This document shows positions 1 through 64,000 of a stretch of 64,000 nucleotides of DNA, one piece after another. Source of the DNA: Nitrospirota bacterium (GTDB lineage: Bacteria > Nitrospirota > Thermodesulfovibrionia > UBA6902); the NCBI GenBank assembly GCA_016234115.1, contig JACRHD010000017.1, positions 811-64,810 of the forward strand. The letters are read 5' to 3'. The translations under genes and the position numbers were made by a program. Position 1 is the first letter of the stretch; every line of letters begins with the position of its first letter. The notes below the pieces were generated by a model. That model saw only the letters and a list, made by a program, of their open reading frames with translations. It had not been told where the DNA came from and searched no databases.

Positions 1-1
1 C

Positions 2-931
2 GCGATATCCGACGGGACAAACGTTATTGTCGGTGGCATCATGGAGCATATAGAAGAAGCCGGCATCCATTCAGGTGATTCGGCATGCTCACTACCCCCT
101 TATTCATTGCCTCAGGAAACCCTTGATAATATCAGGATCCAGACAAAGGCCCTCGCAAAGGAATTGAATGTGATAGGGCTTATGAACATACAATTCGCCG
201 TAAAGGGAAACGACATTTACATACTGGAGGTAAATCCGAGGGCGTCGCGCACAATCCCCTATGTCAGCAAGTCCATCGGCGTCCCCCTTGCCAAACTCGC
301 CGCCAAAGTCATGGTAGGGAAATCGCTGCCTGATCTGGGGCTGACATCCGAAATACGGATATCTCATGTTACGGTGAAAGAAGCGGTATTCCCTTTTGAC
401 AGGTTCAGAGGCGTGGACCCGTTATTGGGGCCGGAGATGAAATCCACAGGCGAGGTCATGGGGATCGACCATGATTTCGGTATGGCTTATGCGAAGGCCC
501 AGGCGTCGGCAAACAACACCATGCCTCTCAGCGGCAAGATATTCATCAGCGTCAAAGATAAAGACAAACCTCATCTGCCGCTTATGGCCGGCAAGCTCAC
601 GGCATTAGGGTTTTCACTCATAGCAACCAGGGGGACGGCGGCCTATTTGCGGGACCGCGGTATCAATGTGGAGACCGTCAACAAGGTAGCTGAAGGCCGG
701 CCGGACATTGTCGATTACATTAAGAATAAGGACATAAATTTCATCATCAATACCGTATCAGGCGCCAAGGCGCAGAAGGATTCTTTTTCCCTGAGGGAGA
801 GCGCCCTTCAATACAAGGTCCCGTACACGACCACGATCGCGGGAGCAAAGGCCGCTATCAACGCCATCGAGGCCCTTCTGAAAAAAATGGTCACCATAAA
901 ATCGCTCCAGCAGTACCATCAAATACGGTAA
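2..931 (+). CDS. carB: Carbamoyl-phosphate synthase large subunit, C-terminal fragment (5' end lies outside the window)
   Basis: The frame is open from position 2. Translation ...VIVGGIMEHIEEAGIHSGDSAC... matches the conserved second ATP-grasp region of CarB. The C-terminal MGS-like domain follows (…GTGEVMGID…LIATRGTAAYL…) and stops at 931. Confidence 0.85.
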   Translation, partial: AISDGTNVIVGGIMEHIEEAGIHSGDSACSLPPYSLPQETLDNIRIQTKALAKELNVIGLMNIQFAVKGNDIYILEVNPRASRTIPYVSKSIGVPLAKLAAKVMVGKSLPDLGLTSEIRISHVTVKEAVFPFDRFRGVDPLLGPEMKSTGEVMGIDHDFGMAYAKAQASANNTMPLSGKIFISVKDKDKPHLPLMAGKLTALGFSLIATRGTAAYLRDRGINVETVNKVAEGRPDIVDYIKNKDINFIINTVSGAKAQKDSFSLRESALQYKVPYTTTIAGAKAAINAIEALLKKMVTIKSLQQYHQIR

Positions 932-971
932 CTCCCCAAAAGCCTTCGTCGACAATCATTGTCCTGTCCGG

Positions 972-3233
972 TCAACGCCTCAATAATTTGTCCCGATACC
1001 CGCCGTAGCCCGAAGGATCAAGCTTCGCCGCCTTATCCAATTCCTCCACAGCCTTTGCTTCATCTCCGAGATTCAAATATGCGTTTGCCAGATTAAAATG
1101 GACCCTCGCATGATCAGGGTTTATGATATTCAACAGGTTCAGGTAATGAATGACCTTCTGAAAGTCCTTCGCCTTCTGGTAGGCCTTCACGATATAGTTA
1201 AGTTCCCCTGTCTCCAAAAGAGATTTGCCGGAAGCGATATCGTCTTTTGTCGCCCCCCTGATCCTGTTTATTTCATTCAGGGCCTTCTGCGCAACGTCTT
1301 CTTTTTTCAGAAAGATCGCAGTTAGGGCCAGCTCAAACTGTTTTTGATCATTAAGAGGGTCGCGGTCCGCCATATTATTTATTATCTCGTACATCTTCCC
1401 GTATTCTTTCTTCTGCTTGTATATCTCCGCCAACGCATAATTAAGCCACTCATACCGTGGATTCATCTTCATGCACGCCCTTACAAGTGCTTCCGCTTTT
1501 GGAATAAACGCGGGGTCGTAAAGAACAAGCCGGTTATAAAACTTTATCACCTTTGTCAGGTACTCCAGGTTATGATGATGCTTCGATATCCCTCTTTCCA
1601 GCTCGACTACTGTTTCATTCACAAATTCTACGGCCCCCTCCCGGGAAAACAGTTCCTGAAGGACAATATAGTTGGAAACGGATTCCATTGCTCCCCTGAC
1701 ATCGTAGTCGCCGAATGTATTCAACCGCAGGGTCTTCCTGAAATCGCCGAGAAGGGCCGGCAGCGACTTCTCCGAGACTGTCCTGGCTATCCGGGAAATA
1801 CGGACGGACTCATTCATGGGCCTGTAATTTGCAAAATAGATAATCGCGGAAAGAACCAGCATCATGACCGGCGTCAACAGGAACGCCTTTATTCCCGTTA
1901 TCCCCGCGTCAGTCGCCGGTTGAGGTCTTGCATCGCCTCTTTCACTTCCGACAACATCGATATAAGCTAATAATGCGAAATATATAAAGTACGTATTAAT
2001 GGTATCGAAGGTAAACAGGTTCTGGACAAAGTAAACAATCAGGGCAGTTACAAGCGTTATCGACTCTTTCCCCGAAAGCAGTTTCCCGTGATATTTCTTC
2101 CGCACTATGTAAAGAGCGGTCCCCATAATCGCCATATACGAAGACAACCCGAGGACCCCGGCGTTAATCAACCATTCTATAACAATATTATGCGCGCGGT
2201 CCGTCCATACCTGCTCGCCCGTATAAGGCATCGGACTCACTGCATATATCCCGATAAAATTTTCCTGTCCCCAACCCAATACGGGCCTTTCTTTTATCCC
2301 GTTCCAGGCCATTTCCCATGAATTGAGCCGGGCCCTGACGGAGTCGTTTGAAAGCATCGAAGAAAACCTCGAAAGGGTCGCGTCTGTTTTTAATGAATAA
2401 TTCCCGCGAGAGGCAATAAAAGTAACGGCAAGGGCAACAGCACAGATAACGACAACCGACGCAACGGCGGTATTGATTAATTTCCATTTTCGCGTCTTGA
2501 CCTTCTCAATAATATAATACGCGAGCATAATCAGCAAGCCGACAACTCCCGCCAGGATCGCGCCCCTTGTGGCCGTACGGTAAATGACCGCCGTATTGAG
2601 AAGGACAAGGAAGGCGTAATAAATTTTGAGATACTTTTTCGGGGTATTGAGAAGCAGCATCAACCCTGTAAATATGGTAAGCAGTGAATAAGCGGCAAGA
2701 AACGGGGGATTGCCGATGGTCCCGTAAATCCTTCTATTATATTCCAGCCAGTGCCGCGTGCCCTCAGTTGCCGCGGGCGCGCTCAAAGAATGCAGACCGA
2801 CAAGAAAACCGACCGCCGATATTATATTAAAAAACATCAGCCAGTCTTTACGGGTCTTCAGAACGCTCCTGACTATCATAAAATATAACGCCAGATGCAA
2901 TATGGTGATATACCCTTCCATACGCTCGTAGCTTGACCAGAAGCTGTTATAAGGGTTGACCCCCAACAAGTCGGCCATGCCCGTCACAAAGGTGAACGTC
3001 AATACGGACGCTACCATCGCTGAAGCAGCAGGCCTGTATTCCTTCCTGACCGTGATGAGCCCGATCCAGAAAAAAGCCGCGACCTCAACCAGTATCCTGA
3101 AAGCGAAGTTTTTGCCGGTAATATACGGGAATACCATCGGGGCCGAAATATAAAGGGGCAGCACAGGGACCAGGAATATGAGGATTCTTGTCCCCCACTG
3201 GCAAATTTTTTCTGTTTTAAAGGAGTATGGCAT
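972..3233 (-). CDS. O-antigen ligase-like (Wzy_C family) polytopic membrane protein fused to a C-terminal TPR-repeat domain
   Basis: 753 aa. The N-terminal ~450 aa has many TM helices with a large loop, as in O-antigen ligase/polymerase. The C-terminal ~250 aa has repeated 34-residue TPR-like helices (…AKAVEELDKAAKLDP…, LNLANAYLNLGDEAKA). Confidence 0.55.
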   Translation of the reverse strand: MPYSFKTEKICQWGTRILIFLVPVLPLYISAPMVFPYITGKNFAFRILVEVAAFFWIGLITVRKEYRPAASAMVASVLTFTFVTGMADLLGVNPYNSFWSSYERMEGYITILHLALYFMIVRSVLKTRKDWLMFFNIISAVGFLVGLHSLSAPAATEGTRHWLEYNRRIYGTIGNPPFLAAYSLLTIFTGLMLLLNTPKKYLKIYYAFLVLLNTAVIYRTATRGAILAGVVGLLIMLAYYIIEKVKTRKWKLINTAVASVVVICAVALAVTFIASRGNYSLKTDATLSRFSSMLSNDSVRARLNSWEMAWNGIKERPVLGWGQENFIGIYAVSPMPYTGEQVWTDRAHNIVIEWLINAGVLGLSSYMAIMGTALYIVRKKYHGKLLSGKESITLVTALIVYFVQNLFTFDTINTYFIYFALLAYIDVVGSERGDARPQPATDAGITGIKAFLLTPVMMLVLSAIIYFANYRPMNESVRISRIARTVSEKSLPALLGDFRKTLRLNTFGDYDVRGAMESVSNYIVLQELFSREGAVEFVNETVVELERGISKHHHNLEYLTKVIKFYNRLVLYDPAFIPKAEALVRACMKMNPRYEWLNYALAEIYKQKKEYGKMYEIINNMADRDPLNDQKQFELALTAIFLKKEDVAQKALNEINRIRGATKDDIASGKSLLETGELNYIVKAYQKAKDFQKVIHYLNLLNIINPDHARVHFNLANAYLNLGDEAKAVEELDKAAKLDPSGYGGYRDKLLRR

Positions 3234-3338
3234 CGAGAAAGCTCAAGGGATCACGGCTTGAATTTGTTGACAGGCATATGGCAAAGGCAATTATTCCTCC
3301 TCACAAACCGGCAAGGGCCTGATAAACATCATAACCGC

Positions 3339-3373
3339 ACTGAGATGGAAGCCGCGAAACCGCTCCCATCTCA
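3339..3373 (-). terminator. Candidate rho-independent terminator/hairpin downstream of the small minus-strand gene at 3426-3584
   Basis: CTGAGATGG(3339-3347)…CCATCTCAG(3365-3373) forms a 9-bp outer stem with an inner GC-rich helix. On the minus strand it is followed by a moderately U-rich stretch (agugcgguuaugauguuuauc). Confidence 0.3.
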
Positions 3374-3425
3374 GGCGGTCAGGTAAGGTCCAGTTTTTCC
3401 GGGTCATATATATTAAGCTTACTGC

Positions 3426-3584
3426 TTAAAATAATGTATATATAAACGGCGCCACTGCCGAGCCCTCAGTAAAAATTATCAATGCGCCCAACAGGACGAG
3501 AAAGATTACAATAGGCATTAACCACCATTTCTTTCGTACCTTTAAAAAATCCCAGAATTCCGACATGATAGATAGTTTGCTCAT
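3426..3584 (-). CDS. Small single-TM membrane protein (DUF5989-like)
   Basis: The likely true start is the internal Met (MSKLSIMSEFWDFLKVRKKWWLMPIVIFLVLLGALIIFTEGSAVAPFIYTLF). This is a short conserved peptide of a family that recurs next to glycan-modification genes. The upstream part of the 86-aa track ORF is Arg-rich and probably not coding. Confidence 0.5.
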   Translation of the reverse strand: MSKLSIMSEFWDFLKVRKKWWLMPIVIFLVLLGALIIFTEGSAVAPFIYTLF

Positions 3585-3701
3585 TCGCCGCCTCCCTGTT
3601 CTATATTGTGATGCATAATTCCCTGTTCTTTCCGCAAATACCCTTATGCTTCCGCGCCTCGTCTCCACGGCCCCGGTCCTTCCCATGAATACGGAGCGTC
3701 T

Positions 3702-5114
3702 TCAGATAAATTTTATTTTTTTAAGGGCAAAAAAAGTCATCCTCAAAAGCAATAATCCGTGTCTGAACCGGCTTATCTGGGTCCTCCCGTAAGTCCTTTC
3801 ACGATATCTTATTGGTATCTCAACCAACTTCAGATTAAGCTTGGACGCCCCGAAGAGGAGGTCAAAATCGCCGAATGGATCAAAATCCCCGAAGTATGCT
3901 CTGTTTGCCTTTATCCTTTCATAATCTTTTTTCCAGAGCACCTTGGTGCCGCAAAGCGTGTCCCTGACGCGCTGTTCGAGGAGATAAGAAAATGCCAGGC
4001 TGAAGAATTTGTTTCCCAGCAGGTTCAGAAATCTCATCGCCTCTTTTTCCATCTGATAAACCAGTCGTGAACCGTTAATGAACTCGCCCTTCCCCGACAC
4101 GACGGCGTCAAAAAACTTGGGAAGGTCTTCCGGCGGCACGGTAAGGTCTGCGTCGAGGATCATCAGGACATCGTTTTTTGCGCGGGCAAATCCCTTTCTT
4201 ACGGCGTCCCCTTTCCCTTTGCCGTCCTGGACCAAAACGGAAATGTCTCTATGGGAATACTCTTTTCGCACCCTTTCACACTCTTCAACCGTTCCGTCTT
4301 CAGAATGGCCCTCAACAAATATGATCTCGGTATGCCTGCCCATCGCAGGCGTTCTTTTGACGGCCTGCTCGATGTTTCCTCTCTCATTCCGGCAGGGGAT
4401 GATGACCGAGCACGTCGCCTCCCCTGGCCGGACCCTGCTGCCTGCCGGCCGGGCAATTATTATTTCGTTTAAGGCAAGTTTCCGGAAGAAGGGCAGGTTT
4501 GCCACCCATTTATTGAAAAAAGACGAAACAAGGGGGATATTGACGGGCATTAAACAATGATACCTTTTTTTTATTACCTCGAAGTCGTTCAGATAAAGCA
4601 GATTGGATATATCTTCAAGAGGAAGCCAGTGCTGCAATAAACGTCTGGTCCTGAGGCCGACCGCTTCCGCGACCTTGAGCGCCGGCTCCCAGAGATAATT
4701 GTAATAAACGATGATCAGCCGGGTTTCCGGCTTGCATACTTTATGCAATCCCTTAACGGCAATCTGAATATCGTCAACATTTCCTATGGTGCCGTCAATA
4801 ACAACATAATCAAATTTTTCTTCGATCTTGAGAGATTCAAGGTCGTCTACTTCAAATTGTAAACGCGGGTTCCTCTCCCTTGCGATCTCCACCATTCGGG
4901 GACTTATGTCGATCCCCACTCCTCTGGAGGGATTCAAAGCAGCGAGGGTATCGCCTGTCCCGCAGCCTATTTCAAGAACGGATGATTGCTGAGGAATTAA
5001 AAAAAGGAGATACTTTTCGAGTTCTCTATGATAATACTCTCCCTTTTTTCTGCTTTTTTCCCTGTCCCGGGCTATGGAATTGAAAAAGGTTATTTTTTCA
5101 GTTTTTGTCAACAA
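3702..5114 (-). CDS. Bifunctional class I SAM-dependent methyltransferase / family-2 glycosyltransferase
   Basis: The N-terminal half has SAM-binding motif I (VLEIGCGTGDTL) and a Rossmann methyltransferase fold. The C-terminal half is GT2-like (SVIIPCRNERGNIEQAV…ILDADLT…), resembling DPM1/ArnC polyprenyl-phosphate sugar synthases. Confidence 0.7.
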   Translation of the reverse strand: MLTKTEKITFFNSIARDREKSRKKGEYYHRELEKYLLFLIPQQSSVLEIGCGTGDTLAALNPSRGVGIDISPRMVEIARERNPRLQFEVDDLESLKIEEKFDYVVIDGTIGNVDDIQIAVKGLHKVCKPETRLIIVYYNYLWEPALKVAEAVGLRTRRLLQHWLPLEDISNLLYLNDFEVIKKRYHCLMPVNIPLVSSFFNKWVANLPFFRKLALNEIIIARPAGSRVRPGEATCSVIIPCRNERGNIEQAVKRTPAMGRHTEIIFVEGHSEDGTVEECERVRKEYSHRDISVLVQDGKGKGDAVRKGFARAKNDVLMILDADLTVPPEDLPKFFDAVVSGKGEFINGSRLVYQMEKEAMRFLNLLGNKFFSLAFSYLLEQRVRDTLCGTKVLWKKDYERIKANRAYFGDFDPFGDFDLLFGASKLNLKLVEIPIRYRERTYGRTQISRFRHGLLLLRMTFFALKKIKFI

Positions 5115-5133
5115 GTGAGCTCCTGAAGATATT

Positions 5134-6213
5134 TCAGGGTATGGTCCTGCTACTTACATTCCTGCAATAGCTTTCATATGTTTGAACTATACCCTGCTCA
5201 AGACCGATCTTCGCTTCCCAACCCAGTTTTTTTATCTTGCTCACATCTAACAATTTCCTCGGGGCCCCCTCCGGTTTTGAAAGATCATGCCGTATTTCAC
5301 CCTCGAACCCGATAATCCTCTTTATGAGAACGGCAAGGTCTTTTATCCTGATGTCCTCTCCCGAACCGATATTCACAAAATCGCCCAACTCTTTATGTCC
5401 GTAATTCGAAATTAAAAAAATACAGGCGTCCGCAAGGTCATCGGAGTGAAGAAATTCCCTGTAAATCTCCCCTGCCCCCCACAGAAGCACATGGCCCTCC
5501 GTTATACCAAGTTTTTCCAGCGCCTTTGTCATCGACTTCTCGTCCTGAAGAATTTCTTCATTATTCATATTAAAACCCGGCGGATATATCTGCAGGTCTT
5601 TTTTTATTGCCTGATAATCCCTGTTCCTCAGAAGCTTGGCGAGATGGAATTTCCTGATAAATGCGGGGAAGACATGGGAAGTTTCAAGGTTGTAATTATC
5701 ATTGGAGCCATATAAATTGGTCGGCATGACGGAGAGGAAATTTGTTCCATACTGCTCATTGTAATACCTGCACAATTTAATCGCGGAGATCTTCGCAATC
5801 GCATATGCCTCATTCGTAGGCTCCAGGGCGCCCGTGAGAAGGAACTCCTCTTTCATAGGCTGCGGGGCGTACTTCGGATAAATACAGGACGAACCGAGAT
5901 TAAGAAGCTTCTTGACTCCATGCTTATACGCGGAGTGGATTACATTCGCCGCGATCATGATATTTTGATAAATAAAGTCGGCCTTATATGTATTATTGGC
6001 CAGTATTCCTCCGACCTTTGCGGCTGACAGAAAGACATAGTCGGGTTTCTCATTTTCAAAAAATTTTTCAGTCTCTGTCTGACGCGTAAGGTCGAGTTCG
6101 GAGTGTGCTCGGGAAACAATGTTTTCATGTCCCCGTACCCGGAGGTTTCGCATCAACGCAGACCCTACCATTCCCCTGTGTCCCGCTATGTAAGTCTTTG
6201 AAGTCGTTTCCAT
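5134..6213 (-). CDS. fcl: GDP-L-fucose synthase (GDP-4-keto-6-deoxy-D-mannose 3,5-epimerase/4-reductase)
   Basis: The N-terminus is …KTYIAGHRGMVGSALMRNL… and the SDR catalytic Y-x3-K (YAIAKISAIK) is present. It lies adjacent to gmd. It is longer than typical Fcl (359 aa) because of an internal insertion. Confidence 0.8.
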   Translation of the reverse strand: METTSKTYIAGHRGMVGSALMRNLRVRGHENIVSRAHSELDLTRQTETEKFFENEKPDYVFLSAAKVGGILANNTYKADFIYQNIMIAANVIHSAYKHGVKKLLNLGSSCIYPKYAPQPMKEEFLLTGALEPTNEAYAIAKISAIKLCRYYNEQYGTNFLSVMPTNLYGSNDNYNLETSHVFPAFIRKFHLAKLLRNRDYQAIKKDLQIYPPGFNMNNEEILQDEKSMTKALEKLGITEGHVLLWGAGEIYREFLHSDDLADACIFLISNYGHKELGDFVNIGSGEDIRIKDLAVLIKRIIGFEGEIRHDLSKPEGAPRKLLDVSKIKKLGWEAKIGLEQGIVQTYESYCRNVSSRTIP

Positions 6214-6274
6214 TATGAAGTTGGTTATTCGATAAGCGGTAGGGCCTTCGCGAAATTGAACCGTGGTCCCCGGA

Positions 6275-7411
6275 TCAGTTTGTCCAATCGATTTTCTTGT
6301 TACTTAAAATCAGCTTCCCTTCACCCGGCGTTCTGAGCCCTATGTCCTCCATATCTGAATCGACCATAATTTTTACAAGCTCGTCAAAGGTCACCCTGGG
6401 CGCCCAGCCGAGCTCTCTCCTGGCTTTTTCCGCGTCTGCAAGGAGAAAATCGACCTCCGCGGGCCTGAAATACTTCGGATCAATCCTGACCGCGCAATCG
6501 CCTGTCTTCAGGTCGGCTTTCGAGCCGGGCCCGAAAGCCTGATCCAGGGATTTTATGACGCCTGCTTCGCTCAACCCTTCTCCACGCCATTCAATTTCTA
6601 TTCCGGCATAACCAAATGCTCGTTCAACGAATTCTCTTACCGTATGGCTCTCGCTTGAACCGATTACATAGTCATCAGGCGCTTCCCTTTGCAGTATCAG
6701 CCATTGACATTCAACATATTCCGGAGTAAAACCCCAGTCTCTCGCGGCGTCAAGATTGCCGAGAAAAAGGGTCTTCTGATTGCCTGCAATCATATTTGCC
6801 ACCGCCCTTGTAATCTTTCTGGTAACAAAGGTCTCTCCTCTCCTCGGTGATTCGTGATTGAAAAGGATTCCATTGCAGGCAAAGATGTTATATCCTTCTC
6901 TGTAATTGACGGCCATCCAGTAAGCATATACTTTTGCCGCCGCGTACGGGCTTCTCGGATGGAAGCCTGTTCGCTCGCTTTGAGGAGGCGGGGCGGAGCC
7001 GAACATTTCCGAAGAAGACGCCTGATAAAATCTGGTCTTTATTCCGCTTATTCTTATCGCTTCAAGAAGTCTCGTAGTTCCGAGGGCCGTTATATCACCC
7101 GTATATTCAGGCATGTCGAAACTCACCCTTACATGGCTTTGAGCTCCGAGATGATATACTTCATCAGGCTGAATATTATATATGATATTTGTGAGCTGCC
7201 CGGCGTCGGAGAGATCGCCGTAGTGCAAAAGAAGCTTGACACCCGATATATGAGGGTCTCTGTAAAGATGATTTATTCTCTTGGTATTAAATGTACTCGC
7301 CCTCCTGATAAGCCCGTGAACTTCGTAGCCCTTAGACAGAAGCAGCTCCGAAAGATATGAGCCGTCCTGGCCGGTAATTCCGGTAATTAAAGCTTTTTTG
7401 GTCATTGACAT
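6275..7411 (-). CDS. gmd: GDP-mannose 4,6-dehydratase
   Basis: [46 protein letters not shown] is the canonical Gmd N-terminus. It carries the SDR catalytic triad and sits next to fcl. Confidence 0.9.
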
Positions 7412-7487
7412 ATATTATCGCAAGGCGGTTAAATTCTTCAAATAACAGACTTGACGGAATCAGGACAATCCGGTAATTCCGGAAGGG

Positions 7488-9389
7488 TCAACTGTCGTGA
7501 AATCTGTATATGTATATGGAATTTTCATCCAGATAATACCTCGCGACCTCCACAAGTTCCTTTTCCCGGGTATTTTTCAGGTATTCAGCTATGTTGAGAC
7601 TGGGACTGATTTCTTCAATGTATGCCGAATTATAAGGGAACATAATATATGATACGTCATGTTCCCTGCAAAATGCCTTCAATCTGTCCGGGGTAGAAAC
7701 ATTATCGATCTCATACCAGAAACTGATAATCCTGTTCTTGTCGATTCCATACTTGATCCGGTAAAAATCGGATGACATAATACGCAGGGTCAATATTTTT
7801 TCTCCTTCCTTTACATTTTCCTTGACCCATTTCATTGCCTCATCACTGGGAAAGTACTTAAGCTTTATAAATTCGAGAGACGACAGGAATTGCGCCTTCA
7901 GAGTCGGGACCGTACAAATACTTATCAGGCAAACAGATAAAATCATATAACTTACCTTAAATGAATGACGCCATTTGATTTTTTCGATAATACTGCTTAA
8001 AAACAGCGATAAATATACGGCCATTGACGGATAATAAGTCATTGCAAGTCGAGGGCTGTAGTTGGCTATATCCAGGGCCAGAAAAAAATAGTACGCTATA
8101 AAATAAAACCCGAAATAAAGTGACAGCGTGTCCCTTTTAAAAATAAGAAGATACGCGACCGAAAACAAAAACATGACGAAAAGGACCCATGAGATATCCT
8201 GGGGTATTTGCAGAAAGAAGGAAAATACCTTTCCCTCAAAAGGTTTAAAATTCGACCAGATTATTTCATAATTTCTCCAATTATAGAATTTACCTATTAT
8301 CATCCAGGGTATTATAGGCGCCAGGGACATCAACATCACTTTAAAGTGATTTATAATATTCAAATTCCGGTTTGCTATGTCTCTGACAATCAGATAACCG
8401 CTGCAGATAAAAAACATTAATAAAATTTCCGGCCTGTACATAAATCCTGTGCCTATAAAGAAAGAGGTCAAAAACAGGTCTCTATTATCTTCCAGCTTGA
8501 TGAATCGCAGGAAATGGAAGGAAATCAGGGTCGCAAAAAAAAGGGTCCCGCAACTGATCTCAGCCAACTGAGCATAGGCAAACGAGACCGGTAAGAATAA
8601 AAATATTGTCGCCCCTGCCAGCGCCGCTTCCCTGTTGCTGAATAACAGAATCGTCCGGTACAGATAAACTGCGCTGAAAATATAAAACAGTAATTGAATG
8701 ATTCTCGGACCTACATGCGTAAAGCCGAAAGCAGAGTAAGCAATATGATAAAGAAGTTTAATAAGATGGGGATACCGGATGAATTCCGGATAATACGTTA
8801 TATTTCTTAACAATAGAAAATATGCAACAGATGATAATAACAACAAGAAGATAAAACGACGTCTCAATGGGCCTTTCGTTGTTAATTCTGATATATAGTC
8901 ACACCTCTCTGAAGAAGAAACATCCGGTTTCCTGAACTGCCGGATTAACAAAACCAGAACGGCCGGCGACCAGAATGCAATTTGAAAAAATACATGCCAC
9001 GCGCTGTCGATATGCTCATAAATCCATAAACCGCTGGTCAGGTGCAGGGCTTCATCACCGATTATTAAAATGGGCAGGAATAAGGGATAAATATGGAGAA
9101 CCAACGCCAGACAACAGACCATCAGGAACCACACGTGGGTCCTGATCCCCGTCATAATGTCTCGCAGAGGGACAACGGCAGCCGTACCGACCGGGAGGGC
9201 GTCAAACCAGCGACCCATCAGATAAGCAGCTGCGGAAAAATATACTATCAGTCCGAAGAACACAACCGCCCTGGCGGCAACAGAAATTGGAAGCGCCCAT
9301 GTGGGAAAAATCAAATAAAAAAGAATCCAGGGGAGGGTAAAAAGAAATTTGTATTGGTGAATAGTGTTCTTCTTTGAAGTATCAACCAT
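7488..9389 (-). CDS. Large polytopic membrane protein, GT-C-fold glycosyltransferase-like (GT39/GT83/ArnT-PMT-like)
   Basis: 633 aa. About 12 predicted TM helices in the N-terminal two-thirds are followed by a ~150-aa soluble C-terminal domain, the architecture of polyprenyl-P-sugar-dependent GT-C enzymes. No specific family could be assigned by eye. Confidence 0.5.
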   Translation of the reverse strand: MVDTSKKNTIHQYKFLFTLPWILFYLIFPTWALPISVAARAVVFFGLIVYFSAAAYLMGRWFDALPVGTAAVVPLRDIMTGIRTHVWFLMVCCLALVLHIYPLFLPILIIGDEALHLTSGLWIYEHIDSAWHVFFQIAFWSPAVLVLLIRQFRKPDVSSSERCDYISELTTKGPLRRRFIFLLLLSSVAYFLLLRNITYYPEFIRYPHLIKLLYHIAYSAFGFTHVGPRIIQLLFYIFSAVYLYRTILLFSNREAALAGATIFLFLPVSFAYAQLAEISCGTLFFATLISFHFLRFIKLEDNRDLFLTSFFIGTGFMYRPEILLMFFICSGYLIVRDIANRNLNIINHFKVMLMSLAPIIPWMIIGKFYNWRNYEIIWSNFKPFEGKVFSFFLQIPQDISWVLFVMFLFSVAYLLIFKRDTLSLYFGFYFIAYYFFLALDIANYSPRLAMTYYPSMAVYLSLFLSSIIEKIKWRHSFKVSYMILSVCLISICTVPTLKAQFLSSLEFIKLKYFPSDEAMKWVKENVKEGEKILTLRIMSSDFYRIKYGIDKNRIISFWYEIDNVSTPDRLKAFCREHDVSYIMFPYNSAYIEEISPSLNIAEYLKNTREKELVEVARYYLDENSIYIYRFHDS

Positions 9390-9592
9390 ATGTTATTGAT
9401 CTTAATCGTAAGTGAATATAAAGTATACCTTAATTTCATGTTAAATTTCAAAATATTATGTTTGATCTATTATCACGGGACCGTTAAGAGGAAAAACCCT
9501 TGTTCCCCCCAAAAACCCATTTGACTTACTGATCATAAATTTGTTAATTTACTGTTTATTTGAAATATAATAAATTTGCCGAGGTTAATTGT

Positions 9593-10141
9593 ATGCTAAA
9601 AAAGACATCAGCACCCAGCAAGAAGAAAACCGGAAAACCGAAAGCGGTAACGAAAGCTGTAACGACTGACGCCAAAGCGACGAATAACGCGAAGACACAA
9701 AAAACAGCAACGAGCGCGAAAGCTCCTGCAAGAGAAAAAAATACATCCGTAAAGAAAGCAGAGTCTATGTCACAAAGAGAAAAATTAATACTGGAAATCA
9801 AACAGAGCCTTTTGGCCCAGAGAGAGACCTTACTTAGAGAAGCCGAAGAGACGCTCAATACCCTCCCTTCGGAACTTAATTTCCCGGACATGGGCGACCA
9901 GGCAACGGCTGAGACCGACAGAAACTTTATGCTCCGCCTGAGGGACAGGGAACGCCTGCTCCTGAAAAAAATCGAAGAGACCATCGAACGCATTGACAGT
10001 GAAGAGTACGGAATCTGCCAGGAATGCGGGAACGAAATCGGCATAAAACGCCTCCAGGCAAGACCGGTCACTACCCTCTGTATAGACTGCAAGACCCGCC
10101 AGGAAGAAGAAGAGAGGATAGCGGAAGGCGGGGCTTTATAA
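9593..10141 (+). CDS. DksA/TraR-family C4 zinc-finger protein with a Lys/Ala/Thr-rich histone-H1-like N-terminal tail
   Basis: C-terminal CQECGNEIGIKRLQARPVTTLCIDCK is a C-x2-C-x17-C-x2-C motif preceded by a coiled-coil, as in DksA/TraR. Start chosen at the ATG at 9593, preceded by GAGG with an 8-nt spacer. Residues 5-60 are low complexity (KKKTGKPKAVTKAVTTDAKATNNAKTQKTATSAKAP). Confidence 0.65.
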   Translation: MLKKTSAPSKKKTGKPKAVTKAVTTDAKATNNAKTQKTATSAKAPAREKNTSVKKAESMSQREKLILEIKQSLLAQRETLLREAEETLNTLPSELNFPDMGDQATAETDRNFMLRLRDRERLLLKKIEETIERIDSEEYGICQECGNEIGIKRLQARPVTTLCIDCKTRQEEEERIAEGGAL

Positions 10142-10474
10142 GGATATGAAGCAGATTAGGCGGATTTCTCAATTTTCACTGCGCCTGTCTGTTTCAGGTG
10201 ATTAGTATTAACAGCTTTACCGGCAATTTTACCGTGGTTATCAGCTTCCATATGGGCGCCGTTATTTATTGAATTCTATAATCCAGCCTGTCGTTCAACA
10301 CTCATCCTCTCGCCGCCGGGCCTTATACCGGATCTCCCGAAAACGCCTTAAGAGGGCGAGGGTCATAAAGAGTATGACGATAAGGAGCGGCGCCGGAAGA
10401 AGACATTTTGTGACGTGGTCTTTAATTTTTATCCGGCGGATAGTATATTATATAACGATATAATGCGACGTGAC

Positions 10475-10551
10475 GCCACCGTAGCTCAACCTGGCAGAGC
10501 AATGCATTCGTAATGCATAGGTTAGGGGTTCGACTCCCCTCGGTGGCTCCA
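10475..10551 (+). tRNA. tRNA-Thr (anticodon CGU)
   Basis: Acceptor stem GCCACCG/CGGTGGC. Anticodon stem ATGCA/TGCAT with loop TTCGTAA, anticodon CGT. T-arm GGGGTTCGACTCCCC. Genomically encoded CCA at 10549-10551. Confidence 0.85.
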
Positions 10552-10557
10552 GCGATC

Positions 10558-12264
10558 TTATTTCCCTGCTAACTGGAAAATATTGACTTCCTCATCCCAT
10601 CCCGTAATATTATCCTGCTCAATATTGACTGCATGCGCGTATCTGATATCTTTCCTGAGTTTTTGCTGCGTCAAATGAATATATCTGCCGTCCTTCTTTA
10701 TCTTCTCCACGACTTCCGCATTATCAAACACTAAAAGAGACCTCACGCCGGCCGCTTCAAGTTCCTTTGTAATGCCTTCCATATCCGAAGATAGAGGCCT
10801 GCCGAGCAACTGTTTGTTGAGAAAATAGGCAATATAATAGTCCGTATGGGACTTTTGTGCTGTCCGTATGACCGCGTAAGGCGCCGGGAAATTTACCGTA
10901 CTGATCTGCCCGGCTATTTCTTTATACGGGCTGATCTGATTGACGGCAATAATATCTTTTACCGATTTTAGAAAGTGTATCCCGGGCTTTATCGTAAAGG
11001 CCGACACTGTAATCAATAACAAAAAGCAGGTCAACGCTTTCATCCTCTGTTTAGGGATGATGCCGCCGACACTGTTTCTTATCCCTTCCATAAAGTGGAA
11101 CGACAACAAAAGGAAGATTATCATAAGAGAGTAAAAGCGCCTGGGGGACCTCGCTATGAGCAATAAGAACCCGGAGCAATAAACGCCGAATGTTATGACG
11201 ACCCAGGAATATAGAAATTTTTTTTCACTATTCAGCGGATTCAGCAGGAATGAAACAGGAATAAGAGCTAAAACTACTACTACAAAAGCATATGTAAAAA
11301 AAGGACTCTGAATAACAAAGTGATTAAGTATATAAACGGCATTGTCTTTTATTACTCTGAGCTGATGCATAAAATATTCTTTACTTTCAAAAGGCGACCA
11401 TGTCTTGAATTTTACTTCCGACGGGTCTTCAAATACATGAATCGCATAAGCGTCCCTTGGTTTAAATAATCCGCCGACAAAAAAAGGATGACGTCTGTCG
11501 GTATCTTTCGGCCCCATTATCGCGTGAGCCGCTCCGCCCTTGGTGCTGACCGTCAAATGTCCATATTTCGCCGAAACAATACCGACCCATACGGAAGCTA
11601 TCATTAAACACCCTATCATCCCTTTTCCCCACGACAGAAGAATCTTCTTCCACGGGAGGCCTTCTTTATCCCTGTCCATATATCCTCTTGTCAGCAGCAG
11701 CGCAGGAAAGTGAATCAGGAAAAACGGCAAGGCATAGTGATGGGCGAGGTATGCAAATCCGCCGGCAACACCACAGAAAAAGGAGGCCTTTCTCCCGGTT
11801 AAAATGTCCGGATCGGTTACCAGATATATATAGCAAAGGATTAAAGCCGCAAACAATACGTCAGGAGATATGAATTGAACAGTCCAGAAAGAAATTAACG
11901 GGACCGCGATCATTACGGCGATGAACCTGTCATTTTGCGGCAAATCAAACCTTAGGGCCAACAGCCAGACGCAGAGAAGCAGTCCCGCTCCGCACAGCGC
12001 TATTGTTATTCTTGCAGCGGTCAACCCGTCAAATCCTGATAAAATGAAAGGCGAATACAGCCAAACAACAAGCGGAGAAAACCCGGAGGACACCGACTGC
12101 ATGAAATTCCCTTCAGCAATATATCCGGCGAGGCGAAGCTCGGACACACCGTCAGGGTTCATCGCAAACCTGTAGGCGTAACCAAAAATCGATGCAAAAA
12201 TCAAATACGCAGTGAAGCTGACGATAAGATATATTCTATTTGCCGACAGGGGAAAAGATTTCAT
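10558..12264 (-). CDS. Large polytopic membrane protein, GT-C-like glycosyltransferase candidate, paralog-class of 7488-9389
   Basis: 568 aa. Multiple TM helices run through most of its length, followed by a C-terminal soluble domain (…GITKELEAAGVRSLLVFDNAEVVEKIKKDGRYIHL…). Confidence 0.5.
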   Translation of the reverse strand: MKSFPLSANRIYLIVSFTAYLIFASIFGYAYRFAMNPDGVSELRLAGYIAEGNFMQSVSSGFSPLVVWLYSPFILSGFDGLTAARITIALCGAGLLLCVWLLALRFDLPQNDRFIAVMIAVPLISFWTVQFISPDVLFAALILCYIYLVTDPDILTGRKASFFCGVAGGFAYLAHHYALPFFLIHFPALLLTRGYMDRDKEGLPWKKILLSWGKGMIGCLMIASVWVGIVSAKYGHLTVSTKGGAAHAIMGPKDTDRRHPFFVGGLFKPRDAYAIHVFEDPSEVKFKTWSPFESKEYFMHQLRVIKDNAVYILNHFVIQSPFFTYAFVVVVLALIPVSFLLNPLNSEKKFLYSWVVITFGVYCSGFLLLIARSPRRFYSLMIIFLLLSFHFMEGIRNSVGGIIPKQRMKALTCFLLLITVSAFTIKPGIHFLKSVKDIIAVNQISPYKEIAGQISTVNFPAPYAVIRTAQKSHTDYYIAYFLNKQLLGRPLSSDMEGITKELEAAGVRSLLVFDNAEVVEKIKKDGRYIHLTQQKLRKDIRYAHAVNIEQDNITGWDEEVNIFQLAGK

Positions 12265-12440
12265 TTGTGATCAGTTAGAGATTTATAGATATTTTACCCA
12301 ATGTTTGCATATATTTAAAGTCCGTCACGGCTTCCCCCTCATTAACATCCGCTTTTAACAAGTCTGCCCCGATGTCGCATAATCCGGCGAGGCCTTGCGG
12401 GTAACCTTGCGGATGGTTGAATATTATTGTTAATATTAAT

Positions 12441-12454
12441 TATCTTGCAAGATA
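12441..12454. promoter_or_regulatory. Perfect 14-bp palindrome TATCTTGCAAGATA in the AT-rich leader upstream of the radical SAM/oxidoreductase operon
   Basis: Seen directly in the sequence. The reverse complement is identical. It lies ~135 bp upstream of the start of the 12591 CDS, so it is a candidate dimeric regulator operator. Confidence 0.25.
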
Positions 12455-12590
12455 AATGTCATCAGGAAGTCCAAAGAGGTCAGTATGAATCCATATCATC
12501 TTATATCTTCCTGTGTTTCCGCACTGCAATTTCCATAGTCAGTATCGACAGCCGGCAAAAACTCGACATAAAGGAGTATTCCAGTCAAAG

Positions 12591-13622
12591 ATGACAGAAA
12601 TAAATCCCTTCAATAAGTTAAAGGTAATATCTCATTCTGAAAAAATACGCCAGTTGCTGAGCGGGAAGATACCGTCGCCGGTACGGGTGGTTCTGGAGCC
12701 TACAAATTTATGCAACCATAATTGCGTCTTCTGTTTTTACTCGAACTTCAGAGATGACAACAAGGTGTATTTATCCAGGGAGAAGCTCTTTGAATTAGCT
12801 GAAGATTTTAAAAAAATGGGGGTCAAATCGGTGTCCCTGGTAGGGGGGGGAGAGCCGATGATTCATCCCGCCATTTATGATCTGATACGCTGGTTCCGCG
12901 AGAATAATATTTTAATATCCATTACAACCAACGGATCGACCCTTAAGGACTCTGAAATTGACACTATTGTGCGCGCTTCAACCTATATCAGGATCAGTTT
13001 GAATGCGGCCTCCGAGCAAACGCATAATGCGGTCAATGCGCCCAGGAGCAGCCACTTTGCGCGCATCATAAGCAATATAGAGAAACTGAGGAGTCACAGG
13101 GACAAGATCGGCGCCAATATGCTTGTCGGAATTAAAAACGCAATATTCGAGAAAAATTTCCACGAAATCGAAAACATGGTCGCCCTGGGAGAGGAATTGA
13201 AAGTTGACTACATCATGTTTGCCGCTGTAGTGGGAGAATCCCCAGCTTCCAGGAAGATACTTGATGATGCTAAAGTCATAATTGAAGAAATGAAGAAAAA
13301 GACCCGTGTCCTGTTGTTTCATTCATTTTATAAAAAACCCCTGAAAACGCCAAAATGCATATCCAATCCCCTGATCGGCACCGTGTCGGCAAACGGCGAC
13401 ATGTACCTTTGCGGGTTTATGGACCACTCCGACGGACGTTTCAGGATCGGAAATATAAATGAGAATCGTTTTATCGATCTTTGGGGAAGTGAAAAACATT
13501 ATGAAGTTTACAGGTCCCAGGACCCCGAGTACTGCGCCAGGTACACCTGTAAAATGAAAGAATATGATAACGTCATAAGGGACGTCTTTCTCGAAGATAA
13601 AATGCATATCTACTCAATATGA
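12591..13622 (+). CDS. Radical SAM enzyme with C-terminal SPASM/twitch domain
   Basis: CX3CX2C motif (NLCNHNCVFC) and a glycine-rich SAM motif (VGGGEP). A C-terminal Cys cluster is present (CISNPLIGTVSANGDMYLCGF…YCARYTC). The track ORF starts at 12513, but the Met at 12591 (MTEINPF…) better fits the AAGGAG upstream; the start is uncertain. Confidence 0.75.
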   Translation: MTEINPFNKLKVISHSEKIRQLLSGKIPSPVRVVLEPTNLCNHNCVFCFYSNFRDDNKVYLSREKLFELAEDFKKMGVKSVSLVGGGEPMIHPAIYDLIRWFRENNILISITTNGSTLKDSEIDTIVRASTYIRISLNAASEQTHNAVNAPRSSHFARIISNIEKLRSHRDKIGANMLVGIKNAIFEKNFHEIENMVALGEELKVDYIMFAAVVGESPASRKILDDAKVIIEEMKKKTRVLLFHSFYKKPLKTPKCISNPLIGTVSANGDMYLCGFMDHSDGRFRIGNINENRFIDLWGSEKHYEVYRSQDPEYCARYTCKMKEYDNVIRDVFLEDKMHIYSI

Positions 13623-14569
13623 AAGGCGTCGGTTTCGGAATTATCGGATTCGGCAGGCAGGGACTCAGGCTTGCCGAACATATCAGAAAAGACATTCAAC
13701 CCGGAAAATTGATAGCCGTATGCCGCCGTTCAGCCGACGGCTGTGATTATTCCAGGAAACACGGCATCAAGTTCTATTCCAATTATCACGATCTGCTGAA
13801 AGACAAAGATATCCATGCGGTAATTATTACCACGCCGAGCAATTTACACGGCCTTCATGCCCTGGACGTCTTAAAGTCCGGCAGGCATGTGCTCATAGAT
13901 AAACCGATTGCTTCAAGTTTTGAAGAAGGACTGGAAATCCAGTCTTACGCAAAGAAGGAAAAGCTTACAGTGGCGGTCAATTTCCCCCTCAGGGTAAATC
14001 CCGTCACGGAGATATTGAGACGCAACCTGCCCGCTATTGGAAGATTAATAAAAATCCATGTGATGATAAGCCACGGCCCCGCGCGCAGCGCCTGGCAGAG
14101 CGATATGAAGCTCTCCAACGGGGGGGTCATACTCGACCTCGGCAGCCATTATTTCGACCTCATTTCTTTTTTAACGGGATGCCGGCCGGCAATAATTGAA
14201 ACTGCACGTAGTGAAAAGATGGAAAATGAGGACAGCGGATTTATCGATCTCACTTATGAGAATTTCAGTGTTTCCGTGGTATTGCTCAGAAACCAGAAAT
14301 TCAGGAAAAACATCATTACCTGCGCCGGAGATAAAGGGTTTTTGTTTGCGGATTATTCCGGAAGAGAAGTCATAATTTCCAATAACCATGAAGTCAATAA
14401 GATACAGTGTCCGGCAAGTTATGATTTTGAAAAGATACTTAATAATCTGGTCAGGGCGATCAATGAAAAAGATGCTGTTATTGCGGACGCGGAAGCCGGG
14501 CTCGGGTCTTTGCGGACTGTTCTTTCCGTATATAAGGCAATCAGGACCGGAACGCCGGCAAGATTATGA
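13619..14569 (+). CDS. Gfo/Idh/MocA-family NAD(P)-dependent oxidoreductase (sugar dehydrogenase-like)
   Basis: N-terminal Rossmann motif GFGIIGFGRQG and the conserved …IDKP… motif of the Gfo/Idh/MocA family. Its start overlaps the stop of the radical SAM gene (ATGA), indicating translational coupling. Confidence 0.75.
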   Translation: MKGVGFGIIGFGRQGLRLAEHIRKDIQPGKLIAVCRRSADGCDYSRKHGIKFYSNYHDLLKDKDIHAVIITTPSNLHGLHALDVLKSGRHVLIDKPIASSFEEGLEIQSYAKKEKLTVAVNFPLRVNPVTEILRRNLPAIGRLIKIHVMISHGPARSAWQSDMKLSNGGVILDLGSHYFDLISFLTGCRPAIIETARSEKMENEDSGFIDLTYENFSVSVVLLRNQKFRKNIITCAGDKGFLFADYSGREVIISNNHEVNKIQCPASYDFEKILNNLVRAINEKDAVIADAEAGLGSLRTVLSVYKAIRTGTPARL

Positions 14570-14587
14570 CTTGAAGAACAGACAAGA

Positions 14588-15544
14588 CTACTCCTTTCTT
14601 CTTCCCTTAAGCCAGGCCAGCAGTGAAAAAATTCCCATAGAAGCTATAAACAGGTAGAATATGCCGTGTAAGACAAGGCCCAGGGCGATTGCGTCGCCGG
14701 CGCGGTAGCCGGCTGCGCTGAGCGCAAGCGAAAACCAGGCCGCCTGTGTGCCGATGCCCGCGATGCCCTGAAGCGGAATAATTTGAAAGACCGCATAAAC
14801 ACCGAAACAGTAGGCGCTTTGAAAAAGTGTAAAATCAACTCCGCATGCCAGTAATACCAGATGAAGCAGTACAATCGATCCGGTCCACATCAGTAATGAT
14901 TGAAACAGGGTTATACGGAAAGAAAGATTACCGCGTTGTTCTTCCAATATCTTTGTCAGCTCAGACAGTTTTTCACGCACCCTTGTTATCAATACGCCAC
15001 GTCCGGGCATTTTCTGCAGAAGTCTCATAACAAATTGCTCGCTTGAAGGAAGAAGAGTGATCGACGATATGAGAAACATGGCGCCGGAAAGCCACATGGA
15101 CGCTTCACGGTAAGAAGCATTTCCCGGCATTATCACGGCAGCAATGAAAAATAATGCCGATAGCGCGAATATGTCCATCAAGCGTGAAAGAAAAAGTATC
15201 CTTAAGGCGCCTATTATATTGAACTTTGAGAACTGCTTTAACACATAAGCCGTAGCTGCTTCCCCTGAGCCTCCCGGCAGAGTTGCGGTTATAAAATTAT
15301 AGAACGCGTTTATATACCACCAGTGCGTCAGCTTATTGTCCGTATGGTCCAGTTTATGGAAACGAAACGCCCTGACAAGGTTGCCAAGAAGAAACACAGT
15401 GAAAGCCGCGACTAATTTTTTTATATTCATCCTGCCCGCAATTAAGGTAAAGTGCTCCCAATCGACTTTCAGGAGCAGAAAAGCCATTAGTATCGCAGAG
15501 ATAGAAGTGGCCCACAGAAGTTTCTTTTTTACCTGAATATCCAT
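14588..15544 (-). CDS. Flippase-like integral membrane protein (UPF0104 / lysylphosphatidylglycerol-synthase TM-domain family)
   Basis: 318 aa with ~8 TM helices. The N-terminus (MDIQVKKKLLWATSISAILMAFLLLKVDWEHF…) resembles LPG_synthase_TM-type proteins that co-occur with ArnC-like GT2s. Confidence 0.55.
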   Translation of the reverse strand: MDIQVKKKLLWATSISAILMAFLLLKVDWEHFTLIAGRMNIKKLVAAFTVFLLGNLVRAFRFHKLDHTDNKLTHWWYINAFYNFITATLPGGSGEAATAYVLKQFSKFNIIGALRILFLSRLMDIFALSALFFIAAVIMPGNASYREASMWLSGAMFLISSITLLPSSEQFVMRLLQKMPGRGVLITRVREKLSELTKILEEQRGNLSFRITLFQSLLMWTGSIVLLHLVLLACGVDFTLFQSAYCFGVYAVFQIIPLQGIAGIGTQAAWFSLALSAAGYRAGDAIALGLVLHGIFYLFIASMGIFSLLAWLKGRRKE

Positions 15545-15805
15545 GTTATAAATATCTTATCGGACAACGTAAGGGATTGTATTGTTTATCAGTAAAGAAA
15601 TATGCTTTAAATTGCCTGATAAAAAACATCAGCCGTGTCTATGGAGACCGAACCGCCTGAAAATATTATAATAAAAATCAGGCAATTATTTTTTTGTCCC
15701 GTGTTTCTGCCGGAAAATGCCGGAATAAACCAGGCCGGTATGGTCCTTCACTTGATTATCGTTATGTTATAATTATAAATTCGACCCAAAAAAGCGGAGC
15801 GCTTC

Positions 15806-17326
15806 ATGTTGCCGATCGCCGTGAAAGACTTTAAATACAGGCAGTACTATCTTCCCCTTCTTTTAATAATTTCCATTATTTCACACTTCCCGTTTGTTTT
15901 AAAAGGATTCGGTGAAATCGACGCGACGAAAATTGCGGTCAGCGTTATCGATATGTTAACTGCCGGCCCGGATGCTGCGTTTGCAAACCTGTATTTTACA
16001 GACGTCATCCCGTTATACGTCCTGTATCTGAAATGGTCGATGAAACTGCTGGATTACGATTATTCACTTCTGCCTTTAGTCATGAATTATACCAACGCCG
16101 TATTTGGAACACTGATAATAATCCCGGCCTTTTTATTTATCAAACAACTCTTCAGGAGCCACGAGATAGCTTTTTATACCGTCATGGCTCTGATCTTCGC
16201 GCCTTCTTATTATCAGTCCACGATCATGGGCTTCCCTCATCTCATATCTTTTTTCTTCTTACTGGTATCACTGAATTTTTACCTCTACGGCATTACTCAT
16301 GAACGGAAAGGCGCAGCGTCCTTCCCGATGTTCCTGTCATGCGCGTTCCTGACGGCGGCGTTTCTTTTCAAATCCGATTACGTCCTCTCAACCGGAATTT
16401 TCTTCGGCATCCTTCTCATGGAGAAAGTAAAGGACAAAGGGAAGATAGCCGCCGCCCTTCTCATCGTCTTTACGGCAGGCATACTCTTCATGGTTTTCAG
16501 AAATCTGATACTCGGCACGACAGGCGGGACCACAATGTCAAAAGAAGGATTGTCCAAGTGGTATAATTTTTCCCTGATCATTCCTTCGACAATCGGTTAT
16601 TTCATTGCGCAGACAAAGCCGGTTGCCTATGGAGCAGGGCTGGTGACTTTTTGTCTGGGGGGGATTTCGTTTATATATTACCTGATCAAAAAAAGACTCG
16701 ATGTTCTGACATTTTTTATTTCCTGGGCGGCAGCGCCCACAATTTTCTGGCTGGTCATGATCGGCAATAATGCCCGACACAACATGGCTTCAACTCTTCC
16801 GCTTTTGACGATCATCGTCATTTTCTTCCACGAAAAATTCCCGCGATATGCATCTGCTCTTGCCGCAATGCTTGTTTTGGGCAACTTTTTTGTAACAGCC
16901 CCTTCATATTCGATCCTGACCCCCAGCGGAAATTTACTGAAGAGCACCTACCTGCTCAATGACAGGATGACGATGTTTCAGTCGCGCGCAAAGGAAATAG
17001 CCGCCATCAAGGAGGATAAGATTGCGGTGATAGGCACCTTTCACAATCCCCATGTCGTCCTTGAAATAATCCGTTCATCACCGGATTATGAGGCCGTTAA
17101 AATCGGCAGAGAGAATTACAGAGTAAGGGCCGGCGGCAAGGAATATGTATTTATCTATCTTGTTGTAATCAAACCGGAGGACCTGGGGGAAGGGATAGAT
17201 TATCTTTTAACCGAATACCGTTTGAAAGACCATGTATTCGTGTCCGCTACCTACGACCTGGAGCCTCTTATCAGGCGCGGCCTCAAAGTAAAGACCCTGG
17301 ATATTATAGAGAAGTCTGCGTTATAA
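15806..17326 (+). CDS. Polytopic membrane protein, GT-C-like glycosyltransferase candidate
   Basis: 506 aa. Eleven to twelve TM helices are followed by a ~130-aa C-terminal soluble domain. It is a paralog-class of the other large membrane proteins in this module. Confidence 0.5.
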   Translation: MLPIAVKDFKYRQYYLPLLLIISIISHFPFVLKGFGEIDATKIAVSVIDMLTAGPDAAFANLYFTDVIPLYVLYLKWSMKLLDYDYSLLPLVMNYTNAVFGTLIIIPAFLFIKQLFRSHEIAFYTVMALIFAPSYYQSTIMGFPHLISFFFLLVSLNFYLYGITHERKGAASFPMFLSCAFLTAAFLFKSDYVLSTGIFFGILLMEKVKDKGKIAAALLIVFTAGILFMVFRNLILGTTGGTTMSKEGLSKWYNFSLIIPSTIGYFIAQTKPVAYGAGLVTFCLGGISFIYYLIKKRLDVLTFFISWAAAPTIFWLVMIGNNARHNMASTLPLLTIIVIFFHEKFPRYASALAAMLVLGNFFVTAPSYSILTPSGNLLKSTYLLNDRMTMFQSRAKEIAAIKEDKIAVIGTFHNPHVVLEIIRSSPDYEAVKIGRENYRVRAGGKEYVFIYLVVIKPEDLGEGIDYLLTEYRLKDHVFVSATYDLEPLIRRGLKVKTLDIIEKSAL

Positions 17327-17341
17327 AAACCGGGGTTCCGC

Positions 17342-18739
17342 CTACGCGGCTTTCCACATCCTTTTTACTCTTCTGAGAATGTTCTTCAGATGTTCCAGGG
17401 ATTGTATTTCCGCCAACAGACCGAATATGATCTTCGGTCTTAAATAAAATTCGAGGTATGCCCTCCGCAGTAATTTCTGAAGTTCATCTTCCGTGAGTTT
17501 TTCCGGAACATAGTTTATCTGGTTCAGAACTACGCCGCTGAGGTTCCTGATATTCAATTTACCTTCCCTCTTCAGGGTTTCCGTCATTTCACTTCCTGGA
17601 ACGGGAATCCAGATAGTAAACTGCGCCCTCTTTAACGGAAGTTCTTTGGCGAGTTTTATGGTCTTTAAAATATCCTCTCTTTCTTCAGCAGGATATCCCA
17701 TTATGAAGAAGCCCGTCATTCTGATCCTGGTAACGCGCGCGACAAGTTCAACCTTTTCCCTTACCTTTTCAAGGTCCTGCCGTCTTTTCATATGGTCCAC
17801 AATCCGCTGGGAGCCCGACTCAATCGCCATCCCGATGGAATAGCATCCGGCCCTTTCCAGGAGCTTTAGGAGTTCTTCGTCAAGGGAATCGACCCTGACG
17901 CCGTTCGGGAAGGTGATATTCAATTTCCATCCCCTGTTTATTATTTCATTGCAGACCCCCTCGGCCAGAGAACGTTTGGATGTAAAACAGTCATCGATAA
18001 TCTGGTACTCCCTCACCCCATATTTATTATAAAGGAGGTCGATTTCCTCTATTATTGATTCTTTGCTTCTCGCTCTCATTCCTCTTCCCATTATCAGCTT
18101 GTTGGCGCAGTACGTGCACTGATGCGGACAACCTCGCGAACAGGAGATGGTGGCAAGAGGAAAAGATTTCACAAAGGCCCCTATCGGCGCATTGGGATAT
18201 TCATTTGGATCAATCAGGTCCCAACCGGGCAGACCTAAAGCTGTTACGTCCTTGATCGGAGACAATTCGTTTCGCATGATTTCGCCGTTCTCTCTCCAGA
18301 TCAGATGATGAATGTCCTTATAGTCACATTCTTCCGAGCCGTTTATTTTTTTGAGAAGTTTGGGCAGGCCCAATTCCGCCTCTCCTCTGAATGCAAAATC
18401 AGCGTCAAGCTGATTTAAGGCGTTTTCAGAGTCGCCCGAAACATGCGCCCCTCCTATTATCCTTATGACCTCAGGATTAAGGGACTTGACCAGCTTTAAA
18501 GCCTCCTGAGCTTCCTCCACGCTGCATGTATATACCTGCAGTCCTACTACGTCGTAATCCAGCCGTTTCAGTCTCTCTTCAAGCTTCTTTCCGGTCATGT
18601 CTTTCTTCATGCCGTCCCAGATATCGACTTCAAAGCCGTTTCTTCTAAGGGAGGTCGCCAAATAGCCAAGGCCGAGATTGGGGGTCGCGGCAAACATGCC
18701 TCTCTCGCTGGTGATAGGGTTCGTTAAAAGGACCTTCAT
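17342..18739 (-). CDS. B12-binding (class B) radical SAM enzyme
   Basis: The N-terminal cobalamin-binding-like domain is followed by a radical SAM core with CSRGCPHQCTYC (CX3CX2C). This is the typical size (465 aa) and architecture of B12-radical SAM methyltransferases. Confidence 0.75.
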   Translation of the reverse strand: MKVLLTNPITSERGMFAATPNLGLGYLATSLRRNGFEVDIWDGMKKDMTGKKLEERLKRLDYDVVGLQVYTCSVEEAQEALKLVKSLNPEVIRIIGGAHVSGDSENALNQLDADFAFRGEAELGLPKLLKKINGSEECDYKDIHHLIWRENGEIMRNELSPIKDVTALGLPGWDLIDPNEYPNAPIGAFVKSFPLATISCSRGCPHQCTYCANKLIMGRGMRARSKESIIEEIDLLYNKYGVREYQIIDDCFTSKRSLAEGVCNEIINRGWKLNITFPNGVRVDSLDEELLKLLERAGCYSIGMAIESGSQRIVDHMKRRQDLEKVREKVELVARVTRIRMTGFFIMGYPAEEREDILKTIKLAKELPLKRAQFTIWIPVPGSEMTETLKREGKLNIRNLSGVVLNQINYVPEKLTEDELQKLLRRAYLEFYLRPKIIFGLLAEIQSLEHLKNILRRVKRMWKAA

Positions 18740-18807
18740 TTTTCCCTCTTTTTTAAATTAAAAAGCAATCTTACTTAGTATACCCAAAATTACCGACTTT
18801 TACCCGC

Positions 18808-20472
18808 TCAGCGAATTATCTGCTTCCTGATTCTGAACAGCCTGATCAGCTTATCCGAACGACCTTCATAAAAAAGCTCGACTTCATCTGAATGCCTGTG
18901 CATTTCCATCAATTCATTGTACGACTCCCATTTGCCGAGGAACCTTTCGTCGATAACGATAAAGTCGACATTATTGATCCTGCCGAAACGTATCACATCA
19001 GCGCTGCTTGCATACGGCAGCATGGTAAATCTGGCGCCGCTGTAATAATTGACATAGGGTTTCGCGGCCATAACATTCAATTCTTCATATTCCGCCGGGA
19101 CCTTTTCCTTCAGGTAAAGCCCCGCCGCCTCGTGCTCTCCGGCCCTTTCAACTTTATCGAAACTTGAATATTTTAAATATATCAGGCTGCTCAGCGCCAG
19201 CACGGCAATCATGATGTGTTTAATATTTCTTCCGGCAAGCTGAAGGGCCCTGTTGTTCTCCAAACCGTAATAAGCGGTCAAGTCTGAAAAGACGTGCCGC
19301 GCATTGGGAAAACCGCCGCAGGAGAAAAATATCAGGAAGACCACGATAACAAGGGTCTGCTTTTCAATAATGATGAATATCGGGTAGATAAGAAAAAACA
19401 GCAATGGAAACATAATGAATATCAGCCTTGTTCTTTTCCTGAAAAGCTCTTTGTTGAAAAATGCGAAAAAGAAGGGCAGCGCAATCGGAATGAGGAGCTT
19501 GTTCAGGGTCTTGATTTCGCGCAGGACATTCTTCTGGTATCTTTTCGCAAAAGCGAGGGGGTCTTTGAAAATATAATCCTTCAACGACCGGTTCGCCTCC
19601 CTGTTCCACCCCTCCAACTGAGTTTTGTCCCCGGTCAGGGCAAACGCTTTCCTGTCATAGAGGTTGTCGGGGGCGTTGACTACTTCATGATATTCCGCTT
19701 CGTCGCTGAGCTCGCCGAGAAGAATGCTGATATTGGCCTTTCCGGTCGGGCTGAACTTTCCCGTATAATTCTTGAGAAACAGCATATACGGAAATATAAT
19801 TATTCCAAAGACCACGAAAATAGAAACGAGTTTAAGCAGGTATTTTCTGTTGAAAAAGAGCCTTTCGTTAAATACCCCGAACACCTGCAGCAACGGCAGC
19901 AATAAGAGGAACTGGCCTTCCGGGCGCGTGAGATAAGAAGCCGCAACAGATACCCCGAACAGCACAGATATAAAATAATTGTTCCTCCTCAACGATATCA
20001 GGAACAGGTAAATCGACAGCAGAAGGAAGAAATAAAACAGCACATCCGAATACGTATCAACGGAAACTATCAGTATGACGGGATACAGCGCGTAAACAAA
20101 CGCCGCAAACAGGCCGGATTCCTTATCGTACAGCTCCTTTCCCACAAAATATGAAAGGATGATCGTTATACTGCTGGAAACAAACGATACAAGTTTAGCT
20201 GAAACGAAGAGGTCTTTGACGGCCAGATTAAACAGGCCTATGAAAAAAGGATAGCCGGGTGGGAAAAACACGCCCATATTATAGTTCTCGCCGAAATTAT
20301 ATCTGCAATACTCTATCAGATTCTTCCCCAGCCGCGAGAAGGCAACGGTATCAAGTGCAAAAGCCGGGTCATTGAATTTGATTATTCTAACCGCGATCCC
20401 TAAAAGCAGGATGCATATCAATAATATATATTCTCTCCTTGAATTCATTTCCTTTCCTGTATGAATCGACAT
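18808..20472 (-). CDS. ArnT/PMT-like GT-C glycosyltransferase (GT39/GT83-like) membrane protein
   Basis: 554 aa. N-terminal TM bundle with a conserved early periplasmic loop, and a C-terminal soluble domain. Overall similar to 4-amino-arabinose/mannosyl-transferase-type enzymes. Confidence 0.55.
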   Translation of the reverse strand: MSIHTGKEMNSRREYILLICILLLGIAVRIIKFNDPAFALDTVAFSRLGKNLIEYCRYNFGENYNMGVFFPPGYPFFIGLFNLAVKDLFVSAKLVSFVSSSITIILSYFVGKELYDKESGLFAAFVYALYPVILIVSVDTYSDVLFYFFLLLSIYLFLISLRRNNYFISVLFGVSVAASYLTRPEGQFLLLLPLLQVFGVFNERLFFNRKYLLKLVSIFVVFGIIIFPYMLFLKNYTGKFSPTGKANISILLGELSDEAEYHEVVNAPDNLYDRKAFALTGDKTQLEGWNREANRSLKDYIFKDPLAFAKRYQKNVLREIKTLNKLLIPIALPFFFAFFNKELFRKRTRLIFIMFPLLFFLIYPIFIIIEKQTLVIVVFLIFFSCGGFPNARHVFSDLTAYYGLENNRALQLAGRNIKHIMIAVLALSSLIYLKYSSFDKVERAGEHEAAGLYLKEKVPAEYEELNVMAAKPYVNYYSGARFTMLPYASSADVIRFGRINNVDFIVIDERFLGKWESYNELMEMHRHSDEVELFYEGRSDKLIRLFRIRKQIIR

Positions 20473-20496
20473 TTAAGAATTTTTCTGAAACGCGCC

Positions 20497-21996
20497 TCAA
20501 GTTTCATTGTATTTTGCAATCAAAAGACGCCAGGGAATATCGTGATTGCTGATCGATTTCCAGATATAGACGATAAGCGCAACCAGCAATAAAAAATGGC
20601 GTCCGATATAAAGCCCATTGTAATCTAATAATAAATAGCCGACAGTCACTATTACGATAAATATAACGTCGAATTGCAACCCTTTTGCCAGGGTTATAAT
20701 CGACAGCCTCTTATGAATAATAAAAATACAAATTATATCTACCATGGAAAGGCAGAATGCCGTAGCCGAGGCGGCGCCTATCATTCCATATCGCGGCACC
20801 AATAATATATTCAGGATAATATTCAATGTCCCCCAGAATATATTAACCTTCATATAGACTTTGTGCTGGCCGGTCATTTGCAATAAAATACCGATCAAAC
20901 CGGAGCATGCTTTTATCATTTGCCCCATTATAAGAATCAGGAGCGCGGCATAGCCTGCCGCAAATTCAGGGCCGTAGAAATATTTCAGGATATATTTGCC
21001 CTCTATGGCAAGTATCAGAATGACCGGCATCGACATGCTCAAAATCCAGCGTGTGCTCTCACGGACGACCTTTTTTAATTCAGCATGGTCCCCGGAGGTA
21101 TGTATGGTTGATATCAGGGAAGGGATGACGGCGGTAAAGGCCATCATGGGAAAGTACACGAGAAGGACAAGTTTTGCCGCCACTCCGTATATCCCGACGA
21201 TTTCAGTGGATTTGTACATACCCAGTATCCATACATCGGCCTGGGTATAGAGCAGCACGCTCATGCTTGTAAATATTATTGTGTATGCCACGTCTATGAC
21301 TTTCCGCTTTTCACACTGTCCTCTGACCGGTCTTAATGAAGCTGTTCTTTTCCGGAGGAATCTGATTGAAACAATTACAGAAATGATTTCGCCGGCAGCA
21401 AAGGCAATGACCGCGTAACCGGGAGATGTCCCCTTAAGGGACAAGAGCAGAAAAACCACTATCTTGAAGGAGGGCGAAATTAATGATTCCGAAATCAGGG
21501 CCCTGAATGCATCTTTATATCCCCTCAATATTCCCCCGATCACGTCCCTTATTACCCATGCGGGGATTGCCAGGACCGCGACCGGCAACAACTTCAGCAG
21601 CCCCTCGGAGTGAAATATATTGACAGAAATGAACTTCGAGCAGGCCAGGACAAGGAGCATAAAAATTATCGAAACGAGGAAACAAAACCTGATGACAAAG
21701 GAAATAGTCCCCTTTAACCTTTCCCGATCATTCAGATCAGCATAAATGGGTATAAACTTCATCATGGTCTCTTCCATACCGAATTTTGCAAGCTGAACGG
21801 ATATTCTTATGACCGTCACGGCGAGTATGACTTCACCTATCCCGCCTGCGCCCAAAATCCGCGCAAGGAGGACCTGATTAAAAAACCCAAGGAGCGTATT
21901 GGATATCTTCAGGGCAAAGGCTATTGCCCCGCTCCTTGCTCCGACCGCTAAGTTATCATTCATACCGTCATGAATATCCGGGCCGTTATCAGCCAT
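20497..21996 (-). CDS. Wzx-like polysaccharide flippase (MOP/MATE superfamily, polysaccharide biosynthesis protein)
   Basis: 499 aa with ~12-14 TM helices. The N-terminal region …ISNTLLGFFNQVLLARILGAGGIGEV… is typical of the Wzx/RfbX family. Confidence 0.65.
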   Translation of the reverse strand: MADNGPDIHDGMNDNLAVGARSGAIAFALKISNTLLGFFNQVLLARILGAGGIGEVILAVTVIRISVQLAKFGMEETMMKFIPIYADLNDRERLKGTISFVIRFCFLVSIIFMLLVLACSKFISVNIFHSEGLLKLLPVAVLAIPAWVIRDVIGGILRGYKDAFRALISESLISPSFKIVVFLLLSLKGTSPGYAVIAFAAGEIISVIVSIRFLRKRTASLRPVRGQCEKRKVIDVAYTIIFTSMSVLLYTQADVWILGMYKSTEIVGIYGVAAKLVLLVYFPMMAFTAVIPSLISTIHTSGDHAELKKVVRESTRWILSMSMPVILILAIEGKYILKYFYGPEFAAGYAALLILIMGQMIKACSGLIGILLQMTGQHKVYMKVNIFWGTLNIILNILLVPRYGMIGAASATAFCLSMVDIICIFIIHKRLSIITLAKGLQFDVIFIVIVTVGYLLLDYNGLYIGRHFLLLVALIVYIWKSISNHDIPWRLLIAKYNET

Positions 21997-22119
21997 ATAT
22001 TCCCTTATGGATTAGAGAAACCACCTCAATTGATCTTTGTCCGGCCGTCATTATATCCCATAGCCCGAGTTGCCGTCTGTCCTACATAAATGTAAAACGT
22101 CTTCAAACTGCGCAGGTCT

Positions 22120-22146
22120 GAATATTTCCGGAAACAGGAAATATTC
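22120..22146 (-). other. Perfect 10-bp stem / 7-nt loop hairpin between gmhA and the upstream flippase gene
   Basis: GAATATTTCC-GGAAACA-GGAAATATTC. There is no U-tract on either strand, so it is not a classical intrinsic terminator. Confidence 0.25.
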
Positions 22147-22187
22147 GGTAAATAAGGCGCCCGGGAAATAAATAATAGATAGGAGCA

Positions 22188-22760
22188 CTAATGAATCGCT
22201 GCTATTTGTCCGCACAGATATTGCATCAACATATGAACCACTATCATGTGCATGTCTTCAACTTTTTGCATGTCGTTGACGGCGGCGACAAAAGGTATAT
22301 CCGCGATTTGCGACAATTTGCCGCCGTCAAAGCCGCTTAATCCGACAGTTTTTGCGCCCTTTTCTTTTGCGTAAGAAACCGCCATAAGTACATTCTTGGA
22401 ATTGCCGCTGCCGGAAATGCCGATAACTACATCACCTGGCCGAATAAAATTCTTGAGTTGTTCGACAAAGATATTATCATAGGAAACATCATTTGCATAA
22501 GCCAGAATCGTGGGGACATTATCGTTCAGACAAATGACCCTGAACTTGCGTTCAAGTTCGGAACAAGTCCCCTTGTTTATATCACACGCAAAATGGGACG
22601 CCGTGGAGCCGCTTCCCCCGTTGCCCATAATGAAAACCTGTTTATTATCATGGTATGCGGATAACATGGTCCGCCCGATTTCTTCAAACCGGTCATGCGG
22701 GAACATATCAAACAATATTTTTAATCGACTAAGGTACTCAAGGCTGAATTCCGGCTTCAT
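22188..22760 (-). CDS. gmhA: D-sedoheptulose-7-phosphate isomerase (SIS domain)
   Basis: Contains the SIS-domain motif …IMGNGGSGSTASHFACD… and …VVIGISGSGNSKNV… diagnostic of GmhA/phosphoheptose isomerase. It is 190 aa. Confidence 0.8.
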   Translation of the reverse strand: MKPEFSLEYLSRLKILFDMFPHDRFEEIGRTMLSAYHDNKQVFIMGNGGSGSTASHFACDINKGTCSELERKFRVICLNDNVPTILAYANDVSYDNIFVEQLKNFIRPGDVVIGISGSGNSKNVLMAVSYAKEKGAKTVGLSGFDGGKLSQIADIPFVAAVNDMQKVEDMHMIVVHMLMQYLCGQIAAIH

Positions 22761-22833
22761 TTTTCGGCTCCTTGACAGTTTGCGGGTTATTTAATGTTTG
22801 TAATGATCAGGCAGCGCATTTTTTTGAAATATG

Positions 22834-23823
22834 CTACTTGATTGAATAACTCCTTACATTGAAAATTATCCTGCTTCCGAAAGAATCCAGCATAAAAGGC
22901 AACTCCCTATACTCTTTGAGAGAAGACCTGACCGCATCCTGTTTATTTTTGGGGACATATAACAGCAGGAACCCTCCGCCCCCCGCCCCGCAGAGTTTGC
23001 CGCCGAGCGCTCCGGTAGTCATTGCCTTTTCATACATTGCATCGATCACTGGATTAGAAACGGTATTGACCAAAGTCTTTTTCAAAAGCCAATTTTCGTG
23101 CAGCAGCCTGCCCAGCCTGTCAAATTTGCCCTGGGTCAGGAAATCCTCCAGTTTTGGAACAAGAGCGCTCATTCTCTTCAAGCTGTCTCGTTTATTTTCA
23201 GTATTCTGTTTCTGTTTCCTGAGTATTTTGTCGGCCTTCCTTGTCTTGTTCGTATAAAACAACAGGAGTCTTGACCCTAATATCAGAAGGTTGCTGTCAA
23301 AAACAGGGACCTTCGAAACGGTGACGGATTCATCGGGATGAAAAATGATTTTATTGAGGCCGCCGTATGCCGCTATATACTGGTCCTGCTTGCCTATCGG
23401 TTTTTTGCAGATATCAATTTCTATCTCGCAGGCTTCTCTTGCAATCCGCTCCGACGTCACCGGCATTCCCGCATAATTATACAAGGCGTTTAACAACCCG
23501 ACGGTAACGCTGCTTGAAGAGCCGAGTCCCGATCCTTCAGAAGGGACGTCAGCCAGAGTGGTTATCTCAACTCCGCTCTTTATACCGACTTTTCGCATGG
23601 CTGCGCGGACCAGCTCATGTCTTATCTCTGAAACATCATCAACAATTTCTTTTATGCTGTAATTGATATATATCTTTTCATCAAATCTTCCCTTAACTAT
23701 CACGTAAACATATTTGTCTATTGCGGAACTGAGAACCATTCCATCTTCCCTGCGATAAAAGGACTTCAAATCAGTCCCTCCGCCTACAAAAGATATCCGT
23801 AATGGGGTCTGAGAAATTACCAC
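22834..23823 (-). CDS. hddA: GHMP-family sugar kinase, D-glycero-alpha-D-manno-heptose-7-phosphate kinase-like
   Basis: GHMP motifs ISFVGGGTDL and PSEGSGLGSSSSVTVGLLNAL. It sits immediately between gmhA and a sugar-1-P nucleotidyltransferase, the gene order of GDP-heptose clusters. Confidence 0.7.
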   Translation of the reverse strand: MVISQTPLRISFVGGGTDLKSFYRREDGMVLSSAIDKYVYVIVKGRFDEKIYINYSIKEIVDDVSEIRHELVRAAMRKVGIKSGVEITTLADVPSEGSGLGSSSSVTVGLLNALYNYAGMPVTSERIAREACEIEIDICKKPIGKQDQYIAAYGGLNKIIFHPDESVTVSKVPVFDSNLLILGSRLLLFYTNKTRKADKILRKQKQNTENKRDSLKRMSALVPKLEDFLTQGKFDRLGRLLHENWLLKKTLVNTVSNPVIDAMYEKAMTTGALGGKLCGAGGGGFLLLYVPKNKQDAVRSSLKEYRELPFMLDSFGSRIIFNVRSYSIK

Positions 23824-23838
23824 GTTGTCCCTTTCTTT

Positions 23839-24567
23839 TTATCCGTGAAAACAACCATTATGAGCGCGATGAAATATTTCATCCTTAACGTCCTTTTCGG
23901 CCTTATTAAATTTGTCCGGGGTCCCGATATCCAGCAAATAATCATCAATAACGTAACCTGCCGCTTTTCCGGCAATATGGGGAAGCACGTTATGACCGAG
24001 ATCAAATATTTCCCTGTCGGGCCACAGGTCCTTAAGGCCCTGCCCGCTGATCATGATCCCGGCAAATGCGAGGTCCGATACGGGGTTTGCGGGTTTTTCG
24101 ACAAAGGAAACAACAGTCGCAGATTCATCTGTCTCAACAATCCCGCATTCGCGGGGGGTCGGCGTCTTAAATAAAGCCAGGGTATAATCCTTGCCGCATT
24201 GCGCGTGGAATCGAAACATCTTCCTCAAATTTATGTTGGTCAGATTGTCCGCGTACAGAATAAAAAACGAATCCTCTCCTTTAACAAAGTCCCAGTTTTT
24301 TTTTATCGTCCCGCCGCTTCCCATAAGGGTAGGTTCATATGTAAGCCTGATCCTGAGCCCCCGGGAATGACTGTTCACATAATCCTTCACTTTTCCGGCA
24401 AGATGTGAAGTATTGATCAGGATTTCATTTATTCCATGAAGCTCAAAAAGATCGAACCAATATTCAAGTAACGGCCGTCCGTTGATTGATACAAGACATT
24501 TCGGCGTATGCAGCGTCAACGGCTTAAGCCGCGTGCCTTCTCCGGCAGCAAGCAGGAAGGCCTTCAT
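23839..24567 (-). CDS. hddC: Sugar-1-phosphate nucleotidyltransferase, D-glycero-alpha-D-manno-heptose-1-phosphate guanylyltransferase-like
   Basis: The N-terminus MKAFLLAAGEGTRLKPLT is the nucleotidyltransferase G-x-G-T-R motif. It is 242 aa. Its start overlaps the next gene's stop. Confidence 0.7.
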   Translation of the reverse strand: MKAFLLAAGEGTRLKPLTLHTPKCLVSINGRPLLEYWFDLFELHGINEILINTSHLAGKVKDYVNSHSRGLRIRLTYEPTLMGSGGTIKKNWDFVKGEDSFFILYADNLTNINLRKMFRFHAQCGKDYTLALFKTPTPRECGIVETDESATVVSFVEKPANPVSDLAFAGIMISGQGLKDLWPDREIFDLGHNVLPHIAGKAAGYVIDDYLLDIGTPDKFNKAEKDVKDEIFHRAHNGCFHG

Positions 24568-25676
24568 TTCTTAATGGCCCTCACTACCCCCATATTCTTC
24601 ATTGTCTTCTCCGCATAATCAAGAATATCTTCGATATCGGTTTGCCTGTTAAGATATTTCCAATATTCCTCTATACTGTTTTCAATAGAATATTCAGGTT
24701 GCCAGCCAAGGGATTTGAGTTTGCCGATATCCGACAATATATGCCTCGTGTCCCCATAACGGTAAAATTCGGAAACGACGGGAGCTATATGCCTTCCTGT
24801 CACATTCTGCACCTTTTCGTAAAAATCCAGGACCGTACAGGCCTTTCCGCCCCCGACATTAAATCCCTGATAATTCGCCCTGTCATCTTCCAGGACTTTT
24901 ATATTGGCGTTTACCACATCGTGATAATTCACATAGTCCCTGACTTGCATGCCGTCTTCATAGATGGTCGGCTGTTTATTAAAATAAAGATGCAGTGCAA
25001 ATATTCTCATGGCCCCGGAATAGGCATTATAAAAGGATTGGCGGGGTCCCTGAACAATGGAATAACGCATGGCAACAGAAGGGATGCCGTATCTTTTCCC
25101 CAGATTAATAGCGATTATTTCCTGCGAATGTTTTGACATCGCATATTGGTTCTGGGGATTGATCTTATCTTCCGGAGTCGGCAGGTATTGCACGTACTTT
25201 CCGCAAAACGGGCAGTGATGCTCCCAGTCCCCTTTTGAAAGCTGTTCCTCCAGGCGGATATCGGGTATCATTTGTCCGTGGTCCTGACATCTGTATAATC
25301 CTTCCCCCAAAACAGCCTGGGAAGACGCCACAACAACTTTTTTAATGGGCAGCTTTTTCTCGACGATTATTTCATAAATAAGGGCCGTGCTGACACTGTT
25401 GACATGAAAATACGTGCTGAAATCCGGGAGGTAATCCTGATACGCGGCCAGATGAAAGATCGCGTCAATTCCCTTCATTGATTTCTCCAGGGTCGCTTTG
25501 TCCCTCACATCTCCGACAATAAATTCCGCCTTTGAAGGGATATAATCAGGTTTGCCTTTCATGTGAACAGGCTTCTGAAGATTATCAAGTATCCGCACAC
25601 TGTATCCTTTTTCAAGCAATCTGTCTACGGTGTGTGATCCTATAAATCCGGCGCCCCCCGTGACTAATACGCGCAC
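24564..25676 (-). CDS. NAD-dependent epimerase/dehydratase (extended SDR) with a Cys/His zinc-ribbon-like insertion
   Basis: MRVLVTGGAGFIGSHTVDRLL (GxxGxxG) and the catalytic YxxxK (YAMSKHSQE). A ~40-aa insertion is present (…CQDHGQ…HHCPFCGKYVQY…) that is absent from canonical GalE/RmlB-type enzymes. Confidence 0.7.
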   Translation of the reverse strand: MRVLVTGGAGFIGSHTVDRLLEKGYSVRILDNLQKPVHMKGKPDYIPSKAEFIVGDVRDKATLEKSMKGIDAIFHLAAYQDYLPDFSTYFHVNSVSTALIYEIIVEKKLPIKKVVVASSQAVLGEGLYRCQDHGQMIPDIRLEEQLSKGDWEHHCPFCGKYVQYLPTPEDKINPQNQYAMSKHSQEIIAINLGKRYGIPSVAMRYSIVQGPRQSFYNAYSGAMRIFALHLYFNKQPTIYEDGMQVRDYVNYHDVVNANIKVLEDDRANYQGFNVGGGKACTVLDFYEKVQNVTGRHIAPVVSEFYRYGDTRHILSDIGKLKSLGWQPEYSIENSIEEYWKYLNRQTDIEDILDYAEKTMKNMGVVRAIKK

Positions 25677-25747
25677 TTTCCTCCCTTATTACAGTTCTGA
25701 AATAAGTTGTTTGTATTTCTCAAAATTATCAAAGAGCACAAAAAGTA

Positions 25748-26728
25748 TCAGTCCGGATAGCCATGATGGTTTCTTGAATGCCAATCCCATGCAGTCCGCA
25801 CAATTTGCCTGATCTCGGGATACCTCGGCTTAAGCCCCAGAAGTGAACGGGTGCGTTCAGAAGAAGCGACGAGAACCGCGGGGTCTCCGGACCGGCGATC
25901 AGCTTCTCTTGCCGGTATGGGATGACCGGTAATCTCACGGGCGGCCTCAATAACTTCCTTTACGGAATACCCTTCCCCGTTGCCGAGGTTGAGTTTCTGC
26001 GGCCCGATGTCATCCATTCGCCGAAGAGCTTCAATATGCGCCATGGCAAGATCTTCAACATGTATATAATCACGGATGCATGTCCCGTCTCTCGTGTCGT
26101 AATTGTTTCCGTAAATGTCCACATGGTCCCTTTGCCCTAATGCGGTCTGTAAAACTATAGGAATCAGATGTGTCTCAATACGATGGTGTTCCCCATGTTC
26201 GACTGTGGCTCCTGCCGCGTTAAAATAGCGTAAGCAGACATAGTTCAGACCATGCGCCTTATGATACCAGTCAAGCATCTGTTCGAACATAAGCTTGGAC
26301 CTGCCATAAGCATTTATCGGGTTGGTAGGATGTTTCTCATCAATAGGGGTGTATTCAGGATTGCCGAAGAGAGCGGCTGTCGACGAAAAAATAATACGCT
26401 TAACATTGGATTCTCTCATGGCCTCAAGTAATTCCAGCCCCTTGGATACATTGCCGAGAAAGTAATCTTGAGGATGTGACATGGATTTCGATACCAGCGT
26501 TTCGCCGGCCATGTGAATTACGGCGTCTATCTGATTACTGCCGAGTATTTTCCTGACATAATCCCTCGTTCCGATATCAGCTTCAAAAAAAGGAATATCC
26601 GCCGGGATGGCGGACCTGTGGCCTTCGACGATATTATCTATTACAGACACAGAGAATCTTTCTTTAAGCAGCATTTCCACGACAACACTTCCCACGTAAC
26701 CGGCGCCGCCGGTGACTAACACCTTCAT
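25748..26728 (-). CDS. galE: UDP-glucose 4-epimerase
   Basis: MKVLVTGGAGYVGSVVVEML and SSTAALFG, with Y-x3-K (YGRSKLMFE). Length is 326 aa. Confidence 0.8.
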   Translation of the reverse strand: MKVLVTGGAGYVGSVVVEMLLKERFSVSVIDNIVEGHRSAIPADIPFFEADIGTRDYVRKILGSNQIDAVIHMAGETLVSKSMSHPQDYFLGNVSKGLELLEAMRESNVKRIIFSSTAALFGNPEYTPIDEKHPTNPINAYGRSKLMFEQMLDWYHKAHGLNYVCLRYFNAAGATVEHGEHHRIETHLIPIVLQTALGQRDHVDIYGNNYDTRDGTCIRDYIHVEDLAMAHIEALRRMDDIGPQKLNLGNGEGYSVKEVIEAAREITGHPIPAREADRRSGDPAVLVASSERTRSLLGLKPRYPEIRQIVRTAWDWHSRNHHGYPD

Positions 26729-27495
26729 GTCTTTTCTCCCGCCGCATTCAAGTTGTTATGATACCTCAAACGGTAAAGTCCTCGTAAATCGTCATACGCA
26801 TCTTTAAATATTTTGGCCTTTGTGTCCGGGTCTTCAAGCCAGGTCACAGGTATTTCCTTAATCTTGTAGCCTTTCCTTTCAGCGTAAAAAAGGAACTCGG
26901 TATCAAAAAACCATTCGTTATCCTCAATGTAAGACAATAGTTTCTGAACTACCTCGCGGCGTCCGGTCTTAAACCCGCAGTGGGCATCATGAAAGTGGGT
27001 CCCAAGAGCCAACTTTATTACCGCGTTATAGCTCCGTGATACGAATTCACGCTTCAGGCATCTTGTGGTGTTTGAATTTCTTGACAGCCTGTTGCCTACC
27101 ACGATATCAGCCCCTTCGTTAAGGAGGTCCACAGCGCGTATTAATGCGTCTAACGATGTGGAAAGATCAATGTCCATGTAACTTACGAAATCGCAATCAG
27201 TCTGTTCCCACGCAGTCCGGAGGGCGATGCCGCGCCCCTTTCGGGGGATGTAAAGATATTTCATGATCGGTATTTCCGACTCTATTGCACGACCTATCTC
27301 TCCTGTGCGGTCTTTGGAATTATTGTCGGCGATAACGATCTTCCACTCATACCTTTCATATTCACGTAAAAAAGCCGTAAGCGTCAGAACGCTTTGACGC
27401 AGCACTTTTTCTTCATTATAAACGGGAAGCACGATTAAGGCGGAGGGCCTCTTTTTCATATGATTCCGAATCTTCAGGTTTCCTGTGCCAGTCAT
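26725..27495 (-). CDS. Family-2 glycosyltransferase (DPM1/ArnC-like polyprenyl-phosphate sugar synthase type)
   Basis: LIVLPVYNEEKVL…IADNNSKDRT…DIDLS motifs are typical of dolichol-P-mannose/undecaprenyl-P-sugar synthases. It is 256 aa with no TM anchor. Confidence 0.75.
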   Translation of the reverse strand: MTGTGNLKIRNHMKKRPSALIVLPVYNEEKVLRQSVLTLTAFLREYERYEWKIVIADNNSKDRTGEIGRAIESEIPIMKYLYIPRKGRGIALRTAWEQTDCDFVSYMDIDLSTSLDALIRAVDLLNEGADIVVGNRLSRNSNTTRCLKREFVSRSYNAVIKLALGTHFHDAHCGFKTGRREVVQKLLSYIEDNEWFFDTEFLFYAERKGYKIKEIPVTWLEDPDTKAKIFKDAYDDLRGLYRLRYHNNLNAAGEKT

Positions 27496-27750
27496 TAGAA
27501 AATTATGTATACAAATAACTTTCGGGCAGCGTTATGATTAGATGATAATATTATTTGCAAGTAATTATAATATATAAAAAAATACAATATATTTTCAAGA
27601 GAAACTTATAGCACCCAATATATGAGTATACAGACTTATAAAAAAATATGTAGGGCGGCTTACTCAAGCGATGCATCGACGTTTAAAATTATCCGAACAG
27701 ATATGGACATGAGGCTCCCGGATATTAACAGTAATATGTAAAACTTATAT

Positions 27751-27781
27751 TTGCATAAGCACATGGTTAAATTGTTATAAT
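27751..27781 (+). promoter_or_regulatory. Sigma-70-like promoter for the exosortase operon
   Basis: TTGCAT (27751-27756), a 19-nt spacer, then perfect TATAAT (27776-27781), ~75 nt upstream of the exosortase start. It lies in a 360-bp AT-rich divergent intergenic region. Confidence 0.35.
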
Positions 27782-27857
27782 ATCACATTGAACGTACAAC
27801 TACAGATTACATCCAATGTAAGGAACAAGCGCCGCCATTTCATCCTGATATTTTAAA

Positions 27858-28676
27858 ATGTTTAATTATTTAATCTGGATATTAATAATAATTCTGTATA
27901 GTCCGGTATTCTATTCTCTCTATCAGTTTCGTTGGGAAAAACTGGATTACACTCATGCATATTTTATTCTGCCGATATCCTTATGGCTGACATGGCGCAA
28001 GCGAAGACAACTGGTTGAACTCTTTAGTGAGGGAAGTAATAACTTCGGATTTGTCAGTTTCGCCATCCTGCTTATAGGACTTCTGATGTTTTTTTTCGGC
28101 TGGCGAGAGGATTATTTATTTATAACTGCGCTTTCCCTGATACCTGTTTTATGCGGCACGATAATCTACCTTTACGGAATAAAAACAGTCAGGGCTTTGT
28201 CTTTTCCCCTTTTCTATCTCCTGCTTCTTGTGCCTCCTCCCATGGGGGTACTGGACAGCGTTACACTCCCCATGCGCCACGGCATTTCCGTTGCAACAGA
28301 AAAAATATTGCTGCTTTTAGATTATCCTATTTCAAGAGCGGGATTGGAATTGACAATTGGTTATAATGTTATTTTTATGGGAGCCCCATGCAGCGGATTT
28401 CGCTCGCTTGTTACTATGTTTTCCCTTGTACTCGTTTATGTATATTTTGTTAAGGGTTCTATCTCTAAAAAAATCATTCTGACCTCATCGATAATACCGA
28501 TGGCGCTGATAGGAAACCTTATCAGGGTCATAACCCTGTGCCTCATCACTTTTTATTTTGGCGAAGAAGTCGGACAGGGTTTCTTTCATAACTTCAGCGG
28601 GATAGTAATATTCATCATTACAATCCTTGGTCTGTTAGGCGTTGAATCGCTTTTCGAGGCCCCAAGAAATAATTGA
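27858..28676 (+). CDS. Exosortase (EpsH/XrtA-like transpeptidase)
   Basis: 272 aa with ~8 TM helices. It carries the exosortase active-site signature …GAPCSGFRSLV… (Cys nucleophile in C-S-G-x-R-S) and the downstream conserved N-x-x-R (GNLIRVITL). Confidence 0.7.
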   Translation: MFNYLIWILIIILYSPVFYSLYQFRWEKLDYTHAYFILPISLWLTWRKRRQLVELFSEGSNNFGFVSFAILLIGLLMFFFGWREDYLFITALSLIPVLCGTIIYLYGIKTVRALSFPLFYLLLLVPPPMGVLDSVTLPMRHGISVATEKILLLLDYPISRAGLELTIGYNVIFMGAPCSGFRSLVTMFSLVLVYVYFVKGSISKKIILTSSIIPMALIGNLIRVITLCLITFYFGEEVGQGFFHNFSGIVIFIITILGLLGVESLFEAPRNN

Positions 28677-29335
28677 GCGGAGACAACTTATACATATTGT
28701 GGGGCAGGAATAACAGAATGATAATATTATGTTCCTATTTCACATTACTCTTAATCATCATATTGTTTTACCTGTTTAATCCATTTCACAATAAATGCAC
28801 AAAAGGCAGTTGTATTAACGGGTATGGCGTCTATGAACATAATAGCGGCATGTCTTATGCCGGTGAATGGAAAAACGGCAGAAGGCATGGAACAGGGACA
28901 TTGACGTCACCCGGCAATTACAAACTTTCGGGTGAATGGAAAAATAATAGAATACATGGAACCGGAACCTTAACTTATCCGTACGGCTATAAATATTCCG
29001 GCAGTTGGATGAATGGAAACAGACATGGAAGAGGGAATATCATTACCCCGGACGGTAAAATTGTTTTTACAGGTGATTGGGAACATGATAAAAGGAACGG
29101 ATATGGAACGGCAATCTATCGAGACGGCGCTCAATATAAGGGGGAATGGAAATACAATATTCCGCACGGCGCAGGGACATTTATTGATCCCTCCGGATAT
29201 AAATATGAGGGCCAATGGAAAGAGGGTAAAAAGCATGGCAGCGGGAAAGAAACTTTTCCAAACGGCTACACATATACCGGCAAATGGGAGCGCGGGGAAA
29301 GAGTTGAAATTAACAATATAATTTTTGCCCCCTGA
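28673..29335 (+). CDS. MORN-repeat protein with N-terminal membrane anchor
   Basis: An N-terminal TM helix is followed by ~7 tandem MORN units (Y-x-G-x-W-x-x-G-x-x-H-G-x-G: YAGEWKNGRRHGTGT, LSGEWKNNRIHGTGT, YSGSWMNGNRHGRGN …). Its ATG overlaps the exosortase stop (ATGA). Confidence 0.75.
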   Translation: MSGDNLYILWGRNNRMIILCSYFTLLLIIILFYLFNPFHNKCTKGSCINGYGVYEHNSGMSYAGEWKNGRRHGTGTLTSPGNYKLSGEWKNNRIHGTGTLTYPYGYKYSGSWMNGNRHGRGNIITPDGKIVFTGDWEHDKRNGYGTAIYRDGAQYKGEWKYNIPHGAGTFIDPSGYKYEGQWKEGKKHGSGKETFPNGYTYTGKWERGERVEINNIIFAP

Positions 29336-29470
29336 GAGCAATTCAATCAATCGGTTTTGACAATTGATTTTGAAAACGGCTTACTTGCGGGCTAATATTT
29401 TTTTAATCAAAAGACAAGTCACAACAACTGGTAGCTTGTCAAAGGCGGCAACATATGAGGGAATGCAATT

Positions 29471-30490
29471 GTGATAACAATTCTGAAGCATAATGAAGCC
29501 ACCGTTACAGTAGAAGAATTGCCCTCCGGCAAAAACAGGATCATTATTGAGCCCTTGAACCAGAATTCATTTATACGCTGCAAAACATGGGAGACTGTTT
29601 ACCCGCTAAATCTGATAGAGAAGATATTAACGATAAAAGGGCCCAATTGGTTATGTGATGAAATCATGCGTGATGAATCGCCGGATTATGTGCAAGATAG
29701 TTTGAAATATAATTTATTGGGCCATGTAAGTGGTATTTCTTTTTCGAATAAAAAGATTCTGGACTTTGGCTGCGGCAGCGGTTCATCAACGATGATTCTT
29801 GGCAGAATGTTTCCCCATACCGAAATAGTCGGCATAGAACTTGATGATAATTTGTTATCGGTAGCCAGGCAACGATCTACATATTATGGTTTCGATAACA
29901 GAATAAAACTGTTAAAATCACCTGATGCCGATAATTTACCAAAAGATCTCGGAAAATTTGATTACGTTGTATTGCACGCAGTCTTTGAGCATTTTCTGCC
30001 GGGTGAACGAAAAATGCTCTTGCCGAAGATATGGAATCTCTTATACCCGGAAGGGGTCTTGTTTATAGAAGAAACGCCATACAGATATTTCCCAATCGAA
30101 CTTCATACTACACGGCTGCCAATAATTAATTATTTGCCTAATAAAATTGCATTTTACTTTGCTAAGAAATTTTCCAAAAGCAACATAGCAAATGATAGCT
30201 GGAATTCTTTGTTAAGAAAAGGTATAAGGGGTGGTAGTGTTCGTGAGATCCTCGGTATTTTAAACAAATGTAAAGAAAAACCGTTCTTGCTAAAACCTTC
30301 TCTATTAGGAGCTACGGATAGAATCGATCTGTGGTACATGCGATCACGTAAAAGTAGTTTTATTAAGAAAATGTACTTTTTGCTGACTAAGCTATTAAAG
30401 ATGACGACCGGCTTTATCTTTTTGCCGGATTTAAGCTTGGCAATCAAGAAATTGCCGGAAAAAACAGCCATGCGCAGCAGTGAAATATAA
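29471..30490 (+). CDS. Class I SAM-dependent methyltransferase
   Basis: Motif I LDFGCGSGSSTMIL and an acidic motif II (IVGIELDD). It is 339 aa and sits between the MORN gene and the EpsI-like gene. Confidence 0.7.
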   Translation: MITILKHNEATVTVEELPSGKNRIIIEPLNQNSFIRCKTWETVYPLNLIEKILTIKGPNWLCDEIMRDESPDYVQDSLKYNLLGHVSGISFSNKKILDFGCGSGSSTMILGRMFPHTEIVGIELDDNLLSVARQRSTYYGFDNRIKLLKSPDADNLPKDLGKFDYVVLHAVFEHFLPGERKMLLPKIWNLLYPEGVLFIEETPYRYFPIELHTTRLPIINYLPNKIAFYFAKKFSKSNIANDSWNSLLRKGIRGGSVREILGILNKCKEKPFLLKPSLLGATDRIDLWYMRSRKSSFIKKMYFLLTKLLKMTTGFIFLPDLSLAIKKLPEKTAMRSSEI

Positions 30491-30551
30491 CAACAACCGC
30501 TGTTTGGGAGCAGGAGATAAAGTATGGAAATAATCGGGAAGGAATGCTGAT

Positions 30552-31214
30552 ATGACAAAAAAAAGATACATAGTTGTGATTATTTTAATTTCACTGACTC
30601 TTATTGCAAGTTATTCCATTCCAAGAAAACGTTATGCCGGAACAAACATTATTGCCGAATTGAAAATTCCCCGTTCGATTAATAATTGGTCCGGGGTAGA
30701 TGTTACCGACAGACTTGAGATCGGGGTTACGGAAGAAATATATAATTTTATAGGTGATGCAATTGCTTACGAGTATACAAATAAAGAAGGCAGGAAACTT
30801 CTTCTGATTATTCTGGACGCAGGCAATTTTCATCATCCCAATGTCTGTTTTACCAGCGCCGGGTTTGAAATCCGTGAACTTGAAGACACTGAATTTGCTT
30901 CTCCCTCCAATGCCTTCAAAGCCCATACGCTCCTCACAAAAAAGGGGAATGATAATTATTTAAGTTTTTACTGGATAAGCATTGATAATAAAATAGTCCA
31001 TGAGTGGATCGACCAGAAGATAAAACAGTTATATTTTTCCATGTTTAACAAGGGAAGAGTGGGCCTGATGATACGAATCGATATTCCCGCTAATGAAGCA
31101 GATATAGATCAGTCAATTCTGCTTGCAAAGCAATTTATCAGTGAGATAGGCCCGTTACTTGAGACCAGGCAGAGGAGCTTCATTTTTGGTATTGATTCCG
31201 GGGGCCAACTATAA
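30552..31214 (+). CDS. EpsI-like exosortase-associated protein (N-terminal TM anchor + periplasmic domain)
   Basis: 220 aa with a single N-terminal TM helix (IVVIILISLTLIASYSI) and a mixed alpha/beta domain. Position in the exosortase operon and size match the EpsI family. The family call is by context, not by a recognised motif. Confidence 0.45.
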   Translation: MTKKRYIVVIILISLTLIASYSIPRKRYAGTNIIAELKIPRSINNWSGVDVTDRLEIGVTEEIYNFIGDAIAYEYTNKEGRKLLLIILDAGNFHHPNVCFTSAGFEIRELEDTEFASPSNAFKAHTLLTKKGNDNYLSFYWISIDNKIVHEWIDQKIKQLYFSMFNKGRVGLMIRIDIPANEADIDQSILLAKQFISEIGPLLETRQRSFIFGIDSGGQL

Positions 31215-32218
31215 TGAAGAAAGCAAAAACGTTACATGAAAGGTTTGGTTATTTAAAAAGACATTTCTATTCTTTCGCCCCTCATCTGACTATCCGGAAA
31301 CTCTCAAACCTTCTCCTCAATGAGATTGAGATGCGTTTATCTGTCAGTAATCCAAGGAGTCTGCCTCCTTATATAAAGGTGGAACCCAGTATTTTATGCC
31401 AACTACGATGCAAAGGATGCATACAAAGGGACCCGGAATTTAAGAAGCAGTATATCGGAACCAAACCTATCAATCTCGGTGAATTTGAAAAAATCATAGA
31501 TCCTCTCGCCGAAACACTCCTGGGTATCAGCCTGAGTTTTTTCGGCGAGCCGCTTCTGAATAAAGATATTGTCCAGATGATCAAATTCGCTCATGGTAAA
31601 AATATTGCTGTCGGTTTCCCCACAAATTTCTCGTTTAATTTCACCGACGATCAAATAAATCAGCTTGCCGGGTCAGGACTTGATTCTTTATCGGTTTCAT
31701 TAGACGGGGCTTCTGAAGAAACATACCTGAGATATCGTGTGGGCGGTAATTTCAATCAGGTGCTCAAAAATGTTAAATCATTATCGGTAGCCAAAAAGAA
31801 ACTCGGACTTCGGCGTCCGAGAATCATCTGGAAATTCGTTATATTCGATTACAATGAGCATGAAGTCGACATAGTCAGAAACACTTATGCTTCAAGGGGA
31901 TTCGATTCCTACGAGTTTGTCTATAACGTTTCGAGTGACTACTCGAAAAGTCAGACACAATCATACAGAAAAGAACTCTGGAAAAATAAAAAACCCTGCT
32001 ACTGGCTCTGGAATACAATGATCATAAGATGGGACGGAAATATTCACCCTTGCTGCCGAACGGAACAATTCAATTTGGGAAATGCCTTAAAGGAGAATAT
32101 CAAAGACGTCTGGCGGGGGAGAAAGTATTACGCATTAAGAAGAGGGTTTACTAAAAAAGATTACGGGGAGAAATTACATCCGAACTGCAGAAAGTGCATG
32201 GAATCAAATTATTTTTGA
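31214..32218 (+). CDS. Radical SAM enzyme with SPASM domain
   Basis: CX3CX2C (ILCQLRCKGC) and a C-terminal Cys cluster (CYWLWNTMIIRWDGNIHPCC…NCRKC). Its start overlaps the EpsI-like stop by 1 nt. Confidence 0.75.
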   Translation: MKKAKTLHERFGYLKRHFYSFAPHLTIRKLSNLLLNEIEMRLSVSNPRSLPPYIKVEPSILCQLRCKGCIQRDPEFKKQYIGTKPINLGEFEKIIDPLAETLLGISLSFFGEPLLNKDIVQMIKFAHGKNIAVGFPTNFSFNFTDDQINQLAGSGLDSLSVSLDGASEETYLRYRVGGNFNQVLKNVKSLSVAKKKLGLRRPRIIWKFVIFDYNEHEVDIVRNTYASRGFDSYEFVYNVSSDYSKSQTQSYRKELWKNKKPCYWLWNTMIIRWDGNIHPCCRTEQFNLGNALKENIKDVWRGRKYYALRRGFTKKDYGEKLHPNCRKCMESNYF

Positions 32219-32253
32219 ATTTGGTTAATCAGTAGATAGAAACACGCAATAAA

Positions 32254-33366
32254 TTACAGGGTTGATTTTCCTGTGATGATTTTATTGTAAACCTGGAATG
32301 TCTTATAAGCAATATCTTCCCAGTTGTATTTATTCTTAATTATATTCAACTGGGCCTCTCTCTCTTGTACCGGGTTATCTATAAATTCTTTTATTTTTAT
32401 TCTTAGAGCAGTCAGGTCGCCGGTCTTGAAATATCCGGTCTCATTCAGCTCAACACTTTTATTAGCCGGGATATCACTGGCAATGCAATTCAATCCATAA
32501 CTCATGGCTTCAAGCAACACAATAGGCAATCCCTCATAATATGAAGGCAAGACAAACAGACCCGCATGAGTATAGATTTCACGCAAAGGCTTGCCTTTTA
32601 AAAAACCGGTCAATACCACGTTCCTATTTTCTCCCGCTTTGAGTTTAAATTGCCTGCTGTAATTGTCCTCATGATCGGCATCTCCTACTATAGCAAGCTT
32701 CCATTGTTTAAAATGACCCTCGTTAAACGCGGCCAGTAAATCATCAAAACCCTTTTCCGGAACGAATCGCCCCACGCTGAGAATATACTTTCCTTTTTGC
32801 AGACCCATTTTTGTAATATACTCATCGTTGTCGGCAGGATCAGGTATGTCAACTCCATTAGGTATAACTGTGGCCTCCCGGCCATATTTTTTTCTGATAT
32901 CATCAGCTATGTTCCCTGAAATAGCTATAATCTCGTGAGCGAAAACAACTCCGACAAGTTCACATAACTGTAAAAATATTTTTGCCGGTAAACTCCATTT
33001 CTTTCTTTTATAATCCGGCCCGTGATTAGTGATAATAACTTTCATTCCCAGTGCCCGCGCAACCGGCACAAGGAGAGACGGCCCCACTGCGTGAATATGC
33101 ATCAAATCCGGCTGAATCCGGCGAGCTTTCAATACGCTTCTAAACGTGTGCACGAGGGCTTCGAATAATTTACTGCGGGGACAGCTCAGAGGTATTAGAG
33201 AAACGCCCCTGTATTGATCAGCTTTGTCGGAAATATAAGGTTTCCTTGTGAAGACCGTAACCTCGCAACCCAATTTCGCGAGATAAGGATACAGATGTTC
33301 ACAGTGATTCTCAACCCCTCCCTGAACGCCCGGGAATCCGCGAGTGCCTGCGACTGCTATTTTCAT
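32254..33366 (-). CDS. Family-4 (group 1) glycosyltransferase
   Basis: GT-B C-terminal E-x7-E motif (YYEGLPIVLLEAMSYGLNCIAS). Length is 370 aa. Confidence 0.8.
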   Translation of the reverse strand: MKIAVAGTRGFPGVQGGVENHCEHLYPYLAKLGCEVTVFTRKPYISDKADQYRGVSLIPLSCPRSKLFEALVHTFRSVLKARRIQPDLMHIHAVGPSLLVPVARALGMKVIITNHGPDYKRKKWSLPAKIFLQLCELVGVVFAHEIIAISGNIADDIRKKYGREATVIPNGVDIPDPADNDEYITKMGLQKGKYILSVGRFVPEKGFDDLLAAFNEGHFKQWKLAIVGDADHEDNYSRQFKLKAGENRNVVLTGFLKGKPLREIYTHAGLFVLPSYYEGLPIVLLEAMSYGLNCIASDIPANKSVELNETGYFKTGDLTALRIKIKEFIDNPVQEREAQLNIIKNKYNWEDIAYKTFQVYNKIITGKSTL

Positions 33367-33391
33367 AGGTAATGTCTATGCGGCAGAGTTT

Positions 33392-34429
33392 CTAAGAGAT
33401 ATCGGATATCTTCTCACTTTTAACATCCGGGAAGCACAGGTTCGGTTCCATGTTAAGCAATACACGGATTTTATTCTTCATAATCCATTTGACCGGGATC
33501 CCCTTATGCTTCTTCATCACAGGGGCGGCGCTGCCGACCATCCAGCACTGCTTGTCACACGTTTTTACAATGTCCCTGACCCGTTGCGCCTGTCCGCTGT
33601 TCCATATCTCATCAAATGACTCATCTTTTAAATTTCCCATCGGGACTTTTATATTCATCCCGTTACAGGCAAGGATATCGCCGCTGGGGTCCAAGAAACA
33701 CGATTCTTCGCCCATCTCGCACTTCAGAAATCTTTTACCGCCATATATATAATTCATCAGACCGTAATTGAAGTATGCCCTGAACCATTTCTTAACGGAC
33801 CTCGACTTTAGAAGTTCAGCAATAAGCTTTGCAAATTCATTACAGACAGCATCCTTGTTTTCTATTCGATTATCCAGTTTATGAAAATAATGTGAATTAT
33901 GAAGTGTAGCTGTAGCAAATTCATACCCGAGCGCATCGGAAAGCTCATACAACGGCAGAAGGTCCTTGCAATTCATGTCCTGTACCGTCATACCGAACCC
34001 TATGTCCTTCATGCCCATCTTTCTCAATGAAAGAAGCGTCCTTAGTGTTCTGTCGAAGCCTCTCGGTATTTTTCTGATGGTATCGTTGCTTTCCTGAAGT
34101 CCCTCTGTGCTTATTCTGATTCCGAGATCCGGATATTTCTCACATAACTTAATTATCCTCTCAGTGAAAAATCCGTTTGTACTTATAACAATTCGATCAG
34201 TTTTAGGACGAACCGCTTCGATAATTTCCTCTATATCCTGTCTTATGAACGGCTCCCCGCCGGTTATATTTATAAATCTCAATCCGGAGGGTATTTTCTC
34301 GATATCTTTAATCGTTATCTCATCCGCGGCTTTTGTAGGATAATGCCAGACATCGCACATATTACATTTCGCATTACATCTGTATGTAAGGATGACACAT
34401 ATTTCTTTTGGATATGATATCATAGGCAT
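33392..34429 (-). CDS. Radical SAM enzyme with SPASM domain
   Basis: CX3CX2C (YRCNAKCNMC), GGEP SAM motif, and a C-terminal SPASM Cys cluster (CEMGEESCFLDPSGDILACNGMN…CDKQC). Confidence 0.75.
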   Translation of the reverse strand: MPMISYPKEICVILTYRCNAKCNMCDVWHYPTKAADEITIKDIEKIPSGLRFINITGGEPFIRQDIEEIIEAVRPKTDRIVISTNGFFTERIIKLCEKYPDLGIRISTEGLQESNDTIRKIPRGFDRTLRTLLSLRKMGMKDIGFGMTVQDMNCKDLLPLYELSDALGYEFATATLHNSHYFHKLDNRIENKDAVCNEFAKLIAELLKSRSVKKWFRAYFNYGLMNYIYGGKRFLKCEMGEESCFLDPSGDILACNGMNIKVPMGNLKDESFDEIWNSGQAQRVRDIVKTCDKQCWMVGSAAPVMKKHKGIPVKWIMKNKIRVLLNMEPNLCFPDVKSEKISDIS

Positions 34430-34578
34430 GAGATACCGGAACTAATGATATAACTCAATGATTTATTGTTTAAATATACCATATTTTACGATGACATATA
34501 TATAGCTCTTGAAGATGTTTTTGAATCATGCCTCTCGCAGTATATCTGTGAATAATCCGGGTAGCTGACTATATATCG

Positions 34579-35661
34579 CTAAAATTCTATTTTCTTCTTG
34601 GACATCTTTCTAAAGGCAGAATACAATTCTTTCATGGAACGCTTGGTCTGGCAGGTAGTCAAACATAATCTTTTACACTTCAGAATAATATCGCGACCTT
34701 TTTCTGCATCATCTGAATGCCAGATTTCCTCAGGAGAGTTTTTTGTCAAATTGCCGGCCCATATGTTAATGTTGGGACACAGATAAACATCGCCTTCGGG
34801 ATGGACGTGGAAGTTACGGACCCCCACAAGACATCTCCCGCGCGGTACCTCGTCGGTCGTGGCCCCTTTGAAATAATCCTTCCAGCCTGCGATATCGCTC
34901 TCTGCTGATAAAACAGGATAACCTTCCTTCTTCATATCCAAAAGCCGCCTCGATACCTTCTCAACTTTCTCAATATCCCTGATCCAGAAATCCTCCCACT
35001 GCGAGCCGCCGAATTTGAATAACGGTTGAAAATTAACACCCTCTAGTTTTTTATCTTTAGCAAATTTTACAATCCCTTCAAGTTCATCGATATTCACGTT
35101 CAACACTGTCGGTTTCAGTATTATCCGGATTTTCTTATTCTGTCTCTTCATTTCGTAAAGCATGCTTTCCAGGTTTTCCATTACCTTTACAAAAAGGCCC
35201 CTGGTCCCTCTGCTGTAATCATGAGTCTCCGGTTTTATCCCATCAAGAGATATATTTACATTGAAAGGAGATGCGCCGACAAACTTCTGCATTCCTCCAT
35301 GCGGGGTCAGCCCCAAATTAGTGGTGATTCCATATGACAATCCGATCGAAGCGCAGTGCTCGAATATCCCGACGACATCTTTTCTGATAAAAGGCTCTCC
35401 TCCGGAAAATTGGACATGCGCATGTCTATGCCACTTCTTCAGTTGCGACAGCCATCTGGTCCATTCGACAGTCGTCATTTCAGAATGGTCCTTACGTCTC
35501 CAATGATTACACATCAGACATTTTGCATTGCATTTGTACGTAAGCATGGTGGGAATAGTTGCAGGCCTGCAAAGATTGATCCCGGTACCAAGGTAAAGAT
35601 TGCTCGATATCACATTTTTCAGATACCCGACGCTGTAGTTTATCAACTTACTGTCTACCAT
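34579..35661 (-). CDS. Radical SAM enzyme with SPASM domain
   Basis: CX3CX2C (YKCNAKCLMC), GGEP, and C-terminal CLVGVRNFHVHPEGDVYLCPN…CKRLCLTTC. It is a paralog of 33392-34429. Confidence 0.75.
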   Translation of the reverse strand: MVDSKLINYSVGYLKNVISSNLYLGTGINLCRPATIPTMLTYKCNAKCLMCNHWRRKDHSEMTTVEWTRWLSQLKKWHRHAHVQFSGGEPFIRKDVVGIFEHCASIGLSYGITTNLGLTPHGGMQKFVGASPFNVNISLDGIKPETHDYSRGTRGLFVKVMENLESMLYEMKRQNKKIRIILKPTVLNVNIDELEGIVKFAKDKKLEGVNFQPLFKFGGSQWEDFWIRDIEKVEKVSRRLLDMKKEGYPVLSAESDIAGWKDYFKGATTDEVPRGRCLVGVRNFHVHPEGDVYLCPNINIWAGNLTKNSPEEIWHSDDAEKGRDIILKCKRLCLTTCQTKRSMKELYSAFRKMSKKKIEF

Positions 35662-35753
35662 GTTTTACAAGTCCCATACAACCTATTAAAATTATTTATA
35701 ATATTTTTAAATTATCATATGATTGCAATTTAGTCAATTTAACAATAATCCTG

Positions 35754-37151
35754 TCAGGCGGATGCCTCTGCCCACGATGCATTTGTAAGTGCTTTATCTT
35801 CGCAGCCTAATGCCATTCCGATAAAGCCGGTGTAAACAAGAATCATTGATGAAAGGTTTATTCCGTTGCTGGCAGAATACATTATTAATACTGTCGTGCA
35901 AATTATCAACCCGGAATATAAACACTTCATTTCATATGATGTCGCCTGATGTCTTGCCGTATCAAGGATGACAGAAATGAAAATCAGGAAAACAATAAAG
36001 AGACCTGTTCCCATGACTCCGAGCTCCGCCAGAATCTGGGGCCAAAATTGATCTATGCCTCCCCATTTTTCAGCATATGTTTTGGCTATTTCAAAAAAAG
36101 AATACTCACTATAGACATGTGATTTTGTCTTTATTGAAACAACCCCCCCGTACATGCCGGGACCAACGCCCCAGAAAGGTTTGTCACTCCATATCTCTAT
36201 CCCTTTGGTCTTGGCATACTGCCTGAAAGAAATGTATGTGGCATCCTCAATCTTCGTTTCCTTGACGTCACCGGTTAATTCCATTTCAGGCAAATCGGGT
36301 TTCCATACATTTTTCAGTTCCATATCACTTGTATATAAAAATAAATTAACAATCATAATGACAATTGCCGCAGGCGTCGACAAAATCAGGACCCATCTCC
36401 TGCTTTTAAATATCTGCATCCCGGCAAACACCACAAGACCTATATAAGCTATTCTTGATCCGGTAAATATCACAGCAATCACAAGGACCAGCAGGACTGC
36501 GGGATTGACTTTTTCCTTAATATTTTTATAAATAACAATGACAAGCACCAGAAAGAAACTGAAAATGTTGGGGTTGAACATAAGTGAAGGAGTTCTGTAT
36601 AGGCCGAATCTCCATGATCCTTCCGGCATGAGATTCTGTGCGAGAACATATATGCTCTTGTCAAGTATGTCTTTATGTAAAACATAATATGAAGTCATTG
36701 CCCATACTTCCTGAAAAATAGCTATTGCCGCAAGGAACACCGTAACAATCAACAAAGATTTAAATGCCTTTTTCATATCCATAATATTGTTACAGAAAGC
36801 GGCATAAATGAATATGGCAAGGAAATTTTTCATATAATCAAATATCCCGAGTGCCGTTACCTTCAGAGGATTCCCGTTGATTAATCCGGAAACGGTTCCT
36901 GCAAAACACAAAAGCAGAATTGAGAGAAGCAGTATATTAAATGATTGAGCAAAACTCCTTTTCTCTTTCATAAGCTTAACAAGCGACAACGGTAAAATTA
37001 TTATGATTGTTATTTCGTCAAGGTATTTCAGGTACGTTATTAAGTCCGGAATATCATAATTCCACAAGGATACAGTTTCGGTTATCGTTTGCTGAAACGG
37101 CATGAAAAATAGAAGTCCGATCAGCCACCTTCTTATCAGTTTGTCGTACAT
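35754..37151 (-). CDS. Wzy-type polymerase / O-antigen-ligase-like polytopic membrane protein
   Basis: 465 aa with ~11 TM helices and one large periplasmic loop. It sits in the GT-rich operon, the typical position for Wzy. Confidence 0.55.
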   Translation of the reverse strand: MYDKLIRRWLIGLLFFMPFQQTITETVSLWNYDIPDLITYLKYLDEITIIIILPLSLVKLMKEKRSFAQSFNILLLSILLLCFAGTVSGLINGNPLKVTALGIFDYMKNFLAIFIYAAFCNNIMDMKKAFKSLLIVTVFLAAIAIFQEVWAMTSYYVLHKDILDKSIYVLAQNLMPEGSWRFGLYRTPSLMFNPNIFSFFLVLVIVIYKNIKEKVNPAVLLVLVIAVIFTGSRIAYIGLVVFAGMQIFKSRRWVLILSTPAAIVIMIVNLFLYTSDMELKNVWKPDLPEMELTGDVKETKIEDATYISFRQYAKTKGIEIWSDKPFWGVGPGMYGGVVSIKTKSHVYSEYSFFEIAKTYAEKWGGIDQFWPQILAELGVMGTGLFIVFLIFISVILDTARHQATSYEMKCLYSGLIICTTVLIMYSASNGINLSSMILVYTGFIGMALGCEDKALTNASWAEASA

Positions 37152-37163
37152 AATACTCCGAGG

Positions 37164-38471
37164 TTACTTATTGTGAGCTCTCTTGTGCATAGCCAAATCG
37201 TATATCTGCAGCAATTTATCGTAGTGCCGCTGACTATTCAGCTCTCGCTCCGCATAGAGCCGCGCATTCCTTCCCATTTCCGAGAGTCTCGCAGGGCTGT
37301 CAATTATATACCGGAGCTTTTGTGCGAGGTCTTCAGCGTCGCCGCTTTCAAAAAGCAAGCCCGTTCGGCCGTTTTCAATCAATTCGGGGATACCTCCTAT
37401 TCTTGCTCCGATCACGGGCATACCCAAGGCAAAAGACTCTATGACAGATAATGGATTATTCTCATACCACTCTGACGGAATCACTACCGCCCTGCTTCTT
37501 TTAATTTCCCCCCACATACGATCGTGATTCATAAAACCCAGGAAGATTACGTTATCTATTCCTTTTTCCTTTACCGCCTCTTCCAGACGTTTCCTGAGCG
37601 GACCATCTCCGATGATCTTGAATATTATTTTATTATTCCCGGTTCCCGAAGATAGTTCCGCCGCCTTAATCAGGGTCCATAGGCCCTTTTCCTCTGAAAG
37701 GCGGCCAAAATAAACGACGGCCCTTTCCTGTTGTTCTCTCTCTTCGTCGGTCACGGGGCTGAAATCGTTTCTATTCTCGATATCGATAAAATTGGGGAGG
37801 TATACTATCTCTTTCCTGAATCCCATCTCCCTGAATTTGTCCCTGAGGAATAAACTTGGAGAAATAAAAATATCGACATTATCATAAATATCCAAAAACT
37901 TTTGGTGCAAATACATTTCAAGCGTTGAAAGCAGGGTCTTGGAGATCGAATTTTTTACGCATCTTTTTTTCAGCGCCATAAAATATTTCCCGCCGGCACA
38001 GTCTTCGCAGCGCGTTCCATTGGCCCACATGGAATATGAAGTACAAACCATCTTGTAGTCGTGAAGAGTCATTACCACGGGAATATTCCTTTTTCTCAAT
38101 GCCGGCAGAATTGACGGCGAAATATGATGGTAAATATTATGTAAATGAGCAATATCTATTGCCTTGTATTCTTGCAGCATTCTGGAAAGCAGGTCCCTCG
38201 CCTTGAAAGAATAGAGAATTCTTCCCGATATCCTTAACTGCTCAAGCAAATTATAATTGCTCTTTGCCAGCTCCACATTGGGCAGGAAGAAAGGTAAAAA
38301 ATATTTAATATCTCCGTAATTCAGATTCTTATGATGATGCATTGAGAAAAATGCTGATTTATGACCAGCTTTTTCCAAAAGAACGGCTGTCCGGAAATAA
38401 GCGGTTTCCGCTCCCGCCCTCATATAATGAAATTTGTTAATATGCAGGACTGTCAGTTTACGTTTATTCAT
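37164..38471 (-). CDS. Family-4 (group 1) glycosyltransferase
   Basis: E-x7-E motif (EWYENNPLSVIESFALGMPVIG). Length is 435 aa. Confidence 0.8.
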   Translation of the reverse strand: MNKRKLTVLHINKFHYMRAGAETAYFRTAVLLEKAGHKSAFFSMHHHKNLNYGDIKYFLPFFLPNVELAKSNYNLLEQLRISGRILYSFKARDLLSRMLQEYKAIDIAHLHNIYHHISPSILPALRKRNIPVVMTLHDYKMVCTSYSMWANGTRCEDCAGGKYFMALKKRCVKNSISKTLLSTLEMYLHQKFLDIYDNVDIFISPSLFLRDKFREMGFRKEIVYLPNFIDIENRNDFSPVTDEEREQQERAVVYFGRLSEEKGLWTLIKAAELSSGTGNNKIIFKIIGDGPLRKRLEEAVKEKGIDNVIFLGFMNHDRMWGEIKRSRAVVIPSEWYENNPLSVIESFALGMPVIGARIGGIPELIENGRTGLLFESGDAEDLAQKLRYIIDSPARLSEMGRNARLYAERELNSQRHYDKLLQIYDLAMHKRAHNK

Positions 38472-38517
38472 CTCGTCATATGATTATTCAAATAGATTTT
38501 CAGAATATATTCGCCTT

Positions 38518-40659
38518 TCAGTTACTCTCAGGCATGGAGTGGCTTGTATAAATAAGACCGCCTCCGCCGGGAGCAGCCCATATTAAACCTGACCCTTTCC
38601 ATCCGTATTCCAGATCATTCACCCTGTAGTTTGATCCTACAGACCTGAAGAGCTCGCCCGAAATGTTAAAAAAATAATTACCGCCGTCGACGGATTTATA
38701 TATTCCTTCCGAATACTGCTGTACGGTCCCCCCTCCCGTATACGAGGCGATATACACAACATCGGGATTCCCGGGCTCCACCAATACCGCGCTGCAATAA
38801 ACGCCTTCAATCCGCTTTTGCCAGCTTTTCCCCGCATCACTGCTCCTGTATACGGCCCTGCCGGCCCCGACCCAGAGGATATCCGGATTAGACGGGTCGA
38901 TTTCAAAACTCTTTCTCCTGACAGACAGGTCAGTCAAGTTGCGAGTTACCGGGAACCAGGTTTCACCGCCGTCCGCGCTTTTATATATTCCACCCTCTCT
39001 CGGGTCCTCCGAAGAAATTCCAGCGTAGATGTGTCCCCTTGTGTCGGACGTTAAAAAATGGATATGTGACATTCCTGCGGGCTTCGGCAGTCCTTTGCTG
39101 TGCAGCTCCCAGTTGCCGCCCTCATCACTGCTCTTCCAGACCCCGACCCCGCGTTCTCCTATGTAGAATACAGGATTTCTTTCGCCCCTGGCAATACTGA
39201 ACCTTCCAATTGATTTTGCAGTCTTCTCCCTCCATTGTTTCAGTATCGTCCATGTCCTGCCGGTATCAGTGCTTTTGGCAAGGAAAGGGTAAGGATGGGT
39301 GAATAAAGCATATAATGTCCTAAAGGAGTCATCAGCCGGCGAAAACAGCAGTTCATCACATTCTTCATAAGGGTCAACGAGGATAGTATTCTGCCACGTC
39401 CTGCCGCCGTCGGAGCTCCTTATCAGCCCGTGGTCTACGTCGGCGGCTATAATGATATCGGGGTTCCCCGGATTTACCTTTACAAACCAATAAGTGTCCT
39501 GCCGCAGCCCCTTCACCGTATGACGCCAGGTCTTTCCGTCATCATCGCTGAGGTAAGCTCCAACCATATCGGTAAGATACCATCTTCCGGGTTTCCTCGG
39601 GTCTGCATACAGGGAAATTATGCCGTCAAATTTGCCTTTCAGCTTATGATAAATAAATCCATCATCATCCTGTTCGTCTATTTCCGAAAAAAACCATGTC
39701 TTTCCTCCGTTCATGCTTCTGATGGGCCGTTGCAGTGTAGATATGATGATAGTGCCTTCGGAACTTACGTCCATCAATCTCCGCCCCTTCCATACAGAAA
39801 GTTCTTTGAAGGTATGCAGTAGGTCCCAACTTGCCCCGCCGTCATCGCTCTTATACAAATAAGCGGGATAATCTATTGACGAATATTTTGGAGAATATGT
39901 GATCGTAGACGGGACGCCGAAAAATGCATATACTGTTTCTCTCTTGCCAGGATGGTTTGTTAATGCTAATAAATTCACTTTTGCGTGGGACAATACGTTT
40001 GTCCATGTCCGTCCCTGGTCCCGGCTAAGGTATACCCCTTCATTAATAAGCCCGGCGGCTACTTTGTCTTCGAAAAGCGGAAGAACTTTAAATACCTCGC
40101 TCCTCCCCCCTGTTGATACACGCTCCCATGTGCCGCCCTGATCTCTGCTTATAACTATGTCTCCGACTAATGTCGAAACATAAACGACGCGGTTTTGACC
40201 GACAGCAACGGCCGCTCCCGGCCAACCATATATTGAGTCATTGAGGTTCTCAAATGTATGATTGTTTACTCCCTTAAAGCCGTTCCATTTTGAAAATATC
40301 AATTGCCAGTGCTTTGCCCTGTCCGTAGTCTGGTATATGCCCTCCGGGCCCGTTGTGTAAAGGACGTCCGAATTAACCGGATCAACGGCCAGTCCGCCTT
40401 TATCAGATGAGGCCCCCATACTGCTCCATTCCCAGCTCTCACCGGCATTATCGCTCAGAAAAACACCGACTGTATCTGATGTCAGGTATACTCTTTCCAT
40501 GTCCGCCGGGTCGAAAGCAAAGTCCCTGACCGCGCCCCCTCCGCCAGGTCCTGTTTCACGCCATTCCGTCGGCTGTCCCCAGGCACAGGCGCCGAAGGCC
40601 ATGCCAGCGCTGATAAAACCGATGATATATTTTAAACGAACAATCACGTTTTGTTCCAT
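38518..40659 (-). CDS. Secreted BNR/Asp-box repeat (double beta-propeller) protein, glycoside-hydrolase-like
   Basis: N-terminal signal peptide and ~12 Asp-box motifs (SDDGGASW, SRDQGGTW, STDTGRTW, SADGGETW, SSDAGKSW …). It is encoded inside the GT operon. No PEP-CTERM tail is present. Confidence 0.7.
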   Translation of the reverse strand: MEQNVIVRLKYIIGFISAGMAFGACAWGQPTEWRETGPGGGGAVRDFAFDPADMERVYLTSDTVGVFLSDNAGESWEWSSMGASSDKGGLAVDPVNSDVLYTTGPEGIYQTTDRAKHWQLIFSKWNGFKGVNNHTFENLNDSIYGWPGAAVAVGQNRVVYVSTLVGDIVISRDQGGTWERVSTGGRSEVFKVLPLFEDKVAAGLINEGVYLSRDQGRTWTNVLSHAKVNLLALTNHPGKRETVYAFFGVPSTITYSPKYSSIDYPAYLYKSDDGGASWDLLHTFKELSVWKGRRLMDVSSEGTIIISTLQRPIRSMNGGKTWFFSEIDEQDDDGFIYHKLKGKFDGIISLYADPRKPGRWYLTDMVGAYLSDDDGKTWRHTVKGLRQDTYWFVKVNPGNPDIIIAADVDHGLIRSSDGGRTWQNTILVDPYEECDELLFSPADDSFRTLYALFTHPYPFLAKSTDTGRTWTILKQWREKTAKSIGRFSIARGERNPVFYIGERGVGVWKSSDEGGNWELHSKGLPKPAGMSHIHFLTSDTRGHIYAGISSEDPREGGIYKSADGGETWFPVTRNLTDLSVRRKSFEIDPSNPDILWVGAGRAVYRSSDAGKSWQKRIEGVYCSAVLVEPGNPDVVYIASYTGGGTVQQYSEGIYKSVDGGNYFFNISGELFRSVGSNYRVNDLEYGWKGSGLIWAAPGGGGLIYTSHSMPESN

Positions 40660-41780
40660 TTTTTATGGTCTGACAATTCTTCGAAAAGGAACTCATACTT
40701 TGCAACCATCTTCTGTACAGTAAATTTCTCCTGTAAGACATTCCTGCCGTTCTCACCCATTTTTATCGCGGCGACTTTATTTTCAAGCAACTTCAGAATT
40801 GCTCCAGCCAGCGCATCATGATCTCCCGGAGCCACTAAAGTGCCTGTCTCCCCGCTTACTACTATTTCGGACGCACTGCCGACGTTCGTGGCAACGACAG
40901 GCTTCCCGGCAGCCATATATTCAAGTATTGCATTTGGGAAAGTATCGAAATCAGACGGCATGACCGCCACATCGAACAAAGAAACCATTCGGGGTATGTC
41001 CTTTCTCGTTCCCAAAAAAAGTATATTCGGCTGAATTGAAAAGCGCTCAACTATCTTCTCAAGGCCCTTCCTTTCTTCCCCGTCTCCGACAATAAGAAAT
41101 TTGACCCCGGGAAATGAATATGTTATTTTTTTAGCCGCCTTCAGGAAAGTATGATATCCCTTTTCAGGAACCAGCCTCGCAACGACGCCTACAACCGGAA
41201 CGTCTTCAGGGACATTCAACTCGGCGCGCAAAGCCGAACGGTCAATGTTTTCAATGAACTTATCCGCATCGATGCCGTTATATATGACTTCAATCTGAGC
41301 AGGCCTGAAGCCTTCGGAGTTTATCAAATATTCCTTATGCAGATTCGATTGCGCAATAACTTTATCGACAAAAGGCAGCATGATTTTATTGACAAGCTTC
41401 CGGCGTCTGACCCGGTGGATGGGATTCTGGGTCGCGACGCGAGTAATATTTATTTTGATTCCCGCAAGCCTTGAGTATACCCCTCCCCAGAACTGAGTAA
41501 GCGGATAATTTGTTGTATACAGGATATGTGCGTTTTCATTCTTGATGGCGCTTACGGGTTTCAGACTGTTGTATATGTCCCATTTGCCCCTGATAAAGCC
41601 GTCGTGCACTTTGAAACCGTTATTTACAAGCGCCCTGCCCATCGGTCCCATATCGTACAAGCAGTAAACTGAGGGAATGAATTTGTCTTTATTCAGATGC
41701 GATATCAGATTGAATATATGCCCTTCAGTCCCTCCCACCTGCAGGGTAGGCATGAGAAAGGCTATTTTTATTTTTTCCAT
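40644..41780 (-). CDS. Family-4 (group 1) glycosyltransferase
   Basis: E-x7-E motif (FDTFPNAILEYMAAGKPVVAT). Length is 378 aa. Confidence 0.8.
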   Translation of the reverse strand: MEKIKIAFLMPTLQVGGTEGHIFNLISHLNKDKFIPSVYCLYDMGPMGRALVNNGFKVHDGFIRGKWDIYNSLKPVSAIKNENAHILYTTNYPLTQFWGGVYSRLAGIKINITRVATQNPIHRVRRRKLVNKIMLPFVDKVIAQSNLHKEYLINSEGFRPAQIEVIYNGIDADKFIENIDRSALRAELNVPEDVPVVGVVARLVPEKGYHTFLKAAKKITYSFPGVKFLIVGDGEERKGLEKIVERFSIQPNILFLGTRKDIPRMVSLFDVAVMPSDFDTFPNAILEYMAAGKPVVATNVGSASEIVVSGETGTLVAPGDHDALAGAILKLLENKVAAIKMGENGRNVLQEKFTVQKMVAKYEFLFEELSDHKKWNKT

Positions 41781-41822
41781 TTTGCCCGGAAATAAATTAA
41801 AAACTGTTTAAGCGCGTCTTCG

Positions 41823-43055
41823 CTACAGTCCCCGCAGGAACGGAAGACCATGTAATTTCCGAAAAATAAATTTAATCAGATATTTCATCTTCTGTAGTCT
41901 CATCACCCAGAGATAGCCCTTGCGGCCCTTGAAATATTTTAGCCGGGCGCTCAGCAGACCTGCATCTTCTGCAAAGGATATAAATTTACTTTTAATGAAA
42001 ACCGCGGTCTCGCAGCCTATGCGATGGACCGCCGACGGGTCTTCTCCGAAGACATTTTTTCTGTTCATAATTTTCCGGGTCGAAGATATGTACCCGCATT
42101 CCATGGCTACTTTCAGCGCCGCATTATTGTAAGCCCCGCCGGGCCAACAGAGAAAATCGACTTTCTTGTTAAGTTTATCTTCGATTATTTTTTTACTTTC
42201 CGACAATTCATACCTGTATCTCCGGTCCTGTTCCGTCTCTGTCTCGAACCTTCCGTTTAATTTGCAATCCGATTTATATGATCCGGCTTCCCGAAACAAC
42301 GCGTCCGCCCATCTTTCCCCCTGAAAAAAATTTCCGTCCCGGCTTTCCACATAATTCACCAGACGGCGGGTCAAATCCTTGTCTTCATAATATCTCCTGG
42401 TCCCGAGAGACCTTCCGTGTTTATAGATCGGCGTGCCGTACGGCACATAATTTTCCTGATTCTCACTCATGTAAAAACTTTTCTTCTCCGGCAGCGCGTT
42501 CCAGAAAAGCCACGGATAATCATCATTGCCGGGATGATGGAAGCCCACAATATCCTCTTCGCAGAAATACCATGTATGGGACATGGAATGCGATTGAATA
42601 TCAATCACCCCCTCCGCCTCCATAATTTTCATTTCAGGCCATGACAGAAACCCTTTTGTTTCCAGGTCATGAAACGGCGTTTCGCGATACCAGACGTCTT
42701 CAAGGTTCTTCCTGACTATATCACGCGGGTCCGCAAATTCAGGGTTGACATAAACTGCCCCCCTGAACCCATATTTCTTCAGTAAAGGATACGCGAACAC
42801 CCAGTTATCGAGGTACCCGTCGTCAAATGTCAGCAAAACAGGCAAGGCAGGCAGTTCGCTGCCGTTCTTCATATGCTCGTACAGTTGCCGCAGGGAAATA
42901 GTCTCATACCCTTTTCGTCTGAGCCATTTCAATTGTTTTTCAAACAATTCCCACGGACACGTCAAATATTTCCATATCCATTTCTCATTTACTACACCGA
43001 CGCCGTGATACATTACGACCGGCACGGCGGCATGTGTTTTATTTCTTTTAGGCAT
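41823..43055 (-). CDS. Polysaccharide deacetylase (NodB/CE4 family)
   Basis: Conserved TFDDG motif (LLTFDDGYLDNW) and downstream His motifs (SHSMSH). It is 410 aa, with an extended C-terminal region. Confidence 0.7.
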   Translation of the reverse strand: MPKRNKTHAAVPVVMYHGVGVVNEKWIWKYLTCPWELFEKQLKWLRRKGYETISLRQLYEHMKNGSELPALPVLLTFDDGYLDNWVFAYPLLKKYGFRGAVYVNPEFADPRDIVRKNLEDVWYRETPFHDLETKGFLSWPEMKIMEAEGVIDIQSHSMSHTWYFCEEDIVGFHHPGNDDYPWLFWNALPEKKSFYMSENQENYVPYGTPIYKHGRSLGTRRYYEDKDLTRRLVNYVESRDGNFFQGERWADALFREAGSYKSDCKLNGRFETETEQDRRYRYELSESKKIIEDKLNKKVDFLCWPGGAYNNAALKVAMECGYISSTRKIMNRKNVFGEDPSAVHRIGCETAVFIKSKFISFAEDAGLLSARLKYFKGRKGYLWVMRLQKMKYLIKFIFRKLHGLPFLRGL

Positions 43056-44160
43056 CTTTCATATCGCTGTATATTTTGAGATATTGCCTCACTACCGAGT
43101 CAAAATTATAATTACGCTGATACGTCTGCCCGGCCCCATCCGCTAATGTTTCTGCAATTCCTTTATTTTGCACAAGATACTCTATCTTGTCTCTTAAATC
43201 ATCTCTGTCGCCCACCTCAAACAGCAATCCGTTCCTGCCGTGTTCGATTATAGTGTTTATTCCTCTCGTGTTCGAGCCTATAATCGGCATGCCGTTGAAC
43301 ATCGCTTCAATCATGGAAATAGGCGTCCCTTCAAAAAGCGAAGGGATTATATATATGTCCGCAATTTTGAATAAAGCAGGAATTTCTTCATGCGGGACCC
43401 TTCCGGCAAAAGTGACAAATTTACCGAATTTGCTCTCTGCCGCTCTCATCTCCAGCTCTTTTCGCATTATGCCGTCGCCGACAAAAAGGAGTCTGAGCCT
43501 GTTCTTCTCGATAAACCCTCTGTCCATTTGAATAAAAGAATCAAGGAGAACATCATTCCCTTTTATTTTCTTTATTGAACCGAGACAAAGCAAAATTGTT
43601 TCCGTACTGCCGAACCCGTACTTCATCCGTAAGCTTTGTCTGTCTTCCCTGCATCCTTCAAAAGGTATTAAAGGGGGAATATATACAATTTTTCTCCCTG
43701 AGCGACTCTCATATTCATCTTTGATAGCTTGAGAAACTCCCACAATTGCCGCAGCATTTTCAAAGAAAACCTTATGCGGGAACGCCGGTTTCCATGGGTG
43801 CATACCGCCTCCGTGAATTGTAATCAAATAGGGAATTCCCAGAAGTTTCTTAGTGAGGGGATACGTCAGCCATTGCAGCCAGTGCGCACGTGAATAGGAA
43901 GCGACGTGAATGAAATCCGTCCGATGCCGCATTTTAATTATATTGGCGATATCCTCCAGTGGGATGGAAATTCTTGCCGGCCCGAATTTTCCGGCATCAA
44001 TTCTTATACAGGTGACCGGCAAATCCGACTTATCTTCACAGCCGGTCAGCACGGCTATATTGTGAAATCTGGCCAATTCCTTCAACAGATAATAGTTAAA
44101 GATTTCAGCGCCGCCGGTCACCGAAGGGTAAAGCTGGTGAGAGACAAAAAGTACGTTCAT
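43048..44160 (-). CDS. Family-4 (group 1) glycosyltransferase
   Basis: E-x7-E motif (FEGTPISMIEAMFNGMPIIG). Length is 370 aa. Confidence 0.8.
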   Translation of the reverse strand: MNVLFVSHQLYPSVTGGAEIFNYYLLKELARFHNIAVLTGCEDKSDLPVTCIRIDAGKFGPARISIPLEDIANIIKMRHRTDFIHVASYSRAHWLQWLTYPLTKKLLGIPYLITIHGGGMHPWKPAFPHKVFFENAAAIVGVSQAIKDEYESRSGRKIVYIPPLIPFEGCREDRQSLRMKYGFGSTETILLCLGSIKKIKGNDVLLDSFIQMDRGFIEKNRLRLLFVGDGIMRKELEMRAAESKFGKFVTFAGRVPHEEIPALFKIADIYIIPSLFEGTPISMIEAMFNGMPIIGSNTRGINTIIEHGRNGLLFEVGDRDDLRDKIEYLVQNKGIAETLADGAGQTYQRNYNFDSVVRQYLKIYSDMKDA

Positions 44161-44264
44161 GACCCCTTGACAACGGCAGACATATTGTCAAATGAAACTC
44201 TTATGATGAAATGATTGAATATATCCGCTTTCACAGTCAAAATCGGCAGAACTGCTTCATGGGT

Positions 44265-45596
44265 TCAGCGCGCAAATGGTGAAACCTTTGAAATTACAAA
44301 TTTCTGTTTTCCTGCCCCTGTTAGAGGTATTTTATCCGTAAATTCGAGGTTGACCTTCATGTCCTCACCGCATTTTTCATGGACCAGCCTTAAGAGCGTC
44401 TCTTTATACTCGGTTTTAAAATCATCATCCGTCACCAGTTTCAAAACTATAATATTTCGGGCTTCCTGAACGACCTGAAATTGAGAGACCCCCCTGATGT
44501 GCGTTCTCATTAAAATTGTCCAGAAGTTCCCTGTTATATAGTTATTATTCATTCCGACTACAACATCAAATACTCTCCCTTCAACTCTCTTGATGAGCGG
44601 CAGCCCTCGGCCGCAGCGACAGGTCCCCTCACCCGATAAGCCGATATCGCCTATCCTGTACCTGATGAAGGGGAAGGCATAATTATCCAGGTCGGTTATC
44701 GCCATTTCGCCTACTTCCCCGGCCTTGCACGGGGCCCCGTCTTCATTCAGAAACTCCACTATTACATGCTCCGCATTAATATGTAATCCATCATGCTCTT
44801 CACATTCACATGCGATGCTGGCCGTCTCCCTGCAGCCATAACGATTGAAGACCCTGCAATGAAAGGCGGATTCAATTTTTTCTCTCTGATACTCATATAA
44901 CGTCTCTCCGGAACAAATAATTCCTTTTAATTGAATAATCTCTAACCCTTTTTTTTCCAGGAAATTTGCAAATGTAAATAAACCGGACGGATAGCCGGTC
45001 AATAAAGCAGGTTTATATTTATTAATCCTTTGCCGGTAACCCAGCATATCATCTTCTTTCATATCAAACGATGATAAATACAGGTTTCTGTGCAAAACCA
45101 GATTTCTTATTTTATAGCTTATTTTCTGCGCCATTGAAATATCGAAATGAGAACCCCACAAAATTGCCTGCCTTTCTCCTATGTCCCATCCGGTCCACAT
45201 GCTGTTTCTCATTGCAAGACATACGTTAATGTCGTTCTTTGCGTCGCTGTAGAATTTCATCGACGCTCCGGTCGAACCGCTCGTTGAGTTAGGCTTGAAA
45301 TACCCTGACGGAAAATTAGTCGCCTTCAGCTCCTCGATATTTTCACTTATATTTTTTTTCGTAAGAGTCGGCATTTGTATAATGTCGTCCACGCACTTGA
45401 TCCTGTCCAGAATGTTTAATTTATAGTAGTAAGGAATATTTTTCTTGCAGTGTTCAACGAGCCTCAGAAATTTAATATTTTGAATTTCTTTTATCTCTCC
45501 GGGCGACAGCCACTGAGAATGCATCAACTCGTTAAAATAGTTTATCTTCTGCTTTCTTAAAATGCGTAATAAACCCAAGGCTATTATTTTCTTCAT
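44265..45596 (-). CDS. CapK/PaaK-like adenylate-forming enzyme (phenylacetate-CoA-ligase / F390-synthetase family)
   Basis: AMP-binding P-loop-like TSGSTGASMKFY. The size (443 aa) and domain order match the CapK family that recurs in capsule/EPS and exosortase-associated loci. Confidence 0.7.
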   Translation of the reverse strand: MKKIIALGLLRILRKQKINYFNELMHSQWLSPGEIKEIQNIKFLRLVEHCKKNIPYYYKLNILDRIKCVDDIIQMPTLTKKNISENIEELKATNFPSGYFKPNSTSGSTGASMKFYSDAKNDINVCLAMRNSMWTGWDIGERQAILWGSHFDISMAQKISYKIRNLVLHRNLYLSSFDMKEDDMLGYRQRINKYKPALLTGYPSGLFTFANFLEKKGLEIIQLKGIICSGETLYEYQREKIESAFHCRVFNRYGCRETASIACECEEHDGLHINAEHVIVEFLNEDGAPCKAGEVGEMAITDLDNYAFPFIRYRIGDIGLSGEGTCRCGRGLPLIKRVEGRVFDVVVGMNNNYITGNFWTILMRTHIRGVSQFQVVQEARNIIVLKLVTDDDFKTEYKETLLRLVHEKCGEDMKVNLEFTDKIPLTGAGKQKFVISKVSPFAR

Positions 45597-45612
45597 TCCT
45601 TATTGCTACGCC

Positions 45613-47145
45613 TTACGGTCTGCCTGCAAGTAATAATTTTTCCCTGACTTTCCCGAGGATCATTTTATCTTCTTCAGTTATGCAGAAATAATAATATGCC
45701 AGTGAACCGGATGACATGAAAAGCAATGTCCCGATAGCAATCCTCCACACATGCCAGACATCAATCATATTCAATGTGAAATAAGTGATCAGATACGCGG
45801 GAATGAATGCGCCTATGATTTTAATAAAATCCATATTAAACGGCTGCAATCCCCTCTTTATCTTTAATTGCAACACTAAAATACAATTCATAATACTGCC
45901 CGAGAGCGTACTGGCGACCGCCGCCCCTACTATATCCAGGTTCATCTCTTTTATAAAAAAATAATTCAGGGCCGTGCTCAAAACCAATGCTATAAAAGTA
46001 TTCATCAGGACCAGCTTCTGGTGCCCCATTGACACCAGAACATAGCCGACCCCGCCCAGGGAAGCTATTATCAGCTTGCCCGTACATAATATCAGCAGCG
46101 GCGTCGAGGCGGACATATATTCCTCCCCAAAAAATAAAAGGATGTCTTTGTCTAACAAAAAAACGAGTCCGACCAGCGTTAAGCTGACGGAAAATATCCA
46201 CTTGGTTATTATCTGATACAGATATCCGATGCCCGAATAGTCCTTTTCAGCGAATTTTTCGGCAACTACCGGCATCAAAATCTCATTGAAGGCATAGAAG
46301 ACAAAGCTGATAAGTATTGCTATATTCAGCGCTACGGCATAAATACCGACTGTTTCCGCCGGGCAAAAATAGCTCAGCATGAAAACATCCACCGTCCCGG
46401 TCAAAAACGCAATTAAATGATGGAAGAGAAGCGGCACCGAAAAATCATAAAGTTCTTTCCGGGTGACGCCCATTTCCTGACCGGGCTTTTTAAACATGTC
46501 GCCGAATGTTAATGAAAAGTTCATCGTCCACTTAAGAGACATCAGAAGCAATATTAAACTTATGACCTCGATCAGAACAATTGCCATGAGAACCAGGCGG
46601 AAATTCAGACCCACAAAATACATAATGCCCAGAACGCAAAAAAGGACCACGGAATACACGATTTGTTTGAAAAAAACATTATACTTGAGCTGCTTTGCCC
46701 CCTGATTGGCAGACATCAGCAGTTGATTGACGGTTGAAAGCGGCACCAGGAATGAAAATATCCTCAGCACATCGGCAAGCCCGGGTTTATTAAATATCTC
46801 TATTGCCACATAATCGCTGAGAGCAAACATCAGGAAACCGAAAACAATACTGCAGACGGTCCCGATTTTCAATACATATGTCAGCAAGGCCTTTGCCTCC
46901 ATATTGCTCCGCCTCAGGCAACCCGGGATATATCTCACCAGCCCCACATCCAGCCCCATCTTAGTAACAGTGAATAAAGACTGTTGACACCTGAAACCCA
47001 ATTGATAGAGTCCCAGCATCAACGGACCCAACACATTTGCCAGCAGGATGCCGTTGACGATCTTGAACAGTTGCGCGATAATTTCTCCTGCGTATCGCCA
47101 TCCCGCCTGTTTAGCTATGATTGATAAATTCTTTTTGTCTTCCAC
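45613..47145 (-). CDS. Wzx-type polysaccharide flippase (MOP superfamily)
   Basis: 510 aa with ~14 TM helices. It begins with GTG at 47145 (VEDKKNLSIIAKQAGWRYAGEIIAQLFKIV…). The start lies inside the 118-bp repeat copy A and overlaps, in another frame, a remnant of the Wzy-like C-terminus. Confidence 0.7.
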   Translation of the reverse strand: MEDKKNLSIIAKQAGWRYAGEIIAQLFKIVNGILLANVLGPLMLGLYQLGFRCQQSLFTVTKMGLDVGLVRYIPGCLRRSNMEAKALLTYVLKIGTVCSIVFGFLMFALSDYVAIEIFNKPGLADVLRIFSFLVPLSTVNQLLMSANQGAKQLKYNVFFKQIVYSVVLFCVLGIMYFVGLNFRLVLMAIVLIEVISLILLLMSLKWTMNFSLTFGDMFKKPGQEMGVTRKELYDFSVPLLFHHLIAFLTGTVDVFMLSYFCPAETVGIYAVALNIAILISFVFYAFNEILMPVVAEKFAEKDYSGIGYLYQIITKWIFSVSLTLVGLVFLLDKDILLFFGEEYMSASTPLLILCTGKLIIASLGGVGYVLVSMGHQKLVLMNTFIALVLSTALNYFFIKEMNLDIVGAAVASTLSGSIMNCILVLQLKIKRGLQPFNMDFIKIIGAFIPAYLITYFTLNMIDVWHVWRIAIGTLLFMSSGSLAYYYFCITEEDKMILGKVREKLLLAGRP

Positions 47146-47188
47146 CCGTCATACTCCCGACTCATACCGTGATTTTCAGTTTCACTGA
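47071..47188. repeat. 118-bp direct repeat, copy A (Wzy-end/Wzx-start junction)
   Basis: ~97% identical (4 mismatches) to 49355-49472, seen directly. It contains the Wzx GTG start plus a 27-codon remnant ORF (MQSISETENHGMSREYDGWKTKRIYQS) matching the C-terminus of the Wzy-like protein. Confidence 0.85.
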
Positions 47189-47230
47189 TACTCTGCATGG
47201 TCGTTCTTGCCTGTTCTTTTCTCGTTCCCA

Positions 47231-49234
47231 TTATTTTTTAATTTTCTCATTCGCCAGCCTGAGGTTATTTTTCACAAGCTTTCTCAGCCTCTGCCCAATC
47301 ATGCGCTCATCCGCAAATATATCATGACTCTCTTCAGGATCATCTCTGAGGTTGAAAAGAACTGTTTTCTCTTCATCGGGGTAATAAACCAGTTTATAGT
47401 CCCCGTCCCACACCGCTATTGTCCCTTTTGTAATCGGCGCCCCAAAGGACCGGTTCTCCATCAGTTCCATTGAAAATACCGGCCGCGAATCGAGAAAAGT
47501 ACCGAGGAATATCGGAGCCAGAGACCTCCCTTCCATCCATGAAGGCGCCTTTAATCCCGCAAACTCCAGCACTGTAGGAGCAATATCGATCTGGGAGACC
47601 GGCAGGTCAACTACTTTTCCCTGTTCTATACCGGGGAATTTAATGATAAGAGGTATGCGCACCTTCTGTTCGTTCAGGTGCTTACCGGTATGCCCAAGAT
47701 AATTATGAGAAAAACTTTCTCCATGGTCTGATGTGAGTATGATTATCGTGTTCGACATATCCAGTGTCTCTTCGAGTCGTTTTATCAACTTCTCAAATTC
47801 ATTATCACAATACATAAGAAACTCATCATAGCGCTTTCTCATTATGTCCACCTTGGGCTGGTCCTCAGGATCATACGGCCCCTGTTCAATCAACTTAGAG
47901 GGCTTATCCTTATCTCCCAAAACACCTTTATACGGCAGGGAGGGCAAATATGGGTCATGAGGCGGAAGAGCAAAAAGCAATGCGAAAAAGGGTTCTTTTA
48001 ACTTCAATTGCTTCTGCTTATTATTCGGCCTGTCTCCTTCAGACGACGCAAGGCTTAAAAAACGGTCGTATACGAGCCGGGGGGGGAAAGTTGTCGTCTG
48101 ATCCGCGGCCGGCAGTTCTTGCTCCTGCTGCAACGTCCCTCTCTTCTGTATGACTGCCTTAACAATATTTTCAATATTAAGGGGGTGCAATGCAAAAATC
48201 TCTCTCGTAATCGGCCTCCTTACAAAAAATTTGGAAAATTCGGTCGCCGGCCCGCTCCCCAACAACATATTATTGAACCTGCTTGAATAATCTCTGAGTA
48301 AAAAAGAGTCTTCTATTCCCAACGTTCTTGGATTTGCAAATTTATTCTGCACAAACGCATAATTACTGTATCCGTTTTCCATTAAAATTCTCGTCAGGTT
48401 GTCTTTGTACCGTATCTTCCGGGGATTATTGTAAGCGAAGTACCACAACCTGTGTGTCCAGACATTCTGCCCGGTCATCAAACTCATCGTAGCAGGCGTC
48501 GTCCAGTGGGCTGCGGAGTACACCCTGTTGAACACCACAGCTTCCTCTGCCCAACGCGTAATAAAAGGCGTTGTAGGACGTTCATATCCATATACCTGCA
48601 TATCCAGCGCGGTCAATGCATCCATAATTACAATAATAATATTGGGTTTTTTCCCTGTTGGAATAATATTGCTGTTCTGCGCATATTCATCCATTAATTC
48701 GGGGGGGGGCTTGTGAAGGATATTCATGGCTGATAACGGCATTGCGGCAACGAATAATCCGGCAAAAAGCCATACCAGCGGAGTTATGTGCATATTGAAT
48801 TTGCTGATTGATTGTCCGGCATGTTTGCGAAATACCCATGTAACAAATCCTGTAAAGACACCCAAAAATATCAGAACAGTATGAGGACGCAATCCGGTAA
48901 TTTTTTCTATCGATATATCTTTAAGGAAAGCATCTCTTAAAAAGAATACGATAAGAAAAAAGACAGCCCAAAACAATACGTGTTCTAATTGTACGGCAGA
49001 TCGCCTTAAGATCGATCTGAAAAATAACGATGAAATCATCCAGAAAACGAATGCAAAAGCCATCATCGGAATTGTCCAGAGGATAAAGGCCAGTGAGATA
49101 CGCGGTATAATGTCTAAAAATCTAATATAATATGAATATCCGTCCCATTTGTGAAAAAACACATTAAGAAACGAGAGAGAGGAAAAAACAAATACCGCTC
49201 TCAATAATATGATCAGAAACCTTTTAAAAGTCAT
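47231..49234 (-). CDS. LtaS/phosphoglycerol-transferase-like member of the sulfatase (alkaline-phosphatase) superfamily with N-terminal 5-6 TM domain
   Basis: 667 aa with an N-terminal TM bundle. The catalytic domain has VIMDALTALDM…, and the active site is HWTTPATMSLMTG with Thr in place of the Cys/Ser-x-P-x-R of true sulfatases. It contains C9 and C8 runs in-frame. Confidence 0.75.
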   Translation of the reverse strand: MTFKRFLIILLRAVFVFSSLSFLNVFFHKWDGYSYYIRFLDIIPRISLAFILWTIPMMAFAFVFWMISSLFFRSILRRSAVQLEHVLFWAVFFLIVFFLRDAFLKDISIEKITGLRPHTVLIFLGVFTGFVTWVFRKHAGQSISKFNMHITPLVWLFAGLFVAAMPLSAMNILHKPPPELMDEYAQNSNIIPTGKKPNIIIVIMDALTALDMQVYGYERPTTPFITRWAEEAVVFNRVYSAAHWTTPATMSLMTGQNVWTHRLWYFAYNNPRKIRYKDNLTRILMENGYSNYAFVQNKFANPRTLGIEDSFLLRDYSSRFNNMLLGSGPATEFSKFFVRRPITREIFALHPLNIENIVKAVIQKRGTLQQEQELPAADQTTTFPPRLVYDRFLSLASSEGDRPNNKQKQLKLKEPFFALLFALPPHDPYLPSLPYKGVLGDKDKPSKLIEQGPYDPEDQPKVDIMRKRYDEFLMYCDNEFEKLIKRLEETLDMSNTIIILTSDHGESFSHNYLGHTGKHLNEQKVRIPLIIKFPGIEQGKVVDLPVSQIDIAPTVLEFAGLKAPSWMEGRSLAPIFLGTFLDSRPVFSMELMENRSFGAPITKGTIAVWDGDYKLVYYPDEEKTVLFNLRDDPEESHDIFADERMIGQRLRKLVKNNLRLANEKIKK
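48079..48086. repeat. G8 (coding-strand C8) homopolymer inside the LtaS-like gene
   Basis: Seen directly. It encodes …TTFPPRL…. Confidence 0.9.
48701..48709. repeat. G9 (coding-strand C9) homopolymer inside the LtaS-like gene
   Basis: Seen directly. It encodes …HKPPPELMD…. Confidence 0.9.
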
Positions 49235-49354
49235 TGTTATCGTTTTATTACTCGACCGGTCGACTTATCCGCAGGCCTGTCGTCATCCATTGCTCAAATG
49301 TGATCATATTTTCAGCGCTGCGGCAAACCGATGCGGTTGAACTGCCTTATATAA

Positions 49355-49472
49355 TTGCGCGATAATTTCCCCCGCGTATCGCCATCCCGCCTTTTTAGCT
49401 ATGATTGATAAATTCTTTTTGTCTTCCACCCGTCATACTCCCGACTCATACCGTGATTTTCAGTTTCGCTGA
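49355..49472. repeat. 118-bp direct repeat, copy B
   Basis: It contains the true 3' end and stop of the Wzy-like gene (…MSREYDGWKTKRIYQS*). Past the repeat, a decayed remnant of the Wzx 5' end (SIIAKKAGWRYAGEIIAQLYKAVQPH…*) runs into the 49235-49398 spacer. Confidence 0.85.
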
Positions 49473-50985
49473 CCATCGCCTTCTTTCTCTGATACACGCC
49501 TACGACAATCCCGGACATCATGTAGAAAACGGCGTTCGGAAAATAAAAAAGCTTCATCTCGATAAACTGGAAATTTGCAAAATAATTTATAAAAATCGCC
49601 CAATAAATTATCATGAATTTTTTGCTCAGGAAGCCGTCGTCAGGCAGCAAATCATATAATTTTTTGCCGATTCTCAGGATCGCAATCAGGATAAACAGGG
49701 TAAATCCGAGACCGATCAGTCCGAGTTCGACCAGGGTGCTTGTCCAGGTATCATGGGCCCTGCTTCCTCCTTCATAATAGGGAATCCCTTCTATTTTAGT
49801 TTCCTGAATATACTTGGGGCTTACGTCCTGAAAGGTATTGAATCCGAAACCGAATATCGGTTTTTCAAGAAACATTTTTCCCACCGCAAAATATAAAGTC
49901 AGTCTGTGATAGACGGGATCTATCGCAAACGTTCGGTCTGAAATCATTTTCGATGTTTCGTAATGTTGCATGTATAAACTTGCCGTGTCAGTCTTTATTT
50001 GCTTCAGGCTGAACTGGGTATATATCAATATCACTGAGGCGAGAACGCATATTACGGCCGCCTTTCTTGTTTGCGGGAAGAAGACCGGAACAGTCAGTAA
50101 CGACAGGATAAAACCTACCCAGCACGATCTGGTAAGTGTTAATAACACGCCTGTCGCGATAAGCATCATGCCGACTGCAAGGAAAACTCTCGCCTTTCTG
50201 TTTTTACTTTGGAAAAAAAGATACATTGAATAGAAAAACGCCATGGAAAGGGCCGTTCCGTTGAGCGCACCGTTGAGAAAAGGCCCCCTTGCCCTGCCCT
50301 GGTGAATGCCTAATTGCAAATTCGTGATATACGACGGGAATACAAGGGAGTTTATGCCATAGTATTCACATATCGCCGTGAACCCAAGATAAAAGCCCAT
50401 CGCGGCAAAAAAAACAAATATTTTTTTTATCTTACTTTCGTCATCCAGCAGATTTTTGGCCAGGAAGAAGATAGAAAAAGGAATTGCATAGCCGGTCAAA
50501 AGTATCTTGAGCATAAGCCCGTCTTTTTCACTGTAAAGAGTACCGGCAACCATCATTGAGAAAAAAACGTACAGGCAAAATAAAAGCATGGCCGCTTCTA
50601 TTGTTATATCGCTGAAGTTAATTCTTCTCTGTTTCAAACCTGCTTCCAGTAAAAAAGTTGAAAAGGCCATCATCCATATCAATCTCTGGGGTTCTATATC
50701 GGGAAGCACAGGTATGTTGATCTTTCCAACATATTCAAATACCACTAAAGCAAGCCATATCCACATCAGATCGACCAGATAACGTCTTGAGATGATCATT
50801 AAAACAGGAGCAATAACAATACATGCGAATAAAATCAGCAGCAATGGGGGAGCGAAAAAATTGTAACTCGCGAAAATGCCCAGGAGTGCTATCGTCAGCA
50901 GAAGAACGAACTTTGCGGTCTGAATGCGCCTGAAATACGCAACCAGACAAAACAGAGCAATCGTTATGATCATTAACAATCCCAT
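49399..50985 (-). CDS. O-antigen-ligase/Wzy_C-family polytopic membrane protein
   Basis: 528 aa with ~12 TM helices, a large periplasmic loop, and a C-terminal cytoplasmic tail that ends inside repeat copy B. Confidence 0.6.
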   Translation of the reverse strand: MGLLMIITIALFCLVAYFRRIQTAKFVLLLTIALLGIFASYNFFAPPLLLILFACIVIAPVLMIISRRYLVDLMWIWLALVVFEYVGKINIPVLPDIEPQRLIWMMAFSTFLLEAGLKQRRINFSDITIEAAMLLFCLYVFFSMMVAGTLYSEKDGLMLKILLTGYAIPFSIFFLAKNLLDDESKIKKIFVFFAAMGFYLGFTAICEYYGINSLVFPSYITNLQLGIHQGRARGPFLNGALNGTALSMAFFYSMYLFFQSKNRKARVFLAVGMMLIATGVLLTLTRSCWVGFILSLLTVPVFFPQTRKAAVICVLASVILIYTQFSLKQIKTDTASLYMQHYETSKMISDRTFAIDPVYHRLTLYFAVGKMFLEKPIFGFGFNTFQDVSPKYIQETKIEGIPYYEGGSRAHDTWTSTLVELGLIGLGFTLFILIAILRIGKKLYDLLPDDGFLSKKFMIIYWAIFINYFANFQFIEMKLFYFPNAVFYMMSGIVVGVYQRKKAMVSETENHGMSREYDGWKTKRIYQS

Positions 50986-51237
50986 AAACTGCTCTCTATG
51001 AGTTCGATGAAACCATTTTGGGCGTCGGTCGAATTCCTAAAACACGGCTCCGCTCTCTCGCTTACACAAGATGTAAAATAAGCGTCTTTGCCTCGGGGCG
51101 CCGGAAACCGAAAGGTCCCTGTGTATTATGACGTTACAGCTTTTAAACCGGAAGGCGTCATCTCAAATACAAGCAGGCGTTTACAATAATTTTCAAAAAA
51201 ATGCGCCCGATTATCCGACCCGCGCAGCCTTTTGAAA

Positions 51238-52170
51238 TCAAACATCGCTGCGAAGGCGCATGAAATATTCACATGTCTTCTTTAATCCGGCTTCAAGTGA
51301 GGTCTTATATTCCCAGTGAAGAACGTCATTTGCCTTTGCGGATGAAATAACGCTTCTTCTCTGTTCACCCTCCTTGGCAGGAGCATATTTCCCGGCAACG
51401 GACGAATTTAAAATATTCTTCAGGCATTCAAAAAGCCGATTGACGGACGTTTCGATTCCGGTGCCTATATTAAATGCCCCTTCAGACACATTATTCCGTA
51501 AGGCCGCAATATTTGCGTCCACGACGTCCCCGACAAAAACAAAATCCCTCGTCTGTTCGCCGTCGCCGTTGATTACCGGCTGTTCGCCGCTCAGGAGCTT
51601 CCGGATAAAAATGGCCACAACACCTGCCTCCCCGTGCGGGTCCTGGCGCGGTCCATATACGTTTGCATATCTAAGTACTGTGTAATCAAGACCCAAAACA
51701 GTCCTAAAGTAATAAAGATAATGCTCCGCAACGAGTTTTGTAATGCCATAGGGGCTTATCGGCTTCAAGGGGTGCGTTTCAGGCGCCGGGAAGATTTCCT
51801 GCTCACCGTAAACAGCGCCTCCGGAAGAGGCAAAAACCACCTTCCTCACTTTATGGACCAAACAATTCTGCAAAATATTTAATGTCCCAAGGACGTTTAT
51901 TTTCGCATCAAAAACGGGGTCAGCAACTGATTTGCGCACGTCGATCTGGGCGGCATAATGACTGACATACTCAGGTTTTTCGTCGTGAAAAACGGACTCA
52001 AGTCTCCGGTCCTGGATATCAAGCCTGTAAAACCTGGCCTTTTTATTGATATTCCTTTCGCTGCCTGATGAAAGGTCGTCAACTATTACTACTTCGCAGC
52101 CTTCATCAATCAGCCTGTCAACAATATTTGAACCGATAAATCCTGCGCCTCCCGTCACCAATACTTTCAT
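51238..52170 (-). CDS. NAD-dependent epimerase/dehydratase (UDP-sugar 4-epimerase-like SDR)
   Basis: MKVLVTGGAGFIGSNIVDRL, S…YxxxK (YGITKLVAE). Length is 310 aa. Confidence 0.8.
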   Translation of the reverse strand: MKVLVTGGAGFIGSNIVDRLIDEGCEVVIVDDLSSGSERNINKKARFYRLDIQDRRLESVFHDEKPEYVSHYAAQIDVRKSVADPVFDAKINVLGTLNILQNCLVHKVRKVVFASSGGAVYGEQEIFPAPETHPLKPISPYGITKLVAEHYLYYFRTVLGLDYTVLRYANVYGPRQDPHGEAGVVAIFIRKLLSGEQPVINGDGEQTRDFVFVGDVVDANIAALRNNVSEGAFNIGTGIETSVNRLFECLKNILNSSVAGKYAPAKEGEQRRSVISSAKANDVLHWEYKTSLEAGLKKTCEYFMRLRSDV

Positions 52171-52193
52171 TTTTCTCCTCTGCCGCTCTGAAA

Positions 52194-53780
52194 CTATGTC
52201 ATCTTGTAAATAAACCGTGGAATTACATATGTGCGGTTATTGACGATAATTCCAATTATATTTGTCTTGTTCTTCAATAAGGGATCAACGGCCCGCTGGA
52301 AAATAATACGCCTGGTCCTGCCTTCGTTGATTACAACGGCAACCCCCTCGGTATAAGCGGCGAGGACCGTGGCGTCCGTAAAATTCAGCAGGTCCGGACT
52401 GCTGACGAAAATCATGCCGAACAGTTCCTTGGCGCCGCTCATCAATTTTGACATACCTGAAGATTCCAGGTACGCCACAGGGTTCAAGGACGTGTTGCCG
52501 GAAGGCAATACATACAAGCCCGGGCTTATTTCAACGATCGCATCATTCAATCCGGCCTTTCCTTCGAGAACATCAACAATACCCGGAGTGTTCTGTATGC
52601 CCAGAACGCCCGATATTGATGAGGACCTTAAATTAGCGTCGATAATAAGCACCTTATCGCCGTGATGAGCAGCGAGATAAGAGCCTATGTTACAAATGAT
52701 AAATGCCGTTTCCCGGCAGCCTTCCGTATCGGCGACAAGGATGGATTTTAAATTTTTGTTCCTGAATGACAAAAAAATGTTTTCCGACAAATTCCTGTAA
52801 GATACGACATAGCTTTCATCACTCTGCGGCCCGTCATTTCCAAGCAGCAAATCCTTTGATTTAGTTTTCGGAATGGTGCCCAGAACGGAGATATTAAGAG
52901 ACCTTTCCACATCATGGGGCGACCTGAAGGTGTTGTCGGTATACTGAAAAACAAAAACCAGTATGACGGAAAATGCCATGCTGCCGAAAAATCCCAGGGC
53001 AAGAAACAATCCGGTTGACTGTCCAGCAACCGGCACGGCTTCTCTTGCCTGTTCCATTATCTTCACACTGGCCGGCCCGATCGCCTCCATGTCGGGAAGT
53101 ATCTTGCCGTCAAGAGACCTGAAAATCACCTGGGAGAAATTCCTGAATTGAACTACCTTGGCGTGCTTCTCTCCGTATTTCATCTGGAAATCCGCGATCT
53201 GCTCGTCAAGGTCATAAATCAGGTACGACCGGCTTACCGCGTTGGCCTGCAAAACCGCCATATCGGGATCAAAGTCACTGACGGTTATAGAAAACATATT
53301 CGTATCTTTGACCTGATCAACGCTGATACTGCCTTTCAATTTTTCGACAGCCGATTGAAACATGAGAGACTTCTTTTCCTCGGCAGACATTGTATTGTAT
53401 TTTTGCATAAACCTGTCCAGACGCTTCCTGAGAATTTTTGCTTTCGCAGGGGAGGTGAATTTTATTTCATGATCGGGAGGTATCTCATAAAGTTTCAACG
53501 CCTCGACGACCCTTTCAACAACGGCGTTAGAGCTGACAAGCTCCTGATGATCAGTGGTCGGGTTTCTGAAAAAGCCGACGGTTTCGTAGTATTCCGCCGA
53601 TGCTTTCTTCATCGCCTTGACACTCATAATGACAGTCGCCCTGAATGTAGGCGTATAAAACAGCGAGCTGATGTAGATAGGCGTCATAACAGCGATAGGC
53701 ACTATAACAAATACAAGCTTATGATGAAAGACTGCCTTTAGAAAGTCCCTCAGAGTAATTGTCTTTGTGTAAGACATCAT
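52194..53780 (-). CDS. Wzc/Wzz-like polysaccharide co-polymerase with a C-terminal BY-kinase-like domain that has a degenerate Walker A
   Basis: An N-terminal TM helix, a periplasmic Wzz-like coiled region, a second TM helix, then an ATPase-like domain. The domain reads KSILVADTEGCRETAF…VLIIDANLRSS…IFVSSPD. The canonical P-loop G-E-G-K-S/T is replaced by T-E-G-C-R-E-T, while the Walker A' (DANLR) is retained. Confidence 0.7.
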   Translation of the reverse strand: MMSYTKTITLRDFLKAVFHHKLVFVIVPIAVMTPIYISSLFYTPTFRATVIMSVKAMKKASAEYYETVGFFRNPTTDHQELVSSNAVVERVVEALKLYEIPPDHEIKFTSPAKAKILRKRLDRFMQKYNTMSAEEKKSLMFQSAVEKLKGSISVDQVKDTNMFSITVSDFDPDMAVLQANAVSRSYLIYDLDEQIADFQMKYGEKHAKVVQFRNFSQVIFRSLDGKILPDMEAIGPASVKIMEQAREAVPVAGQSTGLFLALGFFGSMAFSVILVFVFQYTDNTFRSPHDVERSLNISVLGTIPKTKSKDLLLGNDGPQSDESYVVSYRNLSENIFLSFRNKNLKSILVADTEGCRETAFIICNIGSYLAAHHGDKVLIIDANLRSSSISGVLGIQNTPGIVDVLEGKAGLNDAIVEISPGLYVLPSGNTSLNPVAYLESSGMSKLMSGAKELFGMIFVSSPDLLNFTDATVLAAYTEGVAVVINEGRTRRIIFQRAVDPLLKNKTNIIGIIVNNRTYVIPRFIYKMT

Positions 53781-53791
53781 AATCAGTCTCC

Positions 53792-55435
53792 TCAGAAAAT
53801 GCCTTTATATGCAACAATGATATCATCCGGCTCCAGCTTAACATCATTTGTTTCATCGGCAATAATATCATTTAAATTAACCTTGATCGTATCGAAACCC
53901 GTCTCTTTTCCATTGGACCTTAAAATCTTTACGCGCCCTTCAGAACCCCATTTAGTAAACCCGCCGGCGATAGTTATTGCCTTAAAAACAGTCATGTCGT
54001 CTTTTAAAACAAATTCTCCGGGCCTGTTGACCTCTCCATAGATGTAATAGCTCTTGTTGAGCTCCACCGTGATGATATCATCCGGCTGGATCAGCATCTC
54101 GCCGGTCTCTTTTCCTTCCGTAACTTCTTTCATGTCCAGTTCCATGTCCGTGTATCCGGGAGATGTGTCCGTCCTTCTCCTGATCTTCACCTTTCCGTAA
54201 AGACCATTATTCGACACTCCACCCGCTATTGATATCGCCCTCGAAACAGTCATGTCCTTCTCAAGAACATATTTCCCTGATTTTGCAATTTCACCCTGGA
54301 TATAAAAAGACCTGTTGACTTCCACAATGAGAATATCGTCGGGCTGAATAAGGACATCTTCCACATCCCTGCTCTCTATGACGCCGTTGCTGAGGATGGA
54401 TTCGGCGACAACATAATATTGGCCGATATTCCCTTCTCCTTTTCTCCTCAATATTACCTTGCCGTTCTGCCCATTCACGGATATTCCGCCTCCCTGCAAT
54501 AATGCCCTTATAATGGTTGTGTCTTTTTCAAGGACAAACCGGCCGCGATTGAATACTTCTCCCTGCACCAGATACGTTTTGCTCCTCTCCACTATCAATA
54601 TATCGTCGGGCTCCAGGACCGTATCCTCAACCTCTCTTTTTACAATGATGCCGTCATTGATATTCGATTCGGCAATATCGCTGTACTGCCCTACGTCTTC
54701 TCCTTTTTTACGCCTTATTATCAGCTTCCCGTATTGCCCGTCTTTTGAAACACCGCCGGCCTGCAGCAACGCCCTTCCAGCCGTCAGTCCATTTTCCAGG
54801 ACGGCCCTGCCCCGGTTAACTGACTCCCCCTGTATCAGGAACGTATTGTTCCTCTCCACTATCAATATATCATCCGGCTGCAGGACTATGTTTTCGACTT
54901 CCTTATCTTCTATGATTCCGTTTCTGATGCCGGAATCTCTGATTTCCTTATATCTTCCGCCTTCTCCTTTCTGCTTTCTCTTTATTTTCAACTTTCCGAA
55001 CAACCCGTCTGATGTAACTCCGCGGGCCGTCGACAGCGCCTTCATAACGGTCATGTCTTTGTCATACGGAAGCTCGCCGCGTCCCAAAATCTCTCCGTAG
55101 GCATAAATTTTAATGCTCATCGATTTGACCAGAGACACGGTGACAACCGGATAATTGATATACCCTTCACCGAGTTTCTTTGTTATTTCTTCCTCTATCT
55201 GGCTCAGGGTCATATTCTTTACATTCAAGGTCCCTATATATGGAACGGAAATCGAGCCGTCCAGCGCGATGGTAGTCATCGTATGCAGGTCCTCATGATC
55301 AAGGACTTTGATGTCCAGGACATCGTTTACATCAACCCTGTATTCATCGGTTACGGCGCCCTCGGCAATAACCAGAGAAGCAATGTAAAAAATGAAAAAA
55401 AGGCATCCCGCCAAATATGATTTATAACGCATCAT
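53792..55435 (-). CDS. Wza-like polysaccharide export protein with four or five tandem SLBB domains
   Basis: A signal peptide and an N-terminal polysaccharide-export domain, then four near-identical ~85-aa repeats. Each repeat ends …PDDIL/IIVE… (LQPDDILIVERNNTF, LEPDDILIVERSKTY, IQPDDILIVEVNRSF, IQPDDIITVELNKSY), plus a C-terminal similar unit. Confidence 0.7.
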   Translation of the reverse strand: MMRYKSYLAGCLFFIFYIASLVIAEGAVTDEYRVDVNDVLDIKVLDHEDLHTMTTIALDGSISVPYIGTLNVKNMTLSQIEEEITKKLGEGYINYPVVTVSLVKSMSIKIYAYGEILGRGELPYDKDMTVMKALSTARGVTSDGLFGKLKIKRKQKGEGGRYKEIRDSGIRNGIIEDKEVENIVLQPDDILIVERNNTFLIQGESVNRGRAVLENGLTAGRALLQAGGVSKDGQYGKLIIRRKKGEDVGQYSDIAESNINDGIIVKREVEDTVLEPDDILIVERSKTYLVQGEVFNRGRFVLEKDTTIIRALLQGGGISVNGQNGKVILRRKGEGNIGQYYVVAESILSNGVIESRDVEDVLIQPDDILIVEVNRSFYIQGEIAKSGKYVLEKDMTVSRAISIAGGVSNNGLYGKVKIRRRTDTSPGYTDMELDMKEVTEGKETGEMLIQPDDIITVELNKSYYIYGEVNRPGEFVLKDDMTVFKAITIAGGFTKWGSEGRVKILRSNGKETGFDTIKVNLNDIIADETNDVKLEPDDIIVAYKGIF

Positions 55436-55465
55436 CTCGCAACCCCCTGTTCATTATTCAACATA

Positions 55466-56950
55466 TTATTTTGCGCCTGATCCTAAAAATACCGCCGGCA
55501 CCGTTTTAAAAATAATCTTGAAATCCACCCACAAGGACCAATTATCAATATACTCGAGATCAAGCTTCATCCATTCCCTGAAATCATTAATTTCATTCCT
55601 GCCGCTTATCTGCCAGAAACATGTAATGCCCGGACGCATACTGAGCCGTCTTCTCTGCCAGGTATCATATTTTTCGACTTCTTCCACTAAAGGGGGTCTG
55701 GGCCCCACCAGACTCATATCTCCCTTTAAGACATTCCACAATTGCGGCAATTCATCTATACTGAATTTTCTGAGCCACTTGCCGACCTTTGTAATTCTCG
55801 GGTCATTGGTCATTTTAAATACCGGGCCGGTCATCTCATTGTATTTGAGAAGCTCTTTTAATTTCTCTTCTGCGTCCACTATCATGGTCCTGAACTTATA
55901 GAACATGAACTTTCGCCCGTAAAGACCGCACCTCAACTGTTTGAAAAAAACAGGACCGTCGGACGTCAACTTGATGGCAACGGCGACAACCGAAAAAAAA
56001 GGAAACAGCATGATAAGTCCGATACCGGCCACTACAAAATCAACCAGCCGTTTTACGAAGAGATGCCCTAATTTATCAGGGGTGCTCTCGAAACCGAGTA
56101 AGGGGAACCCGTGAAGGTCCGTCTGCTTGGTGCGGGAAAACTTGAAATTAAACAAATCAACGGCCACATAAACCTTCATGCCCACACTCTCGCACAGCAG
56201 CAGTTTGTCCTCGATTTTATTAAGCCAAGTGCGGGGGACTATGAAGACGACTTCATCGATAACATTGTTATGAATTATGTCGGACAGTTCATTCAAGGAC
56301 CCGATGACTTTATGCCCCTGGATAATCTTCCCCTTGTTGGCCGGATCGATGTCCAGCAAGGCAAAAATCTTAATGCCCCACTCCGGATTATTGTCGATCA
56401 GGCTTATAAATTTACTTACGCGGGGACTCGCGCCGACTATTAATATCCTCCTGAAAACAAATAACGCGCTTTTGAAACTCGTTATCCTTCTGCTGATCGA
56501 TTTATATGAATAATAAAGGGCAATTTTTTCCATACAGATAAGCGCCGCCGCTGAAAAAAAAGTCAGCCCTATAAAGAGTCTGCTGATGTCCTCCTGCATC
56601 CTTAAAATGAAAACGTAACTTCCGAAAAGAACAAATCCGATCACGGTCGTTTTAAATAATATCAACATTGCGTCGGGAATTTTCGTTACTCCCGACGACT
56701 TATACATGCCGAAATAAGACAACAGGCTGCCCCATATAAGCAAGATGACCGGAAGAAGCCCTATATATATGGCGTAATAACTTATAGTCCGAAGATTTTC
56801 GTCTCTCAGGAATTGGCCAAAGAGATTAATCGGGAAGATATTGAGAGCTTTATCTCTCAGATAATATCCCGCAAAAAAAGCTATAACTACTAAAAACAGA
56901 TCACAGAGCAACTGTACTTTCTGAAATATCCTGTTCTGTTCCTTTATCAT
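55466..56950 (-). CDS. Polyprenyl-phosphate hexose-1-phosphate transferase (WbaP/EpsB-like initiating sugar transferase)
   Basis: An N-terminal 4-5 TM region, a central Rossmann-like domain, and the C-terminal bacterial sugar-transferase domain (…KFRTM…DELPQLWNVLKGDMSLVGPRP…). Confidence 0.8.
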   Translation of the reverse strand: MIKEQNRIFQKVQLLCDLFLVVIAFFAGYYLRDKALNIFPINLFGQFLRDENLRTISYYAIYIGLLPVILLIWGSLLSYFGMYKSSGVTKIPDAMLILFKTTVIGFVLFGSYVFILRMQEDISRLFIGLTFFSAAALICMEKIALYYSYKSISRRITSFKSALFVFRRILIVGASPRVSKFISLIDNNPEWGIKIFALLDIDPANKGKIIQGHKVIGSLNELSDIIHNNVIDEVVFIVPRTWLNKIEDKLLLCESVGMKVYVAVDLFNFKFSRTKQTDLHGFPLLGFESTPDKLGHLFVKRLVDFVVAGIGLIMLFPFFSVVAVAIKLTSDGPVFFKQLRCGLYGRKFMFYKFRTMIVDAEEKLKELLKYNEMTGPVFKMTNDPRITKVGKWLRKFSIDELPQLWNVLKGDMSLVGPRPPLVEEVEKYDTWQRRRLSMRPGITCFWQISGRNEINDFREWMKLDLEYIDNWSLWVDFKIIFKTVPAVFLGSGAK

Positions 56951-56953
56951 ATT

Positions 56954-58135
56954 TTATTCAAAGACCTTGTAAAGACTTGCGGTTATTTCGTTTCTGATAT
57001 AACCGCGACTTCCTATCTCTGAATCATAATTCGATAGAGAATAGTTCACGCTGCTGCTGAAATCCTTCCATATTTCATATGAAAACCCCGTGTTGAGTCC
57101 GGTGAATGTATCGGTTATGCCCAGGTCGGCATATTTGTTCTTGCCGTAATACCATTGAAAGGAGCCGGTCAATCTGTTCAGGAATTCTCTCTTCAACTGG
57201 CCTGAAAGCTGCCAATTATTAAAAATATCGCCTCTGTCGGAAGCAAACCTGTCGCTCCTGACAAACGAAACCTTCGTTACGGTATTTTCATTTATGTCGT
57301 TACTGAACGAGATATTATAAGTCAGGCGGATGCTTTCATCGCCGCCCGAAACAGAACTTATGTTGAACCCCGCATTAGCATTAATATACATACGGTCCGT
57401 TAAATATTTGTTAAGGCCCGCATTGATAGTTTGAGTAGAGTTGCCGAAATTATTCCCGGCATGGGAATATGACGTCGATAATGAGGTATCGGCGCTTAGC
57501 AGATAACTCAGCTTTAATGCCGCCGTGCTGTCAGACACTGTTTCGTCTCCGGCTTCGGGGAACAGGTTTTGGGAATAGGCGTATGACGGCATAATCATAA
57601 AATCCCTGCTTATTTCTTTTAGATAAGAGACAGTTAGTGAATTTTGAAATGATTCCTGTATCCCCCCGACCCTCCCGAATTCTTCTTCGAAGCTCCGGGG
57701 CGCCCGGCCGTGAGAAAAAGTATCCGACACGTGCACCCTGTCATAATCCGAAAATTCATTCATAATATATAAGGTCGCACTCTCAGACGACGTCTTGATA
57801 TCGCTGTACTTGGCGTTAAACCTTTGATTGATATCGCCGGAAAGTGAAAGCGTCCTCCTCTTTCCTTCATATGACGCCTCCAGCCCGAGCCCCAATGTTG
57901 TTATAAAATCCTCCTTCTTGTCTTCTTTAACAAAAGTAAGGTTATCATCATACATTTCGGAAACATGTGTCTGAACCTTTAAGTCTAAGTCCTTGAATTG
58001 AAAGGCACAGGCGACTGAAGAAAGGAAAAGCATAATGAAGAACGACCAGCATTTTATATGTAAGCGTGCATTGTTTCCATTAATTATAAAACTTCTGATA
58101 ACTCTATGAATATTTCTTATTACACAGGATGTCAT
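56954..58135 (-). CDS. Predicted outer-membrane beta-barrel protein, first gene of the EPS operon
   Basis: A hydrophobic N-terminal leader, then alternating hydrophobic/aromatic beta-strand patterning throughout, ending in a terminal aromatic (…SLYKVFE). It is comparable to the uncharacterised OM proteins that head PEP-CTERM EPS operons. The start codon is uncertain. Confidence 0.4.
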   Translation of the reverse strand: MTSCVIRNIHRVIRSFIINGNNARLHIKCWSFFIMLFLSSVACAFQFKDLDLKVQTHVSEMYDDNLTFVKEDKKEDFITTLGLGLEASYEGKRRTLSLSGDINQRFNAKYSDIKTSSESATLYIMNEFSDYDRVHVSDTFSHGRAPRSFEEEFGRVGGIQESFQNSLTVSYLKEISRDFMIMPSYAYSQNLFPEAGDETVSDSTAALKLSYLLSADTSLSTSYSHAGNNFGNSTQTINAGLNKYLTDRMYINANAGFNISSVSGGDESIRLTYNISFSNDINENTVTKVSFVRSDRFASDRGDIFNNWQLSGQLKREFLNRLTGSFQWYYGKNKYADLGITDTFTGLNTGFSYEIWKDFSSSVNYSLSNYDSEIGSRGYIRNEITASLYKVFE

Positions 58136-58302
58136 GAGAATAAATCTTTACATTTCGCATAATTAGTTCTATTGAAAGAGGGGATGAAACGCCTTTAATT
58201 TAACTACGCTATAATTCAATTGCCTGTTAAACCCATAATTGATAACCATATATAACCAGTTGGAATTTATAGAATAACATAATTCTGTGATAAAATACGA
58301 AT

Positions 58303-58935
58303 ATGGTCAGGGTCAAAATCTGCGGCATAACTAATGTTGAAGACGCGCTGTCCGCAATCGACTGCGGCGCTGATGCCCTGGGTTTTGTCTTTTATCCCAA
58401 AAGTCCCCGTTCAGTGGCCCCTGACATCGCAAGGAAGATCATCTCATCGCTTCCACCTTATGTAACAAATGTCGGCGTCTTCGTTGATAAGGAAAAAAAG
58501 GACCTTGAGGAGATCGTTTCTTATACCGGCGTAGACGTGATCCAGCTTCACGGCTCCGAGCCTCCCGAATATTGCAGCACAAACCGGAAAATCGTCAAGG
58601 CCATCAGGGTAAAGGAACTTTCGGACCTCGCGCCCCTGGGCCGCTATAAGGCAGTCTCGGCATTTCTTCTTGACACATACGCCCCGGGCGAAATCGGAGG
58701 GACCGGCAGGATTTTCAACTGGGAGATCGCGATTGAAGCAAAAAAGCTGGGGCGGGTAATCCTTGCCGGCGGACTTACGCCCGAGAATATTGAAGAAGCG
58801 ATACGGTTCGTTCAACCCTACGGCGTAGACGTAGCGTCCGGGGTCGAAGGCAGAGAGAAAGGGAAAAAAGACCATAGGAAACTGAGATCTTTCATCGAAA
58901 AAGCGAGAAATGCGTCCTTAATGCTCCCTTCATGA
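58303..58935 (+). CDS. trpF: N-(5'-phosphoribosyl)anthranilate isomerase
   Basis: MVRVKICGITNVEDALSAIDCGADALGFVFYPKSPR… is the canonical PRAI N-terminus. Length is 210 aa. Confidence 0.85.
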   Translation: MVRVKICGITNVEDALSAIDCGADALGFVFYPKSPRSVAPDIARKIISSLPPYVTNVGVFVDKEKKDLEEIVSYTGVDVIQLHGSEPPEYCSTNRKIVKAIRVKELSDLAPLGRYKAVSAFLLDTYAPGEIGGTGRIFNWEIAIEAKKLGRVILAGGLTPENIEEAIRFVQPYGVDVASGVEGREKGKKDHRKLRSFIEKARNASLMLPS

Positions 58936-60113
58936 ACGATTCATCTGCAGCGCGTTTGTCCAAATCTGATGACCGGGTCATCAATAAATCTCAAATCGAG
59001 AACATCTTAGGTATTCTTTTTTCTGAAAACAACGTGGTCCGTTTTTTAAAAAGCGGACAGGAGACCTTCCAGGCAATTCTTGATTCCGTGTCGGCCGCAA
59101 GAAAGAGCATCTGTATTGAATTCTACATCTTCAAGGACGATACGGTGGGAAGAAGACTGGCCGACCTGCTCAAGGAGAAGGCAAGGGAAGGGGTCAGGGT
59201 CTGCCTGTTGTATGACCATTTCGGCTCTTTTCTCACGTCCGCAAGGTTCTGGTCCGGGTTGAGGAAAGAAGGCGTTTTGGTGAAGGTATCGCATCCGTTC
59301 AGGTTCTCGTCGCTTCGCAGTTATGTTTACCGGGACCACAAAAAGCTGCTGATACTCGACGGAGAAAAGGCCTTCACGGGCGGCTTCAACATCGCCGATG
59401 AGTATCACGGTTATTTCAAAAAAATGAAGAGCGTCTGGCGCGATACGGGGATTTATCTCGAAGGGCCGATTGCCTCCGTATTATTGGGCATATTCAACAA
59501 GAGCTGGAAGACCTGGAAGGGAGAAAGAATCAAACTTCAGTTAAGCAGCGGCCTTCATGAAAAGGGCGTCTCCGTCATACCGATCTTTGCAAATTCAAAC
59601 AGGGCGAGAAGAAGAATGAGACGACTGCTCATCTACAGTATCCGAAACGCAAAGGAAAGTATTTACCTGACGACAGCCTACTTTATACCGAGCAGAAAAA
59701 TATTGAGGGCCCTTATCAACGCGGCTGAAAGGGGCGTGGAGCTTCAACTCCTGCTGCCGGGGAAAAGTGATATGACCTCCGTCTATTACGCTGGGAGAAG
59801 CTGTTACGGGAAGCTGTTGAACGCGGGGGTGGAGATATATGAATACCAGGAAACAGTGCTGCACGCCAAGACCGCTGTTTTCGACGGACGCTGGAGCATA
59901 ATAGGTTCGGCCAACCTCGATTTCCAGTCAATGAGACGAAATGAGGAAAGCAATGTAGGCGTCTACGACACGGACTTCAGCGCAAAGATGACCGGGGTCT
60001 TCAGCAATGACCTGCGTAATTCAATAAAAATAGACGCTGATAAATGGGCGAAGCGGTCTTTGTATCAGAAATTTCTTGAAAAGCTCTTTTCAGTAATAAT
60101 GAGAAAATTATAA
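58932..60113 (+). CDS. cls: Phospholipase D-family cardiolipin synthase (two HKD motifs)
   Basis: HKD motif 1 HKKLLILDGEKAFTGGFNI and HKD motif 2 HAKTAVFDGRWSIIGSANLD. Its start overlaps the trpF stop (ATGA). Confidence 0.8.
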   Translation: MNDSSAARLSKSDDRVINKSQIENILGILFSENNVVRFLKSGQETFQAILDSVSAARKSICIEFYIFKDDTVGRRLADLLKEKAREGVRVCLLYDHFGSFLTSARFWSGLRKEGVLVKVSHPFRFSSLRSYVYRDHKKLLILDGEKAFTGGFNIADEYHGYFKKMKSVWRDTGIYLEGPIASVLLGIFNKSWKTWKGERIKLQLSSGLHEKGVSVIPIFANSNRARRRMRRLLIYSIRNAKESIYLTTAYFIPSRKILRALINAAERGVELQLLLPGKSDMTSVYYAGRSCYGKLLNAGVEIYEYQETVLHAKTAVFDGRWSIIGSANLDFQSMRRNEESNVGVYDTDFSAKMTGVFSNDLRNSIKIDADKWAKRSLYQKFLEKLFSVIMRKL

Positions 60114-60153
60114 TTTGAAAAAAACATTCCGCTGCAGATAACCGATGTAAAGC

Positions 60154-60798
60154 CTAATATCCGTAATCTCCCCTCTCCTTCCTCACGACCCGCCCGTTTT
60201 CCAGCCGTAAGAACAAAAGAAATTTCCGGGGCCCGAGGTTGTAGGTCCATTCCTCAACGTTTACAAGCAGGTCCTGTCTCCTGAAGGCCCCTTCTATTTT
60301 AAGCTTCTCGAGGATTATTGTAACGCGTTCTTCTCCGAAACTTTCTATAAAATCGGGCTTCCCGCACTTAATGAGGATTTCGACCTTCCGGTCCCCTTCA
60401 GAGACAAGAGAATCGCATCTCGATCTGTGGTCATTATCGGGAAATTCACCCTTGAACCCTTTTGGTCCGTCTTCGATCCTTGTCAGTTTCCCGTCGACAA
60501 ATGTAAGAAACGCAATAAACTTCTGAGGGCCGAAATTATACGTCCACTCCTCAACATTCGCGGTAGATATATAACTTATATCCACATCGCTTTTGTCGTT
60601 CTTGCCGTCTACCGAGATAATGGCCGTCTGGTCCGTGGATTTCTCTATGAACAGCGGTTTGCCGCAGGTCCTCAGGACCTCGAATTTCCTGTCCCCCGTT
60701 TCCACCAGGCTGCTGCCGCACCTGAGAGCGAATGCATTACCGGCAAACACCGGCAGCAGCAGACACGGCAGTAGTGTAAGGACGTACAGGATATTCAT
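60154..60798 (-). CDS. Secreted protein with two tandem DUF2845-like domains
   Basis: Signal peptide MNILYVLTLLPCLLLPVFAGNAFA. It has two repeats of C-G-x-x-L-V-x-x-G-D-x-K-x-E-V-L-x-x-C-G-K-P…EEWTYN-x-GP-x-KF. Start set at the Met beginning the signal peptide rather than the track's upstream Met. Confidence 0.5.
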   Translation of the reverse strand: MNILYVLTLLPCLLLPVFAGNAFALRCGSSLVETGDRKFEVLRTCGKPLFIEKSTDQTAIISVDGKNDKSDVDISYISTANVEEWTYNFGPQKFIAFLTFVDGKLTRIEDGPKGFKGEFPDNDHRSRCDSLVSEGDRKVEILIKCGKPDFIESFGEERVTIILEKLKIEGAFRRQDLLVNVEEWTYNLGPRKFLLFLRLENGRVVRKERGDYGY

Positions 60799-60913
60799 TT
60801 TCCTCAGAAGCAATTTAAATCCCCGTGCGAAATTACCCGCAGATCTCATATCCATAGATTTATAGCACATATCGGATAAATTCCTCCAGCGTCCCTGCAT
60901 ACCCTCCCCGGAT

Positions 60914-62434
60914 TCAACCGGGACGGGCCGCCTGCCCCTTTTTCATCATCAGCAGCAGAGGTATGATGCAAATCAAAAAAACACTCAGCAGATAAAAGGC
61001 GTCATTGAAAGCGCTCATTGAAGCCTGTCTTACGAGCCGGCTATAAACCGCTCCACCCCCACCGGCCTGGGCCTCAGAAGCGTTAAAGCCCCTCGATATG
61101 AGTTCCCGGGATATGTTCGTCGAAGCGATGCCAAGCGACGGGTCCATCGGAGTGAGGTGCTCAACCATTCGAAACTGATGGAACTGCGACCTGCGGGCGA
61201 TCACTGTAGTAACCAGGGCCACCCCGAAACTCCCGCCGAGATTTCTGAGTAGATTATAGATCGCCGAGGCGTTTCCCATTTCCTCCTTCCTGATGCCCGA
61301 CATGGTCAGGGTCGTCAACGGTATGAAAATGAAACCCATGCCCACACCCAATACCAGTCTCGGCCAGATAATGGTGTTGAAATCCGCAGCGAGATTAAAC
61401 TGCGACATGAGGTACGTGGAATAAGAGGAAACAATTATGCCGAACCCGAGCAGCGCCTTCGGATTCATCCTTGTCACGAGCCGGCCCGCTACAGGCAGCG
61501 CTATTAAACTCGCTATCCCGCCCGGCCCCAGCACCATGCCCGCAAGTGTCGCAGTATAGCCCATAAGCGTCTGAAGATAAATGGGGAGGAGCACAATGCT
61601 CCCGAAGAGATTAAAGAACGCAAAGAACATCACTATATTGCCCGTGGTGAACGTGAGGTTTTTGAACGTCTTCAGGTTGACTATCGGATGTTCTGCAAAA
61701 TATTCGATGATCACAAACAGTACCAGCGAACTTATCGAAATCAGGGTCAGCCAGGAGATGAACCCGGACGCAAACCAGTCTTCCCTCTGCCCTTTATCAA
61801 GCACAATCTGGAGACTCCCGAGCCCGAGCGAAAGGAAGGCAAGCCCCCAGTAATCGATCTTCATCTTTACACGCTTAAGGTAATCCGGATCAACGATAAA
61901 GAATATCACCATAAGGATGGATATTATCCCTATCGGGACATTTATAAAAAAAATCCATCTCCAGGACCAGGTATCCGTAATCCAGCCGCCGACGAGGGGA
62001 CCTATGATGGGGCCGAACATTATGCCGACACCGAAGATCGCCATCGCCATCCCGTGCTGTCGGGGAGGGAAGGTCTCAAGAAGAATCGACTGGGATATGG
62101 GCTGAAGGGCGCCGCCCCCCATGCCCTGAAGGATCCTGAAGATGACCAGGCTCTGCAGGTTCCAGGCAGCGCCGCAGAGCAGTGAGCTCAGCGTAAACAG
62201 GGTAATGGAAAATAAGAGATACCGCTTCCTGCCGAAGTGCCTGCTCAGCCATCCTGTCATGGGGATGATTATCGCGTTGGATACAAGGTATGAAGTGATC
62301 GACCAGGTGGATTCATCGATGCCCGCGGAGAGGCTTCCCCGGATGTGGTCGAGAGAGACGTTGACGACGGAGGTGTCGATTATCTCGATGAGTGTCGGCA
62401 GCATCACCGTCAATGCGACAAGCCACTTGTTCAA
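60914..62434 (-). CDS. emrB: MFS transporter, DHA2 (EmrB/QacA) 14-TM drug-efflux family
   Basis: 506 aa. N-terminal …LDHIRGSLSAGIDESTWSITSYLVSNAI… and 14 predicted TM helices. It is encoded with an upstream HlyD-family partner. Confidence 0.8.
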   Translation of the reverse strand: MNKWLVALTVMLPTLIEIIDTSVVNVSLDHIRGSLSAGIDESTWSITSYLVSNAIIIPMTGWLSRHFGRKRYLLFSITLFTLSSLLCGAAWNLQSLVIFRILQGMGGGALQPISQSILLETFPPRQHGMAMAIFGVGIMFGPIIGPLVGGWITDTWSWRWIFFINVPIGIISILMVIFFIVDPDYLKRVKMKIDYWGLAFLSLGLGSLQIVLDKGQREDWFASGFISWLTLISISSLVLFVIIEYFAEHPIVNLKTFKNLTFTTGNIVMFFAFFNLFGSIVLLPIYLQTLMGYTATLAGMVLGPGGIASLIALPVAGRLVTRMNPKALLGFGIIVSSYSTYLMSQFNLAADFNTIIWPRLVLGVGMGFIFIPLTTLTMSGIRKEEMGNASAIYNLLRNLGGSFGVALVTTVIARRSQFHQFRMVEHLTPMDPSLGIASTNISRELISRGFNASEAQAGGGGAVYSRLVRQASMSAFNDAFYLLSVFLICIIPLLLMMKKGQAARPG

Positions 62435-62436
62435 GG

Positions 62437-63537
62437 TTATTCTTCCGCAATTATTGTAGGCACTACGGACATGCCGATTCGGAGTACATGAGCCGGGTCC
62501 GCCGCTTTGTCGAGGACTATCTTGACGGGGATCCTCTGTACGACCTTAACAAAATTTCCTGTTGCATTCTCGGGGGGAAACAGTGAGAAGGTCGCGCCTG
62601 TGGCCGCCATAATGCTTTGCACCCTGCCTTCAAAGACTTTCCCGGGGTATGTATCGACCTTTATTCTGACTTCCTGCCCTGGTCTCACCCTCTCGATCTG
62701 CGTCTCCTTGTAATTCGCGATTACGTGCACATCGTCAAGCGAAACGACCGCCATGACCGGCTGTCCCGCCTGTATCTGGTTGCCTGATTCAACGGTCTTT
62801 CTTGTAACGTATCCGTCGGCTGACGCATAAAGCTTCGTGTATTCCAGCCGCAGCAGTGCCTCGTCCAGCAGCGCCTCTTTCTGCCTGACGATCGACAACT
62901 GGGTCATTATCGAGGCCTCCGCCTGTTTTAAAACCGATTTCTGGGTTTCAACCGAAAGCGCGCCATACCTCATTCCTTCAGAAGAAGCCGAAGCCATGGC
63001 GAGGGCTGATTTATAGTCTGTTACCGCTTTCTCATATGTTTCCCTGGAAGCGATATCTTCTTTATAAAGACTCTCAAACCTCCTCATGTCGCTTTCAGCC
63101 TGCCGGAGATTGGCGTCCTGGCTGTCATAGAGACTCGCTATGGCCTTTGCCCTTGCAGCCAGTTCGGATGTCTGCCTCTTTGCCGATTCTATCTTTGCGT
63201 CAAACTCCGAGAGTTTCGCCTTTTCAGCATCCAGGGCCGACTGCGCTTCGTTTACCTTTACTTCATAGTCAACGGGATCTAATTCCAGAAGAACGTCCCC
63301 CTTTTTTACCAACTGGTTTGATCTCACATAAATATTCCTGACGGTCCCGTTCACCTTAGAGGCAATAAGGTGCACATTGCCTTCAATAAATGCGTCATCG
63401 GTAGAGATGTGAGTTTTATTGTATCCGGCGTAAAAGAATCCCGCAGCCATACCGGTGATTAAGAGCAGCGCAAAGACCGCGACGGCTATTTTCTTCTTCG
63501 CGATATTTTTGTTTACAGGAGTCTGTGCTTCTTCCAT
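62437..63537 (-). CDS. emrA: HlyD-family membrane-fusion protein (EmrA-like)
   Basis: An N-terminal TM anchor, a long coiled-coil, and a beta-barrel/lipoyl-like C-terminus (…VMAVVSLDDVHVIANYKETQIERVRPGQEVRIKVDTYPG…). Confidence 0.8.
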   Translation of the reverse strand: MEEAQTPVNKNIAKKKIAVAVFALLLITGMAAGFFYAGYNKTHISTDDAFIEGNVHLIASKVNGTVRNIYVRSNQLVKKGDVLLELDPVDYEVKVNEAQSALDAEKAKLSEFDAKIESAKRQTSELAARAKAIASLYDSQDANLRQAESDMRRFESLYKEDIASRETYEKAVTDYKSALAMASASSEGMRYGALSVETQKSVLKQAEASIMTQLSIVRQKEALLDEALLRLEYTKLYASADGYVTRKTVESGNQIQAGQPVMAVVSLDDVHVIANYKETQIERVRPGQEVRIKVDTYPGKVFEGRVQSIMAATGATFSLFPPENATGNFVKVVQRIPVKIVLDKAADPAHVLRIGMSVVPTIIAEE

Positions 63538-63711
63538 TTCACTCCCCGCCGGTTATCCTGAAAACCACAGTCAGCCACTGATTGACGCGGATTTTTTTAT
63601 AAAAAAAGAAACCTTATATTTCTCCGTCATGATGAAGTTTAAAGCAAGCATTACTTTTTATTCCATCAGCGCTTATCCGCGTTTATCCGTGGCCGGGCGC
63701 TTTTTTCAGGA

Positions 63712-64000
63712 TCATTGGCTCCCCTGTAGAGACAGGTCCTTTTTCCTGCGGAACCGGCCTCCGATTTTTTCCCGGAACGCCTCCATGTAGATGTAAACAA
63801 CCGGGGTTATATACAGCGTCAGGGCCTGGGACACAAGGAGCCCTCCGACAACGGCAAGTCCGAGCGAACGGCGCGCTTCGGCCCCGGCCCCGAAGCCGAC
63901 GGCAATGGGCAAAGTGCCCATGAGCGCGGCCATAGTAGTCATCATTATCGGCCTGAAACGGACTATGGCTCCATTGTAAATGGCATCAGCCGCTCCCCTG
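63712..64000 (-). CDS. RND-family efflux permease (AcrB-like), C-terminal fragment; gene continues beyond the window
   Basis: The frame is open to the window edge. The C-terminal sequence …[68 protein letters not shown]… matches the last TM helices of HAE1-type RND pumps. Confidence 0.6.

Follow-up and report, generated by a model that had tools for sequence, protein, structure and literature searches.

The genes described here lie in a window of 64,000 nt, the whole stretch of DNA that was analysed, which is part of a short-read contig from the metagenome-assembled genome (MAG) of an uncultured Nitrospirota bacterium. The locus is a Wza/Wzc/Wzy/Wzx surface-polysaccharide cluster. In the direction of transcription a wzy-like gene (49399-50985, minus strand, 528 aa) is followed by a gene encoding a predicted membrane-anchored, sulfatase-fold enzyme of 667 aa (47231-49234, minus strand), and then by a wzx flippase gene with a GTG start (45613-47145, minus strand, 510 aa). 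The wzy product reaches 50.4 bits against Pfam PF04932 (gathering threshold 31.7), which places it in the Wzy_C/O-antigen-ligase family as either a polymerase or a ligase, and it is 100% identical to NCBI MBI5739901.1. Among 14 homologues the conserved core of this protein stops at ...GIVVGVYQR, and the tails beyond it vary from 3 to 33 aa. Wzx exceeds the gathering thresholds of both PF01943 (Polysacc_synt, 74.2 bits) and PF13440 (46.8 bits) and is identical to NCBI MBI5739899.1; its nearest homologues, at 52-53% identity, share its start position (MREKNLS...).

The sulfatase-fold gene is bracketed by two direct repeats of 118 bp, copy A at 47071-47188 and copy B at 49355-49472, with a start-to-start distance of 2284 bp. 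Base-by-base comparison bears out the four mismatches read in a preliminary description of this DNA: 114 of 118 positions are identical (96.6%, or 3.4% divergence), the differences fall at 47086, 47089, 47109 and 47184, and the longest perfect block covers 74 bp (47110-47183). Three of the four differences are synonymous in the relevant frame, and the fourth is a Q13K change in the wzx frame. The pair is the sole direct or inverted repeat of at least 45 bp in the 64-kb window, and its chance expectation is ~1e-53. Rather than a sequence with internal symmetry, the repeat is plain coding sequence of the neighbouring genes, each copy carrying the last 23 codons and stop of the Wzy_C gene as well as the Shine-Dalgarno (SD) site, the GTG start and codons 1-25 of wzx. 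The repeat is sharply bounded, and both of its ends fall in dispensable sequence: one is in the Wzy tail, which is not conserved, and the other comes after wzx codon 25.

The two copies divide the work between them. Copy B carries the functional 3' end of wzy (its last 23 codons and TAG), followed by a non-functional wzx SD, GTG and 25 codons, while in copy A the Wzy tail is the non-functional part, and the SD (GGGAG, 47154-47158), GTG (47143-47145) and codons 1-25 of wzx are the functional one. The ORF positions thus agree with the earlier assignment of the real wzy end to copy B and of the real wzx start to copy A. That the Wzy C-terminus and the Wzx N-terminus overlap in different frames in both copies was likewise read correctly; the two genes share 31 nt, the stop of wzy falling that far downstream of the GTG of wzx. 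The Wzy remnant in copy A, counted before as 27 codons, consists instead of 23 codons and a stop (24 aa by tblastn).

Each end of the inserted gene is accompanied by a short ORF. On the copy B side, a wzx 5' remnant of 41 codons (MEDKKNLSIIAKKAGWRYAGEIIAQLYKAV..., 49304-49429, minus strand) has an SD and GTG identical to those of the real wzx, resembles Wzx over 31 aa at 84% identity (tblastn) and stops 70 nt before the ATG of the sulfatase-fold gene. The preliminary description had placed a decayed wzx duplicate after this repeat, whereas the first 25 wzx codons sit inside the repeat and what lies beyond is at most a degenerate patch of ~25 nt. This patch opens the 120-nt spacer upstream of the inserted gene (49235-49354, minus strand) and shows a weak, shifted likeness to wzx codons 26-33 (~67% identity with a 1-nt shift, TCAAC[G/C]GCATC, p ~0.03), which could be either a patch of microhomology or a decayed extension of the repeat. 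On the wzy side no extension of the repeat similarity was seen (p ~0.2). On the copy A side, an ORF of 38 codons (47115-47231, minus strand) has an ATG that overlaps the TAA of the sulfatase-fold gene (TAATG), runs in frame into the duplicated Wzy tail (24 aa, 96% identity to the Wzy tail by tblastn) and terminates 31 nt inside wzx. This ORF may be a bridge that carries translation over from the inserted gene into wzx, or it could be fortuitous, a rough post hoc estimate of the chance of such an arrangement being 1-3%.

The product of the inserted gene belongs to the alkaline-phosphatase superfamily, with a match to Pfam Sulfatase (3e-42) and an SGSH_C domain, and a crude hydropathy scan gives ~5 hydrophobic segments within residues 1-175. 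Its motif SAAHW-T245-TPAT replaces the C/S-x-P-x-R of formylglycine sulfatases, the Arg being absent. Thr245 aligns with the sulfatase nucleophile position, which is Thr in 114/116 family members and Ser in the remaining 2/116, and D205, D503 and H504 vary hardly or not at all across the same 116. The best sequence matches are S1 formylglycine sulfatases, which have the same two-domain catalytic module and supply all of the nearest solved relatives in the PDB (best 6e-46 with the family profile). An S1 formylglycine-dependent sulfatase was nevertheless rejected, as T-T-P-A-T lacks the C/S-x-P-x-R signature, and the enzyme differs further in its predicted additional N-terminal membrane domain.

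The earlier label "LtaS-like" fits the enzyme loosely, for its predicted architecture and its superfamily only. In common with LtaS, EptA/MCR, OpgB and BcsG it has a PF00884-type domain, a Thr as the predicted nucleophile, conserved Asp/His metal ligands and a glycan-modification setting, and it would resemble them in placing that domain outside the cytoplasm behind several predicted N-terminal transmembrane helices, but the similarity to these enzymes is at the superfamily level only, and the catalytic and SGSH_C domains are closest to S1 sulfatases. Membership of the LtaS family itself was rejected, since the LtaS model NF053595 gives 35.2 bits against a cut-off of 970; the EptA model gives ~30 bits against 561, no NCBIfam model reaches its cut-off, and LtaS is absent from the best 60 PDB matches. 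Working at the periplasmic face, the enzyme would probably attach or alter a substituent, either of the polymer or of the lipid-linked repeat unit. The composition of its gene (GC 0.43, GC3 0.47, codon-usage distance among the lowest in the locus) looks native to the locus, and Nitrospirota genomes carry arrays of several paralogues of this family, which makes an internal source of the gene plausible.

A cassette-free arrangement, for which the preliminary description had proposed to look in related genomes, was found in four syntenic loci (L001, L002, L006 and L015), where wzy is directly followed by wzx. The backbone of L015 reads epimerase-wzy-wzx-CapK-GT with no sulfatase-like gene, at amino-acid identities of 73% for the epimerase, 47% for Wzy, 61% for CapK and 61% for the GT, and the genes on its flanks correspond as well (porin, Bac_transf, Wza, Wzc and epimerase on one side, CapK and GT on the other). 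Because the nearest genomes stand at ~47-53% amino-acid identity, the cassette-free state is known from distant relatives only. In a further syntenic locus, L003, a gene of the same family as the inserted one (45% identity) lies directly upstream of a wzx. As it adjoins wzx there, the inserted gene may be an old resident of such loci, one that moved locally rather than being imported.

Taken together, these features are probably a genuine scar of a rearrangement that did not involve a transposon, left in a Wzx/Wzy-dependent exopolysaccharide operon of this Nitrospirota MAG. The insert bears no mark of a mobile element: it has one ORF, lacks terminal inverted repeats and gave no Rfam match. In each copy the end of wzy is continuous with the beginning of wzx, indicating that a coupled wzy-wzx junction predates the event. 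This contiguity and the four wzy-wzx relatives support the earlier proposal, read from the sequence, that an ancestral junction was split by an insertion with duplication. In the original state wzy would have run 31 nt into wzx, with the wzx ribosome-binding site inside the wzy tail, and because of this overlap only an event that duplicated it could have left both genes intact. A segment of 2166 bp with a single gene would then have entered the overlap, the junction being duplicated by 118 bp, so that copy B came to supply the wzy end and copy A the wzx SD, start codon and N-terminus. Since the minus strand around the inserted gene yielded neither a promoter-like nor a terminator-like site, the gene is presumably co-transcribed with its neighbours, and the ORF that starts at TAATG and passes through the duplicated wzy tail into wzx would recreate the ribosome traffic of the original junction. 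The feature is of an ordinary kind in an unusually tidy form, and the 3.4% divergence between the copies indicates that the arrangement has persisted.

The repeat pair would serve passively as a substrate for homologous recombination or for slippage during replication. We simulated a crossover at all 119 positions of the repeat, and in every case Wzy was unchanged and Wzx was either unchanged or carried Q13K, which upholds in silico the earlier claim that recombination would restore a seamless wzy-wzx junction. Such a crossover would loop out a circle of 2284 bp and leave the wzy-wzx operon without the modifying enzyme, and unequal exchange would amplify the inserted gene. Looping-out is plausible on this analysis, and the 74-bp perfect block exceeds the minimal processing segments of 23-27 bp and 44-90 bp quoted by PMC12074656. 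That study (PLoS Genet 2025) describes a close known parallel, wzy of Salmonella Typhimurium DT8/DT30, in which identical 113-bp repeats flank a 2558-bp deletion found in ~1 in 500 cells, the circle is detected and reversion occurs in co-culture. As there, a polysaccharide gene segment of ~2.3-2.6 kb is bounded here by direct repeats of ~115 bp with no internal symmetry, and recombination would likewise yield a circle and a single remaining copy of the repeat; no recombinase was identified in Salmonella and RecA-type recombination was proposed (PMC12074656). The Nitrospirota locus also shares with the Salmonella type that two direct repeats of at least ~100 bp bracket a surface-polysaccharide gene and that the flanking genes stay intact after the in-silico crossover. 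The two systems differ in that the Salmonella repeats are identical and intergenic (nucA-wzy and wzy-thrS), whereas ours are 96.6% identical and duplicate a coding overlap of the neighbours. The Salmonella cargo is the polymerase, whereas here it is an accessory sulfatase-fold enzyme whose excision would rejoin polymerase and flippase; and excision, circle and reversion have been demonstrated in Salmonella, whereas for the Nitrospirota locus they are hypothetical.

Other histories could have produced the same arrangement. The gene may already have been a neighbour of wzx (downstream) or of wzy (upstream). A local tandem duplication covering both the junction and the gene, and then the loss at random of one copy of each, would in that case have changed the order of the genes, with the 118-bp copies and the stub of the wzx 5' end after copy B remaining as debris. 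We regard this as unlikely, though it accords with the locus-like composition of the gene, with the same-family gene adjoining wzx in L003 and with an alkaline-phosphatase-superfamily gene immediately downstream of wzx in L001, L002, L006 and L016. The neighbours in L001 and L006, however, are not orthologues, with at most 25% identity or a superfamily-level match only; at least three events would be needed where direct insertion needs one, and debris of a second copy is absent, the wzx-capK spacer being 16 nt and the 252-nt epimerase-wzy spacer having no similarity to the cassette flanks. Alternatively the duplication may be older and once have been longer, its 118-bp core kept alike by gene conversion while its edges decayed. 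This would account for the abrupt fall in identity beyond the wzx end of the repeat, from 97% to ~67% within ~25 nt and with a 1-nt indel, and for differences that look filtered, three of four being synonymous. Statistically the extension is marginal and the wzy side lacks one, the patch may equally be the microhomology of an illegitimate joint, and two copies are too few to test gene conversion, so that we hold this history to be improbable.

It is very unlikely that assembly created the repeats, either by joining strain variants into a MAG chimera via a shared junction or by collapsing a tandem array. The short-read metagenome source and a repeat of read or k-mer length would allow it, but artefactual duplications are normally identical and these copies differ at four positions, all reading frames are intact, and both novel junctions (stub/cassette and cassette/wzy tail) are unique sequence, each of which alone implies a duplicated junction fragment beside the gene. 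Least probable of all is a site-specific element, whether a mini-island or cassette bounded by att-like repeats or a transposon whose target-site duplication is long. As with transposon target-site duplications and integron cassettes, direct repeats of the target sequence border the inserted gene. Known target-site duplications are typically 2-15 bp, however, and 118 bp is far longer; the repeat is unsymmetrical coding sequence of the neighbours, and there is no integrase or transposase here, no terminal inverted repeat at the insert ends and no attC-like palindrome. A transposable element was rejected on the single non-transposase ORF, the lack of terminal inverted repeats and the length of the duplication. 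What speaks for a site-specific element is that direct repeats bracket a single-gene insert and that an att-like mechanism was considered by the authors of the Salmonella study (PMC12074656).

The arrangement could instead have been selected as a presence/absence or copy-number switch of the kind that the preliminary description proposed. Frequent recombination would then keep the population mixed with respect to a polymer-decorating enzyme, for example as protection against phages or grazers, and cells that had lost the gene would recover it from neighbours or out of the excised circle. The geometry is nearly that of the Salmonella Typhimurium wzy locus (PMC12074656) and excision would be scarless for both essential neighbours, yet we consider a switch distinctly unlikely. 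That the copies differ at 4/118 positions speaks against exchange frequent enough to homogenise them, and under active mismatch repair such differences would reduce recombination; no recombinase gene lies nearby, and the excised circle has no replication function, so that loss would be one-way within a cell. Conspecific contigs or proteins, in which variants might be seen, were absent from all collections searched (exact-protein look-ups, and an exact 28-mer of the repeat in metagenome_contigs). Somewhat more doubtful still is that the duplicated overlap is itself a maintained architecture, making the gene scarlessly excisable and re-integrable, with a circle carrying one junction copy that could re-enter any wzy-wzx junction and the bridge ORF keeping wzx translationally coupled; if true, the reversible excision recently described for Salmonella wzy would hold for accessory decoration genes too, and in an uncultured environmental phylum. 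A second case in favour of switching is the group 1 capsule operon of Vibrio vulnificus, where wzb is deleted between flanking repeat regions to give a locked variant (reviewed in PMC7247339). There too a gene of a Wza/Wzb/Wzc-type operon is flanked by direct repeats, but these are arrays of 8-mers and the capsule is lost with the deletion. The Nitrospirota repeat, by contrast, is a unique 118-bp duplication, and the core pathway there would stay intact.

The repeat-bracketed gene in the window is a real, well-defined feature, and the structural reading of it in the preliminary description holds. A repeat search over 44-53 kb gave a single strong family, in direct orientation, pairing 47062-47188 with 49346-49472 at a distance of 2284 bp. 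Base-by-base comparison confirmed the exact block within it, copy A at 47071-47188 and copy B at 49355-49472, as identical at 114 of 118 positions, with the reported count of four differences, located at 47086, 47089, 47109 and 47184, and a longest perfect block of 74 bp. Within the 64-kb window these copies are the sole direct or inverted repeat of at least 45 bp, and the chance expectation for their match is ~1e-53. Three of the four differences are synonymous in the relevant frame, and the remaining one is Q13K in the wzx frame. On the wzy side no extension of the repeat past 118 bp was found and the boundary is sharp (p about 0.2); on the wzx side at most ~25 nt of degenerate, frame-shifted resemblance follow, which is marginal (p about 0.03).

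On the coding strand, each copy contains the last 23 wzy codons with their TAG stop (...SETENHGMSREYDGWKTKRIYQS), a GGGAG Shine-Dalgarno site 8 nt before a GTG, and this GTG with the first 25 wzx codons (MEDKKNLSIIAKQAGWRYAGEIIAQ). Read in a different frame, wzy ends 31 nt past the wzx start, so that the C-terminus of Wzy and the N-terminus of Wzx overlap as had been proposed. Homologue alignments agree that copy B holds the true 3' end of wzy (49399-50985, minus strand; Wzy_C family, 528 aa) and copy A the true 5' end of wzx (45613-47145, minus strand; GTG start, Wzx-type flippase, 510 aa), the closest Wzx homologues sharing the start position (MREKNLS...). Two details required correction: the Wzy remnant in copy A has 23-24 codons instead of 27, and the wzx stub thought to lie as a decayed duplicate after copy B is in fact inside the repeat, with only the ~25 nt beyond it. 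The conserved Wzy core ends ...GIVVGVYQR and the tail behind it varies from 3 to 33 aa among homologues, which indicates that the duplicated Wzy part is dispensable. The RNA fold around the wzx start is modestly stable (z = -2.25), with no clear sequestering of the Shine-Dalgarno site, and an Rfam search of the repeat and insert gave no structured-RNA match.

All genes of this stretch are on the minus strand. In coding order, a Wzc-like gene (52194-53780) and an NAD-dependent epimerase gene (51238-52170) precede wzy, after which come a 41-codon ORF (49304-49429), the inserted gene (47231-49234), a 38-codon ORF (47115-47231) that holds the Wzy remnant, and wzx, followed by CapK-like ligase, GT1 glycosyltransferase and deacetylase genes. 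The ATG of the 38-codon ORF overlaps the stop codon of the inserted gene (TAATG), and the frame crosses the duplicated tail and ends 31 nt into wzx. The operon stays unbroken after insertion, and the ORF would recreate the original ribosome flow across the wzx start, a putative bridging function that could be coincidence. In the spacers of the cassette (120 nt upstream, 43 nt downstream) the coding strand has neither a promoter-like nor a terminator-like site, and the count of promoter-like matches was close to the shuffle expectation, so a promoter or terminator of its own was rejected for the cassette.

The product of the inserted gene, 667 aa, matches the Pfam families Sulfatase (3e-42) and SGSH_C, and a crude hydropathy scan places about five hydrophobic segments in its first ~175 residues. 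The NCBI record of this protein (MBI5739900.1) is annotated at 520 aa from a start 147 codons too late, a call that drops the N-terminal membrane domain present in all full-length homologues. Only S1 sulfatases appear among the nearest solved structures, whether the search used the single sequence or the family profile. Of 116 aligned family members, 114 have Thr and 2 have Ser where sulfatases carry formylglycine, and the family motif, SNW-T-T-P-x-x-MS-x-MTGQR, is without the Arg of C/S-x-P-x-R, which rules out a formylglycine sulfatase; Asp205, Asp503 and His504 are invariant or almost so. No NCBIfam model came near its cut-off (LtaS 35 vs 970, EptA ~30 vs 561). The earlier label "LtaS-like" is therefore apt only loosely, for the predicted architecture and the Thr at the nucleophile position, but not for family membership, which the LtaS score excludes. 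LtaS, EptA, OpgB and BcsG, which the protein resembles in these two respects, are membrane-anchored transferases of phospho-substituents, and a role in periplasmic decoration or editing of the polymer or of a lipid-linked repeat unit may be inferred for it. The locus draws attention to this group of membrane-anchored, sulfatase-fold proteins with a Thr nucleophile, a family that is large, uncharacterised and, in the glycan loci of Nitrospirota, both common and multi-copy. The family, including the closest homologues, is found in other Nitrospirota MAGs as tandem arrays, each with 2-5 paralogues and neighboured by GT2, YdjC, LPG_synthase_TM and Phosphodiest genes (locus L017, 2867-10064; L019, 712-4724; L020, 1-11956).

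The Wzx, sulfatase-like and Wzy proteins are 100% identical to the consecutive MBI5739899.1, MBI5739900.1 and MBI5739901.1, encoded on a 73-kb contig of a Nitrospirota MAG, and the nearest other relatives in the protein collection have 47-53% amino-acid identity. Exact-protein look-ups (window Wzy, sulfatase-like protein, P0001) gave no record, a genome-contig scan with Wzx alone gave zero relatives, and an exact 28-mer from the repeat core had 0 matches in metagenome contigs. When metagenomes were scanned with the sulfatase-family profile, 80 loci came up, only one of them (L021) a true family member, and in none of the 80 does the gene adjoin wzy or wzx. Related genomes do contain the cassette-free arrangement. 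The locus with the closest Wzy (47%), L015 in GCA_004196275.1, is the backbone of the window without the insert: porin, Bac_transf (65%), Wza, Wzc, epimerase (73%), Wzy, Wzx, CapK (61%) and GT (61%), with a wzy-wzx gap of 10 nt and no sulfatase-like gene. In L001 and L002 (Wzx 52-53%, Wzy 40-42%) wzx likewise follows wzy, the two genes lying 51 and 15 nt apart; the gene that comes after wzx in these two loci was rejected as an orthologue of the insert, the similarity being at superfamily level only (E = 0.02). L006 has epimerase, methyltransferase, wzy, wzx and an unrelated soluble sulfatase, other genes separate wzy from wzx in L016 and L008, and in L003, syntenic otherwise, a sulfatase-like gene of the same family (45%) is directly upstream of a different wzx. 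By these comparisons direct adjacency of wzy to wzx is the commonest state of this locus family and the space from epimerase to wzx is a variable slot; among the loci retrieved, a gene between wzy and wzx together with a duplicated junction is found in the window only. The slot resembles a hot spot at which genes are gained and lost. Its cargo in syntenic loci includes an NHL-repeat protein, methyltransferases, an NTase/HepT toxin-antitoxin pair, or a frame-split UDP-GlcNAc 2-epimerase with a GT4 (L003, 7854-9782; L006, 9104-9985; L016, 6857-7688 and 9758-10639; L008, 6586-8954).

As the wzy tail is joined to the wzx start in both copies, the junction predates the event, and together with the cassette-free L015 this supports the proposal that an ancestral wzy-wzx junction was split by an insertion with duplication. 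The simplest account would be one illegitimate event, perhaps template switching or staggered-break repair, by which the overlap gained 2166 bp while 118 bp were duplicated; a microhomology-assisted junction would be consistent with the weak patch of similarity on the wzx side. The insert has no transposase, no integrase and no terminal inverted repeats. Given the overlap of wzy and wzx, both genes survive only in products in which it is duplicated, and the scar consequently looks "designed". A three-step route of tandem duplication and loss is possible, yet it is less economical and no debris of a second copy is visible, the cassette flanks having no similarity to the epimerase-wzy spacer; gene conversion acting on an older duplication is unlikely. 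In GC, GC3 and codon usage the inserted gene is indistinguishable from its neighbours, so a foreign origin was rejected on composition, and with the paralogue arrays in Nitrospirota this makes it plausible that the gene came from the same genome or lineage. The recurrence of the family in such loci, as in L003, indicates that the insertion may have been a local move and not an import.

The preliminary description also proposed that recombination between the repeats would delete the cassette, rejoin wzy to wzx and so act as a presence/absence switch. The mechanics are right: in simulated crossovers at all 119 possible positions Wzy is unchanged and Wzx is either unchanged or carries Q13K. There is strong precedent in Salmonella Typhimurium wzy, where two identical 113-bp direct repeats flank a 2558-bp unit that is lost in ~1 in 500 cells in culture, with a detectable circular form; excision requires one repeat, no recombinase is known, and in 2025 the loss was reported as high-frequency and reversible under phage pressure (PMC12074656). 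Vibrio vulnificus wzb provides another example (PMC7247339), and the 74-bp perfect block of the window is longer than the minimal processing segments cited in the Salmonella study (PMC12074656). The geometry of the window locus is nearly identical to that of Salmonella wzy, where excision was demonstrated. The 3.4% divergence of the copies and the lack of a return path inside one cell argue against a high-frequency selected switch; we therefore consider such a switch very unlikely and a passive but recombination-prone scar probably the correct reading. A direct-repeat-flanked gene in a polysaccharide locus is known as a kind, and the novelty lies in how tidily a junction of overlapping genes was duplicated and in the host being environmental. 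The window is a clean natural case of gene entry into a tightly packed operon between overlapping genes, in which the duplicated overlap both preserves the expression signals and provides a built-in substrate for deletion or amplification. As a second candidate for repeat-mediated gene loss after Salmonella wzy, the locus bears on whether such heterogeneity reaches the polysaccharide-decorating enzymes of environmental bacteria.

The region of ~29-58 kb is one large exopolysaccharide locus that also includes Wza, an initiating transferase, a porin and an EpsI-like DUF3485 protein (30552-31214, plus strand), the last of which suggests that the region may belong to an exosortase/PEP-CTERM-type system. 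An APS-kinase gene at the edge of the syntenic L003 locus (1-392) is a hint of possible sulfation in the polymers of such loci; the matching window edge has no APS-kinase gene, and trpF (58303-58935) follows the porin there. Three radical-SAM/SPASM genes in the same locus (31214-32218, plus strand; 33392-34429 and 34579-35661, minus strand) recall anaerobic sulfatase-maturating enzymes; the sulfatase-like protein has T-T-P-A-T, without the C/S-x-P-x-R maturation motif. A second Wzy_C gene is present at 35754-37151 (minus strand), and farther off are a second Wzx/MurJ-like flippase (20497-21996, minus strand; 24% identical to the first) and an adjoining PMT_2 glycosyltransferase (18808-20472, minus strand), which indicates that the window encodes parts of more than one polysaccharide pathway.
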